Part shown: positions 1 through 64,000 of the stretch, in pieces | Numbering within the stretch: position 1 is the stretch's first letter | Layout of the letters: the number at the start of each line of letters is the position of its first letter | Source: Mytilus californianus | Taxonomy: Eukaryota | DNA length: 64,000 bases | Assembly (NCBI RefSeq): GCF_021869535.1 | Contig: NW_026262712.1 | Coordinates: 59,396,001-59,460,000, forward strand | Direction: 5' to 3' | The notes under the pieces: model-generated | Told to the model about the DNA's origin: nothing | The model's database searches: none | What the model saw: the letters and a program-made list of their open reading frames with translations, nothing else | Program-made: the position numbers and the translations under genes

Positions 1-3000
1 TAGTGTAACTGCACAACATACAAACTATAAAAATCAGTTAAAAATAGCTTAACTCGTTAAATCGGTACAACGCAGAAAACATCAAACAAAACAAATACCG
101 GGCGTGACATGTTTATCTTGTTTTTATTTCTGCGTTTGTAACTGTCTCATTTACGAATTACCTATAATCACCTTATTGAATTTTTTGTTTTGTATTGACA
201 TCGACGACACTTACAACACTAAAATTGATAAATAGGCATTTCAGAGGAACAAGATGTATTGACCTTTTCATAAACGGTGACAACAAGAAATGACAATATA
301 GAAAAGTAATGCATTAGTTTTCAACGGTTGATAAGGATCTATTCAAGGAGGAATAACACATTAAGTATGAAGCATGGAATTTCGTTTTGCTTAATGATAT
401 GCACCGACATTTATTTTGTTATTACTTACATGACTTTAAATTTACAAAATATGCCATTAATTTTACAATCAATATGATTTAAAATATACTTTCATGACAA
501 AATGAAAACTCAGCTGTTTTTCAATTTGTATACACGACTATGACGCAATGAAATTATATATTGCAAACCACAATTTGAAGAATACATTATGTATCTTGCT
601 TTGCGGCTAAAGGTCATTTAATGGGTAATGTCCCAATACACGAGTCATAAATTTTAATGAGTAGAACATGCACGTCTCATTATGTATATCCTGGTTTGAT
701 TACAAAATCCAATCTTAACAATCATATGTGTTATGTAACATGTCCAGATACAATTAAAAACTACATAAATAATGAGATTGTCAAAGGTAAAAACGATTTG
801 CAACTGCAAATATTTTGTAAATATTTATCACCGAGACGCAAGATAAAGGTATACACTTAAGAGGGGAAAAAGTATGGACATAGAGGCGATACAAGCATTC
901 TTTGTCTTTTAATTTTAAAAGATAATGTAAGTATACAGCCGGCAAACATTGTATCATTTTATCTCGATATTAAAAATTCCAAATGTGTTTCCACCAGCTG
1001 ATAGCTGACGTAAAACCCTACTGGATAACTTTATGTATTAGTTACTCATTTTTAGGGAGGTTTATTTAAAATTTTATGACGTCATTTCAGCTGCTGATTT
1101 TTTTCTTTTTTAATTTCAGTATATTTAGCACGTGTAACCACAGACCAGATGAACATTACTTGTTCAGATGTACCGAGTTAAAAACAAGGAGCGTCATATG
1201 AACGCAAAAGATGTCGATAACCTGGTTCCGTTGAAGATAGTTCATTATAAGCTATTATAGTGAATCTGTTCATATTGAATACGTTTCGCTTGTTGATTTT
1301 CAATTATCGAAGATACATGTACATTTCAATGTTCTCTTAAAAGTTTCTTTTGTGTTGTATTTCAGAATGTGAGTTTTTTTTTTTTACTGTAATTTTAAAT
1401 TCATATTGATTTTATAGTATTATTTTTTATTTATGAGTTCCTTTTCTTAAAAGTGTTGACTTGGCTTCTTAATGGTGTCGTTCAGACACAATATATACAC
1501 ATAATGGCGATGACATAAAACAAAGTATGGTAATTAAAAACGATTAGTAAAAATTCTTTACCTGATCAGCAGTATATATAAATGTATAGAAATAATTTTT
1601 GTCAGGAAAAAAGCTACGTTTGTCTTTTAAAGAATAAAACAATGATTTCATTTCAATTATAGCATGTATTTATTATCTTGTTATTCCTATTGTAGAATGT
1701 TCGTAAGTGCTTCAGTCCATAGAAAATTTCAGATTCAAGAATTTTAAAATGTACTTGGTTCTTATTTATATTTTAGCATTGATCATGACATTTCACCTTT
1801 TTTTAATTCAAAATACAATTTAATCAGTCAGAAGTTGAACAACCGCATATAATAGCTTAACCCAAACGATAGGCCAGAGTCCAAAATAAGTACGATTTCT
1901 TCAATGTAACAGATATCGAAATCCTGGGTCCTTTTTTACATGGCAACATGATACGACCAAATTTCTCATTAGGCACGCAAATTGATGATGTTAGATTGGG
2001 TAGTTAATGAAGATCATTGGCGTATTGCGTTTTATGTCCATATTTTTTTAATAACGTTTCTTTTGATTAACAAACGTCCTGTCCACGGCAGGTCCAGCAA
2101 TTAAACAGTCAACTCCGACCGGTTTACTGGTCAGTATACTTAGATCAGATGAATGTTTCATCAGCAATTGACAATACATAATCACATGTAAAAGAGTCAC
2201 TTAGTAATCGCAAAACTGCAAACTTCAAAATGTAAATTAAGAAAACCGTTAACGTCGGTGCTATGACATAGTTATGAAAATGTAATTTAAGGTTTATGTT
2301 TGACTTAAAATACATTTTTTTTTATTGGTTGAGAAGATAACAATCCTGGTTAATCTCCATATATTGTTGATTCATTTTTATTCGTGGTATATCAATTTCC
2401 CTGGATTTCGTGGGTATCAGCAAACCACGAATTTAAGAGTTCCACGAAGAATAATCCCGAAACGTGTGTATTGAGTGGGATGTCTATTTCCAGTTATATT
2501 GTGTAATTCTAGTATGGTGCTGACTTGCGATGAACATGGTAACATTAAACGTGTTTCTGAAATAAAATATAAAAGTATTTTGATTAAGTGAATAATAAAA
2601 TCTTTAGAATATTAATGAGAAATTACTTTTTTGAATTGATTAAAATTGTTCATGGGAAATATACGCAAGTTGTTAATTACCGTGTCATAATTTAGTGATT
2701 ACAAATCAAAAGAATCGGTCATTGCCTGTAGGTAATATTGTTTATGACAGGTCCATCAAATTTCACACCTATGACTTTTAAAAAATTTTTAAAAATAAGG
2801 TAGCTCAAGTAGGACACTCATTGCCTTAGAAATAAAATTTTGGATAAATTGCTGTTAAAGCATTTTTGTTTACCTTATTCTTGCAAAACGACATTTTTTC
2901 GTAAAATGAGACTGGAGGACAAAAATTGCATTTCAAATGATATTCCGATAAATTGTCTTTTTAAGAAAAACTCTATCTTTTTTCGAAATACAATTTTCTT

Positions 3001-4020
3001 TAGAAAATGTTGAAACGTGGAGCTTGGAGAAAACAAATCGATTCTCAGATCATAATTCAGTTTACTTTCGTTGAAGTATGTTTGTTTCTTTATCCGGGAC
3101 AACAACGACATTGGGCTGTAAACATCAAATAGTGTTTCTTACTTCTGATTATTTGCTATTTTCTTCTTATTATATCGTGATTAAGGACACTAACTTTCAA
3201 TCAGTTGAACATCAAGGAGATTGTGATACCTTTTAAAATTCCGACTAGAAATTATAAATTGTAAAACAAACTGAAATAATAAGCTGCCTTTGTCCACGCT
3301 TGTATCGAAGTTATAGATGAACACTTTACTCTAGAATGATGACGAGAGGATTTTGACAGTTTAAAACATTTTCAATGAGTTTCTATCTTTTGTTTTATTA
3401 TTATTACAACGGCGATCCCCTAATTTTGCGAATCTGAAACATTTATTCTTCATTTTTGAAACAGCTATCCACCAAATAATATATCCTACGAAATGTCTTT
3501 TTTTCACAATCCACCAAAATCGATATCCACGAAAATAATTGAATCCACTGTAATTAAAAATAACCCCCGCAAAAAGTTTCTGAAAAGACAAAATTAGCTT
3601 TAACAATTAGACCAAAGGTCCTAGACCCATGGTTTGTTTAGCAAGGACACCGGGGACCAATGACCTTGACAAAGTTCATAAGGTCAAAGGTCAATGTCAT
3701 GTCCTAGAATATGAATTAATGTTTTTGACCATATTTTTAGGGTTGTATGTGTGTTTAATGCTTTTCAATGCATTTGACATCTATTTAAACATATTTTTAA
3801 CATTACAAAAAGGAAAGACCTCATAATTGTTCACGAACAATTCACATTTTAATTTTTTAAGTAGTTTCAAATTGTATCAGGACATGTTACAAAGCACTTA
3901 TTTGTTGTTGAAATTAAATTTAGTAAACACTACAAAAGATTGCATTTACTGATCACTAAAATTTCTAAATCGTGTATTGGTCATCAAATATGGCTTTCTT
4001 TAGTCGAGTAATGCCTTTCC

Positions 4021-4380
4021 TCGTCGGCGTTATCTAGGCTTGTAACACAGTTTATGATGTATAGTGGCAAGTAGATGGTACACCTTGCAGGCAAGCTGTT
4101 ATTTTTTTTCTCTCTGTCATATAGGATGATAATTTTACTTACCATGCCGTCACATCACATTTTTATTTTATTATATACGTCTTATTATACAATTTTACGA
4201 CAGACGTTCTCCATTAGGATAATCTGTGGTGTTACAGTGCTAACACCATAACGCATATATACTTCGTCTCAGATTAAGCCCAACAATGTTAGATCTGTAC
4301 ATTTGCTAATCACATTTTTGTTCTACACTCAGCGGGGTTCGAACCCCTGCATCCGAAACATCCTGACAACACTTCCGTTT
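4021..4380 (-). mobile_element. tRNA-derived SINE insertion flanked by an 18-bp direct repeat (probable TSD)
   Basis: gtcgagtaatgcctttcc occurs at 4003-4020 and 4381-4398. A B-box-like GGTTCGAACCC lies near 4335-4347, and the body resembles the SINE at 17690-17795. Confidence 0.6.
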
Positions 4381-5863
4381 GTCGAGTAATGCCTTTCCCT
4401 CAGCTGTATATTTATTATATGCAATACAATATAAAAATAATAAAAGACAAACAAGAGTATACCACATCCAACATAAACTTATCCATTATAAACGGGCTCT
4501 CCATCGATAAAAGGTTATGGTGAATTATCTTCAACTGACCCAGGGTGTCGATATTTGATGAATTCACGTGACGTTTCATATATTTAATTCGGTATATAAG
4601 TAATGCTCTGGTGGTCTGTAGTTTCACGTTAAAAATATACTGTTATTCGGGAGAGAGACAAAAAAAAACACAAGCTGTAATAACGTCATCAAGGTTAAAA
4701 TAAACACCAAAATAAAACGTCACTAGTACAAACTTTTTCAAAATTTTCCATAGGCGGTTAAACTCAGCTGGCAGATGCAAATATGCAATTTTAAAATAAT
4801 AATCCCCTTATGTGCGTTCCACTGGCATGCGTCTCAGTGATACATAGGTACGAAATGCTGTTGTAAACTTGTGTTAACTTTTATTCATGCGATAGCAAAG
4901 TAAGTGTTGTAGCTTTTTTTTAGCATAACGAGATTCCGCACTATATGTATTATGTACAATGCCATTAGCATTTAGCATTATTTCTAATTGTAAAATAAAT
5001 TAACATACCATTTTTTAATAATATTCATGATAACGAGAAATTATCGATGTTTTGGTTATTTTAAAATCAATTCTAAGATGCATTTCAAACCTTAAAGAAA
5101 GAGCGATCTGCAAAGACCACTAGAATTTAAAAGTCAAATTTGCTTAGCAGAATTGCAATGACCGTAATTGCTGCCCTAGTAGAAACTGCAATTTATTCAC
5201 TTATTTAGTGATGAGGCACGTGCTACAAGTACTTATCGAATATTATGCTTTTGAGCTTTGTCCGCCTGCAAAAGTATCGATATTTGACATTATATAGAGT
5301 GCTTATGAAATATTAAGGAATTGAATTTCCTATTTGAAATATCTCGCATTGATACACGTCAGCCTTATTTAACCTAATTTTGACTTGACTTACTTTTATC
5401 AATGTACGGTATGTTTTAATATAAAATATGTTAAAGCAGCTCGGAAAGAAACCAACTAAAACAGTCAGCTTGATTTCGTAGATTTGATATACAAATGAGA
5501 TTTACAGTTATTTGCTTTCAAGGAATTCAATTAATGTATATAATGCAAAAAAATTGTAGATTGAAAAATATGGACATTTTAAGACTGATGCAAACTACAA
5601 AAATATTATAAAAAAGAAATTAGGACGTACGGTAAACGCGGACAGACGATAAAAAATTAGTCGCGGTACCCTTTCAGAAGCCACAGTTATGACAAAGAAG
5701 TAATTAGTTGTATTTATACAAGGGTCTTACAATTACTAATTACACTCGTTTAGCATTGTCATCTTGATTTTAAAAACTCATTACCTTGTTTTCAAATAAC
5801 AAAATATCAGTGACAACATATCTTAGAAATGTGTATATCTATTGTAGAGAACTGAAAAGAAGA

Positions 5864-5915
5864 ATGAAAGTTTTCCTTTATCTAGTTGTTTGTCTGTTGT
5901 TAGTGTCCATGGGAG
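5864..5915 (+). CDS. Signal-peptide-like coding exon (MKVFLYLVVCLLLVSMG + phase-1 intron); rest of gene not resolved
   Basis: Acceptor tctattgtag ends at 5847, ATG is at 5864, the MK-hydrophobic stretch ends G|GTAAG (donor 5916). A possible next exon at 6207 gives only 12 codons then TAA. Confidence 0.45.
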
Positions 5916-7431
5916 GTAAGAAAATCAAAACCTTTTTTTAAATTTAACATTTGATTGTAATTTGTAAATGTGTTTTTCTCTCTCGGAAATATCCTTATAC
6001 ACAGTAAAAAAAAACAGATTGAATATAACATATATAAATGGCTGCTGGTGATTTTTTTTAGTATTCCACTGACAGGAATAAAGTTCTGTATTGACATTTT
6101 TTTGTCTTCTTTTGTTTTTACATTTGAATTCTATACCGTATGTTTTTTTCTGATATGTATGTCAAAATTTTAATTTGTTATTATTTTTTTTCGTCGATTT
6201 CTACAGGAATAATTTTGAATATGAATGAAATATACAATGGGTAATAAGCATATGTAACAGCAATCAAACCAAACAATAGAACAACATCCAGTGATAAATG
6301 TGACCATGCTAATGTTTATTCTGTTAAAATCATTCTCAACGTTGTAATTTAAAGCATAATTATTCATTGTATCTTCCTGTATGTACCTTTGCAAGTCCAT
6401 TGATCGCTAGTACAAGGGGTCGGTTAAAATGAAAACAAAAGTCAAGTTCAACCCCTCCTCTTGGTTTGTCTGTTCCTAGTCACGAACTCACAGTGGTTAT
6501 CACATCTAATTTTTTTATAAACTGAAGACAATTGAGAGCTTCACAGATTGTGAAGAAATCTATCTACTTTTGGAGATTGTATGCTTAGTTCTAGAGGTCA
6601 TTATATGCTCTTGTGTCATCGGGATGATGTATTATTGACGCATAGACAACACATTCTTCCACGTATGTCTTTCTTTTGATTTTATTTTTTCAAGTAAAGG
6701 GATACGAGGATGAGGGGGTGGGAATGAATGAAACCAATACAAAAGGGGGACTGTTCCCTCTTACCTTCTAACCAAAAATAGAATAAGATAAGACCATTAC
6801 ACTACACATGTTTGTTTAAAAAAAGCTCACGATAGTGAGTTAGCTTTTATAAATTATCTTTTTTTAAGTCAGAAACTTCTAATGGTCTTTTTAACAAAAC
6901 GCGTAAAATTGATAAAGTAGCAAAACATAATTCTTAAATAAAATAAAAACTATAGGATTATACCAACATGATCAAAAAACAAAAACATACTTTAAACGAA
7001 CTAGTTTTTTGCGAAAAATTTATTTTCGAGACTCTGGCGAGTAGACAAATAATGCAAACATAAGATGTCGCTAATATGTAAAACTTGGATCTTTCCATCA
7101 GGTAAATTTCAAAATCGCTAAACTAAATCGTCGCAATGTGTGTTCGAAAGGGATAAACGCTAAATAAAATGTCCGCGAAAATAAATTGGATTACAGTTTA
7201 TTGAAAAACTGGTGTACAATTATATAGTTAGGCTTCGCGAGTATATTAAGCTCCGTAGTAAGTGTTTTGGGACTGTCATGATTTATAGCATTCCTTAATC
7301 TAATGCATCGTTGATAAATGTATAAACATCTGCTGGAAAAGTTGACCTTTTGAGAACCTGTTTGAACATATAGCTCATCAAGTATTCAAGTGTGTTTATT
7401 TAAATATTTATCATTTGTCGGTTTGACCGTT

Positions 7432-7786
7432 CACTAGTAACTCGAATTTAGCTTGAACGGACAAAAACGCCTTAACGGCATTTTAAAAAGATTAATGAAA
7501 ATTGAATAAAGATTGACAAAAATTATAAATTATTTTTAATGCATTTCAATCCATATCAAATCATTTTAATACCAGTCAAATAGATTTCCTTGCGGTCATT
7601 CAAGTTAATTTGAGATGTGGTTAAACTGCGTCAAACTAATTAGCCACGCCCCCGTTAAACGGAATCAAACTGATGTTAAGTCCTTTTAAACTTTAAAGTG
7701 TCCGCCGTTTTGTAAGGTAAATCACTCAAGCGGTACAGCATCCGCGTGTATCTATCGTTTAACCGTTCCGAGCGTTATCGATTTTA
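7432..7786 (+). repeat. Left arm of long inverted repeat
   Basis: Reverse complement of 20546-20899 along its length. Confidence 0.9.
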
Positions 7787-8399
7787 GTCAGAAAAGTAAA
7801 AATGTACCTCTTACAAATAATCACATTAAAATTAAATAATGACAAATACATATGTAAATAAGTTTTTTATAGTTAATGATGCCAGATTTTTAAAATGCAG
7901 CGAAAAGTATAATTAGTTTGTAAACACGCAGCAGCTCTTGAGATAAAAAAAAGTGACTGTGATAAAAAAAAAATATTTGGCTTGAAATAAAACGAGAATA
8001 CTGGTAGTTATTTAATAGCCAATAAAGGGACCAAAATGAGCATGTTTGATGAATGCCAATGGATATTGTACGCAAACATTAATCTATATGAAGGTATCGT
8101 CTGATCAAAAATGTAATTTCGTCGAGAATATGCAATAATATTTGCCACGGTACGTTAAGCAAATTTAATTGAACCAATTCCGTCCCGAACTTTTAAAAAT
8201 TCACATTAAAACATATCTTTTTTTTTTTGGTCTAATTCGCCTGGAAAATTAAAATTTCGTTTAGCTTAAACAGTTATAAATGCGCCCCGTACTCGTATAC
8301 CGGATACCAAATATACATGAACACTGTTTGTCTTGAGTCTGATAGTGCTCTGCTAGTCATTACTAAATTCATACGTGTAAAACTATACAATTTTACTCA

Positions 8400-8590
8400 T
8401 CTGCCTTCAACACATAGTCTTGGCTAACACCGAACAGCAAGCTATACGGTGCCCCAAAACGACCAGTGTAGAACCATTCAAACGGAAAAACTAATGGACT
8501 ATATATTCGACTTTTGAAAAACATAATCAAACAACAACCACTAAACAGCAGGTTAGGGCAGATGCAAACAAATGCAGCGGAGTTCAAAAG
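8400..8590 (-). mobile_element. PLE/Naiad-type 3' tail fragment with degenerate 3' half of twister motif
   Basis: Minus strand reads AA-CTCC-GCT-GCA-TTTGTT-TGC-AT-CTG-CCCTAA, then a deletion, followed by the tail shared with 43070-43430 and 56780-56975. Confidence 0.55.
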
Positions 8591-9534
8591 CCCAAATACA
8601 CGAATAATTCTCGAGACTTAAGTGACATTGTTTTAATAAGATCAGAACCTTATATGTGTTAATTTTAAAGCAAAAGATATAAGTTTGTAAGAAAAATATT
8701 GACGTACCAATTCTAATAGCTAAGAAAATTTCCTTTTGCTAAACGATGATAACATTTTAACATTTTGGAATACCTTATAATTCATAATCTATTTCTGAAA
8801 CGACTTCTCGCCTTGAACATGGACGTTAAACAACCATTAATCAATCATTCAAATTGTGCTTTAAAAATGAATTAAGCCGCAAGTGTATCCATCAATGAGT
8901 GATGTTGTTTGTTTGTCCATTTAACATATACTGAATTCGTTTTTGTTCAGAATTATATTCCTTAGAAGAGTTCAAGTATGTAAATAAATTTATAGGGTAT
9001 CATGTGCTAGTTGAAATTTTTCAGTGAAATCAGTATTGTGTGTCCAACGTTCTTTCATGCATATCAAATGTTGTATCCACTTTTTGCTGTTCGTAGTCTG
9101 TTAGTCCTCGGTCTCCAAACTTTAGCACACACTTATGTAATGACCAATCTCGAAAGGGGGAACATTTTTTTTTATTAAAAAAAAAACTAAAACAATTTCT
9201 ATATTCTATTATTCAATTAACCGATGTACACCTAAGATTTTCAACTATAGATGTTGAATTAAAAAAAACAATATTAAGTCCCAATGTATTTTTATGGCAA
9301 ACATATCTAAAGGGTTATTTTCTCATGCAAAATAATTATTTTTTCATTTTTTCAAGATAATAGTGTTACCAGATATGTTCTTTGACACGTGTCTTACGGG
9401 TCACCGATTTTCGGCAAAATCAAAGAAAATCAGCAAGTGCCTAAACATTAGTTTTAAGAATGTTGATGCTGTATTAATATATGGAACATGTCTTCATACC
9501 AAAATATAGTACTCACATTTAATTTTCTTGTAAA

Positions 9535-9682
9535 TGAAATTGGGAATGAATATGGGGATAATGGACGTCATACTCAACTCCGAAATATATAAAAGAAACT
9601 AAACTTAAAAGTATACAAGACTAACAAAGGCCAGAGGCTCCTGAATTGTGACAGGCGCAAAAATGCGGCGAGGTTAAACATA
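9535..9682 (-). mobile_element. PLE/Naiad-type 3' tail with 5'-truncated, mutated twister motif
   Basis: Homologous to 52030-52325. Minus strand reads tgtttAA-CCTC-GCC-GCA-TTTT-TGC-GC-CTG-TCACAATT-CAGG-AG-CCTCTGGCC. Confidence 0.75.
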
Positions 9683-10323
9683 TTCATTTTTTTTTTCGAA
9701 TTGTCTTTTTTTGTGAAATTATTCAGCAACAAATTAATCTATTTATTTTTAATACAATGAAACAAGATTTTTTTTAACGAAATGAAGTATGTTTTCGTCC
9801 CTTATATTTAAAGGAAATAAACAATTTGTCAAAAAAAAAAAAAAAAAAAACTCCGCCCATCCTTCTCTTCACCCCCCCCCCCCTCCCTTCACCCCCCCCC
9901 CCCCCCCCTCCCCTTAAATCCAGAAAAGAATGAATTGACATTTTATTAACAATAAATGTAAAATCATAGATAAACTGCTATTTTATTCTTATTAAGATCT
10001 ACATTTTAACAGATTCGGGGACTAATATTTCTCTAAAAGCCCATGCATACACTAATATTTGTGTGTTTTTTGTTTCAAGTTGTTTCAATTATCATTTACA
10101 TGTATGAGGCTATAAATGGGACCACCATTTATAAGTATATGACTTGGGTTTACAGATTTGAGAATTATGGGGAAACTAAGTTAATAAGAAGCGAGGCAAA
10201 AAAACCACTAGATAACAGAATATAGAGGTGGTGTAACCCGAATAATTCAGTCGTTATATTCCGCTGATCTACGATTACTATATAAATTCACAATTTTATG
10301 AATGTTGACATTGATAGAAATAG

Positions 10324-11475
10324 TTTTTATACGCCCGTCAATTTTTGACAGGACGTTTTATGGTATACAAACGTCCGGTGTCCGTCCGTCCGTCCGTCCG
10401 TCTGTCTGTCCGGCATATACATGTCGCACCGTAACATCAGAACGACTTATCCAAATTTTATGAAACTTAACATAGTTGTTTCTTATGATGGTCAAACGAT
10501 CTGTATACTTTTTGGTGAAAATAAGATTAAAACTTTTTGAGTTACGGGACTTAGTAACTTAAACAGGTGTGTGTTTTTTTTTTTTCATATGTCGCGCCGT
10601 ATCTCAAAACAGTTTATGATTATTGCTTAAAACTTTACACACTTCTTAGTTATATTAATATTAAGATCTGTAGACTTTTTGGTGATGATTCAAAATTTTA
10701 TTTTTGAGTTATTGAGTATTTTGTAAAAAAAAAAGGGGGAGGGGTTTTTCACATGTCGAGCCGTATCTCATAAACGATTTATGATTATTGCTTAAAATTT
10801 TACACACTTCTTAGTTATATTAATCTAAAGATCTGTATACTTTTTGGTTTTGATTCAAAAGTTTATTTTTGAGATATTGATTTATTTTCCTTTTAAAGGG
10901 GGGTTTTCACATGTCGCGCCGTATCTCAAAAACGATTTATGATTATTGCTTAAAATTTTACACACTTCTTAGTTATATTAATCTAAAGATCTGTATACTT
11001 TTTGGTTTTGATTCAAATGTTTATTTTTGAGATATTGATTTATTTTCCTTTTAAAGGGGGGTTTTCACATGTCGCGCCGTATCTCAAAAACGATTTATGA
11101 TTATTGCTTAAAATTTTACACACTTCTTAGTTATATTAATCTAAAGATCTGTATACTTTTTGGTTTTGATTCAAAAGTTTATTTTTGAGATATTGATTTA
11201 TTTTCCTTTTAAGGGGGGTTTTCACATGTCGCGCCGTATCTCAAAAACGATTTATGATTATTGCTTAAAATTTTACACACTTCTTAGTTATATTAATCTA
11301 TAGATCTGTATACTTTTTGGTTTTGATTCAAAATTTTATTTTAGAGATATTGAGTTTTTTGTAAAAAAAGGGGGTTTTCGCATGTCAGGCCGTATGTCAG
11401 AAACTATTTATGATTATTGAATAACAATTCACACACAAGACGACGGGCGTATCATGCGCTCATGGCGTAGCTATT
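10324..11475 (+). mobile_element. DINE-1/Helentron-like (HINE) non-autonomous element with internal satellite-like array
   Basis: Subterminal inverted repeat atacgcccgtc (~10329) / gacgggcgtat (~11442), a (GTCC)n microsatellite at ~10380-10410, a short GC-rich palindrome-like motif and a T-rich end after the 3' subTIR. Confidence 0.75.
10586..11435 (+). repeat. Tandem repeat, ~158-bp unit, ~5.3 copies
   Basis: Unit starts (ca(c/t)atgtcg) at 10586, 10750, 10908, 11066, 11223, 11379, giving periods 164, 158, 158, 157, 156. Confidence 0.95.
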
Positions 11476-12304
11476 TATTTGAAAATATTTTATCGAACTT
11501 TAATATCGTAATCTGTAAAGTTCAACGAGACTTTTTGTACCTTTGTGCATGAACTGTCTCGGATATAACGATAACGCAAATCACGTGTATTAAACATGGT
11601 ATAGGCCCAGGAGGATATCATTTCATTGTCACTTCCTAATATCCAATCCACAGACACGAGTCACACGACATCCCCGTATCTTCTAATTTTACTAGTATAC
11701 GAATTACCAACAAATTTGGCAATTACCAGTTGTTGACGCTAGTAAGAAAATGAATAGTTAAGTTCGAATTATTATTATTTCAAATGTCAAAAACACTTTA
11801 AGTATTATAACAAATCATCTAAAAATCAAACTAAATAAGAAGTATCACAGCTCAGATCGGCCAATGTCACTCATTAGGACTTATAACTAATTGAAATACT
11901 GACACATTGCTTATAGTTTGCCTAACGCTAATTCGAATCGTAAGATATTACTGATTTAAAAACTTGTAGTATCAAAATTGAATTGCATAAATTAAAAAGA
12001 AATACATTGTGTATCTAAAGTATTTTCATCAGCTTTCCGGATGACCCTAATAATATTTACCTTTCAAATGATTTTTTTACAGAAGGTTATATATCTTCTC
12101 TCTGGTCAGTAAATTGCCCTAAAGCTAAAAGTCACCGTCAGATGTATAGTAGAAGACAAAAAACGCTTAGTTGTTAATTTCTGTGTTATTTGGTCTCTTG
12201 ACGAGAGATTATACCACATCTCCTTATTTTTTTAGATTTGTTTGTGTTCAATGTGCAAACAATGCGAAAACATATTATATAGTATCTTTAAAATGAAACG
12301 GTGT

Positions 12305-13875
12305 GTAGAAATACCGCAAAGGACTTCTTAGTGCACTAAGGACACAAAAACGGTGTTTAAAGATCTCAAAGAACATGGATATAAGTATATAACTCATAAA
12401 TATAAAGTTTGGTACATGTATCAATAGATATTGTAATTTTGAAGTAAAATGACTTTTTAATCAGCGCGTGCCACTCGGCACGTGACCAACGGCTTATTGC
12501 AAATTCCCAATCATCAAGTTCAATCAACCATATCCAAATAACAATCGTCTTTTGATCGTTACTAATTGATTAATTAATGATAGTTGTTGAATAAACCTAA
12601 CGGTTTAGGATGTTATAATTTCAAGCTGATGAAAGAAAAATTAAAAACTGAATTTTATGTTTACTTTGCCTTTGTTTTATTTTGTTTTGAAGGAAATTGC
12701 TTTAGTAAACTTTTTTTTTTTTTAAAGAAACCTGTTTTGAGATAGAAATTGAGAAAAAAAAATGCTTCTGAGATTTCATTTCCACATTTACAACTCTATA
12801 GTTTACATACAATCATTATACCTTGAAAGACATTTGAGAGTAAAACATATTCTTCAAAACCCGATTATAGAAGTGATATAGAAAGACTTCAAGAGGTTAA
12901 TATTATTTTCAAAAAGAGAATAATCATATTAAATTGTCTTCTATGAAAGTTACCTTTATTACGGATGTCATTGTTTTTTTTTTATTGTCATTCTCCGCCA
13001 TATGTGTATTTTGTATAATTATAAAATTCAATTATGTTATTAATATAACACTGATGCATTTAAAAAATAATGTAAACCATATATTCTTGCTCCTAAATAA
13101 AACTCTTATAATCTTATCCTTAGTAAATCTAGTATGTGTACCCATTAAAAGTATTTCGGTTGAACAAAATTATCGTTCTATAACTAACATTTGGCCCAGT
13201 GATTTCAGAGGAGAAGATTTTTTGTAAAAGCTAACGACGACGGACGCAAGATGAGCTAAAAATAAGAGTAGAAAATACGATATTACATAGAAGTAAAAAA
13301 TATAACAGACAGAAATACAAAAAGCACCATATAACTGCATTTATCATGTTTATAAAATATTTCAGGTCTGCAAAAACATCACTATCAATCAAGCATATAA
13401 AAAAACAATTTCTTCTACTTAGAATATTACAGCAGGTCTTGTCAACCACACCAAAAACAGTACTTTTAAAAAGATGTATAAACTTATCATCATCAGATAG
13501 AATATTAAAATCACCATTACTTCTTTTAACTTCATAAAATAAATTTTCACGTAAATCTTCATATAAAGAACAGTCTAATATAATATGTTTCTCATCTTCA
13601 ATTTTACATGTTTAATCAGTATACAAAGTGGATTCTAAACGGTCAAGGTTTTTCGAATTTCGGGATGTCGAGATTTAACATTTTTTAAATTCGGGACTTC
13701 GGGATTTCATGTTTTTAAGCCCGGGATTTCGGGATCAGGACCCCTCCAATAATGTATTTTTACAAAGTCTATTTCTATATGCCATGTCCTTTGTGAAAGT
13801 TGTATCATTCCATCAGGTCCTTAGTGCACATTTTTCTTCTTAGTGTACGAAGGAGGTCCTTTGCGGTATTTCTAC
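12305..13875. mobile_element. Non-autonomous TIR element (~1.57 kb), superfamily unresolved
   Basis: TIR gtagaaataccgcaaaggac at 12305 and its reverse complement ending at 13875, with subterminal cttagtgcac motifs. No clear TSD. Confidence 0.6.
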
Positions 13876-14429
13876 GAATGTGCTGCCTTGGAGCCTTTAT
13901 ATCAGGAGACTGAATTAACGAGAGCTTCTAAACACCACCTAGGCCGCCTTTGTGCACTAAGCTCCTTTAAATGGGCCAAGCCCATGATGGGATAGTTTTA
14001 TGAATAAAAAAAAAAAACGTACCGTCAAATGTAGTTTTTCCACAAGATATTATATTATCTGATGTTGTTTGTCAAACAAATCAATCAACAAAGAAGCATG
14101 GAAATTGAGCACTTGTATAACACTTGTACATAAGTTTAATAATGACAACTATCCATTTTGTTATAAAAAACAAATGCAGATTTTTTAATTTGAGGTTTCA
14201 TATGACTTTAAGATCAATACCTTTTGATCTCTTCTAATTACGAAAACACAAGAATTATTTTTTTTTAGTTTGAAGTTATTTCTTAAAGGTTTATTGGTTC
14301 AATTAACAAGGTGATTAGACATTACACAAGAAGAGCGCGTGCCACATTAAAATAATAACATATTTTTAAATTTTAAATAAGGAATCGTTTTGAAACTAAT
14401 TTTTTATTAAGTTTTTGAAAAAGGTCATA

Positions 14430-14900
14430 TTAATAGAAATTAGTTAAAAAGTCAAAGTTCAAAGTCATAAAGAAGTGTTCCGTGTAGAAATGTTTTCGAA
14501 AGTCTAGTTTGTTCATAATTTCTCTATGTAAAACGGTTTTGTAAACTTCTTTAAATAAATTCGGATCTTCCCTCATCTGATCACCAGCATGGCTGAAGAA
14601 ATTGTTCCCAGATGTAGTGTGAGGTGACACGTCCAGGTATTCAAGCGATTTCCTGTCGGACTTTAAAACTCTTATTACAAAATTACATAAAGCAAGTTGG
14701 TGCATCACTTGACCTCTGAGGGTATTGATCAGTGTACACGGCCGATAACTTGTAACTTTCCATTTTGAAAATATTAGGTGTAATATACATCTTTGTCTTG
14801 CGTGTCCGATAGTGATATACTATAGTCATTACTTATACGCTTGTTTATAAATAACGTTTCTGGTGTTAAGAATGATATTTATGAAAATCTTAATAATTCT
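14430..14900 (-). pseudogene. Decayed coding fragment resembling the C-terminal Mab-21 (cGAS-like receptor) domain
   Basis: Minus strand *ISFLTPETLF, then (frameshift) GHARQRCILHLIFSKWKVTSY...RVLKSDRKSLEYLDVSPHTTSGNNFF. This recalls the Mab-21 motifs WRxSFSxxE, RKxCL, LxSYxLKT and LxxxxxPHYFxxxxNLF. Motif recognition by eye only. Confidence 0.35.
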
Positions 14901-16020
14901 CCAAAAAAGATCTGATAAAGATAAAAATCTTTTTACATATTTTCCAAGGGTATATACTCTTTGTCAATAGATATGGACATTTGAAACATACACATTATAA
15001 ATGATTTCACAAAATGTACGCACTTGTCGATCATTGGTTTATACGCCTTGAAAGAATGTTATGGAACTATAATAATAATAGATAGTCTCAATTTAGAATA
15101 TATACATGTATATACATATTGAATATACGAGAGAAACATTCAAAACCAATCTGATTTAAAAACAGGTCGAAGTATTACTCGCTTTAATTTGGTTCGTCGA
15201 AGTTATGGACAAAGTAAAATTACAGGTTTATCTTTCGGTTAGATTATTTCGCAGAGTTTAAGAAATTCGTCATCATCACAATTGTTGGGTATAATCAGAG
15301 ACATATGTCTAATGTATAATAATGTGAACATGGTTCTAATAGTACCTTATGTCAATTTTCCTGTTCCGACATGCATGTTATATATATGCCACTGGACGTA
15401 CATTAATGATCCCCAAAAAGAATTTCTGAATAATATGATTTATGATAGTTTGTATGAGTGTAACCATTGTAACCAATGTAACCATTATGTCAATGGGGGT
15501 TACAAAACAAGGTAACTCAATTATGGTGCAAATTTTGTGCCTTATATACCTTTTCTGCTCTCTGGTCGGATTGTTGTCGGACACATTTTCTATTTCCATT
15601 CTCCATTTTATTCAATTGGTTGCATGCATTTTTGTTTTATCTCTCTCTGATGTTTTCGCAGAATTAATCTAAATATTTTAAAGAAGACATTTAACTCTTT
15701 CTTCTAAAACTTTAAGCATTAAAACCTAATTGCATGAAATTGAATTAGTATGTTATTATCAGTTTTATCACTTTTTCGGATGAACTTTATAATATTGACC
15801 CAGGAAATGATTTTTGACAGAATTTTATAAATTGTAGAATCGTTCTTTTTATCGACACATTAATTGATTATTTGCTTCCGTAAAATACTATTTTTCGCGA
15901 CGTCAAACTGTGAAATATCGGGAAAAAATGCATCTTTTCGAGATTTAACCATTAGCTTAAAAACGAGAACATGGACCCCCTCATTTTAAAAATGGCGTTC
16001 GGCATGATACTGTATGAAGA

Positions 16021-16915
16021 CAGAGACATATAATACAATTCGGCGTTTTACGTTTCCGCATTTTGGCACTACGTTTCCGCATTAAAATTCTTACGTTTCC
16101 GCATTTTTATAGTACTCTTTTCCGCATTGTTTTTACATTGATTTTATTAAAGGTTATTTACGTTTCCGCATTTAAATTTTTAATGTATCCCCCCCACCCC
16201 CCCCCCCCCCACCCCCCCCCCCCCCCCCCTTTACTCACCAACTGGGTGGAAGTAGGACTTCGAGCAGGATAAGTCTTTATGACTTAAATTAAACTACAAA
16301 TGTATCAACTTAAAATGATAAAAATCACACATGGTCATATATCAATTAAAAGTCAATGTTCAGCACTAAAAGTTTATATATATTTTAAGCGTCAGTATAC
16401 TATTATACAGTACATGTAGCACAGTTTAAAGCGGTAAACTTGTAGCAAACTGACTTTATAAAGTCTAACCTCGCATTCTATTCTCTACCATCCTTGACAA
16501 ACTGTTCGGATACGAATTCAGCACGTTTGCGATCATTTTTACGAACTGATGCTATTGCTGATAAAGACCGAATTTTGATGTAAGTTGTTGTTTGGATCTT
16601 CTGCAAAACGTCCATAAAAATAAATATAATTGTGTGACATGGATAGAACTGGGAGAAACGATTCCGGCCCAGTTGTGGTTCTTTTGGTATCTGTGTCGGG
16701 AGGAGATGACCATATTTGATAATAAAGTCTCATACCGATATATCATTATTACCATTTTTTACAGGTGAAATACAGGTAAAAATGCTGAAAAGTGTACTTT
16801 CCGAAAATCTATTTATTTCGGAAAAGTAATGCACGAAAATGTGGAAACGTGAACTGGATTTTTGCTAAAAATGCGGAAACGATATACACCCATACAATTA
16901 CTATATATGTCTCTG
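16021..16915. mobile_element. MITE with CAGAGACATATA TIRs and 7-bp TSD (P-element-like)
   Basis: atgaaga|cagagacatata ... tatatgtctctg|atgaaga, with subterminal ACGTTTCCGCATT repeats (several at left, inverted at right). Confidence 0.8.
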
Positions 16916-17689
16916 ATGAAGATTATTCGTTCCAACTTTTATGAAGAAATAACCGACTTTTTTCAACTAGATAAATAAACAACAAAAATGCCGGGTTTTT
17001 TTTCTTCTAAAATCAATTTCTTTCTTTAACAAAAAGGATTTTTGATAAGGATTGTTACACAAATGTAGAGCCCAATTTTGTAACGAAGATATTCCTTATC
17101 TCTTTACCGAAAGCCGCATATGTTTATCTTTTGAAACAAAATTTAAGGAGACAGAAATGTTTAAGAAACCGAAATTTTTAGTAAATGTCGAAAACTTCAA
17201 ACCCGCTTATCTTTAAAATTCAACACATGAAGATATAGATATAGTTTTTATTTCATATTCAAGTTGATTTTGTAAAAATTAGCTTGTATGTGAACTTTCA
17301 TAAAAAAAAACACTGTGTTGTTGGTCGTTTGCCCATAATTGCCCTAAAGCTAAATGTCATCGTCAGATTGTGAGGGTCTGAATCGGGATTCATTATTTCT
17401 GTATTCTATCATTTTAGGCAATTTTTTCTATTCGTTATACCTTTTGCCGATCATTCTTTATTCCATGTATTCTAGAACCTCATCATTTTCTTTTCTATGT
17501 ATTTGTCTGGTTATTTTCTGTTTTCTTTATTCTTTTGTCAATAATTTTCATCCACAACGTCATGTATAATGGAAGACGATAAACATTTTAGTATACATAC
17601 CACCCGTTGTCAATTCTCCCCTGATATACAAACCACATGTAGTTATTTCTCACTTGGACACAGGACTTATATATATATATATATATATA

Positions 17690-17795
17690 TACAACTCGCC
17701 TAAACATCAACCCAACAATGTTAGATCTATAAATTTGCTTTCGCAAATTTTTTGTTCTTCCCTCGCCGGGATTCGAACCCATGCTACTGAGATAT
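17690..17795 (-). mobile_element. tRNA-derived SINE fragment next to a (TA)n tract
   Basis: B box GGGTTCGAATCCC on the minus strand (~17768-17780). Body shared with 4270-4350. Confidence 0.65.
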
Positions 17796-18086
17796 CGTGA
17801 TATATATTTTACGTAATAGTAACGAATGTAATTTTATCGCACTGGCTTGTTAAATATATATTGATCTGACAACAAGAATACATTTGTTTATCATAATTTT
17901 TTACTTTATCTAAAATTAAGAATGGAAACGGGGAATATGTAATTGTAAAAGAGACAACAACATGAAAACAGAAGGCCACCAATTATATTTGATCATGTTT
18001 TAGTTTCGAAAAAGGCATCAACCATCGTATTTTCAAAAAATCTCTACAAGGATGATCAAAGTTTTAACTACCTTTAATACAGACTG

Positions 18087-19737
18087 AGCCCTCGCACGGT
18101 CGGTCTCTAAAATTTGCCGAATTTAAGAAACTTTATCAAGAGATAGGCTTTACCTAGCTTTAGGCCCCGGGTTTTAAAAAATATCCATTTAGGAACCAAA
18201 GTGTGGCTTCTTTATATTTAATGTTGTCGATGAGAACAATTACACAAAGTGCAACATGCGAGAAGAGGTTTCATTTTCGCTTACATTTTTTTTATTGAAG
18301 TGACTAATCTTTTGAGGTTACGTCACGGAAATATATTTCAAATGAAAAGGTGCAATTGGATGCATCCCTAAAAAAAAATAAAAAAAATATATATAGAGAT
18401 AAAATTGCGGCTATTCGTCAATCAGACAGCAATCCTACATAAAAACAAGTAGGTTATCTGACATATAGAATAAAAGGTTAACTTTAAGCATAACCCGCGC
18501 TGATATCAACTTTCTAAGTTCTGAGTAAAATTCAACATACATGTAGGACTCTGAAACGTAAAATCTACGAAAGTTGTTTTTTTTTACGTACGATACACGG
18601 AGAGTGCCATTCCCTAAATACATACGGGTCCACAAACTATTATAATGTAAGGGTAAATGAGGATCTCATTAGAGGAACAAAGTAAAGATGCATGCTGAAG
18701 GAAGAATAATTTCCACACGAAGAACATCAAAAAGGACGATCTCTCAATTAGTATGCAACTGTAACTAATACATCCATATACATTAACACTAGTTAATGCT
18801 TTATATACTGACATTGAAACAAATACACTGCTCATATAAAATTTGGCATTACTTTCCCGGGAAAAAGAATACGTTTCCACAATTAAAGTCTACGCTTCCG
18901 GAAATAAATACCTTACTTTTCCGAGAAAATAGTACAATTCCGGTATGTTCAGGCAAAAGTAGTAATATCTTTTAAAGTCAAATCCTAAGGAAAGGATGCA
19001 CACAAGAGCTAACTGTACACATTCTGGTATGTTGTGTGGTTGAGTTGCTGTCTCTTTTACGTCTTTATCACATCTTCTCTTCGTATATGTACGCGACTTT
19101 GATATCGTCATGCATGGACACAATACTTCACTACATTTCCATTTTCGTATTTTGACATGATTAATATACAAATAAGAAGATGTGGTATAATTGACAAATT
19201 CGAGTATTTATACTACATAACATAGGTGATGTCATGATCACAAAACTTCCAATAATTTTGACATTGATCATTAGTTATATTTTACTATTTTGTAAATTTG
19301 AGTTATTGACAAACAATCGCAGGTCTTTATTTGTAGCACGTTCCTTCGTTCACGTTGCCGCAAAAAGAAAAAGAGTTTTCTTCTCGCACTTTAACAGCCC
19401 TTTCTCGCAATTATTTTCAAGACAATTTCATATAACACATGATGAAATCCCGACCAATGAAATTTTTTTGAATATTAAACGTGGCCTACGAGAGCACCTA
19501 GATTAAACTTGGGAAGTTAGAATAGCCAATTATTTTTTTATCTAGTAATTACCGCTAAAATATGCATTACCGCTAAAATATGCCTTACACAATTATATGA
19601 CAGAAACATTTTATCCGACGTGCTTTACAATGTTTAAGTTACCTTTTGGTCTTAAAAAAGTTTTTGAATGCCGCAAATATAAAAATAAGGTTTTTTTCAA
19701 ATTTTCCTTTTGGGCCAGGGCCGACCGTGCGAGGGCT
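18087..19737. mobile_element. Non-autonomous TIR element, PIF/Harbinger-like termini
   Basis: agccctcgcacggtcgg at 18087 and ccgaccgtgcgagggct ending at 19737. The right flank is TAA; the left flank does not match. Confidence 0.6.
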
Positions 19738-20545
19738 TAATAGCCAGTCCAGTTCGTCAAATGTTCATTTCTTGCAAGAATTATTTTACATACGGACATA
19801 ACGATAATCCCTTCGTAAACCCACTTCAAATTTCATTTGTCGTTTGCTGCTTTTACACAAATAACACACATTTTTAACCAGTGACCGGTATTACAATTTT
19901 ACACAGGTTTAAAAGTTCATTGAGCTGTTACTTTAATTACAAGTTTTAGCAAGATGAAACTGTTTACTAAATGAATTCAACAAATGTCAAGCTCATCTAG
20001 ATTAATTTTATTATTTAACAAAAAAATGTTTTTAATTACAAGCTATTTTAAATGTCAGTATAAATGTTAATGTTTTTTTCTTACCGAAAATATAATATGC
20101 ATCTATTAAAACTTATTGTCTGTTGATTAAAAAAAACATCTTTCACTTCTAGGTTTGTAATGAGCACAATAACGACCTTCTTATTATCTGGTTTTTATTT
20201 TTTCGCAGATATATTTAAAAGACCACACCTTACTTACATGCCTCGAGTTTTCATATTAGTAAGCAATATTGAAAACGAATAATTTGATATAAAGAGCTAT
20301 TTTATTTTTAACAGATTAACACTTTGTACTTTTTAAATCGTGCATCAATATTTATAAATTTAGTTATATATCTATTGTTCATTTTTTTATCTTAATTGTG
20401 AAGCATATTTATATATTCAGATTCAATTTTTTTTATTAAAGTCTCACCACTTGTATAACATTATACATTCCAATATACATATAAAACATTACGTATAACA
20501 TAAATATTGGAAAACATATATAAAACTAACAACAGTAAAATACCT

Positions 20546-20899
20546 TAAATCGATAACGCTCGGAGCGGATTAATGATAGATACACGAGGATGCTGTTCTG
20601 CTTGAGTGATTTACCTTACAAAAAGGCGGACACTTTAAAGTTTAAAAGGACTTAACATCAGTTTGATTCCGTTTAACGGGGGCGTGGCTAATTAGTTTGA
20701 CGCAGTTTAACCACATCTCAAATAAACTTGAATGACCGCAAGGGAAACTATTTGACTGGTATTAAAATTATTTGATATGGATTGAAATGCATTAAAAATA
20801 ATTTTTAATTTTTGTCAATCTTTATTCAATTTTCATTAATCTTTTTTAAATGCCGTTAATGCGTTTTTGTCCGTTCAAGCTAAATTCGAGTTACTAGTG
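20546..20899 (-). repeat. Right arm of long inverted repeat
   Basis: Reverse complement of 7432-7786. Confidence 0.9.
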
Positions 20900-20904
20900 G
20901 TTCC

Positions 20905-21019
20905 TAAGTTATATAGATACAATGGATAAGCGTGGATTCTTGAAAAAGAAACCATGAGCCCGGAGGGCGAATGGTTTGTTTTTCATGAATCTACGCTTAT
21001 CCATTGTATCTATAACTTA
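20905..21019. repeat. Foldback hairpin element (~48-bp arms, GC-rich loop)
   Basis: tagatacaatggataagcgtggattcttgaaaaagaaacca pairs with tggtttgtttttcatgaatctacgcttatccattgtatcta. Loop is tgagcccggagggcgaa. Confidence 0.9.
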
Positions 21020-22654
21020 AACTATTGTGTTAATTTCTTTTCAAAATTAAAGCCTTTTCTTAATTAGAAGGTATTGTAAGTGAGTTTAAATAACCATGTT
21101 ATCATGTCCAACGATGCATTGATAAATCTTAGATCACAATCAATTAGTTAACAAAATACAAATATAACACAACGCTTCTACATTTAAAGATCTTTATATT
21201 ATTTAGAGTATAGCAAAGTGCTCTCGACCAATGAAAGTGTAGAATTTGGTGTTCGTTAATTGTGAAGAATGAATGTAAATCATGTTCTTAGTAAGGGATT
21301 ATCCTTTTGTTTAGGCCTATTTACGGTTCAAAACAAAGAATTTGTAAAAATGAGTTACAACTGCCGGAAGCACATTTATTAGGATTATTGATTTAAAGTT
21401 GAATTTTGAAACCAACAAAAATTATCAAAATAAGTTTGAAGTTTACTTGTGCAGTACAATTGATACCGTTTGTGTTATCATGTGAATACTTAGAACTTTC
21501 AAATAACAAAAAAATAAGCAATATCAAGAAGAAAAAGAAAAAAACTTTTAAAATCAAATATAACCTAAATCTTTAGCTACATGTATTACGCTTATCAAAA
21601 GTCAGATAACTGTATTCGCAGTTAGTAAGAATAGTCATTTCCAAAATACCGGTACATACAGGAAATTGAATTTATTTTTAATTTCCTATAAAAAGCAATT
21701 CCTTTCAAAATTTAAAATTTAGTTTATTAAGTAGTATTTAATGGAAAGAGCTGGAATAAAATTAGCTGTGGAATACAATTTAGTTGTAACTCTGATTTTG
21801 AATTTATCTAATTGAACTGTAGATAAACAAAAAGATAATTCCTCACTAAAATATTACATAATTTACACTCATACTCACAATTAGGAAACTTATACAATTT
21901 CTACAATTTCATTGTAACGTTGTGTCATCTAATGTCTAAAACACAATTTATTAAAATTTCCCAAACTAAAAGTAAGTCCTTACATCACTAAGACCAATAC
22001 ATAAATGAAATGCCTAAAGGGAAGTCATCCATTAATTATAAACATTTCACGGACAATGAAACACATTCTGGAATAAAACCAATCAAGAGATCATTTTAGC
22101 CTTGAGCACTTTACAATATTCTAAGTTTGTAAGAGAATGATAATCCCTTTCATCATGTTAAGTACTCGCTAACGCTCGTACTTAATCATGAAGAAAGGGA
22201 TTATCATTCTCTTACATATACCAGGAATCTGAATATTATCTGTTTTTATAAAATAAGACATATCTAATAAAATTGAGGATGGAAATGGGGAATGTGTCAA
22301 AGAGACAATAACTCGACCAAAGAGCATATATAAAGTATACATAATGAGTATGTTACCGAAATTTCTAGCAAGAAGCCCTAATTTTAGGCACATCACGATT
22401 TTCTCGCATAGGAATTTGCTAACAAACATTTGTAAAATTATATAGTAAAACAGATGAAATCATACTATATTTATAAAACAAAAATGGACAAATAGAATGT
22501 AATCATTTTCTTTTCAAATATGTGAAACAGCCAATAAAAGTCCACAAATAAACGGTAAAACTCGCTAGTGTTACAAAAATATCCACAATAACATACAAAA
22601 CAAGAAGAAAAAAAACAACCGGAAAACTAAAGAATAGGGACAACAAAGAAAATA

Positions 22655-22930
22655 GAGGGATTCGAACCTAAACCGACAAGTCCCTATCTTTAACTCATTG
22701 ATCTTAACCATGCTAACCTCGCGGCTACCAACTTACACTATACAATTGCCTATTATTTATATATAAAGGTACAAGCCCTGTGTGTCCGTTGTACCCGATG
22801 TGTATGACATGTTCATTTATATATACAAAATAGACATCTAAATTGTAACCCATTGGTAGCCGAGAGGTTTCATCGATATGTTGATGACAGTCAGACATAA
22901 CAGATTTTAAGGACGCGTTCGATTCCCAGT
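22655..22930. other. Two divergent tRNA-like Pol III promoter heads (SINE-like)
   Basis: Minus strand: A box TAGCCGCGAGG (22717-22727) and B box GGTTCGAATCC (22658-22668). Plus strand: TAGCCGAGAGG (22857-22867) and CGTTCGATTCC (~22916-22926). Confidence 0.5.
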
Positions 22931-24533
22931 GTAGGCATATAGAAATTACAAAAATTGAAGGTAAGTTTTTAAATTAATTCCATTAGGGGATAGAAATCAG
23001 TAAATTAGCCAATTCAAACTTAATGAAATTAGGCACACAAAGGAAACAATTCAATATAATTTGGTGAGTCCATTTCAGCGACAGATTAAGGAAGCGTTGA
23101 TTCTAGAAAAACAATCCACGGTAAATGAATAGGCTGACGTCACGACAATGGTTTAACAAATGTTAACCAAGAAAGCGCTTTAGGTGAATCAAAGTTATGA
23201 AGTATTATTTTCATTTTAGACTTGGTATATCCTCTGTCTGACAGTTTATTTCGTAACCTTAACATAACGGAGGGATGTCTTTTCATTTTTTGGCGTATGA
23301 CAAAAAATATATAACCCGGTCACGTTATTTAATATTAACATTACTTTACTTCCAGTCAGCTTGGCAAACGAAGAAATGTAAGTAGAGCCGTTTCGTTTGA
23401 TTATTCGAGTTAAAGTAGTGTAGGTCTGAAAGACTCGGTTTGTATACAGTAAATGTTATTGCAAACTATTAAAAATCAAAGAACTTGTCCCTTTGAAATA
23501 TATGCACCGGAATCATAGAAGTAACATGCATATTGTCTTGTTAGATTTATTGTATTATAGAATATAATATCTTTCTTAACATTACAAAAGCGTGATTCAT
23601 CAATATTCTTAGTTGAACATTTATTTTCAACAAATCAAATCAGGAATGCAACGCTAACATATATTTTAGAAATATTCCTTGCGACGTATAGATAAATAGC
23701 AAAATTGCAATAATTAAAATATTCTACAATTTTGCGTTAAACTAAGTATGACAATAAATGTAACAAAGCGACGAACTCGTAAAGCAACATACACCACGAT
23801 GCTGAAGAAAAGACAAAAATAACAGTCCTTAAGAATTTACACAGGAGCAAAACATTACCCACAAAAACTGGTGATGAACTAATGTGCTTCGGATGGGTAG
23901 AATGCTAATAGGTCGCAAGGCACTTATCGTCTTTCTAATTGCAATTTTATTATCAAAAGTCATTTAATAAGTGCATGTAACATATTGCTTTGGTGATTTC
24001 GAAAAAAGCAAATGTGCCAATAAGACAGCCACAAACAAACAAAAATCACACAAACAAGACAAGCTCTAAATCGATTGTAGAAAAGTTGTTGCTAAAATCA
24101 AATAAGAGGATTAAAGATCTGCTATGCGAATTTAAACTTCAAACAAAAACAAACAAACATCAAAAGATTACACAAAAAGACGATTTTCCTGACCCTTGAA
24201 GAGTATTTTTGTTACGGTTTTATTAGTTTCTTTTCAATCGATCACTTGATTTGTTTTCAAGCATTTGAATTTTAGCGTTTCTGAAAAAAGTAAACTACGA
24301 AAAAACGCGTCGGACGCATTAGATATATATATAATTGTTTTTATCCAACGCAATCATAGGTTTGAACGTTGTTTTCAATTTAGACTTGTTTATATTTTTT
24401 CGTTTGGGCTTGTATTATATTTGCCTTCGGGTTTATATGATCCGTTCATCCTATTTCGACTCTTCAAAATCCAAGAGTCTATCCTAAATTAAGGTAAATT
24501 ATATGGCCTTCCAAATACCGTTTCGATTCCTAA

Positions 24534-24575
24534 CATCACTGAAGAGAAATTAATTGTCGAAATCCGGATATGGTG
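24534..24575 (+). ncRNA. Minimal type I hammerhead ribozyme, copy 1
   Basis: CAUCA-CUGAAGA-GAAA-UUAAU-UGUC-GAAA-UCCGGA-U-A-UGGUG. Stem I is CAUCA/UGGUG, stem II has one mismatch, stem III is the palindrome AUCCGGAU. Predicted cleavage after A24570. Confidence 0.7.
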
Positions 24576-25071
24576 TACTAATTTTGGCACCTTTTGTTTG
24601 CGGTATACATCCTTTCCGCAAGTTTTTTCTTTTCTGTTTTGTATTAAATTAATAGTTAAGATCCATTTTGTAACATTTTGTGATCCGTTTATTTGGCAAT
24701 CGCAAATGGAAGTCAGCAGCGTTTAAGAACACCCATTGTTCGACCTGCTAGTCAAATGCGATTTGTTAAAATATACTTTTTCACTTTTTTGGTCTTTTGG
24801 AAAATGTTGTTTGTGCTATATTTAGACCCCTCTACCAAGAAATTTGTTTTGCATGCACACGTATAAAAATTGCGGTTTTTATTCAACGCAATCATAGGTT
24901 TGAACATTGTTTTCATTTTAGACTTGTTTATATTTTTTCGTTTGGGCTTGTATTATATTTGCCTACGGGTTTATATGATCCGTTCATCCTATTTCGACTC
25001 TTCAAAATCCAAGAGTCTATCCTAAATTGAGGTAAATTATATGGCCTTCCAAATACCGTTTCGATTCCTAA

Positions 25072-25113
25072 CATCACTGAAGAGACATTAATTGTTGAAA
25101 TCCGGATATGGTG
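25072..25113 (+). ncRNA. Minimal type I hammerhead ribozyme, copy 2
   Basis: CAUCA-CUGAAGA-GACA-UUAAU-UGUU-GAAA-UCCGGA-U-A-UGGUG. Stem II is GACA/UGUU (one G-U). Predicted cleavage after A25108, 538 nt after copy 1. Confidence 0.75.
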
Positions 25114-25462
25114 TACTAATTTTTGCACCTTTTGTTTGCGGTATACCATCCTTGCCGCAAGTTTATTGTTTTCTGTTTGGTATTACATTAATAATAAGAT
25201 CCATTTTTTACATCTTGTGATCCGTTTAATTGGCAATCGCCAATGGCAGTCAGCAGGGTTTAAGAACATCCGTTGTTCGACCTGCTAGTCAAATGCGTTT
25301 TGTTAAAATATACTTTTTCACTTTTTTGGTCTTTTGTAAAATGTTGTTTGTGCTGTATTTAGACCCCTCTACTAATAAATTTGTTTTGCATGCACACGTA
25401 TAAAAACTGCGGATTTTATCCAACGCAAACATAGGTTTGAACGTTGTTTTCAATTTAGACTT

Positions 25463-25500
<38 letters not shown>

Positions 25501-25513
25501 CTATTTGTGTAAT

Positions 25514-25569
25514 CAGCAACGATTTCAATCAAGTGTTATTTGTATAAAACTGGATTGAAATCGTTGCTG
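25514..25569. repeat. Perfect 17-bp inverted repeat with 22-nt spacer
   Basis: cagcaacgatttcaatc (25514-25530) / gattgaaatcgttgctg (25553-25569). Confidence 0.9.
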
Positions 25570-26840
25570 GTCGACTATACGTCCACGAGGACATCATAAG
25601 CTCAGTATTCAGTACTTTTCTACTTGTGTTATTTATAATATACCTTTCTAAAATTCATTTATGCATCCCTCACTTACTTTCACAATTAAATGTTCATAAA
25701 TCAAAAATCATTACGAAATTTAGTTTCAAACTCCGGCAAAGCAGGTTTCTTTTCAACATTAAGATATTCATGTATTCATACTTTCAGATAGTTTTATATA
25801 AGCGTTCCTAAATAAGATAACTCAAGTTACATTTGTCTCTTTTCAACTAAATGATATACATCTCCTTCAGAATGTAGTCTCTAAAATATTGACAGTTATT
25901 CAAATCAACTAGTACATATTGCTATTAGTACTATTGCGGTCCTGTAACAAACGATGCAATATGTATGCCAACCTTCAGTAATATGCACAGATATACACTG
26001 ATGTCACCATATTCAACGTATTTATTCTAGTCATTGTTTTGTTGTAGGCTTGTTAAAAGACAGGGATGTAACAAACCATGCAAGAGTATATATAACCATC
26101 AGTGCTGTGAGGGTTGGTATTGCCATCACCGTATATGTGCGCTAATACGTAGCTAGTGAGTTCGGGTATATCCGTTATTTACAGGTCCTAGCAATATTAA
26201 CAGAACCAATGAAATATCATCTGTTTAAATCTGAGACCTGCAAAATTGAATATCAGACAAACTGTGACCAAAATCTGTAATTTTTTTCTGAAGAACTTTG
26301 TTATTGTATTTTATTTTATTTTTTTTTTTTTTTTTTTTTCTTGGAATACAATGATTTCACTTTCAGGAATGGGAGAAGGTATTTTCATGTTGAAAGTATG
26401 TAACGGATTACCCATACACACAGTTCATATTATAATAATAAGGTTCTGGGCTGATATGCATAAAACCGCTTAAGTTAAGATATCCAATCGTAGTATTAAT
26501 CTATCGTACGACATGCAGAAAAATCCGTCCGTTCGCAACAAATCTTCACTTAAGTAGTTTTATGCATATCAGCCCTGCTGCATATGCATTTGTATTTGTT
26601 TTAAGCCTTTAAATGAATACCCAGTTAAAGGCTTTTAAAATAAGGAATTGAGAAGAGGGAACTGAAAGTTACTATACACTGCTTTTCACCATCTATAAAT
26701 GATTAGAAGTTATAAATGAGATCCAAATGAACTGACGTAATAAGCAAAGTAGCTCAAGAAAATAAAACTTTGATATCAATAGGTAGATTGCACAGTTCTG
26801 TTTAAACGCTCATGGGAAGGATAGGATATACGGCAAATAC

Positions 26841-27425
26841 ATTTATCCTGCTGAACTGACTTTAAATAAAGCTAATACTAACAATAAACACTGTCCTTTC
26901 CTAGATCTTGATATCTATATCTTTAACGGGAAAGTTAATACCAAAATTTATGATTAAACAGATCATTTTCCATTACCTATTGTTAATTACCCATTTTTAG
27001 ATGGTGACATTCCATTGTCACTATCTTATGGTGTTTATATATTTCAACTTGTTCAGTTCGCTCGTGTATGTAACAACGTAATTGATTTTAACGAAAGAAA
27101 TCTCTATATTACTGAAAAATTTTTACACCAGGGTTTTCGATATCACAAACTAGTCACAACATTTACTAAATTTTATCGTTGATACAAGGACATCATTCGT
27201 AAATATAAATCAACATGCAGACGTTCAGGTATTTCACATCCAGTCTTTTATGGTAATATTCTATACAAAGCACAAAAATGTCGGCCCTCACCTCAAAAGC
27301 TAACCAAACCTTTAAACAGACTTATTCCGAAGGGATATAGCTACGATACTGTTGTCCGGTCATTAAAGATGGCATATTTTGGTAATAATATTGATTCACT
27401 CATAGGGTCTTAGCATCGGAAATAA
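26841..27425 (+). pseudogene. Penelope-like (Naiad-type) reverse transcriptase C-terminal remnant
   Basis: One frame reads IYPAELTLNK..CPFLDLDIYI..KIYD*..IVNYPFLDGDIP..SYGVYIFQLVQFARVCN..FNERN..QGFRYHKL..FYR*Y.., with three internal stops. Confidence 0.85.
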
Positions 27426-27720
27426 ACACATTTATTTTAAAACCAGTTGTTGGCATGATACGGGTTATGTTCTTCTCATATATTTTATGATGGTATGAAA
27501 CTAAACCCCTAACGGGAGGGATTTTGCTTGATTTTCATATGATGAAGACATAATCTTTCAATCAGTTTAATGAGGTCTGGAGCTGGCATGTCAGTAACTG
27601 CTAGTAGTCCTTTGTTAATGTGTGTACCATTGTCATTTTGATTAGTTTCTTTTGTTACCTTTTTTGACATCGGACTCTGACTTCTTTTAAACTGAGTTTT
27701 ACTGTGCGTATTGCTGTGTC
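27426..27720 (+). mobile_element. 3' UTR of the same PLE, truncated before the twister motif
   Basis: Directly follows the ORF stop and matches the reverse complement of ~52385-52620. Confidence 0.85.
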
Positions 27721-28139
27721 TAAGTTGTTGATAGCCGAACTCATAATCTCCCACATCTCATGTTAAAGCAGATATAACACGCACAGCAATGACCGTTATG
27801 ACGGTATGGTCTTCCATTACATCCCTGTCTTTTAGCAAGCCTAAAACAAAATAATAACTTAAAAAAAACGTTCGATTAAAATCTATACTCACATATTTTG
27901 TTTATTGGATAGTGCATATTACTCCTGGTAGGAATCTTTATTGCAGTGTGTGTTGCAGTTACGCGTAGTGTACAAGCACGGATAGCAATATCAGTTCTTA
28001 ATTCGAAAAAAGTATAAAAGTTTATATTCTGATGAAGCTGTTTATATCATCAAGTTGTAAAGTCAACTACATTTACAAATGTAACAGGATCTGCCTTGTT
28101 CATGACCGCTCAAATCCAGATATTTAAAAGGTAAAAAAA

Positions 28140-29380
28140 ACGGAGACAAAAACACCACAGGGATATTCAAACTCATATGTCGAAAATAATCTGACAACGC
28201 CATGACAAAAAGACAAACACCAAAAGACAAATAACTTTACACAAAACACAACATATATAAAAATGTATAAAGATTAAGCTACACGAACCCCACCTGAACC
28301 TCAGGGTGATACCAGGTGCCGCTAAAGGGTAAGCAGATGTGGCACCCGTCGTATTGCTCATGTAAGTACAAAACTGGTGATAAGTCGTCTTCGGTAGGTC
28401 GTATTCCAGGAAGAAGACCGCATTGAGGGTATGACAATTGGAACATAATCGTCGTAATCTGAAAAACAGAATTCCAGAACAGCCAATCAGTTCGCAATGG
28501 GTCTGTGACATTAGCAAACGGGATGATTCTAATTTCACGACTTGGAACTTTTGATTTAATACCCTCCTTGCGAGCCTCAACCCTCTATCAAGGAAATCAT
28601 GATAGGAATTACAAGCCCTAGAATATCGTATCAACTTGGAGAAATATACACCATATACGGGCGCAGCTTGAATGTTGCTACATTGAAATTGAAAGTTAAC
28701 AATTGGGAAGCTGAGAACCTCATTGTCAATTTAAATATGTAAGTCAAGATATTAGGCAGGTTTAACTGTATCAGTTGTATCCTTCATCTCGAGTTCGGTG
28801 AGATAGAGGTGTTCAACTTAGTCACCAAATTTTGAATTATTTAATCGGAGAACATATTCTATATATCGGAAAGTGGCGTTAAAGGATAATGTTAACTTAT
28901 TTTCTTTCTACCTAAGACGTTTCTGTTTGAAGTCAGCCTCATCTGAATAAAGAAACAAGTCAGCCAGAAGAGGTGAACATTTGGTTACAATTAGAATGCT
29001 GATTGTTTGTTGAATAACACACCCTTTAAACGTAACAAATATGTTGTCAATCGAAAAATCAAGAATCTTGATGATGTCAATTCAAGATGATTTTTTGTTT
29101 GAATCAGAGTGATTATTTACAAAATGATGGCATGGGAATACTTGTGTAAAGTGTGAAAAGGAAACAAGTTTTGTATTTACAATTGCAAAATGAAAGAGTC
29201 TTAGATTGTATAAACTCTAAAAGATCTATAGAATCTTTTAGTATCCACATCTGATTCACGCCACCTCTAGAATATGTTGTTTCACAGGACGGTGTGAAAA
29301 CCAAAATACGTGAATAGCTGTATGACGATAAATAGACCTTAGAGTAATAGCAAAACAAATCTAAGTCTTCTTTGCCAGAG
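28140..29380 (-). mobile_element. Second Naiad-type PLE: decayed RT core plus 3' tail
   Basis: Minus strand NQMWILKDSIDLLE, PLLADLFLYSDEADF, FRYIEY (decayed YIDD, ~28855-28870), ELEMKDTTD, YLDL, IRYSRACNSYHDFLDRG. Non-coding tail at 28140-28400. Confidence 0.85.
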
Positions 29381-29639
29381 GGGGTTTAATTTTGTTTTGA
29401 GAGGATTTGTCATTATGATCAGCAATTTAGATCAAGAGTGGTACATAATCCTACAAGATCGTGGCCTTCTACTGATGGCGTTTTATGGTAAACTGTTATA
29501 TAGTTTCAAAACAGCAAATATATTAAGTAACGTGCTATATTGTACATTTACAGTTAGCAAATGGGGAATCAGAAAGTAACAAAATTCAACAGACAAGTGT
29601 AAGTAATCGAACATGCTGGGATTATAACTTTAAGGGTGC

Positions 29640-31170
29640 TTATTATCGATAGTTTTTGTTATCATTCCTGTTTGAAATGCAGATTGACACACCCTTTCGC
29701 TTTCTGTCCTAAACAAGTAAATACCAAAGAAAATTATCCTCGCTTCCCAAATGCAAACATTGGAACATATCAAAATACAATGAGACGTTTTTCATATTTT
29801 GCACTTAGGACTCAATATATTTTCAAAGAACAGATAACTCAACACAAGGATTTTCAACCCGAGGAAGCTTATTCCATGACAAAGAATGGCTGCACCCCAA
29901 ATATTTAACTATTTCTAAATTTGATATTTTTCCGAATCTTCCATTTATCAGTTGGACGTATCTTGTATAGTATCTTCGTTTCGATAATGTTTTAGAACTC
30001 ATTTATAGCAAAAATAATACTTCAAGTGAAAGCCGCTGGTCTGCAAATTACAAATATCAGTTTGGGTGGCTATAGATAACCAGATGACAATTATCAAGCT
30101 GCCAATGGAGTTGGTTCACTATTTCATAGTTTTGGCCATAAAAATCTAAGAAAAATAAACAGTCATAATGTTGTAAAGATTTGAAATATGTGTTTGAAAG
30201 TCAAATTCTTTCTATTAAAGAAGATTTCCATCGATTGCGTCAGTAGTGGTGTACGTTTGATGTCATAAATGTAGGTAAATTTCGTTTAAATCTGAGTTTA
30301 TGGCATAACTTCTTGGCAAAATGCATTAAAGTTTTCTGAAGGATTAGCGCTATCAATCCATCACAAGCCCATACTTTTTTACTATTCATCCAAACATATC
30401 AAGGGGCAAGGGTTGGCTCCACAAATGACCATATGAAAAGAGGACTAAAGAGTGAAAAAATTCCAGAAATATGGGTTGACTGAAATGTATTCCTATTTCA
30501 ACCTCATATATTCATACTATATGAAGCAGATATTTGATTTTTTATATCATACATTTAACAACACAAACACATTAAATTTACTCAAACAATTGATGTTAAA
30601 ATTGTTAAGAGTCGTTTTGGGGGTTACTGTCTCTACTCCGTGTATACGTAATATGCATTCTATGCATTAGAAACAATTATAACGTACTAACAATAATGTA
30701 TTCGATGATGTATGATTTGGATGTTGTTTATGAAGATCTCTGGCATACTGCCTTTAATGATCCATTTTAGTTATTCATATAATTAACTTATTGGTGCAGT
30801 TTTTTCGTCAGGAGAACATCATATAAAAAGTACGTTTACTGTTAACTTATCTATATATATTTGAAAACGCTGCACGACTAGGCAGAGGGTATGGTACAGC
30901 TGGGAAAATGGGAGTTGGTATTGAGTGAGATTGTCACGTTTATCATAAATCCTTGTTTGATGTCGCCGGCCTTAGCCTATATCAAGTGAAGATCTACAAC
31001 TTGAGACCGCCTTATAGTATATGTAATATCTTATATTTCAAGGTCGCTACGACACTTTTAAATGCACTTGCTGCAATGTGTGTTTTGGCTGACAGAATTT
31101 TACAAAAGATATATCTGCATGTGAAATTAAAAAACTTGGCAAGATTTGTTATATACGTTTGATTCCTTTA
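29640..31170 (+). pseudogene. Unidentified decayed, apparently intronless coding sequence; 30845-31015 is paralogous to 63114-63273
   Basis: Protein-like stretches broken by stops and frameshifts. The paralogous pair keeps one reading frame with several synonymous differences (GKMxVGIE..KSLFxVAxLS.xQVKIxxLRxPY). Confidence 0.4.
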
Positions 31171-33472
31171 GATATGTTTTGTATGATGTTAGTTTAGAAT
31201 GAGTACAATACAAAAACAAAACACCAGTATTTTGATAATATCCTTTTCGGCGTATTCGATGATGGAATCAAGTATTTCTTTACAATGTTAGATTTTGCGT
31301 GAACTAAAACACTTAACTGTATCTACCACTATGTGGAATGAGAAGATGTTATGAATATTTATTTCAACATGAAGAGTATAAATTTATAGTGTAAAGATGT
31401 TTAAGAAAAATGATATTATTGCAAACTTGTTATGCTTTTTATTGATATATTTTGGAGTAGATTTATTTAATTTTCGAGAAACCGAATATGATTGGCACCG
31501 CCAGTTAAGTATACATCATGACAATATTTTAACTTCAAAATAATGATGTCAATCGTTTACCAATCTGTTTTCACAATAGGCCTATTTAGACTAAGCCAGT
31601 GTTTGGACAGTGTTCTGCAGTTTTGTGGTTTTCGATGCTCTTCAGCTTCGTTATTTTATTTGGCCTCCGTACTGTTTTGAATCAAGCATGATGAATCCAC
31701 ATTGATATTATTCACAAGATTGAACAAAAACACTTGTACATCATAGAGTTAAAATTAAAAATGTTCTAAAAATACCTTCATGTTGTTAATATGTAACCGT
31801 TGAACTACAACATGTCATGATTTATTTTATTTATTTTTATGCCCAAAACCGAGATCTTTCAGTGACATCTTAAGATTAGTCATATCATATCACGTGGATT
31901 TATACAAAAAAGACATTAAAAGGAGACTAGATAGGAGTACTCTAATAGTGCTACCTGATTCCTGTATTGTGAAGATATTTGCTTGATAATTAGTCCTTAG
32001 TTGTTTGCACTTATAACTACATTTGTGGTGTACATATGTGGTGATGCAAGTCAGATATGTTATTGCCGTATTAGTTAAATCACGAGGCTATCATATGGTG
32101 CTTTGTTAAATTCAATCTCAACTTTGTAATTTTAAGCATAATTGTTCATGTTGAGCTTTGTTGTATCTTTTTATGTACCTCCTCTGCAAGTCCATTGGTC
32201 GCTAGTATAAGGAGTCGGTTGAAATGGAAAAAAAAAAGAGTCAAGTTCCACTCTGCCTCTTAATTTGTCTGTCCCTAGGCAGAGGCTACCAAACTTTGTC
32301 ATATCTAAATGTTTTATTTTTGTTTTTGTTTGTATGTTTTTTTATTTGGAGAATTCCATATTGAACGTAGAACTGTGCTTTTTTCGGTTAGAATCATTCA
32401 CCACATGTATGAACTGCAGACAATTTACAGCTTCTCAAATTGTGAAGAAATATCTGTAAGGGGACCGTAGAAAAAGCGAAAACTAATTGAATAGTATTTA
32501 CAATATCTCTTTTGGTTCGAACTTCTTTTTCTGAAATGAGCTTTATTTGTTCATTAAGTATATTACAGACTCAGATTAAACCCAATTGCCACAGCAGTTT
32601 TTTAAAAGGCTAAGGACGAAGTTGTAAATAATTGTGTGTCACCGTGCGACATTCAACATGGAGTAAAATGTCCGAATAGACAAAATGTGTGACAATTACA
32701 AATCCCTTATAGCTTTCTGTATAATACAACAATAAACGATTAACAACTATGGCAGTCAACAACCGAAGATAACCGTCTTTTGTTCTAGAACAAGCATTAA
32801 AGGTATTTAAAACACACACACTATCTCTACAGTGGTGATTTAATTGAAAGTTCGAACAAACACAGTGAGAATCAGTGGGACAGTGAGCTAGAACTATAGA
32901 AAATTCAAGAAGTGCAATGCCTGTTTATCTTTTAATTACATTTTTAGTGACCAGGTTTTGGCTATACATTCTATTACGGATACTTGTATTCGTACTTTCA
33001 CATGTATCCGTCTAACGTAACACACAAACATTAAGGGAATCGCTTGTACTTCAAAAAGAAAGAGTGACCGGATGTATGCGTCCACAAGTTCTGATCTTTA
33101 AAATGTCGCCCTCGGAAATAGGACACAACCGATATAATATCATCTAAGGGATACATTTTTATATAATGATCACATCTCAATTTATGTAAAAGTAAAGTGC
33201 CATATTTGTTTGTAAAAAGATTTCTAAAGCTATAACAAAATTTTTGAACCAAATTTTTGCTTCAATGAATTAATTTGGTGATGGTGAAATCGCTGATTAG
33301 ATAATTTTCAATGTATACATAGCATGCATAGATAACATTTATATTCTAATAAGAAACTGCCGCGAGAGTGTATTTACCGCAAAAATTCATAAACAAAACA
33401 TTTGGATTTTTGGAGAATTTTTGTCAGGGTAATTCAATAACTTAAACATTGTCTTGATAATTTATCAGTAAA

Positions 33473-34006
33473 TAAAGGCAACAGTAGTATACCGCTGTCC
33501 AATAGTCATAATTCGATTAAGCAAACCAAATCCGGGTAACAAACTAAAATCGAGAGAAACACATCAACTATAAGAGGAAAACTACGGAACAGCAGAAACA
33601 CTGAACTAAATCAAAAGCAAACGCCATCATACATAGAAACGGAATGTCTGATAACAACTGCCATATTCCTGACTTGGTACAGGACATTTTGCGATAAATG
33701 ATGGGTTGAAAATGGTTTTATGGCTAGCCAAACTTTCTGCTTATATGGCAATGTTTAAAAATGACAACACTACGTGACATGAATACAGTACAGACAAACA
33801 CAAGAACACTCAGCACAGAGAAATACATAAATAAATAATATAATAGTACATTACAACATGTAAACAGCAGAATAACAACGGACACCTCTCATGAATTTAC
33901 GACAGCACACCAGGACATCACAAACGAAATATAAACTGTGCGTCACATGAATGGATACAACGTCACAAAAAGTTAAGTATTTTTTGTGACGTTTATATTA
34001 TCACAG
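33473..34006 (-). mobile_element. PLE-type 3' module insertion containing a twister motif, possible GTAAA TSD
   Basis: Absent from the paralog (atcagtaaaacatata at ~44505-44520). gtaaa lies at 33468-33472 and 34007-34011. Confidence 0.75.
33659..33750 (-). ncRNA. Twister ribozyme-like motif, type P5, ACC/UACCAAGU subfamily (degenerate)
   Basis: P5 UGCCAUAU/AUAUGGCA is perfect and P4/L4 reads CCUG-UACCAAGU-CAGG. GAGG has decayed to GAAA and ACC to AUC. Confidence 0.6.
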
Positions 34007-37000
34007 GTAAAACATAGATAACGTTCGCTAAAATCTAAAACTCACTACAGACACGATCATTATTTTCTTTATCTTTCTATATATATTGTAATATTCTCCT
34101 TTTTAGACACTGTTATTTAAAAATCCTCGACTATGTTTTCAACATTGCTTTGCGATACATACACACACAAATCTTTCAATTTTGCCATAAATATATTTCA
34201 TCATGATATAAATTGAAGAAATTGTAATGACATTAGTTTTGCAACTGATCTTTTACTGGTTTTTCGATGAATCTATATCAACGGACTTGTCTCCGTTATT
34301 TTATTGCTTCATTCAATTGAGATATACTCAAATATTGAAATTAATTTACTTCAAACAAGTGTATATGGCAAAGTGACAGCAAACAAAAGTTAGATAAAAT
34401 GCACATCAGTCTACGGACTTCAATTATGGAAAAACTGCATCGGAATCTCGTGCTCGTCTTGTGTTCATGGTGTCTTTGGTTCGATCCTCAGAAAAAGATA
34501 AGCCAAAGAATTCAACATCGGTATGTGTTTCTTTTGGCTATCTGAGCAAATAATGGACGGCTTTGACATGTTTGAGTAAAAATCCGAACATAGCGACATT
34601 TCTGTTTTTTTCAAACGCAACTGTCAGATAGACTTTGTCATCCATAATTAGTAGAAATCTTACGAATAATCTTTGAGTTATGTCCAACATTTTAATTTCA
34701 AGACTCGGTAGTTTTTGAACTTTTACACGGTAAACGTGCATTGGTTTTATAAATTATATAGTCTATTTCATATCCATGTATTTGTTGAAGGACTCAGCAG
34801 TAGAAATGCATAAAATGAGTCAAAATAATATTTTGTTGTGATGACATTTGTAATAGAGAGAGTATAATGATAAAAAAAGTTGTCATTATTAATATTAATA
34901 TTTTATATGTTTACAATAATCGTATTCAAGTTTTATCATTATTATTTTATGTATTTGTATGATATGTTTAAGAATACTTTTTAAAATCATTTTCCTTATT
35001 TATTTGGATAAATGGCTAAATGTATTTATTTGAATAAAATTACCAATTATTATTATGGTACAACATGTACTGCACCAGGTGCATAATTCGACAATAAATG
35101 TATGTTCAACGATCCTCGATGCCTATACGTCAGTATATAGATGACATAACATTGTACCTAGGCTGGAAAATTAAATGTCTTGCATATTTTCATGTAGGTT
35201 GAGATCCGTAATGAGTATAATGCTTATATATTTACCTTTTAAATTCGTATATAACAATATTGTCCATCAAATTAAAATGGTTATCGTACAATAAATTCAA
35301 TCTATTTGATCATCAAAAAATAGTTGTATTGGTATATACGCATGAACCATGTACTTTGACATGTTAAAAGGAAACAATTTAAAATTTCCAATAAGCATTC
35401 AGTCACAGTTCCTCACCTACTATAGTCTGAATTCTGTTCAGGAATATTTTTTTTTTCGGAATTTAATAAAAACAATTACATCATGGATACCAGTAAATAG
35501 ACTTCCTACCTTTTTAAATCTACTATTGTTTGTCTTTTTGTTTTCGTTTCCCTTTATTTTTAAGAGAGTACCCAACACTAAAATAGATTTGTTTCGTTAA
35601 CTTTCGTAAAATGTTTGACTTTGACCTGTTGACAAAAATGTACAAATTTCAAGAAATTTGAACCATGCAATTTACAGGAATAAATTTGTTGGATACATAA
35701 GAATTTGACAAACACTAATTTTGATCACTGGGATTTTTTTTTTCTTTACACATAGTATCTGATTTAAAAGTTTAGTTGATTTTTAAAGATGTGTAGGTGT
35801 ACTGTACCCCCTTAAGTCATGACATGTGAGTCGTTTTTAAATTCATTAAACTTACCTTATGAAAGCTCCCAACTGTTTATTACAATATGGTTTTCTTAAC
35901 TTAAACAATATGTATTATTAGAAAGTAAACATAACAGGAAATTTTAGACGAAATAAATACCTTTTAACTTCATAAATAATATGACATTATATCCAATGCT
36001 AGAAATGTCAGGAGCTGTAAAATAACTTTTACTTATTTGAGGTAAGTAACAGACGTATAATGAATTTGTCATTGACGATGGAAAATTATTCAATTGTGAT
36101 TGTCTCCCATTTAACAAAATTTTTTTTTTTTATTGAAATGCATACGTATGTATGGTATGTGAAATGGATCATATACTAAAGTAAAGATTGAAATATCTTG
36201 CAATCCGGACTTCTCTAGTGGATTATCAACTGACTATTAAAAACAGAAAGCGAGTTATGATGTTTTTATTCTGGTTATAAGGAAGAAAACTTCGAATTCA
36301 ATGGAAACAGATTTAGAGAAACAGGTTGTGAAACTGAATTAGTGCGATGGTTATATTGTTGACTGAACTGTCAGCTTAGGTAAATTCCCTTACCTGGAGA
36401 CATTTTCTAATACAATACTATTTGTTGGTTTCTGATATGTATGTTTACCAGGAAGTTATTTCAATATTTTCATTTTTCTTGTTATTGAGAATAATTTTGA
36501 TTATCATATGTAAATTGCCACATCCTTACTTTTTTATCATATACTTGCATTCAACATGTTCAAAATAAAAGAAAAGTAGAGCAAGCATTTCCAAGAGATA
36601 TTGAAAATCAAAAATACTGAAGACATACTATATTCTTTTTACTAATATAACATAATTTGCGTTCCTGAAAAAGGATTTAGTCACTATTATGCTGACTATT
36701 TATAGAATGTTAGTGTTTTCTATATCATATACGGTCGTCATACGGATCGTAATCGATAGCATGGGTCCGGAATGTTTGAATCTTTTGTTGGATTCATCAT
36801 TTTACACGGTAGCTACACTAACAATTAAAAATTAAACAACAAACAATCTCAAATACGTTTGATGTAGTTAAGTCCTCCGGAAGGGATATTTGTTCCTTCA
36901 CCATTAGTTATCAATTGATACACATTTCTGGGGTTAATTCAATTGTTTTTCTTTTTCTTTTTTTTTTATACTCTGTTATTTGTTATTTTGATAATTTTCT

Positions 37001-37804
37001 TTTAGTAATAATCAAAATAATAAACATGTATATAAATACCCTATACCTCCATCATATTGACATATTACACATTATAAAAGGATTAAACTGATGTTTTAAA
37101 TAATAGTTCTACATTTATTCCGTTTGATGAACCACGTTTTAAAATGTCTTAATTAATGTTTCGCGATTACATATCTTTACCCCTACTTGTATAATGGGTG
37201 GCTGGGCTTGCGAAATAGTTTATATTTTAGTTAAGTATCTGAGTTATCCTATAAACACAGTGGAATATCTTTTGACAAAGAACTACCGACCTTGCATATA
37301 CTAACAAATGAAACTCATTAGTATTCGGCACTTTCTTTGTATGGATCATATTCGATTGTCAGTTTGCCAGTTTACATTCTATGAAAAAGTAAAAATGAAA
37401 CTAGTTAAATAGATGAAAATAACGTTTACTGACTTATCAAGAAATTGTCCCAGCTTCACCGGTTTTCACACTATACATATGATTAATTTTGAATGCTTCT
37501 CGTTTAAATCATTTTTTCTTGCAAACTGGAGATATTCCAATTTGAATAATGTTCCTTTTCCAATTACAAATGATTTATACATTTCTGATATGTATTAGGT
37601 AGTATTCCAAAAGTTTTGACAGCTAAGTATGTCTATCAAACAAGAGTCGAAAGATACCATATGGATATTCACACTCATAAGTAAAAAACAAACTTATAAT
37701 GCCACCACGAAAATTCGTTAATTTTGCTTAAGTCCAGTGTAAATGCTATGTTTATAGCTTTTCTTTCAATGAATGTCGGTCTTGAAAATTCAGAGGGCAT
37801 AAAT

Positions 37805-38142
37805 ATATAAATAAGAAGATGTGGTATGACTGCAATTGAGACAGCTTTCCACAAGAGACCAAACGACACAGAAATTAACAACTATAGGTCACCGTACGAC
37901 CTTCAACAATTAGCAAAACCCATACGCATACTCAGCTACACATGGCCCCGAAATGACAAATGTAAAACAAATTAAACGAGAAAATAAACGGCCTAATTCA
38001 TGTACAAAATAATGAACGAAAATCAAATATGATACACAGCAACAAATGACAACCACTGAATTACAGGCTCCTGACTTGGGACAGGCACATACAGAATGTG
38101 GCGGGGTTAAACTAGTTTGAAGACGCCAACCCTCTGCTAACC
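37805..38142 (-). mobile_element. PLE-type 3' tail; twister motif at its 5' end (38052-38142)
   Basis: Minus strand AGCA-GAGG-G-UUGGCGUC-UUC-AAACUAGUUU-AA-CCCC-GCC-ACAU-UCUGU-AUGU-GC-CUG-UCCCAAGU-CAGG. Core is intact but the P2 partner is damaged. Confidence 0.75.
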
Positions 38143-38821
38143 ATTCTTGCTACGAAGATTTATTTTCAAACAGAAATGTATCATACTTCGAGAAAGTCTG
38201 TCATACATTTCGTGATATTACGTATGTACAATGTATATTATATAATGAGACTTTAAGTTACGTAGAAAATGAATAAAACGTGCCACAAAGTGAGAAATTT
38301 TTGAATTTCTGAATCAATAATGAAACTAATAGACAGGCTATAAATTTCTGTTGAACCAGGGTTATGTCAAAGAAGTCTCGTCCTTTTTCTAAAAAACGTT
38401 AATCAGAAGAAAAAAAGACCTTGTTGCTAAATATTGCGTATCAACTTCATAAATAATACACGATGGTCTTGAAGTATAGATTCTAGTGACTGACGTTGTT
38501 TATCATCTTCATTACGTGTTATATTGTTCTTTTATTTGTCATTGTAAATTATTAACCTTTACTGTTTAGTTCATTTTTTGGTAATATCATTTTGGCGTGG
38601 TTCGGTACTTTTACATCCCGCCATTGTGTTATTGTGATATGGTATTTTTTTGGTATTCTTGTCTTTAATTTTTGCTTATGTGACATATTTGTATGTTTTT
38701 ATAGTGAATAAGATTATAACACAACGTTGACTGCTCTTCTCCTATTTTTGAACAGTTTTACCTATTATGTCTGTTTGTTTTGTTCACACATTGTTGTCAA
38801 TATAATGGAATTTTATGCGAC

Positions 38822-38906
38822 TTTCATACAAGTGAGATGTTTAGCTAGCTATAAAACCAGGTTTAATCCACCATTTTCTACATAAGGAAATGCCTGTACG
38901 AAGTCA
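38822..38906 (+). ncRNA. Twister-like motif, ACC subfamily, 3'-truncated and mutated
   Basis: GUGA-GAUG-UUUAGCUAGCUAUA-AAACCAGGUUU-AA-UCC-ACC-AUUU..AAAU-GC-CUG-UACGAAGU-CA. Confidence 0.55.
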
Positions 38907-39439
38907 TTAATGTGTTTAAGCTTTAGATTTTGCCGTTTAATAAGGCACTTTCCGTTTTGGATTTTCCTTGGAGTTTGGTATTTTTGTTATATTACTTTTT
39001 TCTACCGAATGTAGCATCTCGATTTATCCTCATACAATAAATACTGCTTTTAACTGGCCCTAAGTGGTTTAAGTGAATATAAATTTCGAGGCCTAAGTTC
39101 ATCTCTGGTTTCCGTAGCTTTCGTGTTGCTAAGTATTTAGTTTTCTATTATATTTTGGAAATTGATTTTTGTCCTCTCATTGTTATTTTGGTTATGATAT
39201 TGACAATTTTTATAGGACTTTCAAATATTTCATTTGTACTTTGTCTTGTATTACAATAAAAAATAAGACACCTATGTAAATATTCAAATCAGACGACTCT
39301 TATGGAAGCTTACTACTTTAGATTGTGATAACATCACTCTTTTGAGTTGAAACAAAGTTATATTGTAACTGTCAGCAATTAGCGAAGGTGACTGTAGAAT
39401 TATTAAAACTTCGATTTTAGTCGTTCGTCTACATAATCA

Positions 39440-39770
39440 TGTTGTGATAATACTGTTGGCGCCACTTTTGTCAGAAGATCACCCCTGTTAGGAAAATCCG
39501 TATGATATTAACATCCACACTCGTAACGTACCTATTGAGATATTTAACGCTATACAAAGGGACAGAGGTTATGCTACAGCTACGAGAGGTGAAGGTGATA
39601 ATGGAAAGATCGTCATGTTTGTAATAGATTCTTGTATGAAGTTTTCCGTCTCTGAAAATATCAAGATCCAAAAATAGCGAGAATTTCTAGTGTCTGTGAA
39701 TCTTAAATGACAAAATACCTTCAATATATGCGCGGGGTATGAGAAACAGATCACCAACATTGATCAATTT
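39440..39770 (-). pseudogene. Third Naiad-type PLE RT fragment
   Basis: YPAHILK..TDTRNS, LDLDIFRDGKLHTRIYYKHDDLSI; same region as 26841-27100. Confidence 0.7.
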
Positions 39771-40231
39771 ATCTGCAATTATAATGCAATATTAATTTTC
39801 TGGTAACATGTTTGTTTATTCTCAGTTGACCATGTGCACATGGTAATAAAGTCGCGAGTCGTCATATCGTCACATTGAATTGCTAGATTCAAAAAACATC
39901 GATTAATACAATATAATCGCATATGAAACAACACATACCTCAATAAATCGTTCTAATGACATATTACCAAATATATTTCGTACAGATAACAGAATGACCT
40001 TGAGTTTCAAGGTTTTTATTGTATGACATCATGTAATATCTCATTGTTAGTAATGAATTAAAATGACTAACAGTACTGTAGCTGACGTGTTGCTGCATAT
40101 TCTTTAAATGATTTGAAACAAAACTAAGCTAAGTTTGTATGAATTATGTTTCATATGCGCACAAAAACAAGGCATTAAGTAGGGGTGTACGATAAGTAAT
40201 CATTGAAATACAAACTCTTTGTTGATAATTA

Positions 40232-40490
40232 ATTAAACCAGGTTCAACCCACCATTTTTTCTTAAAATATCCTATACCAAGTCAGGATTATGGCAGTTGT
40301 TATCAAATAGTTCATTTCTATGTGTGTTGGCGTTTGTTTTTGTTGCACTTCGGTGTTCCTGGTGTTCATTTGTATTTCCTCTTATAGTTGATGTGTTTCC
40401 CTCGGTTTTGGTTTGTAGCTTGGATTTGTTTTCTCTCAATCGATTTATGACTTTTGAACACCGGTATACTACTGTTGCCTTCATTGAAAT
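40232..40490 (+). mobile_element. PLE-type 3' tail starting with a 5'-truncated twister motif (40235-40295)
   Basis: AAACCAGGUU-C-AA-CCC-ACC-AUUUU..AAAAU-AU-CCUA-UACCAAGU-CAGG-A-UUAUGGCA. The tail ends in cggtatactactgttgcct like the 33473 insertion. Confidence 0.7.
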
Positions 40491-41879
40491 ATAGTTCAAC
40501 AAACCCAACAATAATGTTGTCGATAAAAACAAATCCAACATTTTGATAATATCTTTTTTGCTGTATTTGTTGATTAAATCAGTGTTTACTCTTCTGTTTA
40601 ATGAGAAAATGCTTCTGATATTCCAATTAAACTATGAGAATAGTAGTGTAAAGCGTTGGGAAAAATTTAATTGTATGATTGCAAAATTATAGTGATTATT
40701 GATTTTGATTTAAGATTTTTCAGCAGATCAGTTTTTAGGAATTCAATTGACATCGCTGGTTTAATATACCTTAACAGAATATTCTAGGTTGTATACAATC
40801 GTTTTATTCCCCGAGACAGAATTGCTGAAACCAGGTGTGCACAGCGTGTTGGGAGATGTTAGGTTTCAATGCTTTTAAACCTCGTGCAGTATTTGAACTT
40901 CATACTATTTTAATTTATGATGCAACGCGCTTAACGTAAAAAGCCACGTATCCTAAATGCTTTCTTGAAACTTTTTTTAACATGAAGCATGGTGTTTGCA
41001 GGAAAATGAAAAACAGAAAAGAGAGGAAATATTCATTAATTATATAAAGAGGAACATCAAGAACACTTTGCATGTATGTTGTATGTCAGGAGTTAGTACT
41101 AATTACAGTTATTCGTAGGATTAAACAATAAAAGCTTGTTGTTTGAAAATATAAACTCATCAAACTATATCTTCATTTGGATGATATGTAGCCCTTCAAA
41201 TACTATCTGTCATGATTTACACATTTTGATTTTCAAACAGACGTCAAGTCCATAAGAACACATAAGGGCAATTACATAAAGACTGGATAAGAGTTCTCTA
41301 GTAGTGCTCCTAGATCCATGAATTGTTAATATATTGTTTGGTGTAAAAAAAAATGATTTGCTTGTACTTGCAACTGCATCATATGGTGGACATATGTGGC
41401 TTGACAATGATTATGCAAATTAAATCTGGTATTGCCGTATCCAGTATCACAACATGTGTAGACGCGGAACAACATGAAAGCTATCACACGGTACTTTTTC
41501 ATGTTTAAGCCCATTTGGTTATAAAATATGTCTGTTTTGGTTGCCCTATTCTGCTGTCTCACTGACTTTATCTTTGAAAAAGTGTTTATACTGATAGCAT
41601 TACTGTGCAATCCTAATTTCTATCTTCTGGAGCTACTTCACTTATAAGACAGTTTACTAGCACTTCTTTTTTAATTTGAAATCAGTTAATAGATATCAAA
41701 AAGCAGCATATAGAACGTTGAAATAAATTTCTTCTTCTTAGTTAAAAGAAAACACTCACCTGGGTTTAAGTTCGGGGCTTAAGCATAAGTAGAACAGTCT
41801 TTTTGTCTTAGTATTATATGTGTGCCTTGGTAATCTGTTAACTACTTTCAACTTGAAAATACTTTCACCCATTACTGTA

Positions 41880-42509
41880 ACGTCACAGTACCCAAATTAC
41901 ACCGAGTACCCAAATTGAACCTAATTAACAATTATAGCTACGTAAATCTTACAAGTTTTCTCTGAGACTAAACAATTTGTAATTTTATGATTTTACATTA
42001 TACACGTCTTTCAACATAAGTAAATATATTTAAATATACATAAAACGTTCACAGTATATATCAACAAATGAAGCATTCACTGGAAAAAGTAAAATCTACG
42101 GAAACGTCGCCATACGACGTTCACAAAAAGTTATCTTTTAAAAATCAGCAAATAAAATATGTTACAAGCATTCATTTCTTACAAAATGAATAGTAAGCAT
42201 GGACTAATGTGAAATTGTTCTAAGTATTTGAAGAAATAAAACAAAACATATGTTATTCGATTTTTAAGGATGTGAATTTAAGCATGGATGCAATTTGGGT
42301 ACTCCTCATTACAGAACCATGGATCGTTTGGAGGTCAGTTCAAGCCCATTTTTCTATGATTCACTATGGATTCAAAATTGGTGTAACTATATAGTAAGTA
42401 CAGATACCTCTACAAAACAAACACAGAATGGAAAATTTTGTCTGGATCATAAAAAAAAAACGTAGGTGTAAAAACTGTCAACATAGGTGCAATTTGGGTA
42501 CCCTCACGT
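41880..42509. mobile_element. MITE with TA TSD (Tc1/mariner-like)
   Basis: TA|acgtcacagtacccaaattacacc ... ggtgcaatttgggtaccctcacgt|TA, with internal repeats of gtacccaaatt. Confidence 0.65.
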
Positions 42510-43069
42510 TAAGTGATTATCATTGTATTGCATGTAAATGCAATTAAAAAAATACAGCAAAGACAAATGACAGATTTTTATTTCAGTTTATGTGGTGTTC
42601 CATTTTTACAAGCCCTATATTTAAATATATAATATTTCCATGGATTTGTTAGGATTGCAAGGACCTGTAAATAATGGGCAGTTGAACTAACTATGCGGTA
42701 AAAGCTTGCATATCTTGTCGTCAGGACAGTAATAATCCGGACAGTATTCAGGGTGCGTATTGCATGGTCTTATAGGACAGTCATGTCTTTTAAAAAGTTT
42801 AAAACAAAACGTTCACGAGAATAAATTCATTCGATAAAGAAATATCAATTCAAATACTTTGTTGTTTTAGATAACAGTGTATCATGTGTATATCTGTGCA
42901 TACAAACTGTACTACTTGAGGCATGAAACCATTCGTTTTTAAGACTTAATTCCATTAAATGTAAACGTTGTACACTAGTAAACCAATATAGGTCTGAAAC
43001 GGCCATTTTGATCTTAACAGCTCTCAAAAGACTAAAAAAATAATTGTAAAGTCCTGTTTATATAAAAAA

Positions 43070-43430
43070 GAAGATGTGGTATGAGTGCCAATGAGACAAC
43101 TATCCATCCAAGTCACAATGTGTAGAAAGTAAACAATTATAGGTCAAAGTTCGGCCTTCAACACGGGACCTTTGCTCACACCGAACAGCAAGCTATAAAG
43201 GGCCATAAAAAGACTAGTGTAAAACAATTCAAACAGGAAAATCAACGGTCTAATCTATATAAAAAAACGATAAACGAGTAACACTTATGAACCACACCAA
43301 CAAACGACAACCACTGAAAACAGGCTCCTGACTTAGGATATGTGCATAAAACTGAAGCGGTTTTAAACGTTTTAACAGGCGCCAATCATCACCCTAACCT
43401 GAAACAGTGGTGTAACATTACAACATAAAA
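43070..43430 (-). mobile_element. PLE-type 3' tail with degenerate twister motif (43310-43411)
   Basis: P5 ACCACUG/CAGUGGU and AGGUU/AGCCU are retained. Core has decayed (AAACGUUU-AA-AACC-GCU..UCCUAAGU-CAGG). Confidence 0.7.
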
Positions 43431-43894
43431 AGACACACAATAACATATCTATCGAAACGGTTTTACTTGATCAAAAAGACAATACACAAAAACAAGTAAA
43501 TATTTAGTCTTTTAGTCAATTTAAGACTTATCAACTGCGGTAACTTTAACAGTGTTCAGGAAATTCGCTTGCAGTCAACTAAGAAATATTTATTCTATGT
43601 TCAGACTGTTCAGTAGTTGCAATTTACTTGTAGACTTCAACGTCATACCCAATTATCTGAATATATACCGAACTGTATCGAATTGATTTAAAGCGAATTC
43701 ACTGAAAAGTACTGAATTTAACGCAGCAGATACGTCAGAAAATTGACTGAAAGACTGAAAATGATAAATCAACTAATTGTTCAGGCTTTTCAGATGATGT
43801 TAAGTTCAACATGATCGCTAACATGGCTAAGGACTAAAATTAATAGTGTTTTATTTTCTGATGGAGGTGAAAATCAGTTAGTTGCAACATTTCG

Positions 43895-45140
43895 GATAAT
43901 TTATTTCGTACTTTCACATGTATACGTCTAACGTAACACACAACAATTAAGGGAATCGCATGTACTTCAAAAAGAAAGAGTGACCGGATGTATGCATCCA
44001 CGTCCGATCTGCAAAATGTCGCCCTCGGAAATAGGACACAATCGATATAAGATATTATTTAAAGATAAATTTTTAAGAAATGTTGCGCCAAAAGTAAATT
44101 GCCATATTTGTTTGTAAAAAGATTTCTAAAGTTATAGCAAACGTTTTGAACCAAATGTTTGTACCAATGAATAAATTTGCTGATTGTTTTAAAGTTTTTA
44201 ATGAAATTGCTGAATAGATTATTTTCCATTTATACAAAGCATGCATAGATAACATTTATATTCTAATAAGAAACTGCAATCAAGAGTGTACATTTGTAGC
44301 TCCTTTGACATGGAATAAAAAAAAAAATTCTAAATTAGTTCTAAAACTATGTAATTAAGACCGCCTTAAACAAAAGCATCTTTACGTGATATCAAATTTG
44401 GTTTAAGATTTGTATCGCACAACTTCATATTAAACAAAACCTTTGGATTTTTAGAGAATTTTTTTCAGGGTAATTCAGTCACTAATTCATTGTCTTGATA
44501 TTTTATCAGTAAAACATATATAACCTTCGCTAAAATCTAAAACGTCACTCAAACACGATCATTATTTAATTTATCTTTCCGTATTGTAATATTCTCCTTT
44601 TTTAGACATTGTTACTTTTAAATCCTCGACCAGGTAGCGCGTCTGTATAAATTTCTCTTTTTATTCTTGATTTTCAACAATGTCTTGCGATGCAGACACA
44701 CACAAACCTTTCAAATTTGCCATAAATATATTTCATCATGATATAAATTGTTGAAGTTGTTATGACATAAGATTTGCAATTGATCTTTTACCGGTTTTTC
44801 GATGAATCTAGATCAACGGACTTGTCTCCGTTATTTTATTGCTTCGTTCAATTGAGATATACTCAGATGTTGAAATTACTTTACTTCAAGCAAGTTTATA
44901 CGGCAAAGTGACAGCAAACTAAAGTTAAATAAAATGCACATCAGTCTACGGACTTAAAGTATGGAAAATTGCATCGAAATCTCGTCTCGCCTTGTGTTCA
45001 TGGTGTCTTAGATGCGATCCTCAGAAAAAGCTAAAACAAAGAATTCAACATGGGTATGTGTTTCTTTCGGATATTTGAGCAAAGAATGAGTGGCTTTGAC
45101 ATGTTTGAGTAAAATAATGCGTCCGAAAATGGCGACATTT
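43895..45140 (+). repeat. Segmental duplication copy 2 (empty-site paralog of 32985-34700)
   Basis: Collinear with copy 1 apart from the 534-bp insertion and small indels. Confidence 0.9.
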
Positions 45141-48100
45141 CTGCTTTTTAATGGGGTTTGTTTTACTCCATGGAAATTTTTGTTAAAAATGCTGTTTGTC
45201 CTTTTCTCTTTTCTTTATCATTGTGGTATACTTCGAGTTTTGGTTTGTATGGTCATTTTCTATCTTCGAGTCATGATATTCGTTTTACTGTAAAAAGGAA
45301 TATCCCCGCAATACCTTTTGGCTTTGGATTTTTGAATCTATTTGTTTGAAATTTATTTTCGCAGAAAATTATGATTGGTCATGACTTTTGCATTGTTAGG
45401 ACAGCTATTATAATCTACAACACACTAAATGTGATTATGAAATATGTTGTTACTTTTATTAATACAGGTGCAGCTTTTTTCCATTGTGCATATTCTTTTG
45501 ATTTCTAATAGTTTGTAATAAATTTGATGTATTCAAACCGACTAGTTCATCCATTAACAGACTGTTTCAGACCTAAACGCGACTCATTCGAACATGTCGA
45601 ATAATCAAACTATACGAGCCAACTTACTTATGAATAAGGCCTTTGTCTTCAAGCATTTCTGCATGTGCCATGCTGACTGAAAGTAAAATACTGTTTATAT
45701 TAGATATCGTGACCAGGTTATATATTTTTCTCATGCACCACGAACATGTCGAAATTTAATAGCATTTCCCCGTTAAGAAAAGGTTGCGAAATACACTGTC
45801 ATGCAATTTGGATTATCCTTCATAAGTAACGATCAAATCGAAACCAAATTAAAGCTAATGATGTAAAAAACCAACAACTTGAATACGTGTTGATCTGTGT
45901 AATTAAAAACGGGACCTAAAAGGACTAACCAAATAGTCATTAGGTCAATCTATCCTCCCGATGTTGGCACTTTAGGTTCTTAAAGTTTGAAAATTTATCA
46001 ACGAGGCAGTAAAGAAATATATTTCATAAATTGCGTCAGTACTAAAGCACTGACTACTGAGTTAATACTACCTGCGGGGACTAGCAGATACTCAGTAGCG
46101 GTACCAACCAAGTGTTAGAAAATTGAAGTAGCACTTTATACTTTTGATGAGTCCCGAATTTAAAATCAAATCAGTAGTATTCTCTCCACTCATGCACGCA
46201 CATACACATACACCTAAACAGTTTTAACAGTAATTCATAATGAACAAAATATATTTCGCTTGTGTGTTCGTTTGTTATATATAATTGTTTGCCAGCTCTC
46301 AATGTGAATCAGATGTGGATACTAAAAAAAAATCCAAAGATCTTTTAGAGATCATACAATCTAAGACTCTTTCATCTTGCAAAAGTATTAAAACATTTAA
46401 CTTTTCTGCACTTTACACATGTATTTCCCATTCCAAACAAAAAGACGTATTGAAATAGTAGGTCCTACTTTGTTTCATAAAAAAGAGTTGCCAAAGTAGA
46501 TACAAGTATCTTGTCTTAGGGAGGGATAATTCGTACTTTATAAAACATATCACTCTAATTCAAACACAAAACTTTGATTGTCCCTTTGGTATCTTTCTCT
46601 TCTCTTTGGATATAACTATTTCTGTACATTGGAATACGTTCTTCTCCATAAAATATGATGAATATAATCCACCTCATATGTTGTTTGAATATTTTTAAGG
46701 GAGTCCATACTTTATATTATTGGAATTTATTCGTCGAAATTGGCTGTATTTGATTGTTAAATGATATTAGAATATTTTATTAGAATTTTCTAATGGCGAT
46801 AAACACCGTTTCAAACACTCACAGGGTTTGATAAAAAAATGTTTTTACATTTAGCCAATCGGAATTCTTTAAATATAGATGTTCTCTGCACATTTCACTT
46901 CTCTTGTGCTATGAATTGTGAATTTTTGCTGAATGAACAAAATGAAATGTCAGACTTCGGCACTTGAAGGATTTGTATTTTTCCGTTGTGTTATCTGAAT
47001 TAAATGAAACGAAAATTTCGTAAAAGTTCAACATGTGACGTACAAGAGTTCAATCAGTCAGAAAGGTCAATCCGTCAGATCAGTCCGATTAGTAAAAAGA
47101 TTCTCACTGTAAGTCTGACGAATTCGTGAAGTGAGTTTGACATGAACTTGACAGATCGCTGACTGATCACTCAATTAGTAACGCGTACGGTTGCAAGTAT
47201 TTTATTCCTTTAGAATGTTCTATGGCCTACAACGTTGAGATAAATTTAACATAATTGCTATTAATATACTTACTAATATTAAACACTTCATGTTTATCTG
47301 GTCTTATTGTTTGGTTTGGTTGCTGTCTCGTTTATGTATTACAAAGTATCGCATTCATTCTTATTAAAATTGTTTATATTTGAATTGGCAATACTTACAA
47401 AAACTCCAAATTTATAAAGTAGCTTACACTTACACAGTTAGAGAAAAACGGTAAAAAATTCAACGGTGACACCAAGACAGGCAAAAACTTGTCAATACAG
47501 AAACTGTTTTCCTGTCAGTAGAATAATAAATAAATTTCATCAGCTATCCATATGCAATAAAATTGAGAATGAAAATACAAGCATTTTTTTTGTAACTGAA
47601 CACAAAGATCATTCCAAGAGGAAAAAGAAAAAAAAACAAATTGGCAAATTATAATCAAACGTTTAATTTTAAAGAGATTCATATGTTTGCTTACCTCCCA
47701 CGAGCACGAACAACAGGTTGACGACTAAACAAACAGGAATCTTCATTCTTCTTTATAGATCTCTACAACAAATAATAACATTTGTTTCGATGATGTGTCG
47801 TTTTATAAAACGAAGGGAATAACTGTTTAAAATGACAATTGGAGACGACTGCAAAACAGCAATTGTAAGACATTCGTATGTGTACAATCAAAATCTCCTT
47901 CTTCTTTACTATGATTTCACACAGGTTGTCGGAACTATATATGTTTTGTCCCAAGTTAACGTATGTCTTAATTTCTTCTCTTTTTTTCATTTGAAGTTCA
48001 ATTTGCATTATTCTTAGAATATCAATATCATCTAATTTACATATTGCTTTGAGTTTATAAATTAACCTAATTCCATGAGAGCAAATTCCTCAAAAGATCA

Positions 48101-48317
48101 TTTCAAATACAAAGAAAAAAAAGTGACTGTTTTAGTTGGATTCATTCCACTGCTTTTAGTCAGGACTGATTTCACCTGTTTTCAATTGAAAGATACATTG
48201 AACATTGGTAAAGGTAAGTAAGGTAAGTTGTTAAATATGGCTGATGACTACCAATTAGCGATATTTCAAAAAAGTTAGTTTTGTTTTTATCTATCATTTG
48301 CATTTTGTAAAGTGTCA

Positions 48318-48783
48318 ATGTCTTGGAGTTCGGTATTTTTGTTATACTTTTTTCCGATACCTGTGCAAGCGGACCACCTTATAATCAAACAGGTACATGT
48401 CATGAGTGCTTCATCATTAAATGTAAATGTACTTTCTGTTACAGCAAGTGTTAAAAATGTATCACATTGTTTCGTGCATCAGACTTTCATATCGTACAGA
48501 TGTCATTAGTAGAAATTAACAATAACCGTCGGATTCTAAGTACGAGTAGGAATAAGAATAAAAATCATTCAGGTAAGCTATAGGGGCGATCTCGCAATGT
48601 GTAAATGTAATGCACAGTCAAAATAATGTGTAAGCAAATTAATTTTACCGTGCCCCATCTTTGCGTTTCTATCGAAAAAAAAACATTTATCAAATAATTG
48701 ATGGATCCTAATTTATTTTTTTTTTATTATTATTTTGTTCTACAGAAAGAGTAGATAAGAGCCTTTTCGTTTATGCTCGCTAA
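48318..48783 (+). CDS. Candidate 61-aa secreted peptide gene (exons 48318-48392, 48500-48572, 48746-48783); unverified
   Basis: GT-AG introns with compatible phases (0, 1) give MSWSSVFLLYFFPIPVQA-DHLIIKQMSLVEINNNRRILSTSRNKNKNHSERVDKSLFVYAR*. There is an upstream GTAAG donor near 48214. No recognised homology. Confidence 0.25.
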
Positions 48784-49020
48784 TTGATATTTTCAGAATT
48801 TTAACTATACTTTCACAACAACAATTTGTTGCTCCAATTTAACATGTTCAATGTATCTGATTTTGTTTTTTATTCGTTTACATTAAAAAAGAAACTTTTA
48901 AGGTTAATTGGCCCTTTCACAACTGACGAATTATTAAAAGGGGATTAGAAAAAAATATGAATAGGTCAGGTTTTTTTAATTTTATTTTTGTTTTGAGTTT
49001 ATTTTTTCACTGTGTATAGT

Positions 49021-49315
49021 ATTGTCACATTCTTTATGTGCATGTCACAAGTCAGAGCATGAAGTACAGTTGTGGTCGTTGGCTCGTGTCTGTCATATTG
49101 TTTTTCGTAAATTATTTTGTTATGAATTAGATCGCTAGTTTTCTAATGTGAATTGATTCACCTTTTCATGTCGATGGCCTTTAATAGACGACTATACGGT
49201 AATGGGTTTTTGAATGTTGAATGCCGTACGGTGGCCTATAATTGCTAACTACCCCTTCATTTTTACTCTGATGGATAGTCTCATTGGTAATCATACCACA
49301 TCTACTCAGTTTTAT
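49021..49315 (+). mobile_element. Old PLE-type 3' tail starting inside a degenerate twister motif
   Basis: GUC-ACAU-UCUUU-AUGU-GC-AUG-UCACAAGU-CAGAG, then a tail ending gtctcattggtaatcataccacatct. Confidence 0.6.
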
Positions 49316-49562
49316 AGTCTTAAGCTTGGATGATAGGATAAACATGATAAAAAATAACAATATTTTAACTTGTCTTCTTATGATTCGTAGTCAGACTGGT
49401 GTCAGAGTCATACACTTATTGTAAATCTCTACTAGAACGGATGTGCCTCTAACATCACAACTGAAAGCAAATCAATGCAAGGTGAAATCAATGAAAACAA
49501 ATGACAATTTATCATCAAAAAATATGTTAATTCATGTTTATAATAAATAAATTAGGTATGCT

Positions 49563-49678
49563 AGTTATAGAGAAAGTCCAAATAACTGTCCATTCCTGGG
49601 AAATAATGGAGCGGAGTGCCGGAGGGCCGACGCCCATTATTTCACAGGAATGGACAGTTATTTGGACTTTCGCTAACT
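49563..49678. repeat. Foldback hairpin element (~45-bp arms, GC-rich loop)
   Basis: aaagtccaaataactgtccattcctg(g)gaaataatgg / ccattatttcacaggaatggacagttatttggacttt. Loop is agcggagtgccggagggccgacgc. Confidence 0.9.
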
Positions 49679-50844
49679 TAAAATACACCTTAAATATTAA
49701 AAACGAATCTTCAAATTATAATATTATAAAGAATTTTATTTAATTTTGTAATGGTTTTCTTTTCATTTTCCCTGTCCTGTACCCAACAATACGCAGGCAA
49801 AATTTAAGATCAAGCTGACCATCTACTCACTTAACGAAGTATTTATGAACAGTAGAATAATAACTTTAAAAAGATCTTGAATAAAATTCATTCAGATTTA
49901 TGTTTAAACTCATTTGATACGCCCATCTTTCTTGTAGTGGGATTTAAAGGATATTTATTTGTGTCTTTAAGTGGTATTTCGGGAGAGTAACAAAATAGTA
50001 TTTATGCATATATGTTAATGGTTTATGTGTGTTTTTCGTTTGATAAATATCGGATGTAGAATCGTCTGAGAAAAGTGAAATGGTACAACTAGAATGAATT
50101 TCCAGGTATGTAACACTCTAGTATAGGTTATTTAACTAATAACGGTGTGCTCGATTTTAAGTCATATCAAAAACAAAATGTTATTCTATATTACAAACCA
50201 TTTTATTCGATGAAATACAATGAAACAAGAAAACAGTACTTCATGCACAACCCAACATTTTGTCTTTCCTTTTGCTAATTACAACGAACAAAACTCTTAT
50301 GCATTATATTTTTTTAATAGCAATACAAGTAAACTGAAAGTATTTTTCATTCTTCCCTATTATCAGAAAGGAAACAAAAAAGTTTTAGAAACAAAAATGT
50401 TTAAAAGCATTTCTGGATTCCGTTTTGTATGTATTTAACTTAAGTGGACAACTAACTTTTAATTTCATTTAAACATTTATTTCAAGATTAACGCCGTTTA
50501 TTTGCACTGCCGATATAACTGTTATATTTGCCACTGGACATATAACAGAAGTGAATTTATTCGATCATGTTACGTGTTTCTGTTGAAAATTGAATAAAAA
50601 ACCCGCCAAATATTTAACACAAGCCTTATTCAAATGTTATCCATACCCTTCAAATTTTAATCATTAGTACTATATTTAAGTTATAACAACGAACAATCAA
50701 ATAAAATACCCGATTTTTTAAACGTTCAACGGTGACAACAAGAAAATACATAAACGTGTCAATAAGGAATCAATATTCCAATATGTAGAATAATAAACAT
50801 TTACAAATAACAATATAATGTAAAATTTATACGTCCACTCTTTG

Positions 50845-51290
50845 TTTCTGTTAGATGTATGTCTACTTTGTATCCATCTGATAAATTAAGCCCTTTTCAA
50901 CAGATTTTTATAGTTTGTTCTTATGTTGTACTGTTATACCACTGTCCCAGGTTAGGGGAGGGTTGGCGCCTTCAAACTAGTTTAACCCTGCCACATTTTG
51001 TATGTGCCTGTCCCAAATCTGCAGGAGCCTGTAATTCAGTGGTTGTCGTTTTTTGCCGAATATGATATTTGTTTTTCGTTCATAATTTTGTACATAAATC
51101 AAGCCGTTAGATTTCTCGTTTGAATTGTTTTATATTTGTCATCTAGCGGCCTTTTATAGCTGACTATGCGGTATAGGTTTTACTCATTGTTGAAGGCCGT
51201 ACGATGACCTATAATTGTTATTTTTCTGTGTCATTTGGTCCTTTGTGGAGAGTTGTCTCATTGGCAATCATAACACATCTTCTTATCTTA
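50845..51290 (+). mobile_element. PLE-type 3' tail containing a near-complete twister motif
   Basis: Same family as 37805-38142 and 43070-43430, ending gagagttgtctcattggcaatcataacacatcttc. Confidence 0.8.
50938..51043 (+). ncRNA. Twister ribozyme-like motif, type P5 (L4 disrupted by a small indel)
   Basis: ACCACUG..AGGUU-AGGG-GAGG-G-UUGGCGCC-UUC-AAACUAGUUU-AA-CCCU-GCC-ACAU-UUUGU-AUGU-GC-CUG-UCCCAAAUCUG-CAGG-AGCCU..CAGUGGU. Predicted scissile bond 50983/50984. Confidence 0.7.
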
Positions 51291-52029
51291 ATATTTACAA
51301 ATTACAATATAATGTTAAATTTAAATTGAGATCTTATTTTTATTACCTCCCTCGGAGACCAACAACAATCAAACGATTAAACAAAGACAAACCTTCATTC
51401 TTCTGCTTTGTTCTCTACAACAAGTACACACATTTTTAAATATATGTTTTCTTTTGTAATTCGCCATTTGAATCCAAGGAAACTAGATTTTAAAATAAAG
51501 ATGTCAATTGCAAACGATTGTACATGGAAAAAGCAACACCTTCGTATACGTGCAAATATATACTTCTTTGTCTTGAAAGTGATTTTTAAACGGTGTCATA
51601 ACTGTTTTTTTGTTTTTTTGTTTTTTTCATTTTCTTTCTTTTTTGTTTTTTTTTTTTTGAAGATAAGTGTGTCTTTCCATGTTCATATATTTTTATCTTA
51701 AGATTTCTGGCACGCTTAACATTAACCGAATCCCTTAAAAGAAAATCAATTTCTCCCATCTTGTATAATAGTTCAAAGAAAACAAGTCAATTCCTTTAGT
51801 CAATTGTATTACATGATTTTAAGGTGGGGCTGTTACATGTGCTACATATTTTCTTTTGACAGATATCATGCAATGCTCCAAGTAAGTCCAGTTAACTGTA
51901 CAAAATATTGTGTTCTTAACTTTTAATCAACAGAGAAAAAGCTCCAAATAACAGCTAACATCCAGTTAAAATTTGCTCCTAGAACTTACAGATTCAGTTA
52001 AATAGTAAAGCAGTCCCAGTATTGAACAT

Positions 52030-52620
52030 AATAAAATTGAGAATGGAAATGGGGAATGTGTCAAAGAGACAACAACCCGACCATAGAACAGACAACAGCA
52101 GAAGGTCACCAACAGGTCTTCAATGTAGCGAGAAATTCTCGCACCCGGAGGCGTCCTTCAGCTGGCCCCTAAACAAGTATATATACTAGTTCAGTGATAA
52201 TGAACGCCATACTAAACTCCAAATTGTACACAAGAAACTAAAATTAAAAATAATACAAGACTAACAAAGGCTAGAGGCTCCTGACTTTGGACAGGCGCAA
52301 AAATGCGGCGGGGTTAAACATGTTTATGAGATCTCAACCCTCCCCCTATACCTCTAGCCAATGTAGAAAAGTAAACGCATAACAATACGCACATTAAAAT
52401 TCAGTTCAAGAGAAGTCCGAGTCTGATGTCAGAAGATGTAACCAAAGAAAATAAACAAAATGACAATAATACATAAATAACAACAGACTACTAGCAGTTA
52501 ACTGACATGCCAGCTCCAGACTTCAATTAAACTGATTGAAAGATTATGTCTTCATCATATGAATATCAGGCACAATCCTTCCCGTTAGGGGTTTAGTATC
52601 ATACCATCATAACATATATA
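52030..52620 (-). mobile_element. 3' end of a Naiad-type PLE (5'-truncated) containing the best twister copy
   Basis: Overlaps the 3' UTR at 27470-27720. Terminus is ggtcgggttgttgtctctttgacacattccccatttccattctcaatttt. Confidence 0.85.
52269..52359 (-). ncRNA. Twister ribozyme, type P5, near-intact (one C>A in L4)
   Basis: GGCUAGAGG-UAUA-GGGG-GAGG-G-UUGAGAUCUCA-U-AAACAUGUUU-AA-CCCC-GCC-GCA-UUUU-UGC-GC-CUG-UCCAAAGU-CAGG-AG-CCUCUAGCC. P5 9 bp, P2 4 bp, P3 and P4 all pair. Predicted cleavage between 52316 and 52315. Confidence 0.8.
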
Positions 52621-52749
52621 ACAATTAAAGATAAATTAAGTTCTGTAAAAATATATATAAATATAATATGTTTGGAATCCCCCAAACTTAATAGTATTCG
52701 TGTTCTAACATCATCATATTCAGCCATGAAAACTTTTTAAAACGTTGTT

Positions 52750-54210
52750 TAACTCAGAACTATGATTTGTTGCCGTTGCAATTCAAAGTTGCTGACAAGT
52801 TTTCCTAAAATAATCTTGATTGGTCTTATACCGCAAAACATATCAACTTATTTTGCTAGACAAAACTTGTGTTAGGTGCTAGACAAAACTTGTGGTAGAC
52901 CCCTGCAGTGCTGTCTTGATAATAAGATGAATATTGTCTCGCGTATCCACAAATATGTTCTGTAATCTTCTTATATGTAGTATGGGACATTATTTTCAGC
53001 ATAACCAGTTGTTCTTGTCCTTGGATTTCGTGCAAACTTTTGTATGCGCTGTATCAGATATCAGTCGTTTGGAATACATTTAAGATATTAAAAGCCGTTC
53101 CAAGCTAGGTTGCGCAAAATGAATCACAAGAATTCCTGTGATTATATATTCTAGTATTCATCATGTTTTTCATTGTACTCATTTACATATGGAATAATTA
53201 CATTTTGATTTCGCTGAACATGATATCAAAACGTTCGCTATTTTCTAACAGACCATACGGGCATAGTAGTATAACATTAAAGTGGCAGTGTGAAACTAAA
53301 TTTGAAATTAATCAATTCATTTTCTTTTGTATAAATGATTAGACAAGCAAAACATCATTAGAAAATGAAAATACAAATGTCCAACTGATTGCAAAAGAGT
53401 AAAAAAATTAATTAAAGCAAGCCAAATGTTCGTACTCTATCTCTTACTATTTGATATCGACATCTGCACTTCTAAACATATATGCATCCTGCAAAGACAT
53501 TAAAAGTTAAATGAAAGGAACACACAATGATCTTATCAATAGGACCCACTTCTTATCATATTGATATGCAATCATAACAGCCAAATATAACACAGTTCTA
53601 CATGTGGTTGTTCCAAATTAATTATCATTATATTCTATCTAAACCATCAGTCTCGTATTAGTACAATTTAAACAGTCAATGACATTTGGTTTCCTGTTAG
53701 AAAAATTGCACTTTAAGAATTCAAAGTATTATAATCTAAAATTTGATTTAGTATCATTTACATATTATAAGATGATAAAAAAAAATAGAATGAGTACATT
53801 GACTAAGTTAGGCATCATTTAATCAAATATATTCTATTTCATTTTAATTTAACATAATAACTAGGCTTCAAAATTTGAGAAGGCTAACATAGAAAATGAA
53901 TTATCATTTTAGGAGCTGAAATGTATAAGAATAAGTAAATTGAATGGTTTTCTATTCTCTGCATTATCTGAACGAGATATAGTTGATATTGTCAAACTTT
54001 CTCGCAGAACGTGTGCCATTTTCTATTGATTTTTTTGCAAACAAATTTACATTATTACAGATACAATCCAATTCATGTTCGCTTACGATACCCCAGAGAA
54101 ACCGTAAAAAATTTCCTACAACGGAAAGAATCGATCGTTTTGATTTTCTTAAAAGAGATCGATATTCCTCGAGCATTTCACTTCAGTTATCATAAATTGA
54201 CTCTGTAAAG
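52750..54210 (-). pseudogene. env: env-like fusion protein remnant
   Basis: LLRKSKR|SILSVVGNFLRFLWGIVSEHELD at ~54060-54160: a furin-type site followed by a hydrophobic fusion-peptide-like segment. The downstream extent is approximate. Confidence 0.6.
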
Positions 54211-54439
54211 AGATACTTGCTGTACTTATTCCAAATTGGTTTCAATTTAGAAATGTCATTAATGTTTTGTTTGTTCCTTTTTCATATTTAAATCTTCATT
54301 TTGAAAGGACCCTTTATTTGATACTCATATGTATTGTCGTTTATATCTAGATGTACAGTTTCCTGATTTATTGTACTGGCATCATTTCTGTGGGGAGGCA
54401 ATGTAGAAAGATCGGCACTATAATTCATCTCCGCTGTAT

Positions 54440-55985
54440 TCTATCTATCTTTTGTAACAAAACATTCCTAAATACCACAATGAGAACAGTTGACCACTTT
54501 GTTTGGGATGTTCACAATCTATGTGCATAAGTTTTGCAGCTGCATTGTGTTCTTCAGTTTTTTGTGTTAAACATCAGTATCAGTGTACAAAATGCATGGA
54601 AAACAAAGGACAGATTGAGATTTGGATATGCTAGCAAAGGTCAAATTATTCTTTAAGTATTTAAAGGATTTAATACAATCATCCAATCGATTTCTGCATA
54701 TCATATTCTGTCGTTAAATTCACCAAAGGTTCCGCTATTTTAGAAGCATTTAGAATAATCTTCTTTAGTAACCATGGCAACAACACATACCAATAAACCC
54801 TCTGATTTCTTTTACTGTTTTAAATATTGACCTATCGAATACTTGTTGAATTTGAAATAAATCGTCATATAAAGTTTCAGAGAATATAAAAAATGTCTGC
54901 AAGCTACGCGACTTTAAATTTGTTCAACCCTGCATAGCAATTGAATTTATTTGACTTAAAATACTAGGTGCATAACAATTCTTAAAAGCACAACATTAAA
55001 TTAAGCAGACCTTTGTCATCATTGAATGCAGTTGGGTTTTATTTCATTTTCACTTTCCTTCATATGCACCTACTAATAGCTATTTGCAATATCAACGGAT
55101 GTATAATAATTTGCTTTATCCAATAGTGCTAACAAGTCGTCTTCTAAAGTTAATGGATATGAAATGACTGTCGTTATACGTTGAATTAACAACAATTATT
55201 ACAAAACTGTTTAGAGCCAACTTTTTTTATCTACTACAACAATAAAAAATAAAAATGGTGATTTAGACCATCGTGTTATATTTGCTTCTAACATTTCATC
55301 AATTGCTTTGTCAACTATTGGCATTTTATGTCTGGAATGTCTATATGGTTTTATTTTATCAGTGACTTGCCTGTATCTATTTTTATCATCACTTTGTCAC
55401 TTTCTGCTTATTCTTGGTCACTATCAGCGAATATGTCCTGATTTGAACTAACAAGAGAACGAATTCCAAAAACTCTGGAGGAATATCAGTTTTCTGATTT
55501 GATGAATAGATTAACTTTTCATTTTAACATTGTCTTGTTACACTAGAAACACCCCGTGCACTTACCGTATTGGTCCTACCTACAACACATCCTCTGTTCA
55601 AACAAATATTTGTACTTGTATGTTTTAACATCAAGCAGGTATCCCATTAGACATAAATACTTTAGCAACCAAGTTATGTACTAGTAAACCTTCTTTATAT
55701 AGTAATCCACGGCATTACACTTTGAGGTTTTAAAATTGTCTTGATAGCCACTCTCACTACATATATGGATGTCATTTTCGAGGCTTTCGTAAACTTTTCC
55801 ACTTCGGATCAAAATACATGCGAAAATCTTGCTGCTGAAGGAATTCTCTCCCTAATATCACATATCCATTCTTGTCGGAAACTACATGAAATACATCATT
55901 ATTTTTTTGTACCATTAATATTAAATGAGAAGTCGGCACTACCGTCTACTGATAAAGAATCGAGATTTACTGCTTGGAAAAAAAA
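54440..55985 (-). pseudogene. pol: pol remnant (protease, RT, RNase H)
   Basis: GSADFSFNING..FHVVSD..VILGREFLQ; IFADSDQE..IDTG..PYRH..IVDKAIDEMLEANI..SKSP..VVVDKK; DDLLALLDKANYYTSVDI; TVKEIRGFIGMC; IAEPLVNLT. Confidence 0.85.
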
Positions 55986-56099
55986 TTACCTTTATATAGT
56001 TTCGGATGATTTTTTATTGCTTAAACATTCTTTAATGTAAGAAAGAGCAACTTGCGCCGGAGTCAATTAAAAGCTATATATTTATTCTTTTCAATTTTA

Positions 56100-56700
56100 A
56101 TCAGACACAAATTTGGAATATTTGTTAAATTTGTTGAATTTATTTCAAATTTTTTCTTTCATTTACAATTTCTATTTTTGTTATCAAACGTTTTACTTTG
56201 ATATTTACTCTCTTCCTCGGCTTCATGATGAACGGAATGCCCTAGTTTCACTGTCTTTGAACGGGTGGTATTTTCTGGAGACGATATCTTTGTTAATGTC
56301 ATTTACCTTTACAGGAATGAGTTAAATCCCCTTGTTTACCAAAATAAGCTTCTTCTACTAAAGCCATTAATCTTTTGTCAAAAACTTGAACTGTCTCACC
56401 AGTTTTATGTCTTATGTTATTAAATAAATAAAACAAAGGTTGTGGATCAGTAACTTCCAAAAATCTTGTAATTAACTTTGCCTTACAATCCACCCGTGTA
56501 ATGTAGCTCTATCATTATTGGACATATATATATTTTTGTTAATAATGACTAACAATGCCCTAACAAGATTAATATGCAATTAATTTCAATCTTTCTTCGC
56601 TCGCATTTGTAAGGACGGCATACTTTTTTTCTGCTTTAGTCTATTCTTGGAACTACTTCGGCCGACAGGTGCTACTTGAGTGCTCACTGAACATGCCAAA
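56100..56700 (-). pseudogene. gag: gag remnant
   Basis: KLITRFLEVTDPQPLFYLFNNIRHKTGETVQVFDKRLMALVEEAY resembles the Gypsy gag capsid QxxxEsVxxy region and lies upstream of the protease. Confidence 0.65.
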
Positions 56701-56779
56701 CATTAAAGGTGCTCGATCTGTTGGAAAAGATCCTGTTTTGTTTGCTACTGACTATCAATAGAGGTCGATAGTTGATAAT

Positions 56780-56975
56780 GGTATAGACCGTTGGTTTTTC
56801 TGTTTGAATGGTTTTACACTAGTAATTTTTTGGGGCCCTTTATAGCTTGCTGTTCGGTGTGAACCAATGCTCCGTGTTGAAGGCCGTACCTTGACCTATA
56901 ATGGTTTCCTTTTATAAATTGTAACTTGGATGGAGAGTTGTCTCATTGGCACTCACACCACATCTTCCTATATCT
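56780..56975 (+). mobile_element. PLE-type 3' tail without ribozyme part
   Basis: gttgaaggccgtaccttgacctataat..gagagttgtctcattggcactcacaccacatcttcc; same tail as 43070-43260. Confidence 0.75.
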
Positions 56976-58763
56976 ATTTGCCAACGCCTGAAAAACCTAC
57001 CCTAACGTCTTTGTTAGCCATTTAACCCAAATGAACTATAGCATGGCTTACATACTGTTAGTTCTCACAGTGGACGTCGCTGACAATCCTTTTGACATGT
57101 TAACACTAAACAATTCGAAGAATTTTGATTATAGTAAAGTTAGAACTTCGGTTGTAACTAGTTCAGTATAGCTTTTCAGCCGTCTATCTCTGTCTGATCC
57201 GATTGAAAATAAATCCGTTTTATATATCAAAACTGTTTGATAACTTCTGCTTCTTACTAATGGTATCATATTACATTGTTATAAAAGTAAAAAAGAAAGT
57301 TCTCGTTGTTCGAATAACAGGAAGTTTAAGGCCACCACCTAAGACAGTTAATATCTATAACCGGTATTGTCCATTGACAAATGCTCTGGAACATTGATAA
57401 TTTACTAAGTAGAGTTGTACAGATATAACATATCACAGAGGTCATATTGACATCTTAATCGTAATCATCAATCTGTTACATAATGACGATAGTAACTTTG
57501 TTTAAGAAGTATTCCTTCATTTATTATTTTCTAGTTTGACGTGGAAATGATTTAATTATTCGACTTCGATTACATGAAACAGCCGTACAATTCATACATA
57601 TAGTGCTCCGTTTAAACTATTATACCATGTATACCTGTACCTTAACTTTCACGATAACACTAATTAACTTAACTTAATGCCATCGTTTTGTCTTGTACTT
57701 TACTAATAGCTACGTTAAGGAAGTAATTCTTTACATATTATTTGACATTAACATTTGAAATAGAAATGCTTTATGGTTAACGGCTTTTTTTAAAAACTAC
57801 GTATCAGTACAAAAAACATTCAGTTTCATGTTAAAACTATTACAATTTGAACGTTCACAATATAATAATCACAAAACAGAAAAACCTTCGATTTTTTTCT
57901 GTAATTTGCTTATAACTATATTAAGGAATTATGACTTAAAAGATGTTTTACCTCTACATTTTGATATCACGATCCTCTTCATCGCGTTTGTATTGACAAA
58001 TGAAATAAAGTGTAATCAAAGATGTTATAATGTTTAACATGAAAATATACCAAGTTGATTTGACCTTTACTTTGCTTTTGAATGTAAATTACATATATTC
58101 GTCTGTTACAAATGTATTCTATATCTCCGATACGTATTGTTAAGTATAAAATATGGATGAGTTATACCACGAGTACCTACATCTCTACTGATTATCATAA
58201 GTCTGTTTATCAGTTGGATACCACAATTATACCATAACTTTGCTATACTGCCATGTACATACTGTATTTTAATCGTTTTCAGATGTAGTACGGTCTTGGA
58301 AATTCAAAACAAATGCGTGATACAATTGAGCAGTACCAAACAGAAACAATATCATAGAAATGCTGTTACATGTTTTGTTGTAACACATACATTTTCTATA
58401 TATCATGTAAATTGAGGCAGCACATTTTGTAGCAAATGTGTACAAAATGTATCGAAGTGGGAATTGTTTTATTTATCAGTTATTGATTTTTCTATTTAAT
58501 AAGCAGTGTCACCGTGTATCTTCACACAAGATTCAAAAGATGTGTGGCACTAAATGTTTTGTGCATCTGAAAAGTAATACAAATGTTCTTTGCCATGCGC
58601 GTTTTTGACACTTTCAGAACCATTCCTCATATACCCTTGAATCCAGTATTTAAGTTTATTACTGAAATTATTACATAAAAAGATGCGTTTGCAATATCAA
58701 GGTGTTTAGTCGACAATCAATGAAATTAGTTACCTAATCGTCATTATTTTATTTCTTATTACT

Positions 58764-59745
58764 ATGAGAACATGGATGATGAAGCCATACTCCAGACGTA
58801 ACCTAACAGACGGAGAGCGCATATTCAATTACAGGTTAGTAATAACAAAATTATGAATTAACATAACCAATTAAAATTAGTTATAAAACATCATAACCCT
58901 AACATATATAAACCGCCACGAAAGTCTCGTGGTAGCGTGTTCGCCTCCAGTGCGAGAGGTCGTTGGTTCAAATTAAAGACTTTAAAATTGGTATTTGCTG
59001 CTTCTCCGCTAAACACGCGGCATTAATGACTAAGATTTGTCGGCTCGGAGTCCAAATAATGTGTCCGGGTAAGGTGACATGTCCTCCTGCGAATTGTTAC
59101 CTTGTGAACTGGTACGTTAAAAATCCTGCTCAGCGTATCGGTCTAGTACATAGTACAAATCAGGGCTTATATTAATATAACAGTAAGATTTTCTCGTACG
59201 GAATATGCATATAAGTTTGCCTCTAGACGCTAAGCAGTCATTCATCATCATCACCTTACGTATTTATTTTGCTGTTTAAGGGTATCAATTTTTAATTTTT
59301 TCGAAACAATTTTTTATATATGGTTTCCCTTTGAACAACATTTGTATAACACAATCGCATTGTATGTTTTTACTTTCCAGACTTTCTCGTGCAAGGCGAG
59401 TGGTGGAAAACGCGTTTGGTATCCTTGCCATGCGGTTTCAATGCCTGCTTGGCTGCTTGAATCAGTCTCCAGAGACCATCGATTCCATCATTCTTGCATG
59501 TATTACACTGCACAATCTTCTCAGAATTAGGAATCCTTCTTATTGCACGCCAGACCATCGACCATGAGGATGCATACAATCAACAACAACCTGGTGAATG
59601 GCGTCAGGGAAGGCAAATGACAGATGGTGGTCATACCCATGGAAGAAATGCTGTGGCATCCGCTGGGGTCCGTCAAAGAGACTATCTTAAGCACTATTTC
59701 AATTCACCAGCAGGTTCAGTTGATTGGCAAGAGAATATGATATAG
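58764..59745 (+). pseudogene. Harbinger DDE transposase C-terminal part (exons 58764-58834 and 59381-59745, one frameshift)
   Basis: RTWMMKPYSRRNLTDGERIFNYR|[54 protein letters not shown], joined across a GT-AG intron 58835-59380. Confidence 0.9.
58915..59170 (+). mobile_element. tRNA-derived SINE with Meta-like central domain, inside the transposase intron
   Basis: tRNA-like head, then aaagactttaaaattggtatttgctgcttctccgctaaacacgcggcattaa resembling the MetaSINE domain. Confidence 0.7.
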
Positions 59746-60130
59746 TTCAGCAGTGTAATTATACAGATACTTGTAGTTTCACCGTAAAACCGCAGATGTA
59801 TTTGTTCATGTATGAAATCTGTTCTCATTATTTTAAAAATGTAAAAATTGTTTCATAATAAAGGTTTTTTATATATGTTTTGTTTTGTGTAAAGTTGAAC
59901 TTTAGCTTTGGTATATGAATTGCTTTTTTTCTGCGTTTTACAAAATGTAGTTTCTTGGTTCCACGTTGATAAGGAGATCCTTAGAGTTAATAAAATCTCT
60001 AAAATAATGATAATAATAATGATAATTTGAATCGTTTGTATTTACTTATTAATAAAATTTACTGCTCTTATCTTGAAAAAAACACCACCAACTGAGACTT
60101 GCTACTGCATTGGTACCTATGTTAAGCAAT

Positions 60131-60335
60131 ACGACAAATGCTACGTGTAATGCAGGATCTGCTCACCCATCCGTAGCACATGAGATAACCCTATTTTTTT
60201 GTTGAGTTTCAGGTTCCTAAGTTTTTAGTTTTCTATGTTGCGTTGTGTGGATTGCTGTTTGTCTTATCGTGGCTGTGTCGGTTTGTTTTCAACCTATGCA
60301 TTTGATTGTTTCTTTTGTATCTTTCTCCTCTTTTT
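60131..60335 (+). mobile_element. Non-autonomous PLE-type tail related to 28140-28355
   Basis: gcaggatctgctcacccatccgtagcacatgagataaccc..tttagttttctatgttg..gtatctttctcctctttt. Confidence 0.65.
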
Positions 60336-60714
60336 ATACCTTTAACCCTCATTGAGAAAGTACAGCCACTATTTTCTGCGCAGTAAATCGTTTGTACAGT
60401 TTAAAAAAACCCATTGACAATACGTTTTCGCGGAATCAAATGGGCACCAGAAACGTTTGGAAGACCATGTACATGATGTAGATAAACTCAAAGTTGAAAC
60501 AATGCACCAAAACTTCCAGAAAAGTAGCCAAATCGAACTAAGGATATAACACTATTTTTCCATATACCCGCTGGTTTCTTTTAAAATTAGGATAGTATGA
60601 TACAAAAAATTAACATCAAATATCAAAAACTTTATAAAACAATGCAAAATACAAATCAAAGTTCACAATTCAAAGATCACATCGAGTTACTGAATGTACT
60701 GAGATCGAGATCAG

Positions 60715-62482
60715 TCAGATTTCATACCTTCTTTTGAGACTTGGAAATGTTTCGGTTATTGATCTTAGACGACAGTTACTGTAATACGTCAAGTGTGTCT
60801 TCAAACGACCCCTGACTAAGGTTAACGGGACTGTAAGGTGTGGAGATAACATCCATAGAACAGCAGATGAAAGATGAAGTGTTGGCATCAGAAGAACTGC
60901 CAGCTGACTGTTGTAGAAACATAGGCTGGACATTAGGTGGCTGTAGATGGGTTTAAGTATGACACTTGTGGAGTGACATGTGCTGGTGGCGCAGCTTTCA
61001 GCTATGTTGTTGGCTACCTGAAAATCCTGCTGAATTTGTTGTTGCCTGGACTGTTGCTGCTGCATTGCTGAACCAGTAGCTGCCGATGGTTGAAACTGTC
61101 TTCTATTTGTTGTTGATGTTAATTTAGGAAGGGTAGGCATAGCAAATAATGGAACTACTGTCTGCTTAGCTGCTTGTTGGGCTGCCAGACGTCGCTTTTC
61201 TTCTTGGCTCTTATCCACAAGGTCTAGAACAAGCCTTGTGGAACGTGTGACGAATAGGTTCATCACTTGCTAGCCCATTTGGCGCATCAAGTACACCAAA
61301 AATTGTCCAGTCTGTGCAGGTGAATCCTGTGCACCTGTGATGGCACCACGCACGGACTCTAACTCGGACGTCAGTGAAGAGAGATCCCGAGCTGCTTTTG
61401 GATTATATCCAGGTGCAGTTGCGGTTGAGGATACTGACAAGTCAGAAGAGCGGCATCAATATCATCAGTGTCCTCTGAGGTAAGTTCCTTCCTCTTATCA
61501 GCAAACTGTACAAATAAGAGAAGAAATCAAATACAGTAAATTACACAGTTTTCTTGGTTACTTTGAAGTAGTCCAATATGGAAAATTCAAGGACAACTAT
61601 GTTTGAAATGAAGTTTTGTAATTACTATGGATCATTCTAAGTTATGTTTGAAAATAGAAAATTACAGAAGATTTTTTTTAATTTAAAGCAGTGCAATCTG
61701 TAAATTACAAAAATAACTGCTAAATATCAAATTTTGTATTACTTACTTTGGATACTCTTTGGTTGCGCAGCTGCACAAGGTAAGGACGCAGGAAACTAAA
61801 GCTATCCATAAGCAACTGCTGCCTTGCTGTGTGTTCTGCTACACCAGACCCTGACTTGCTGAATAACTTCACCAGCTTTGAGAACTGTGTCCTCATATAA
61901 GAATACCATATTGATGACAGGTCACCAGCTTTAAGACCCAGCTATTCCTCCTTAGCTGCCCATTATTTGTTCTTCTTCTCCTTTAACTTAAAATCAGCTG
62001 AGGATTTATCATAGAGGAATGTGTTCTCTCTAAGCCATACAACCAAATCTTCCTCCTCCTCATTATTGAGTGTACGACATACGGACTTCCTGGGCTTAGA
62101 AACAATCTGAAATATGAGAAAGCAACATTCATATATCATATGTAAAACTCAACATTTAAATGTATGCCAAAATAGAAACGTTACATTCCAAAAAAAAATA
62201 TGTGCATTCATAAAAATATTACATAGACTGCATATAAAATTATAAATCGTTAATAAATCATCATATTTATAAAAGAGATACCTCTTTCTCAAGTTCGTGC
62301 TTTCGGAGCCTGGTATGATGGGAAGGAGAATCAATAACGGGCGTAGTAGGTGTAGGAAGTGCTGGTTCCTTATTAATTGTCTTTGTCTTCTTAGCCCTTT
62401 ACGGGGATGCAGTTGGTGTGGTTGTAGTATCATATTCAATTGATACAACTGGAGGGGTGACCTTCTTTCCTTTTCAAGGCAT
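60715..62482 (-). pseudogene. Harbinger accessory MADF/Myb-like DNA-binding protein, 3 exons, in-frame stops
   Basis: Exon ~61740-62108 reads LVVWLRENTFLYDKSSADFKLKEKKNK*WAAK..WYSYMRTQFSKL..SGSG..TARQ..SFSFLRPYL, with GT-AG boundaries. The 3' end is approximate. Confidence 0.8.
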
Positions 62483-63276
62483 CCTAGATGTTGGACTAAA
62501 TAGTAGACAGATAAGATCTCTTCGTGAGTTTAGCTAATGATGAGATTTAATCAGATCTGCACACCTCTTTATGTAATCTCATAGCAGTCATGTGTACTCG
62601 TGTATGACCGCGTAGAGATCGAAAAGTGGTCGACTTTGGTCGAGTAGAGAACTGGGTATTGGTCGAGTTGGTCTGGGATAAAAAATAATAGTAGTCGCAG
62701 TGATCGGAAAGCGATCGGGAATAGGTCGATTTAATCTGGATCACAGATCAAACAAGACGGCGTTGATCGAGAAACGATCGGGTATAAGTCGAGCAAAGGT
62801 CGAAATGATCGAGTACTGATCGGTAAAATATTTGTATTCCGACCAAACTCGATCTCTACACGATCCTTTCTCGATCAATTCGATCGCTACACGACGAATT
62901 CCCTATCTCTTCTCGAGTGACTGGCTTCTCGATCCTTACTCGATTTTTTTTGACATGTCAAAAGTTCTCTGATAGAAAGTCAGATCGATGACGAGCAAAG
63001 TAGACCACCCCGAACATTCTTGTCGATCGAGTCAAACCAGTTTCCCGATCGCTTAATCTGTCTTGATCGGGATTGATCGAGTTGGTCTGATCGGCAGTGT
63101 GAACCTAGCTTAACGTATCTATATGACACCTCACGATTGAGAAGACATAATGGTAGAGCTGGGAAAATGGAAGTTGGTATTGAAAAAAATTATGACGTCT
63201 TTCGTAAATCCTTATTTAAAGTCGCCCAGCTAAGCCAATTTCAAGTCAAAATCCACGAATTGAGATCGCCTTATAA

Positions 63277-64000
63277 AGCAAGGTTCACACAGCCGATCAG
63301 ATCTACTCGATGATCCCGATTGACCACATTTCCACGACCAAGCGTTACCAAATTCTTGATCGGGTTTGTTTACGACTTCTATCCGACCGTACACGACTCC
63401 GACTCGACTATTTACGGCTCCTTTACAACTTCTTCACGACTTCACCCCAACCGCTAATTGAATATCTATTCGATGATCCCGACCAGTTCACAATCTTTAC
63501 TCGACTAGCTAGACTAAATCAACTATACTCGATCTCAACTTGACCAGATCGACCTGATTGCATAGGGGTCGTAGGAATAGTCGGGAATCAGTCGGATATG
63601 TACATTTTCAGTATTAAAACGTCTGATTTGTATGCCCCCGTGTCACATGGACATATTCTCTAATCATTGTCATTATCATTCAATAGACAACAGAATTTCA
63701 GAGTAAAATCGTACATTTAAAATATCTACAATGAGATAGAGCAGTTGCATTTGTGGGGAAGATGTTTAGAGCTTCAGAGAGACAGGTTCATAACTGTGAC
63801 AGAACTTGAATAGAAGCGTGGAAAACGGACAAGAAGGCGTAGACAGCAACGGCGCATATAACTCTAGGTGAGGCAGTGGCTGACACGGTGACCACTGTAC
63901 AGGCTGTATAAGAGACTGGTGCGGGAGCTCAACAGGAAGAACCCTAATCTCACACAGAATAGAAAAAAACCAGAACACCAATTTTAGGTAAGTTGACATG
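63277..64000 (+). mobile_element. Left end of a second Harbinger of the same family with decayed transposase N-terminus; runs off window
   Basis: TAA|agcaaggttcacacagccgatcag matches the reverse complement of the 63110 end. ~63780-63945 reads RTRRRRQQRRI*L*VRQWLTR*PLYRLYKRLVRELNRKNP. Confidence 0.85.

Follow-up and report, generated by a model that had tools for sequence, protein, structure and literature searches.

A predicted twister-class ribozyme module without a cis P1 helix in the 3′ UTR of Naiad Penelope-like elements

Results

A twister module in the tail of a retroelement

The minus strand of the window, that is of the whole 64-kb stretch of Mytilus californianus DNA which we analysed, carries at 52030-52619 the 590-bp, 5′-truncated tail of a young Naiad Penelope-like element of family A. 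The tail is 98.98% identical (blastn) to nucleotides 3431-4020 of a 4,020-bp tandem unit in locus L045 and spans the 3′ UTR, from a SECIS-like element (52556-52618, minus strand) through the 3′ end of the element. Within it, at 52269-52359 on the same strand, lies a type-P5 twister module which is complete save for one lesion in L4. R1, a covariance model made from genomic copies, was used to search the window and matches 52258-52368 (minus strand) with 111 bits.

The module had been proposed in an earlier note on this DNA, and our parse is identical, with all elements in order. The minus strand reads GGCUAGAGG-UAUA-GGGG-GAGGG-UU-GAGAUCUC-AUA-AACAUGUU-U^AA-CCCC-GC and continues after the GC with CGCA-UUUU-UGCG-CCUG-UCCAAAGU-CAGG-AG-CCUCUAGCC; all positions in this and the next paragraph refer to that strand. 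P5 is formed by GGCUAGAGG (52351-52359) and CCUCUAGCC (52269-52277), is present in the predicted fold and covaries among families. P2 pairs GGGG (52343-52346) with CCCC (52310-52313), again with family covariation. The 3′ strand of L1, GAGGG (52338-52342), contains a G and an A which are invariant in 20 family-level sequences, and its first G is presumed to be the catalytic G. G3 to G5 of this strand pair with L4 as pseudoknot T1, and the L2 dinucleotide GC (52308-52309) pairs with the final two bases of L4 as pseudoknot T2; both pseudoknots covary in the family alignment. In the P3 hairpin CGCA-UUUU-UGCG (52296-52307) all four pairs change on both sides, and P4, CCUG/CAGG around the L4 sequence UCCAAAGU (52280-52295), covaries as well.

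Two palindromes complete the module. Palindrome 1, GAGAUCUC (52328-52335), is found at the expected P1 site and stays palindromic across families. Palindrome 2, AACAUGUU (52317-52324), whose variants keep their self-complementarity, lies immediately 5′ of the scissile U. The scissile bond is predicted between U52316 and A52315 of the U^AA motif (52314-52316), to which the UAA in Rfam's Twister-P5 consensus aligns. Another UAA, immediately behind palindrome 1, was considered as an alternative cleavage site and rejected, since family B has CAA there and family A is polymorphic at this place. The minimum free energy fold (-37.8 kcal/mol, z = -3.5) holds P5, P3 and P4. It also offers an alternative pairing, GGGUUGAG/UUUAACCC, which we dismissed as it is absent from other families.

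The copy is a single L4 base apart from young genomic copies: its L4 is UCCAAAGU vs UCCCAAGU in the young copies, as compared with locus L005, the difference being a C to A change at 52288. Because of this A, a G:C pair of T1 is lost. The same L4 change occurs in locus L046, where it is compensated by GAUGG.

Further copies in the window

According to the earlier note nine other copies were present in the window and every copy carried a lesion. R1 recovers eight of the nine, and the ninth, at 8537-8590, is marginal since the R1 match there (8528-8636, minus strand), possibly a very decayed remnant, has an E value of 0.44. The second part of the claim is borne out, all window copies being damaged, decayed or 5′-truncated. 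The family-B module at 50934-51045 (plus strand; 105 bits) has an L4 hit by an insertion (UCCCAAAUCUG) and pairs AGGG/CCCU in P2, CACAU/AUGUG in P3 and CCACUG..CAGG/CCUG..CAGUGG in P5. Three more copies belong to family B: 38050-38163 (minus strand; 79 bits), which is 5′-truncated in P2/P5 and has an undamaged core from U^AA to P4 with the L4 UCCCAAGU; the old and decayed copy at 43308-43415 (minus strand; 66 bits); and 48980-49075 (plus strand; 36 bits), which is 5′-truncated at P3. A family-A copy at 9618-9721 (minus strand; 43 bits) is 5′-truncated at palindrome 2 and has a decayed L4. The third family is represented by a decayed copy at 33648-33761 (minus strand; 25.5 bits) with the L4 UACCAAGU, a cleavage site reading CAA and the P5 helix GCCAUAU/AUAUGGC, resembling the module of locus L052, by another decayed copy at 38813-38929 (plus strand; E = 0.006) and by a weakly matching, 5′-truncated one at 40206-40302 (plus strand; E = 0.17). 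Beyond the listed copies R1 gives one extra, doubtful match at 32188-32304 (plus strand; E = 0.06).

The covariation that had been noticed among these copies is real for P2 (CCCC/GGGG vs CCCU/AGGG), is also seen for P3 (CGCA/UGCG vs CACAU/AUGUG), and three different P5 helices are all paired.

The host is a Naiad-type Penelope-like element

A retroelement 3′ end had been suggested as the context of the module, and the copies indeed are tails with a fixed 3′ end that derive from a tandem element coding for a reverse transcriptase (RT). In the alignment of family A copies the 5′ ends vary and the 3′ end is fixed at ...CCATTCTCAATTTTA. The conserved SINE domains MESC, V and Meta were also considered for the identity of the module and were discarded once the copies turned out to be tails of RT-coding elements.

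We assign the host to the Naiads from motifs read by eye and from the description in PMC8557442. Family A has an RT of the Penelope type, a length in the range of 3.4-4.4 kb, a tandem or pseudo-LTR arrangement with a period of 4,020 bp, and 5′-truncated copies; Naiad hallmarks are thus present. Its open reading frame contains an N-terminal GIY-YIG-like motif, ...IIYLLT*NKPGCGIQYVGETGRYLSKRTQEHL, which in one frame is found upstream of the RT motifs and in a piece that has no Pfam or PDB match, and shows the DKG to DKA change (FVFVPADKAANNIIIV*). Pfam and PDB sequence searches with pieces of the reading frame gave no informative match; in the ESM Atlas the closest clusters contain HTH_animal, RVT_1 and GIY-YIG. 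Four in-frame TGA codons, with no other type of stop between them, precede the TAA stop codon. The SECIS-like element lies 55 nt past the stop codon and scores 31.7 bits with Rfam SECIS_1 in young copies and 28.1 bits in the window tail, against a gathering score of 35. From these motifs, the retroelement is a Naiad-type Penelope-like element, the main family of which codes for a putative selenoprotein.

In the 4,020-bp unit, which often occurs in tandem, some 330 nt separate the stop codon from the twister module, and another 285 nt or so lie between the module and the 3′ end. Hammerhead ribozyme families gave no match at E ≤ 10 in the window and in 20 loci holding tails. The tails of family B come after Naiad-like RT remnants, and families A and B have nothing in common except the module of about 85 nt.

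Abundance and relatives

The pattern TAACCCCGCC-N8-20-CCTGTCCCAAGTCAGG has 13,280 exact matches in the genome vs none for the reversed control. The abundance of the motif is far above chance. Intact family copies, predicted to exist outside the window, are found in the genome, for example at L005 (1449-1559, family A) and L026 (1451-1564, family B). We also looked at RT homologues from five other ENA samples. The module is located 220-720 nt past the reading frame in 9 of the 11 loci, and in elements whose RT identity is 48-75% the parts of the module are arranged in the same order. Contigs of public runs (Logan; their RNA or DNA status is uncertain) contain the module in four organisms, with diverse flanks beyond the 3′ end of the element. 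A literature search for the motif string or for twister in Mytilus, bivalves, Penelope, Naiad and Crassostrea found no prior report.

Covariation and the conserved core

For the covariation analysis we aligned 20 distinct family-level sequences; the pseudoknots were left out of the model that made the alignment. Of all cells assigned to pairs 94.2% are paired vs 73.9% in shuffled alignments (none of 500 shuffles was as high) and 31-45% in slid ones, where the shuffle statistics overstate independence because the 20 sequences are related. Changes on both sides are seen in 17 of 21 pairs. The helices are paired to 98.7% (P2), 98.7% (P3), 96.2% (P4) and 85.3% (inner P5), and 14 of their 16 pairs have changed on both sides, among them three of the four pairs of P2; P4, for example, is CCUG/CAGG, ACCG/CGGU or AUCG/CGAU depending on the family.

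The register of the T1 and T2 pairs we take from complementarity and from the structure of Osa-1-4. T1 is paired to 89.7% with compensatory changes in two of three pairs: pair 30:113 is GC, AU or UA, and pair 32:111 includes UA. T2 is paired to 95%, with pair 62:117 being GU in 14 sequences, AU in three, CG in one and UG in one. None of the 20 sequences departs from the G and A in GAGGG, from the AA that follows the scissile U or from AAG in L4. UAA is found in 19 of 20 sequences; only one family has changed the scissile U to C. The core nucleotides (U^AA, the GC after P2, YCCAAG in L4 and GAGGG) agree with the Rfam consensus and with the published twisters of S. mansoni. As judged from these alignments, the compensatory changes show P2 to P5, T1 and T2 to be under selection across Naiad families and samples. 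The order of the elements, the core and the covariation of the helices and of both pseudoknots support the twister class and the type-P5 permutation which the earlier note had claimed.

We then asked how far the Rfam models recognize the module, a check that had been expected to give a significant hit. Positions 1-58 of RF02684 (Twister-P5) align end to end to the intact copy L005:1471-1537 with 23.1 bits (E = 0.0024 in a 96-nt search), and RF02684 is the sole Rfam family of 4,227 with a meaningful match to this copy. The expectation holds for the intact copy in a weak sense only, since 23.1 bits falls short of the gathering score, 37.6, and the model does not match the window copy. No twister match, neither at gathering nor at E ≤ 10, was obtained in the whole window, in the 171 nt around the 52269 copy and in 20 loci, nor was there one among the 79 candidates scored from about 36,000 genome-wide. 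The strong evidence for the twister identity is comparative.

One might object that the likeness to twister arose by chance in an abundant repeat with several hairpins. That no match at gathering level turned up anywhere we searched would fit such a coincidence, and so would the descent of all copies within one genome from a few masters. However, the order of the elements is the same in families whose flanks are unrelated and in retroelements of other samples, and four helices as well as the two pseudoknots specific to twister show compensatory changes; the covariation of T1 and T2 contradicts a chance resemblance. We regard it as highly improbable.

Two palindromes in place of P1

The module has no canonical cis P1 helix, and the Rfam alignment skips its 20 P1 positions. 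This absence had not been noticed in the earlier note. The P1 site consists of 21-22 nt with two palindromes of 6-10 nt which covary to stay self-complementary. In other families palindrome 1 is GAGCGCUC, GGGAUCCC, UGGCGCCA or GGGCCC, and further variants are GAGUACUC, AGGUACCU, AUGGCCAU and AGGAUCCU. Palindrome 2 varies to AACUAGUU and AACCGGUU and is still self-complementary. The central four bases are self-complementary, too (GAUC, GCGC, GGCC, GUAC; CAUG, CUAG, CCGG). In folding calculations the linker is not stable as a monomer (0 to -3.9 kcal/mol) vs -8 to -20 kcal/mol for the homodimer.

That palindromes are retained at the P1 site suggests that two copies pair with each other. Since there is no cis P1 and both palindromes preserve their self-complementarity through covariation, the module is probably active as a pair, whose members could reside on two RNAs or be both pseudo-LTR copies within a single tandem transcript. 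As a tentative possibility we suggest that Naiads use a pair-dependent twister. Cleavage would take place only when two modules pair via both palindromes and would release a unit-length RNA, possibly ligatable into a circle, whereas single tails in host transcripts would stay uncut.

A monomer could also be active in cis with P1 being dispensable and the palindromes unrelated to catalysis; they might then form a small hairpin, serve as a protein site at the DNA level or pair RNAs for another step. The rest of the fold is complete in cis, and, according to PMC8501958, cleavage is possible without a P1 stem and variants from S. mansoni in which P1 is mismatched are active. But a hairpin loop would not demand that the central four bases of the palindromes be self-complementary, and the monomer folds of the linker are near 0 kcal/mol. 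A cis-acting monomer appears somewhat doubtful to us.

Predicted cleavage and copies starting at the scissile bond

To look for traces of cleavage we counted, in sampled genomic copies, those which start at the predicted scissile bond. With double-mismatch patterns, and with indel variants discarded by eye, about 19, 12 and 10 truncated copies start at A(+1), U(-1) and A(+2), respectively. Single-mismatch counts are 199 at -1 vs 89 at -2, where the surplus is mostly a subfamily with U-to-A or U-to-C substitution. No clear enrichment of copies starting at the predicted scissile bond is seen in the sampled genomic copies.

The lack of a clear pile-up would fit a fold that is derived from twister and no longer cleaves, its structure being maintained in the 3′ UTR for some other function. 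Candidate functions are recognition by the RT for target-primed reverse transcription and dimerisation or packaging through the palindromes, similar to a retroviral dimer initiation site. The missing P1 and the sub-threshold Rfam score are in line with such a role, RNAs reverse transcribed from the 3′ end of the element need an uncut 3′ module, and strong dimers are predicted from the palindromes whatever the catalysis. On the other hand, the catalytic G and A, the AA and the AAG of L4 are invariant, and a structural role would not obviously need them; moreover, literature cited in PMC8501958 has it that twisters cleave inefficiently without P1. In our view a fold that does not cleave is unlikely.

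Discussion

We consider it quite likely that the module is a type-P5 permuted twister-class RNA on the sense strand of the Naiad 3′ UTR, that is in the pseudo-LTR region, and it is predicted to be self-cleaving. Intact copies would cleave between the U and the A of U^AA. Cutting at both copies of a tandem transcript would yield a unit-length RNA, which is what the hammerhead is proposed to do in Penelope-like elements of other kinds. Cleavage cannot be complete because the template RNA for insertion must carry an uncut 3′ module. All that the window contains of these elements are tails, which are 5′-truncated or decayed leftovers of target-primed reverse transcription.

The hammerhead is a feature of canonical Penelope-like elements, and the Naiads, which were reported to be without it, have been taken as a sign that the ribozyme is dispensable or a mere parasite of these elements. 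A twister conserved at the corresponding place in the element would, if true, reverse this reading. In that case the Penelope-like life cycle would in general require an RNA that cleaves itself, and two ribozyme classes unrelated to each other would fill this need. The Naiads would further be the second animal context for the twister class, after Perere-3 in Schistosoma, and would provide a natural twister without cis P1 whose dependence on pairing can be tested directly. A twister module in Naiads, complete in its fold and predicted to cleave, appears to be new relative to the literature, which describes the group as being without a ribozyme.

How does the module compare to known systems? Hammerheads of Penelope-like elements were reportedly described by Cervera and de la Pena in 2014 and by Lunse et al. 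in 2017. There as here, tandem Penelope-like elements bear a self-cleaving-ribozyme motif in their terminal repeat or 3′ region and self-complementary sequence replaces a helix which is too short in cis, suggesting paired action, but the module here is of another ribozyme class. The hammerheads, which lie in the pseudo-LTRs and include minimal variants that cleave as dimers, are reviewed in PMC6765202.

With the type-P5 twister (RF02684, clan CL00120; Roth et al. 2014) the module shares the order P5, P2, GAGGG, (P1), U^AA, P2, GC, P3, P4/L4, P5, the core nucleotides, the covariation of T1 and T2, and the end-to-end Rfam alignment. In contrast to this type it has two covarying palindromes instead of the cis P1 hairpin, its host is an animal retrotransposon and its score is under the Rfam gathering threshold. 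L4 ends here in U or G, not in C, so that T2 is G.U, A-U, U.G or C-G.

Twister variants are also found at the 5′ end of the non-LTR retrotransposon Perere-3 (RTE) of Schistosoma mansoni (Liu et al. 2021, PMC8501958). There, too, a twister-class motif is built into an abundant retrotransposon, and the core, UAA-P2-GC-P3-P4-GUCCCAAGC-P4-...-P2-GAGGG-UUGG, is similar, with UUG(G) after GAGGG in both. The Perere-3 twisters, however, are of type P1, lie at the 5′ end of an RTE LINE and take P1 from the target-site duplication, whereas the module described here is of type P5, is closed by P5 and carries palindromes instead of P1, and its location is a Penelope-like element's 3′ UTR.

Naiads are without canonical hammerheads and dominant in bivalve genomes, and selenoprotein-coding Naiads are known from clams and spiders (Craig et al. 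2021, PMC8557442). Family A resembles the latter in its N-terminal GIY-YIG-like motif, the DKA motif, the length of 3.4-4.4 kb, the very high copy number in bivalves, in-frame UGA codons at conserved Cys positions and a SECIS-like element shortly past the stop codon. PMC8557442 reports no ribozyme for Naiads and makes no mention of twister, whereas in the elements described here a twister module follows the SECIS-like element.

Results

The minus strand at 52269-52359 reads GGCUAGAGG UAUA GGGG GAGGG UU GAGAUCUC AUA AACAUGUU U^AA, followed by CCCC GC CGCA-UUUU-UGCG CCUG UCCAAAGU CAGG AG CCUCUAGCC. Re-reading gives the same order of elements as the parse in the earlier note, and a twister opened at P5 should show just this order. 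P5, P3 and P4 are all present in the minimum-free-energy fold, whose stability exceeds that of each of 200 shuffles (z = -3.5). Within the genome (1.65 Gb), the pattern TAACCCCGCC-N8-20-CCTGTCCCAAGTCAGG occurs 13,280 times and its reversed control not at all. With a covariance model trained on 13 genomic copies (R1), we recovered eight of the nine further window copies that had been listed; the one at 8537-8590 is matched only marginally. Every copy had been said to carry a lesion, and damage is indeed seen in all of them. The 52269 copy is one base apart from young genomic copies in the module stretch (L4 UCCCAAGU to UCCAAAGU), the 50934 copy carries an insertion in L4, four are 5'-truncated within the module and the others are decayed.

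Base pairs were counted for P5 (inner 4 bp), P2, P3, P4 and two pseudoknots in a model-made alignment (A4) of 22 matches, 20 of them distinct. As the alignment was fitted to nested helices it is biased towards them, and in it 94.2% of cells are paired, against 73.9% after shuffling (reached in 0 of 500 shuffles, a count that is not a probability because the sequences are related) and 31-45% with the 3' partners slid. Changes on both sides are found in 17 of 21 pairs, and several of the compensatory changes fall in different families and samples. P2 occurs as GGGG/CCCC, GGGU/GCCC, GUGG/CCAC and UGGA/UCCA, P4 as CCUG/CAGG, ACCG/CGGU and AUCG/CGAU. The pseudoknots are the cleaner test since they are absent from the alignment model. 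In T1, which joins L4 and GAGGG, 16 sequences have G-C at pair 30:113, whereas the GAAGG/UCCUAAGU family (L053, L054) has A-U and L046 (GAUGG/UCCAAAGU) has U-A; pair 32:111 is U-A in L052 (GAGGU/UACCAAGU). In T2, L2 GC with the end of L4, pair 62:117 is G.U in 14 sequences, A-U in 3, C-G in 1 and U.G in 1. The C-to-A change in L4 of the 52269 copy breaks pair 30:113 and is uncompensated, as GAGGG is retained. In A4 no variation is seen in the G and A of GAGGG, in the AA past the scissile nucleotide or in the AAG of L4; among these positions are the presumed catalytic G and A, by comparison with the Osa-1-4 structure.

The comparison with the Rfam twister models, proposed in the earlier note, had an outcome that depends on the stretch searched. 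No twister family was found at gathering score or at E <= 10 in the window, in the 171 nt around 52269-52359 or in 20 loci with intact cores, nor was a twister among the 79 of ~36,000 candidates scored in a whole-genome family search (E <= 0.001). An intact copy of 96 nt searched alone, however, has Twister-P5 (RF02684) as its sole meaningful match among 4,227 families, with 23.1 bits (gathering 37.6), E = 0.0024 and model positions 1-58 aligned. GAGGG, UAA, GC and GUCCCAAG match up with the consensus, P3 is handled as an insertion and 20 P1 positions are skipped. The module thus falls short in two membership tests, the gathering score and P1; it stays below the Rfam threshold because it lacks P1 and has an extra P3, both visible in the alignment.

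When thirty loci that surround exact matches are compared, they divide into two families, A (with the 52269 copy) and B (with the 50934 copy), which have only the module of ~85 nt in common (79-85% identity) and unrelated flanks. Family A copies have variable 5' ends and a single fixed 3' end, ...CCATTCTCAATTTTA, and therefore bear the signature of target-primed reverse transcription. The family A tail in the window (52030-52619, minus strand) has 590 bp and is 98.98% identical to unit positions 3431-4020. Longer copies extend into an open reading frame with the reverse transcriptase (RT) motifs DFSTLYTTLPH, GIPMGTNCAP and RYLDDIL. More than 100 copies of this frame, 98-100% identical, are present in the genome, and some of them form tandem arrays with a period of 4,020 bp. 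One full unit was read (L045, G000:C13:18886000-18895999, minus strand). Downstream of the last non-TGA stop, its frame holds an N-terminal GIY-YIG-like motif (IIYLLT*NKPGCGIQYVGETGR...RTQEHL), a DKA-motif stretch (PADKAANNIIIV*) and, in the same frame as the former, the RT. It contains four in-frame TGA codons and other stop types are absent until the final TAA; two TGAs lie inside the GIY-YIG-like motif and one past the DKA motif. A SECIS_1-like element lies 55 nt past the TAA (window 52556-52618, minus strand; 28.1 bits, 31.7 in young copies, gathering 35). The module lies ~330 nt downstream of the stop and ~285 nt upstream of the 3' end.

The features seen in this unit are those used to define the Naiad group of Penelope-like elements and the selenoprotein-coding elements within it, and Naiads are stated to dominate bivalve genomes (Craig et al. 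2021, PMC8557442). Because the ORF pieces are unrecognised in Pfam and PDB searches, the probable assignment of family A to the Naiads is based on its motifs and architecture and on the published description, and by its sequence this main family looks like a selenoprotein-coding transposon. The closest ESM Atlas clusters are eukaryotic HTH_animal, RVT_1 and GIY-YIG proteins. Family B tails lie directly downstream of related RT remnants, 47-69% identical to the family A RT, which marks family B as a putative second, older Naiad family.

Other repeats were also seen in the window. Of two additional Naiad RT fragments, the one at 26835-27713 (plus strand; 87% DNA and 82% protein identity to the family A RT end and SECIS region) ends before the twister, and the other, a more distant RT remnant (38% protein identity), lies at 28530-29078 (minus strand). 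Unrelated to the twister repeats is a 158-bp unit repeated about five times in tandem at 10419-11436 (repeat families D1, D2, D5). Collinear direct repeats at 32973-34581 and 43889-45114 (D3, D11, D12, D15, D19, D20; 88-92% identical, ~10.5-11 kb spacing) point either to duplication of a segment or to another long repeat that is present twice. Long poly-C tracts are found at 9853-9928 and 16189-16244 (D7).

A search with the RT piece yielded 3,239 homologues at E <= 1e-10. We examined the contigs of eleven homologues (48-75% identity) from five other ENA samples, including one Tara metagenome. In nine of these loci R1 places a module downstream of the ORF, at a distance of 220-720 nt; L051 and L055 have no R1 match. 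In L049 one Naiad ORF is flanked on either side by identical modules (203-313 and 4777-4887), as expected for a pseudo-LTR arrangement. L047 has two modules 845 nt apart downstream of one ORF (5460-5570 and 6305-6415), which differ in a palindrome discussed below (AGGUACCU versus AUGGCCAU). In public-run contigs, whose RNA or DNA status is uncertain and whose molecule ends are not recorded, the sequence is present in four coded organisms.

Discussion

Between GAGGG and U^AA there are 21-22 nt without a cis helix, and the linker monomer folds with 0 to -3.9 kcal/mol in every family. Instead of P1 we find two palindromes. Palindrome 1 has the forms GAGAUCUC, GAGCGCUC, GGGAUCCC, UGGCGCCA, GGGCCC, GAGUACUC, AGGUACCU, AUGGCCAU and AGGAUCCU; palindrome 2, immediately 5' of the scissile U, is AACAUGUU, AACUAGUU or AACCGGUU. 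In both, the central four bases remain self-complementary too, which a hairpin loop would not need. Linker homodimers are predicted down to -8 to -20 kcal/mol. This suggests that two modules may pair with each other through the palindromes, much as minimal hammerheads in other Penelope-like elements act as dimers when they cleave (PMC6765202). The palindromes could equally be used for RNA dimerisation in another step, and weak cleavage without P1 has been reported for twisters (PMC8501958).

Reverse transcription of cleaved 3' fragments would be expected to leave more tail copies that start at the scissile bond than at neighbouring positions. There is no clear spike of this kind in the genomic tail copies with single- or double-mismatch patterns. 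Single-mismatch patterns count 199 at position -1 versus 89 at -2, but the excess is mostly due to a GUUA|AACC substitution subfamily, as judged by sampling; with double-mismatch patterns ~19, ~12 and ~10 truncated copies start at A(+1), U(-1) and A(+2). That subfamily of family A (GUUA|AACCCC, scissile-site U to A and hence AAA in L1; in the same genome, e.g. L058, L060, L062, L065) has roughly 100 copies by extrapolation from samples and recalls the AAA "T-variants" of S. mansoni. New insertions are primed at the element 3' end and the module lies upstream of that point, so the RNA that serves as template has to retain its 3' module uncut; this agrees with a conditional rather than a constitutive ribozyme.

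By its structure the module is a type-P5 permuted twister with predicted ribozyme activity. The interpretation of the earlier note, twister ribozymes in retroelement 3' ends, is supported and its observation confirmed, with catalysis as a prediction. Craig et al. (2021) report that Naiads yielded no canonical hammerhead, and twisters are unmentioned in their paper. In the literature searched, the original 2014 list of ~2,700 twisters aside, no paper connects twisters with Naiads, with Penelope-like elements or with molluscs. We see here a known ribozyme class in altered form, in a setting that is both new and biologically telling. In biological terms two systems come closest: the pseudo-LTR hammerheads of other Penelope-like elements, and the 5'-terminal twister variants of Perere-3 in S. 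mansoni, which have nearly the same core, including UUG(G) past GAGGG (PMC8501958).
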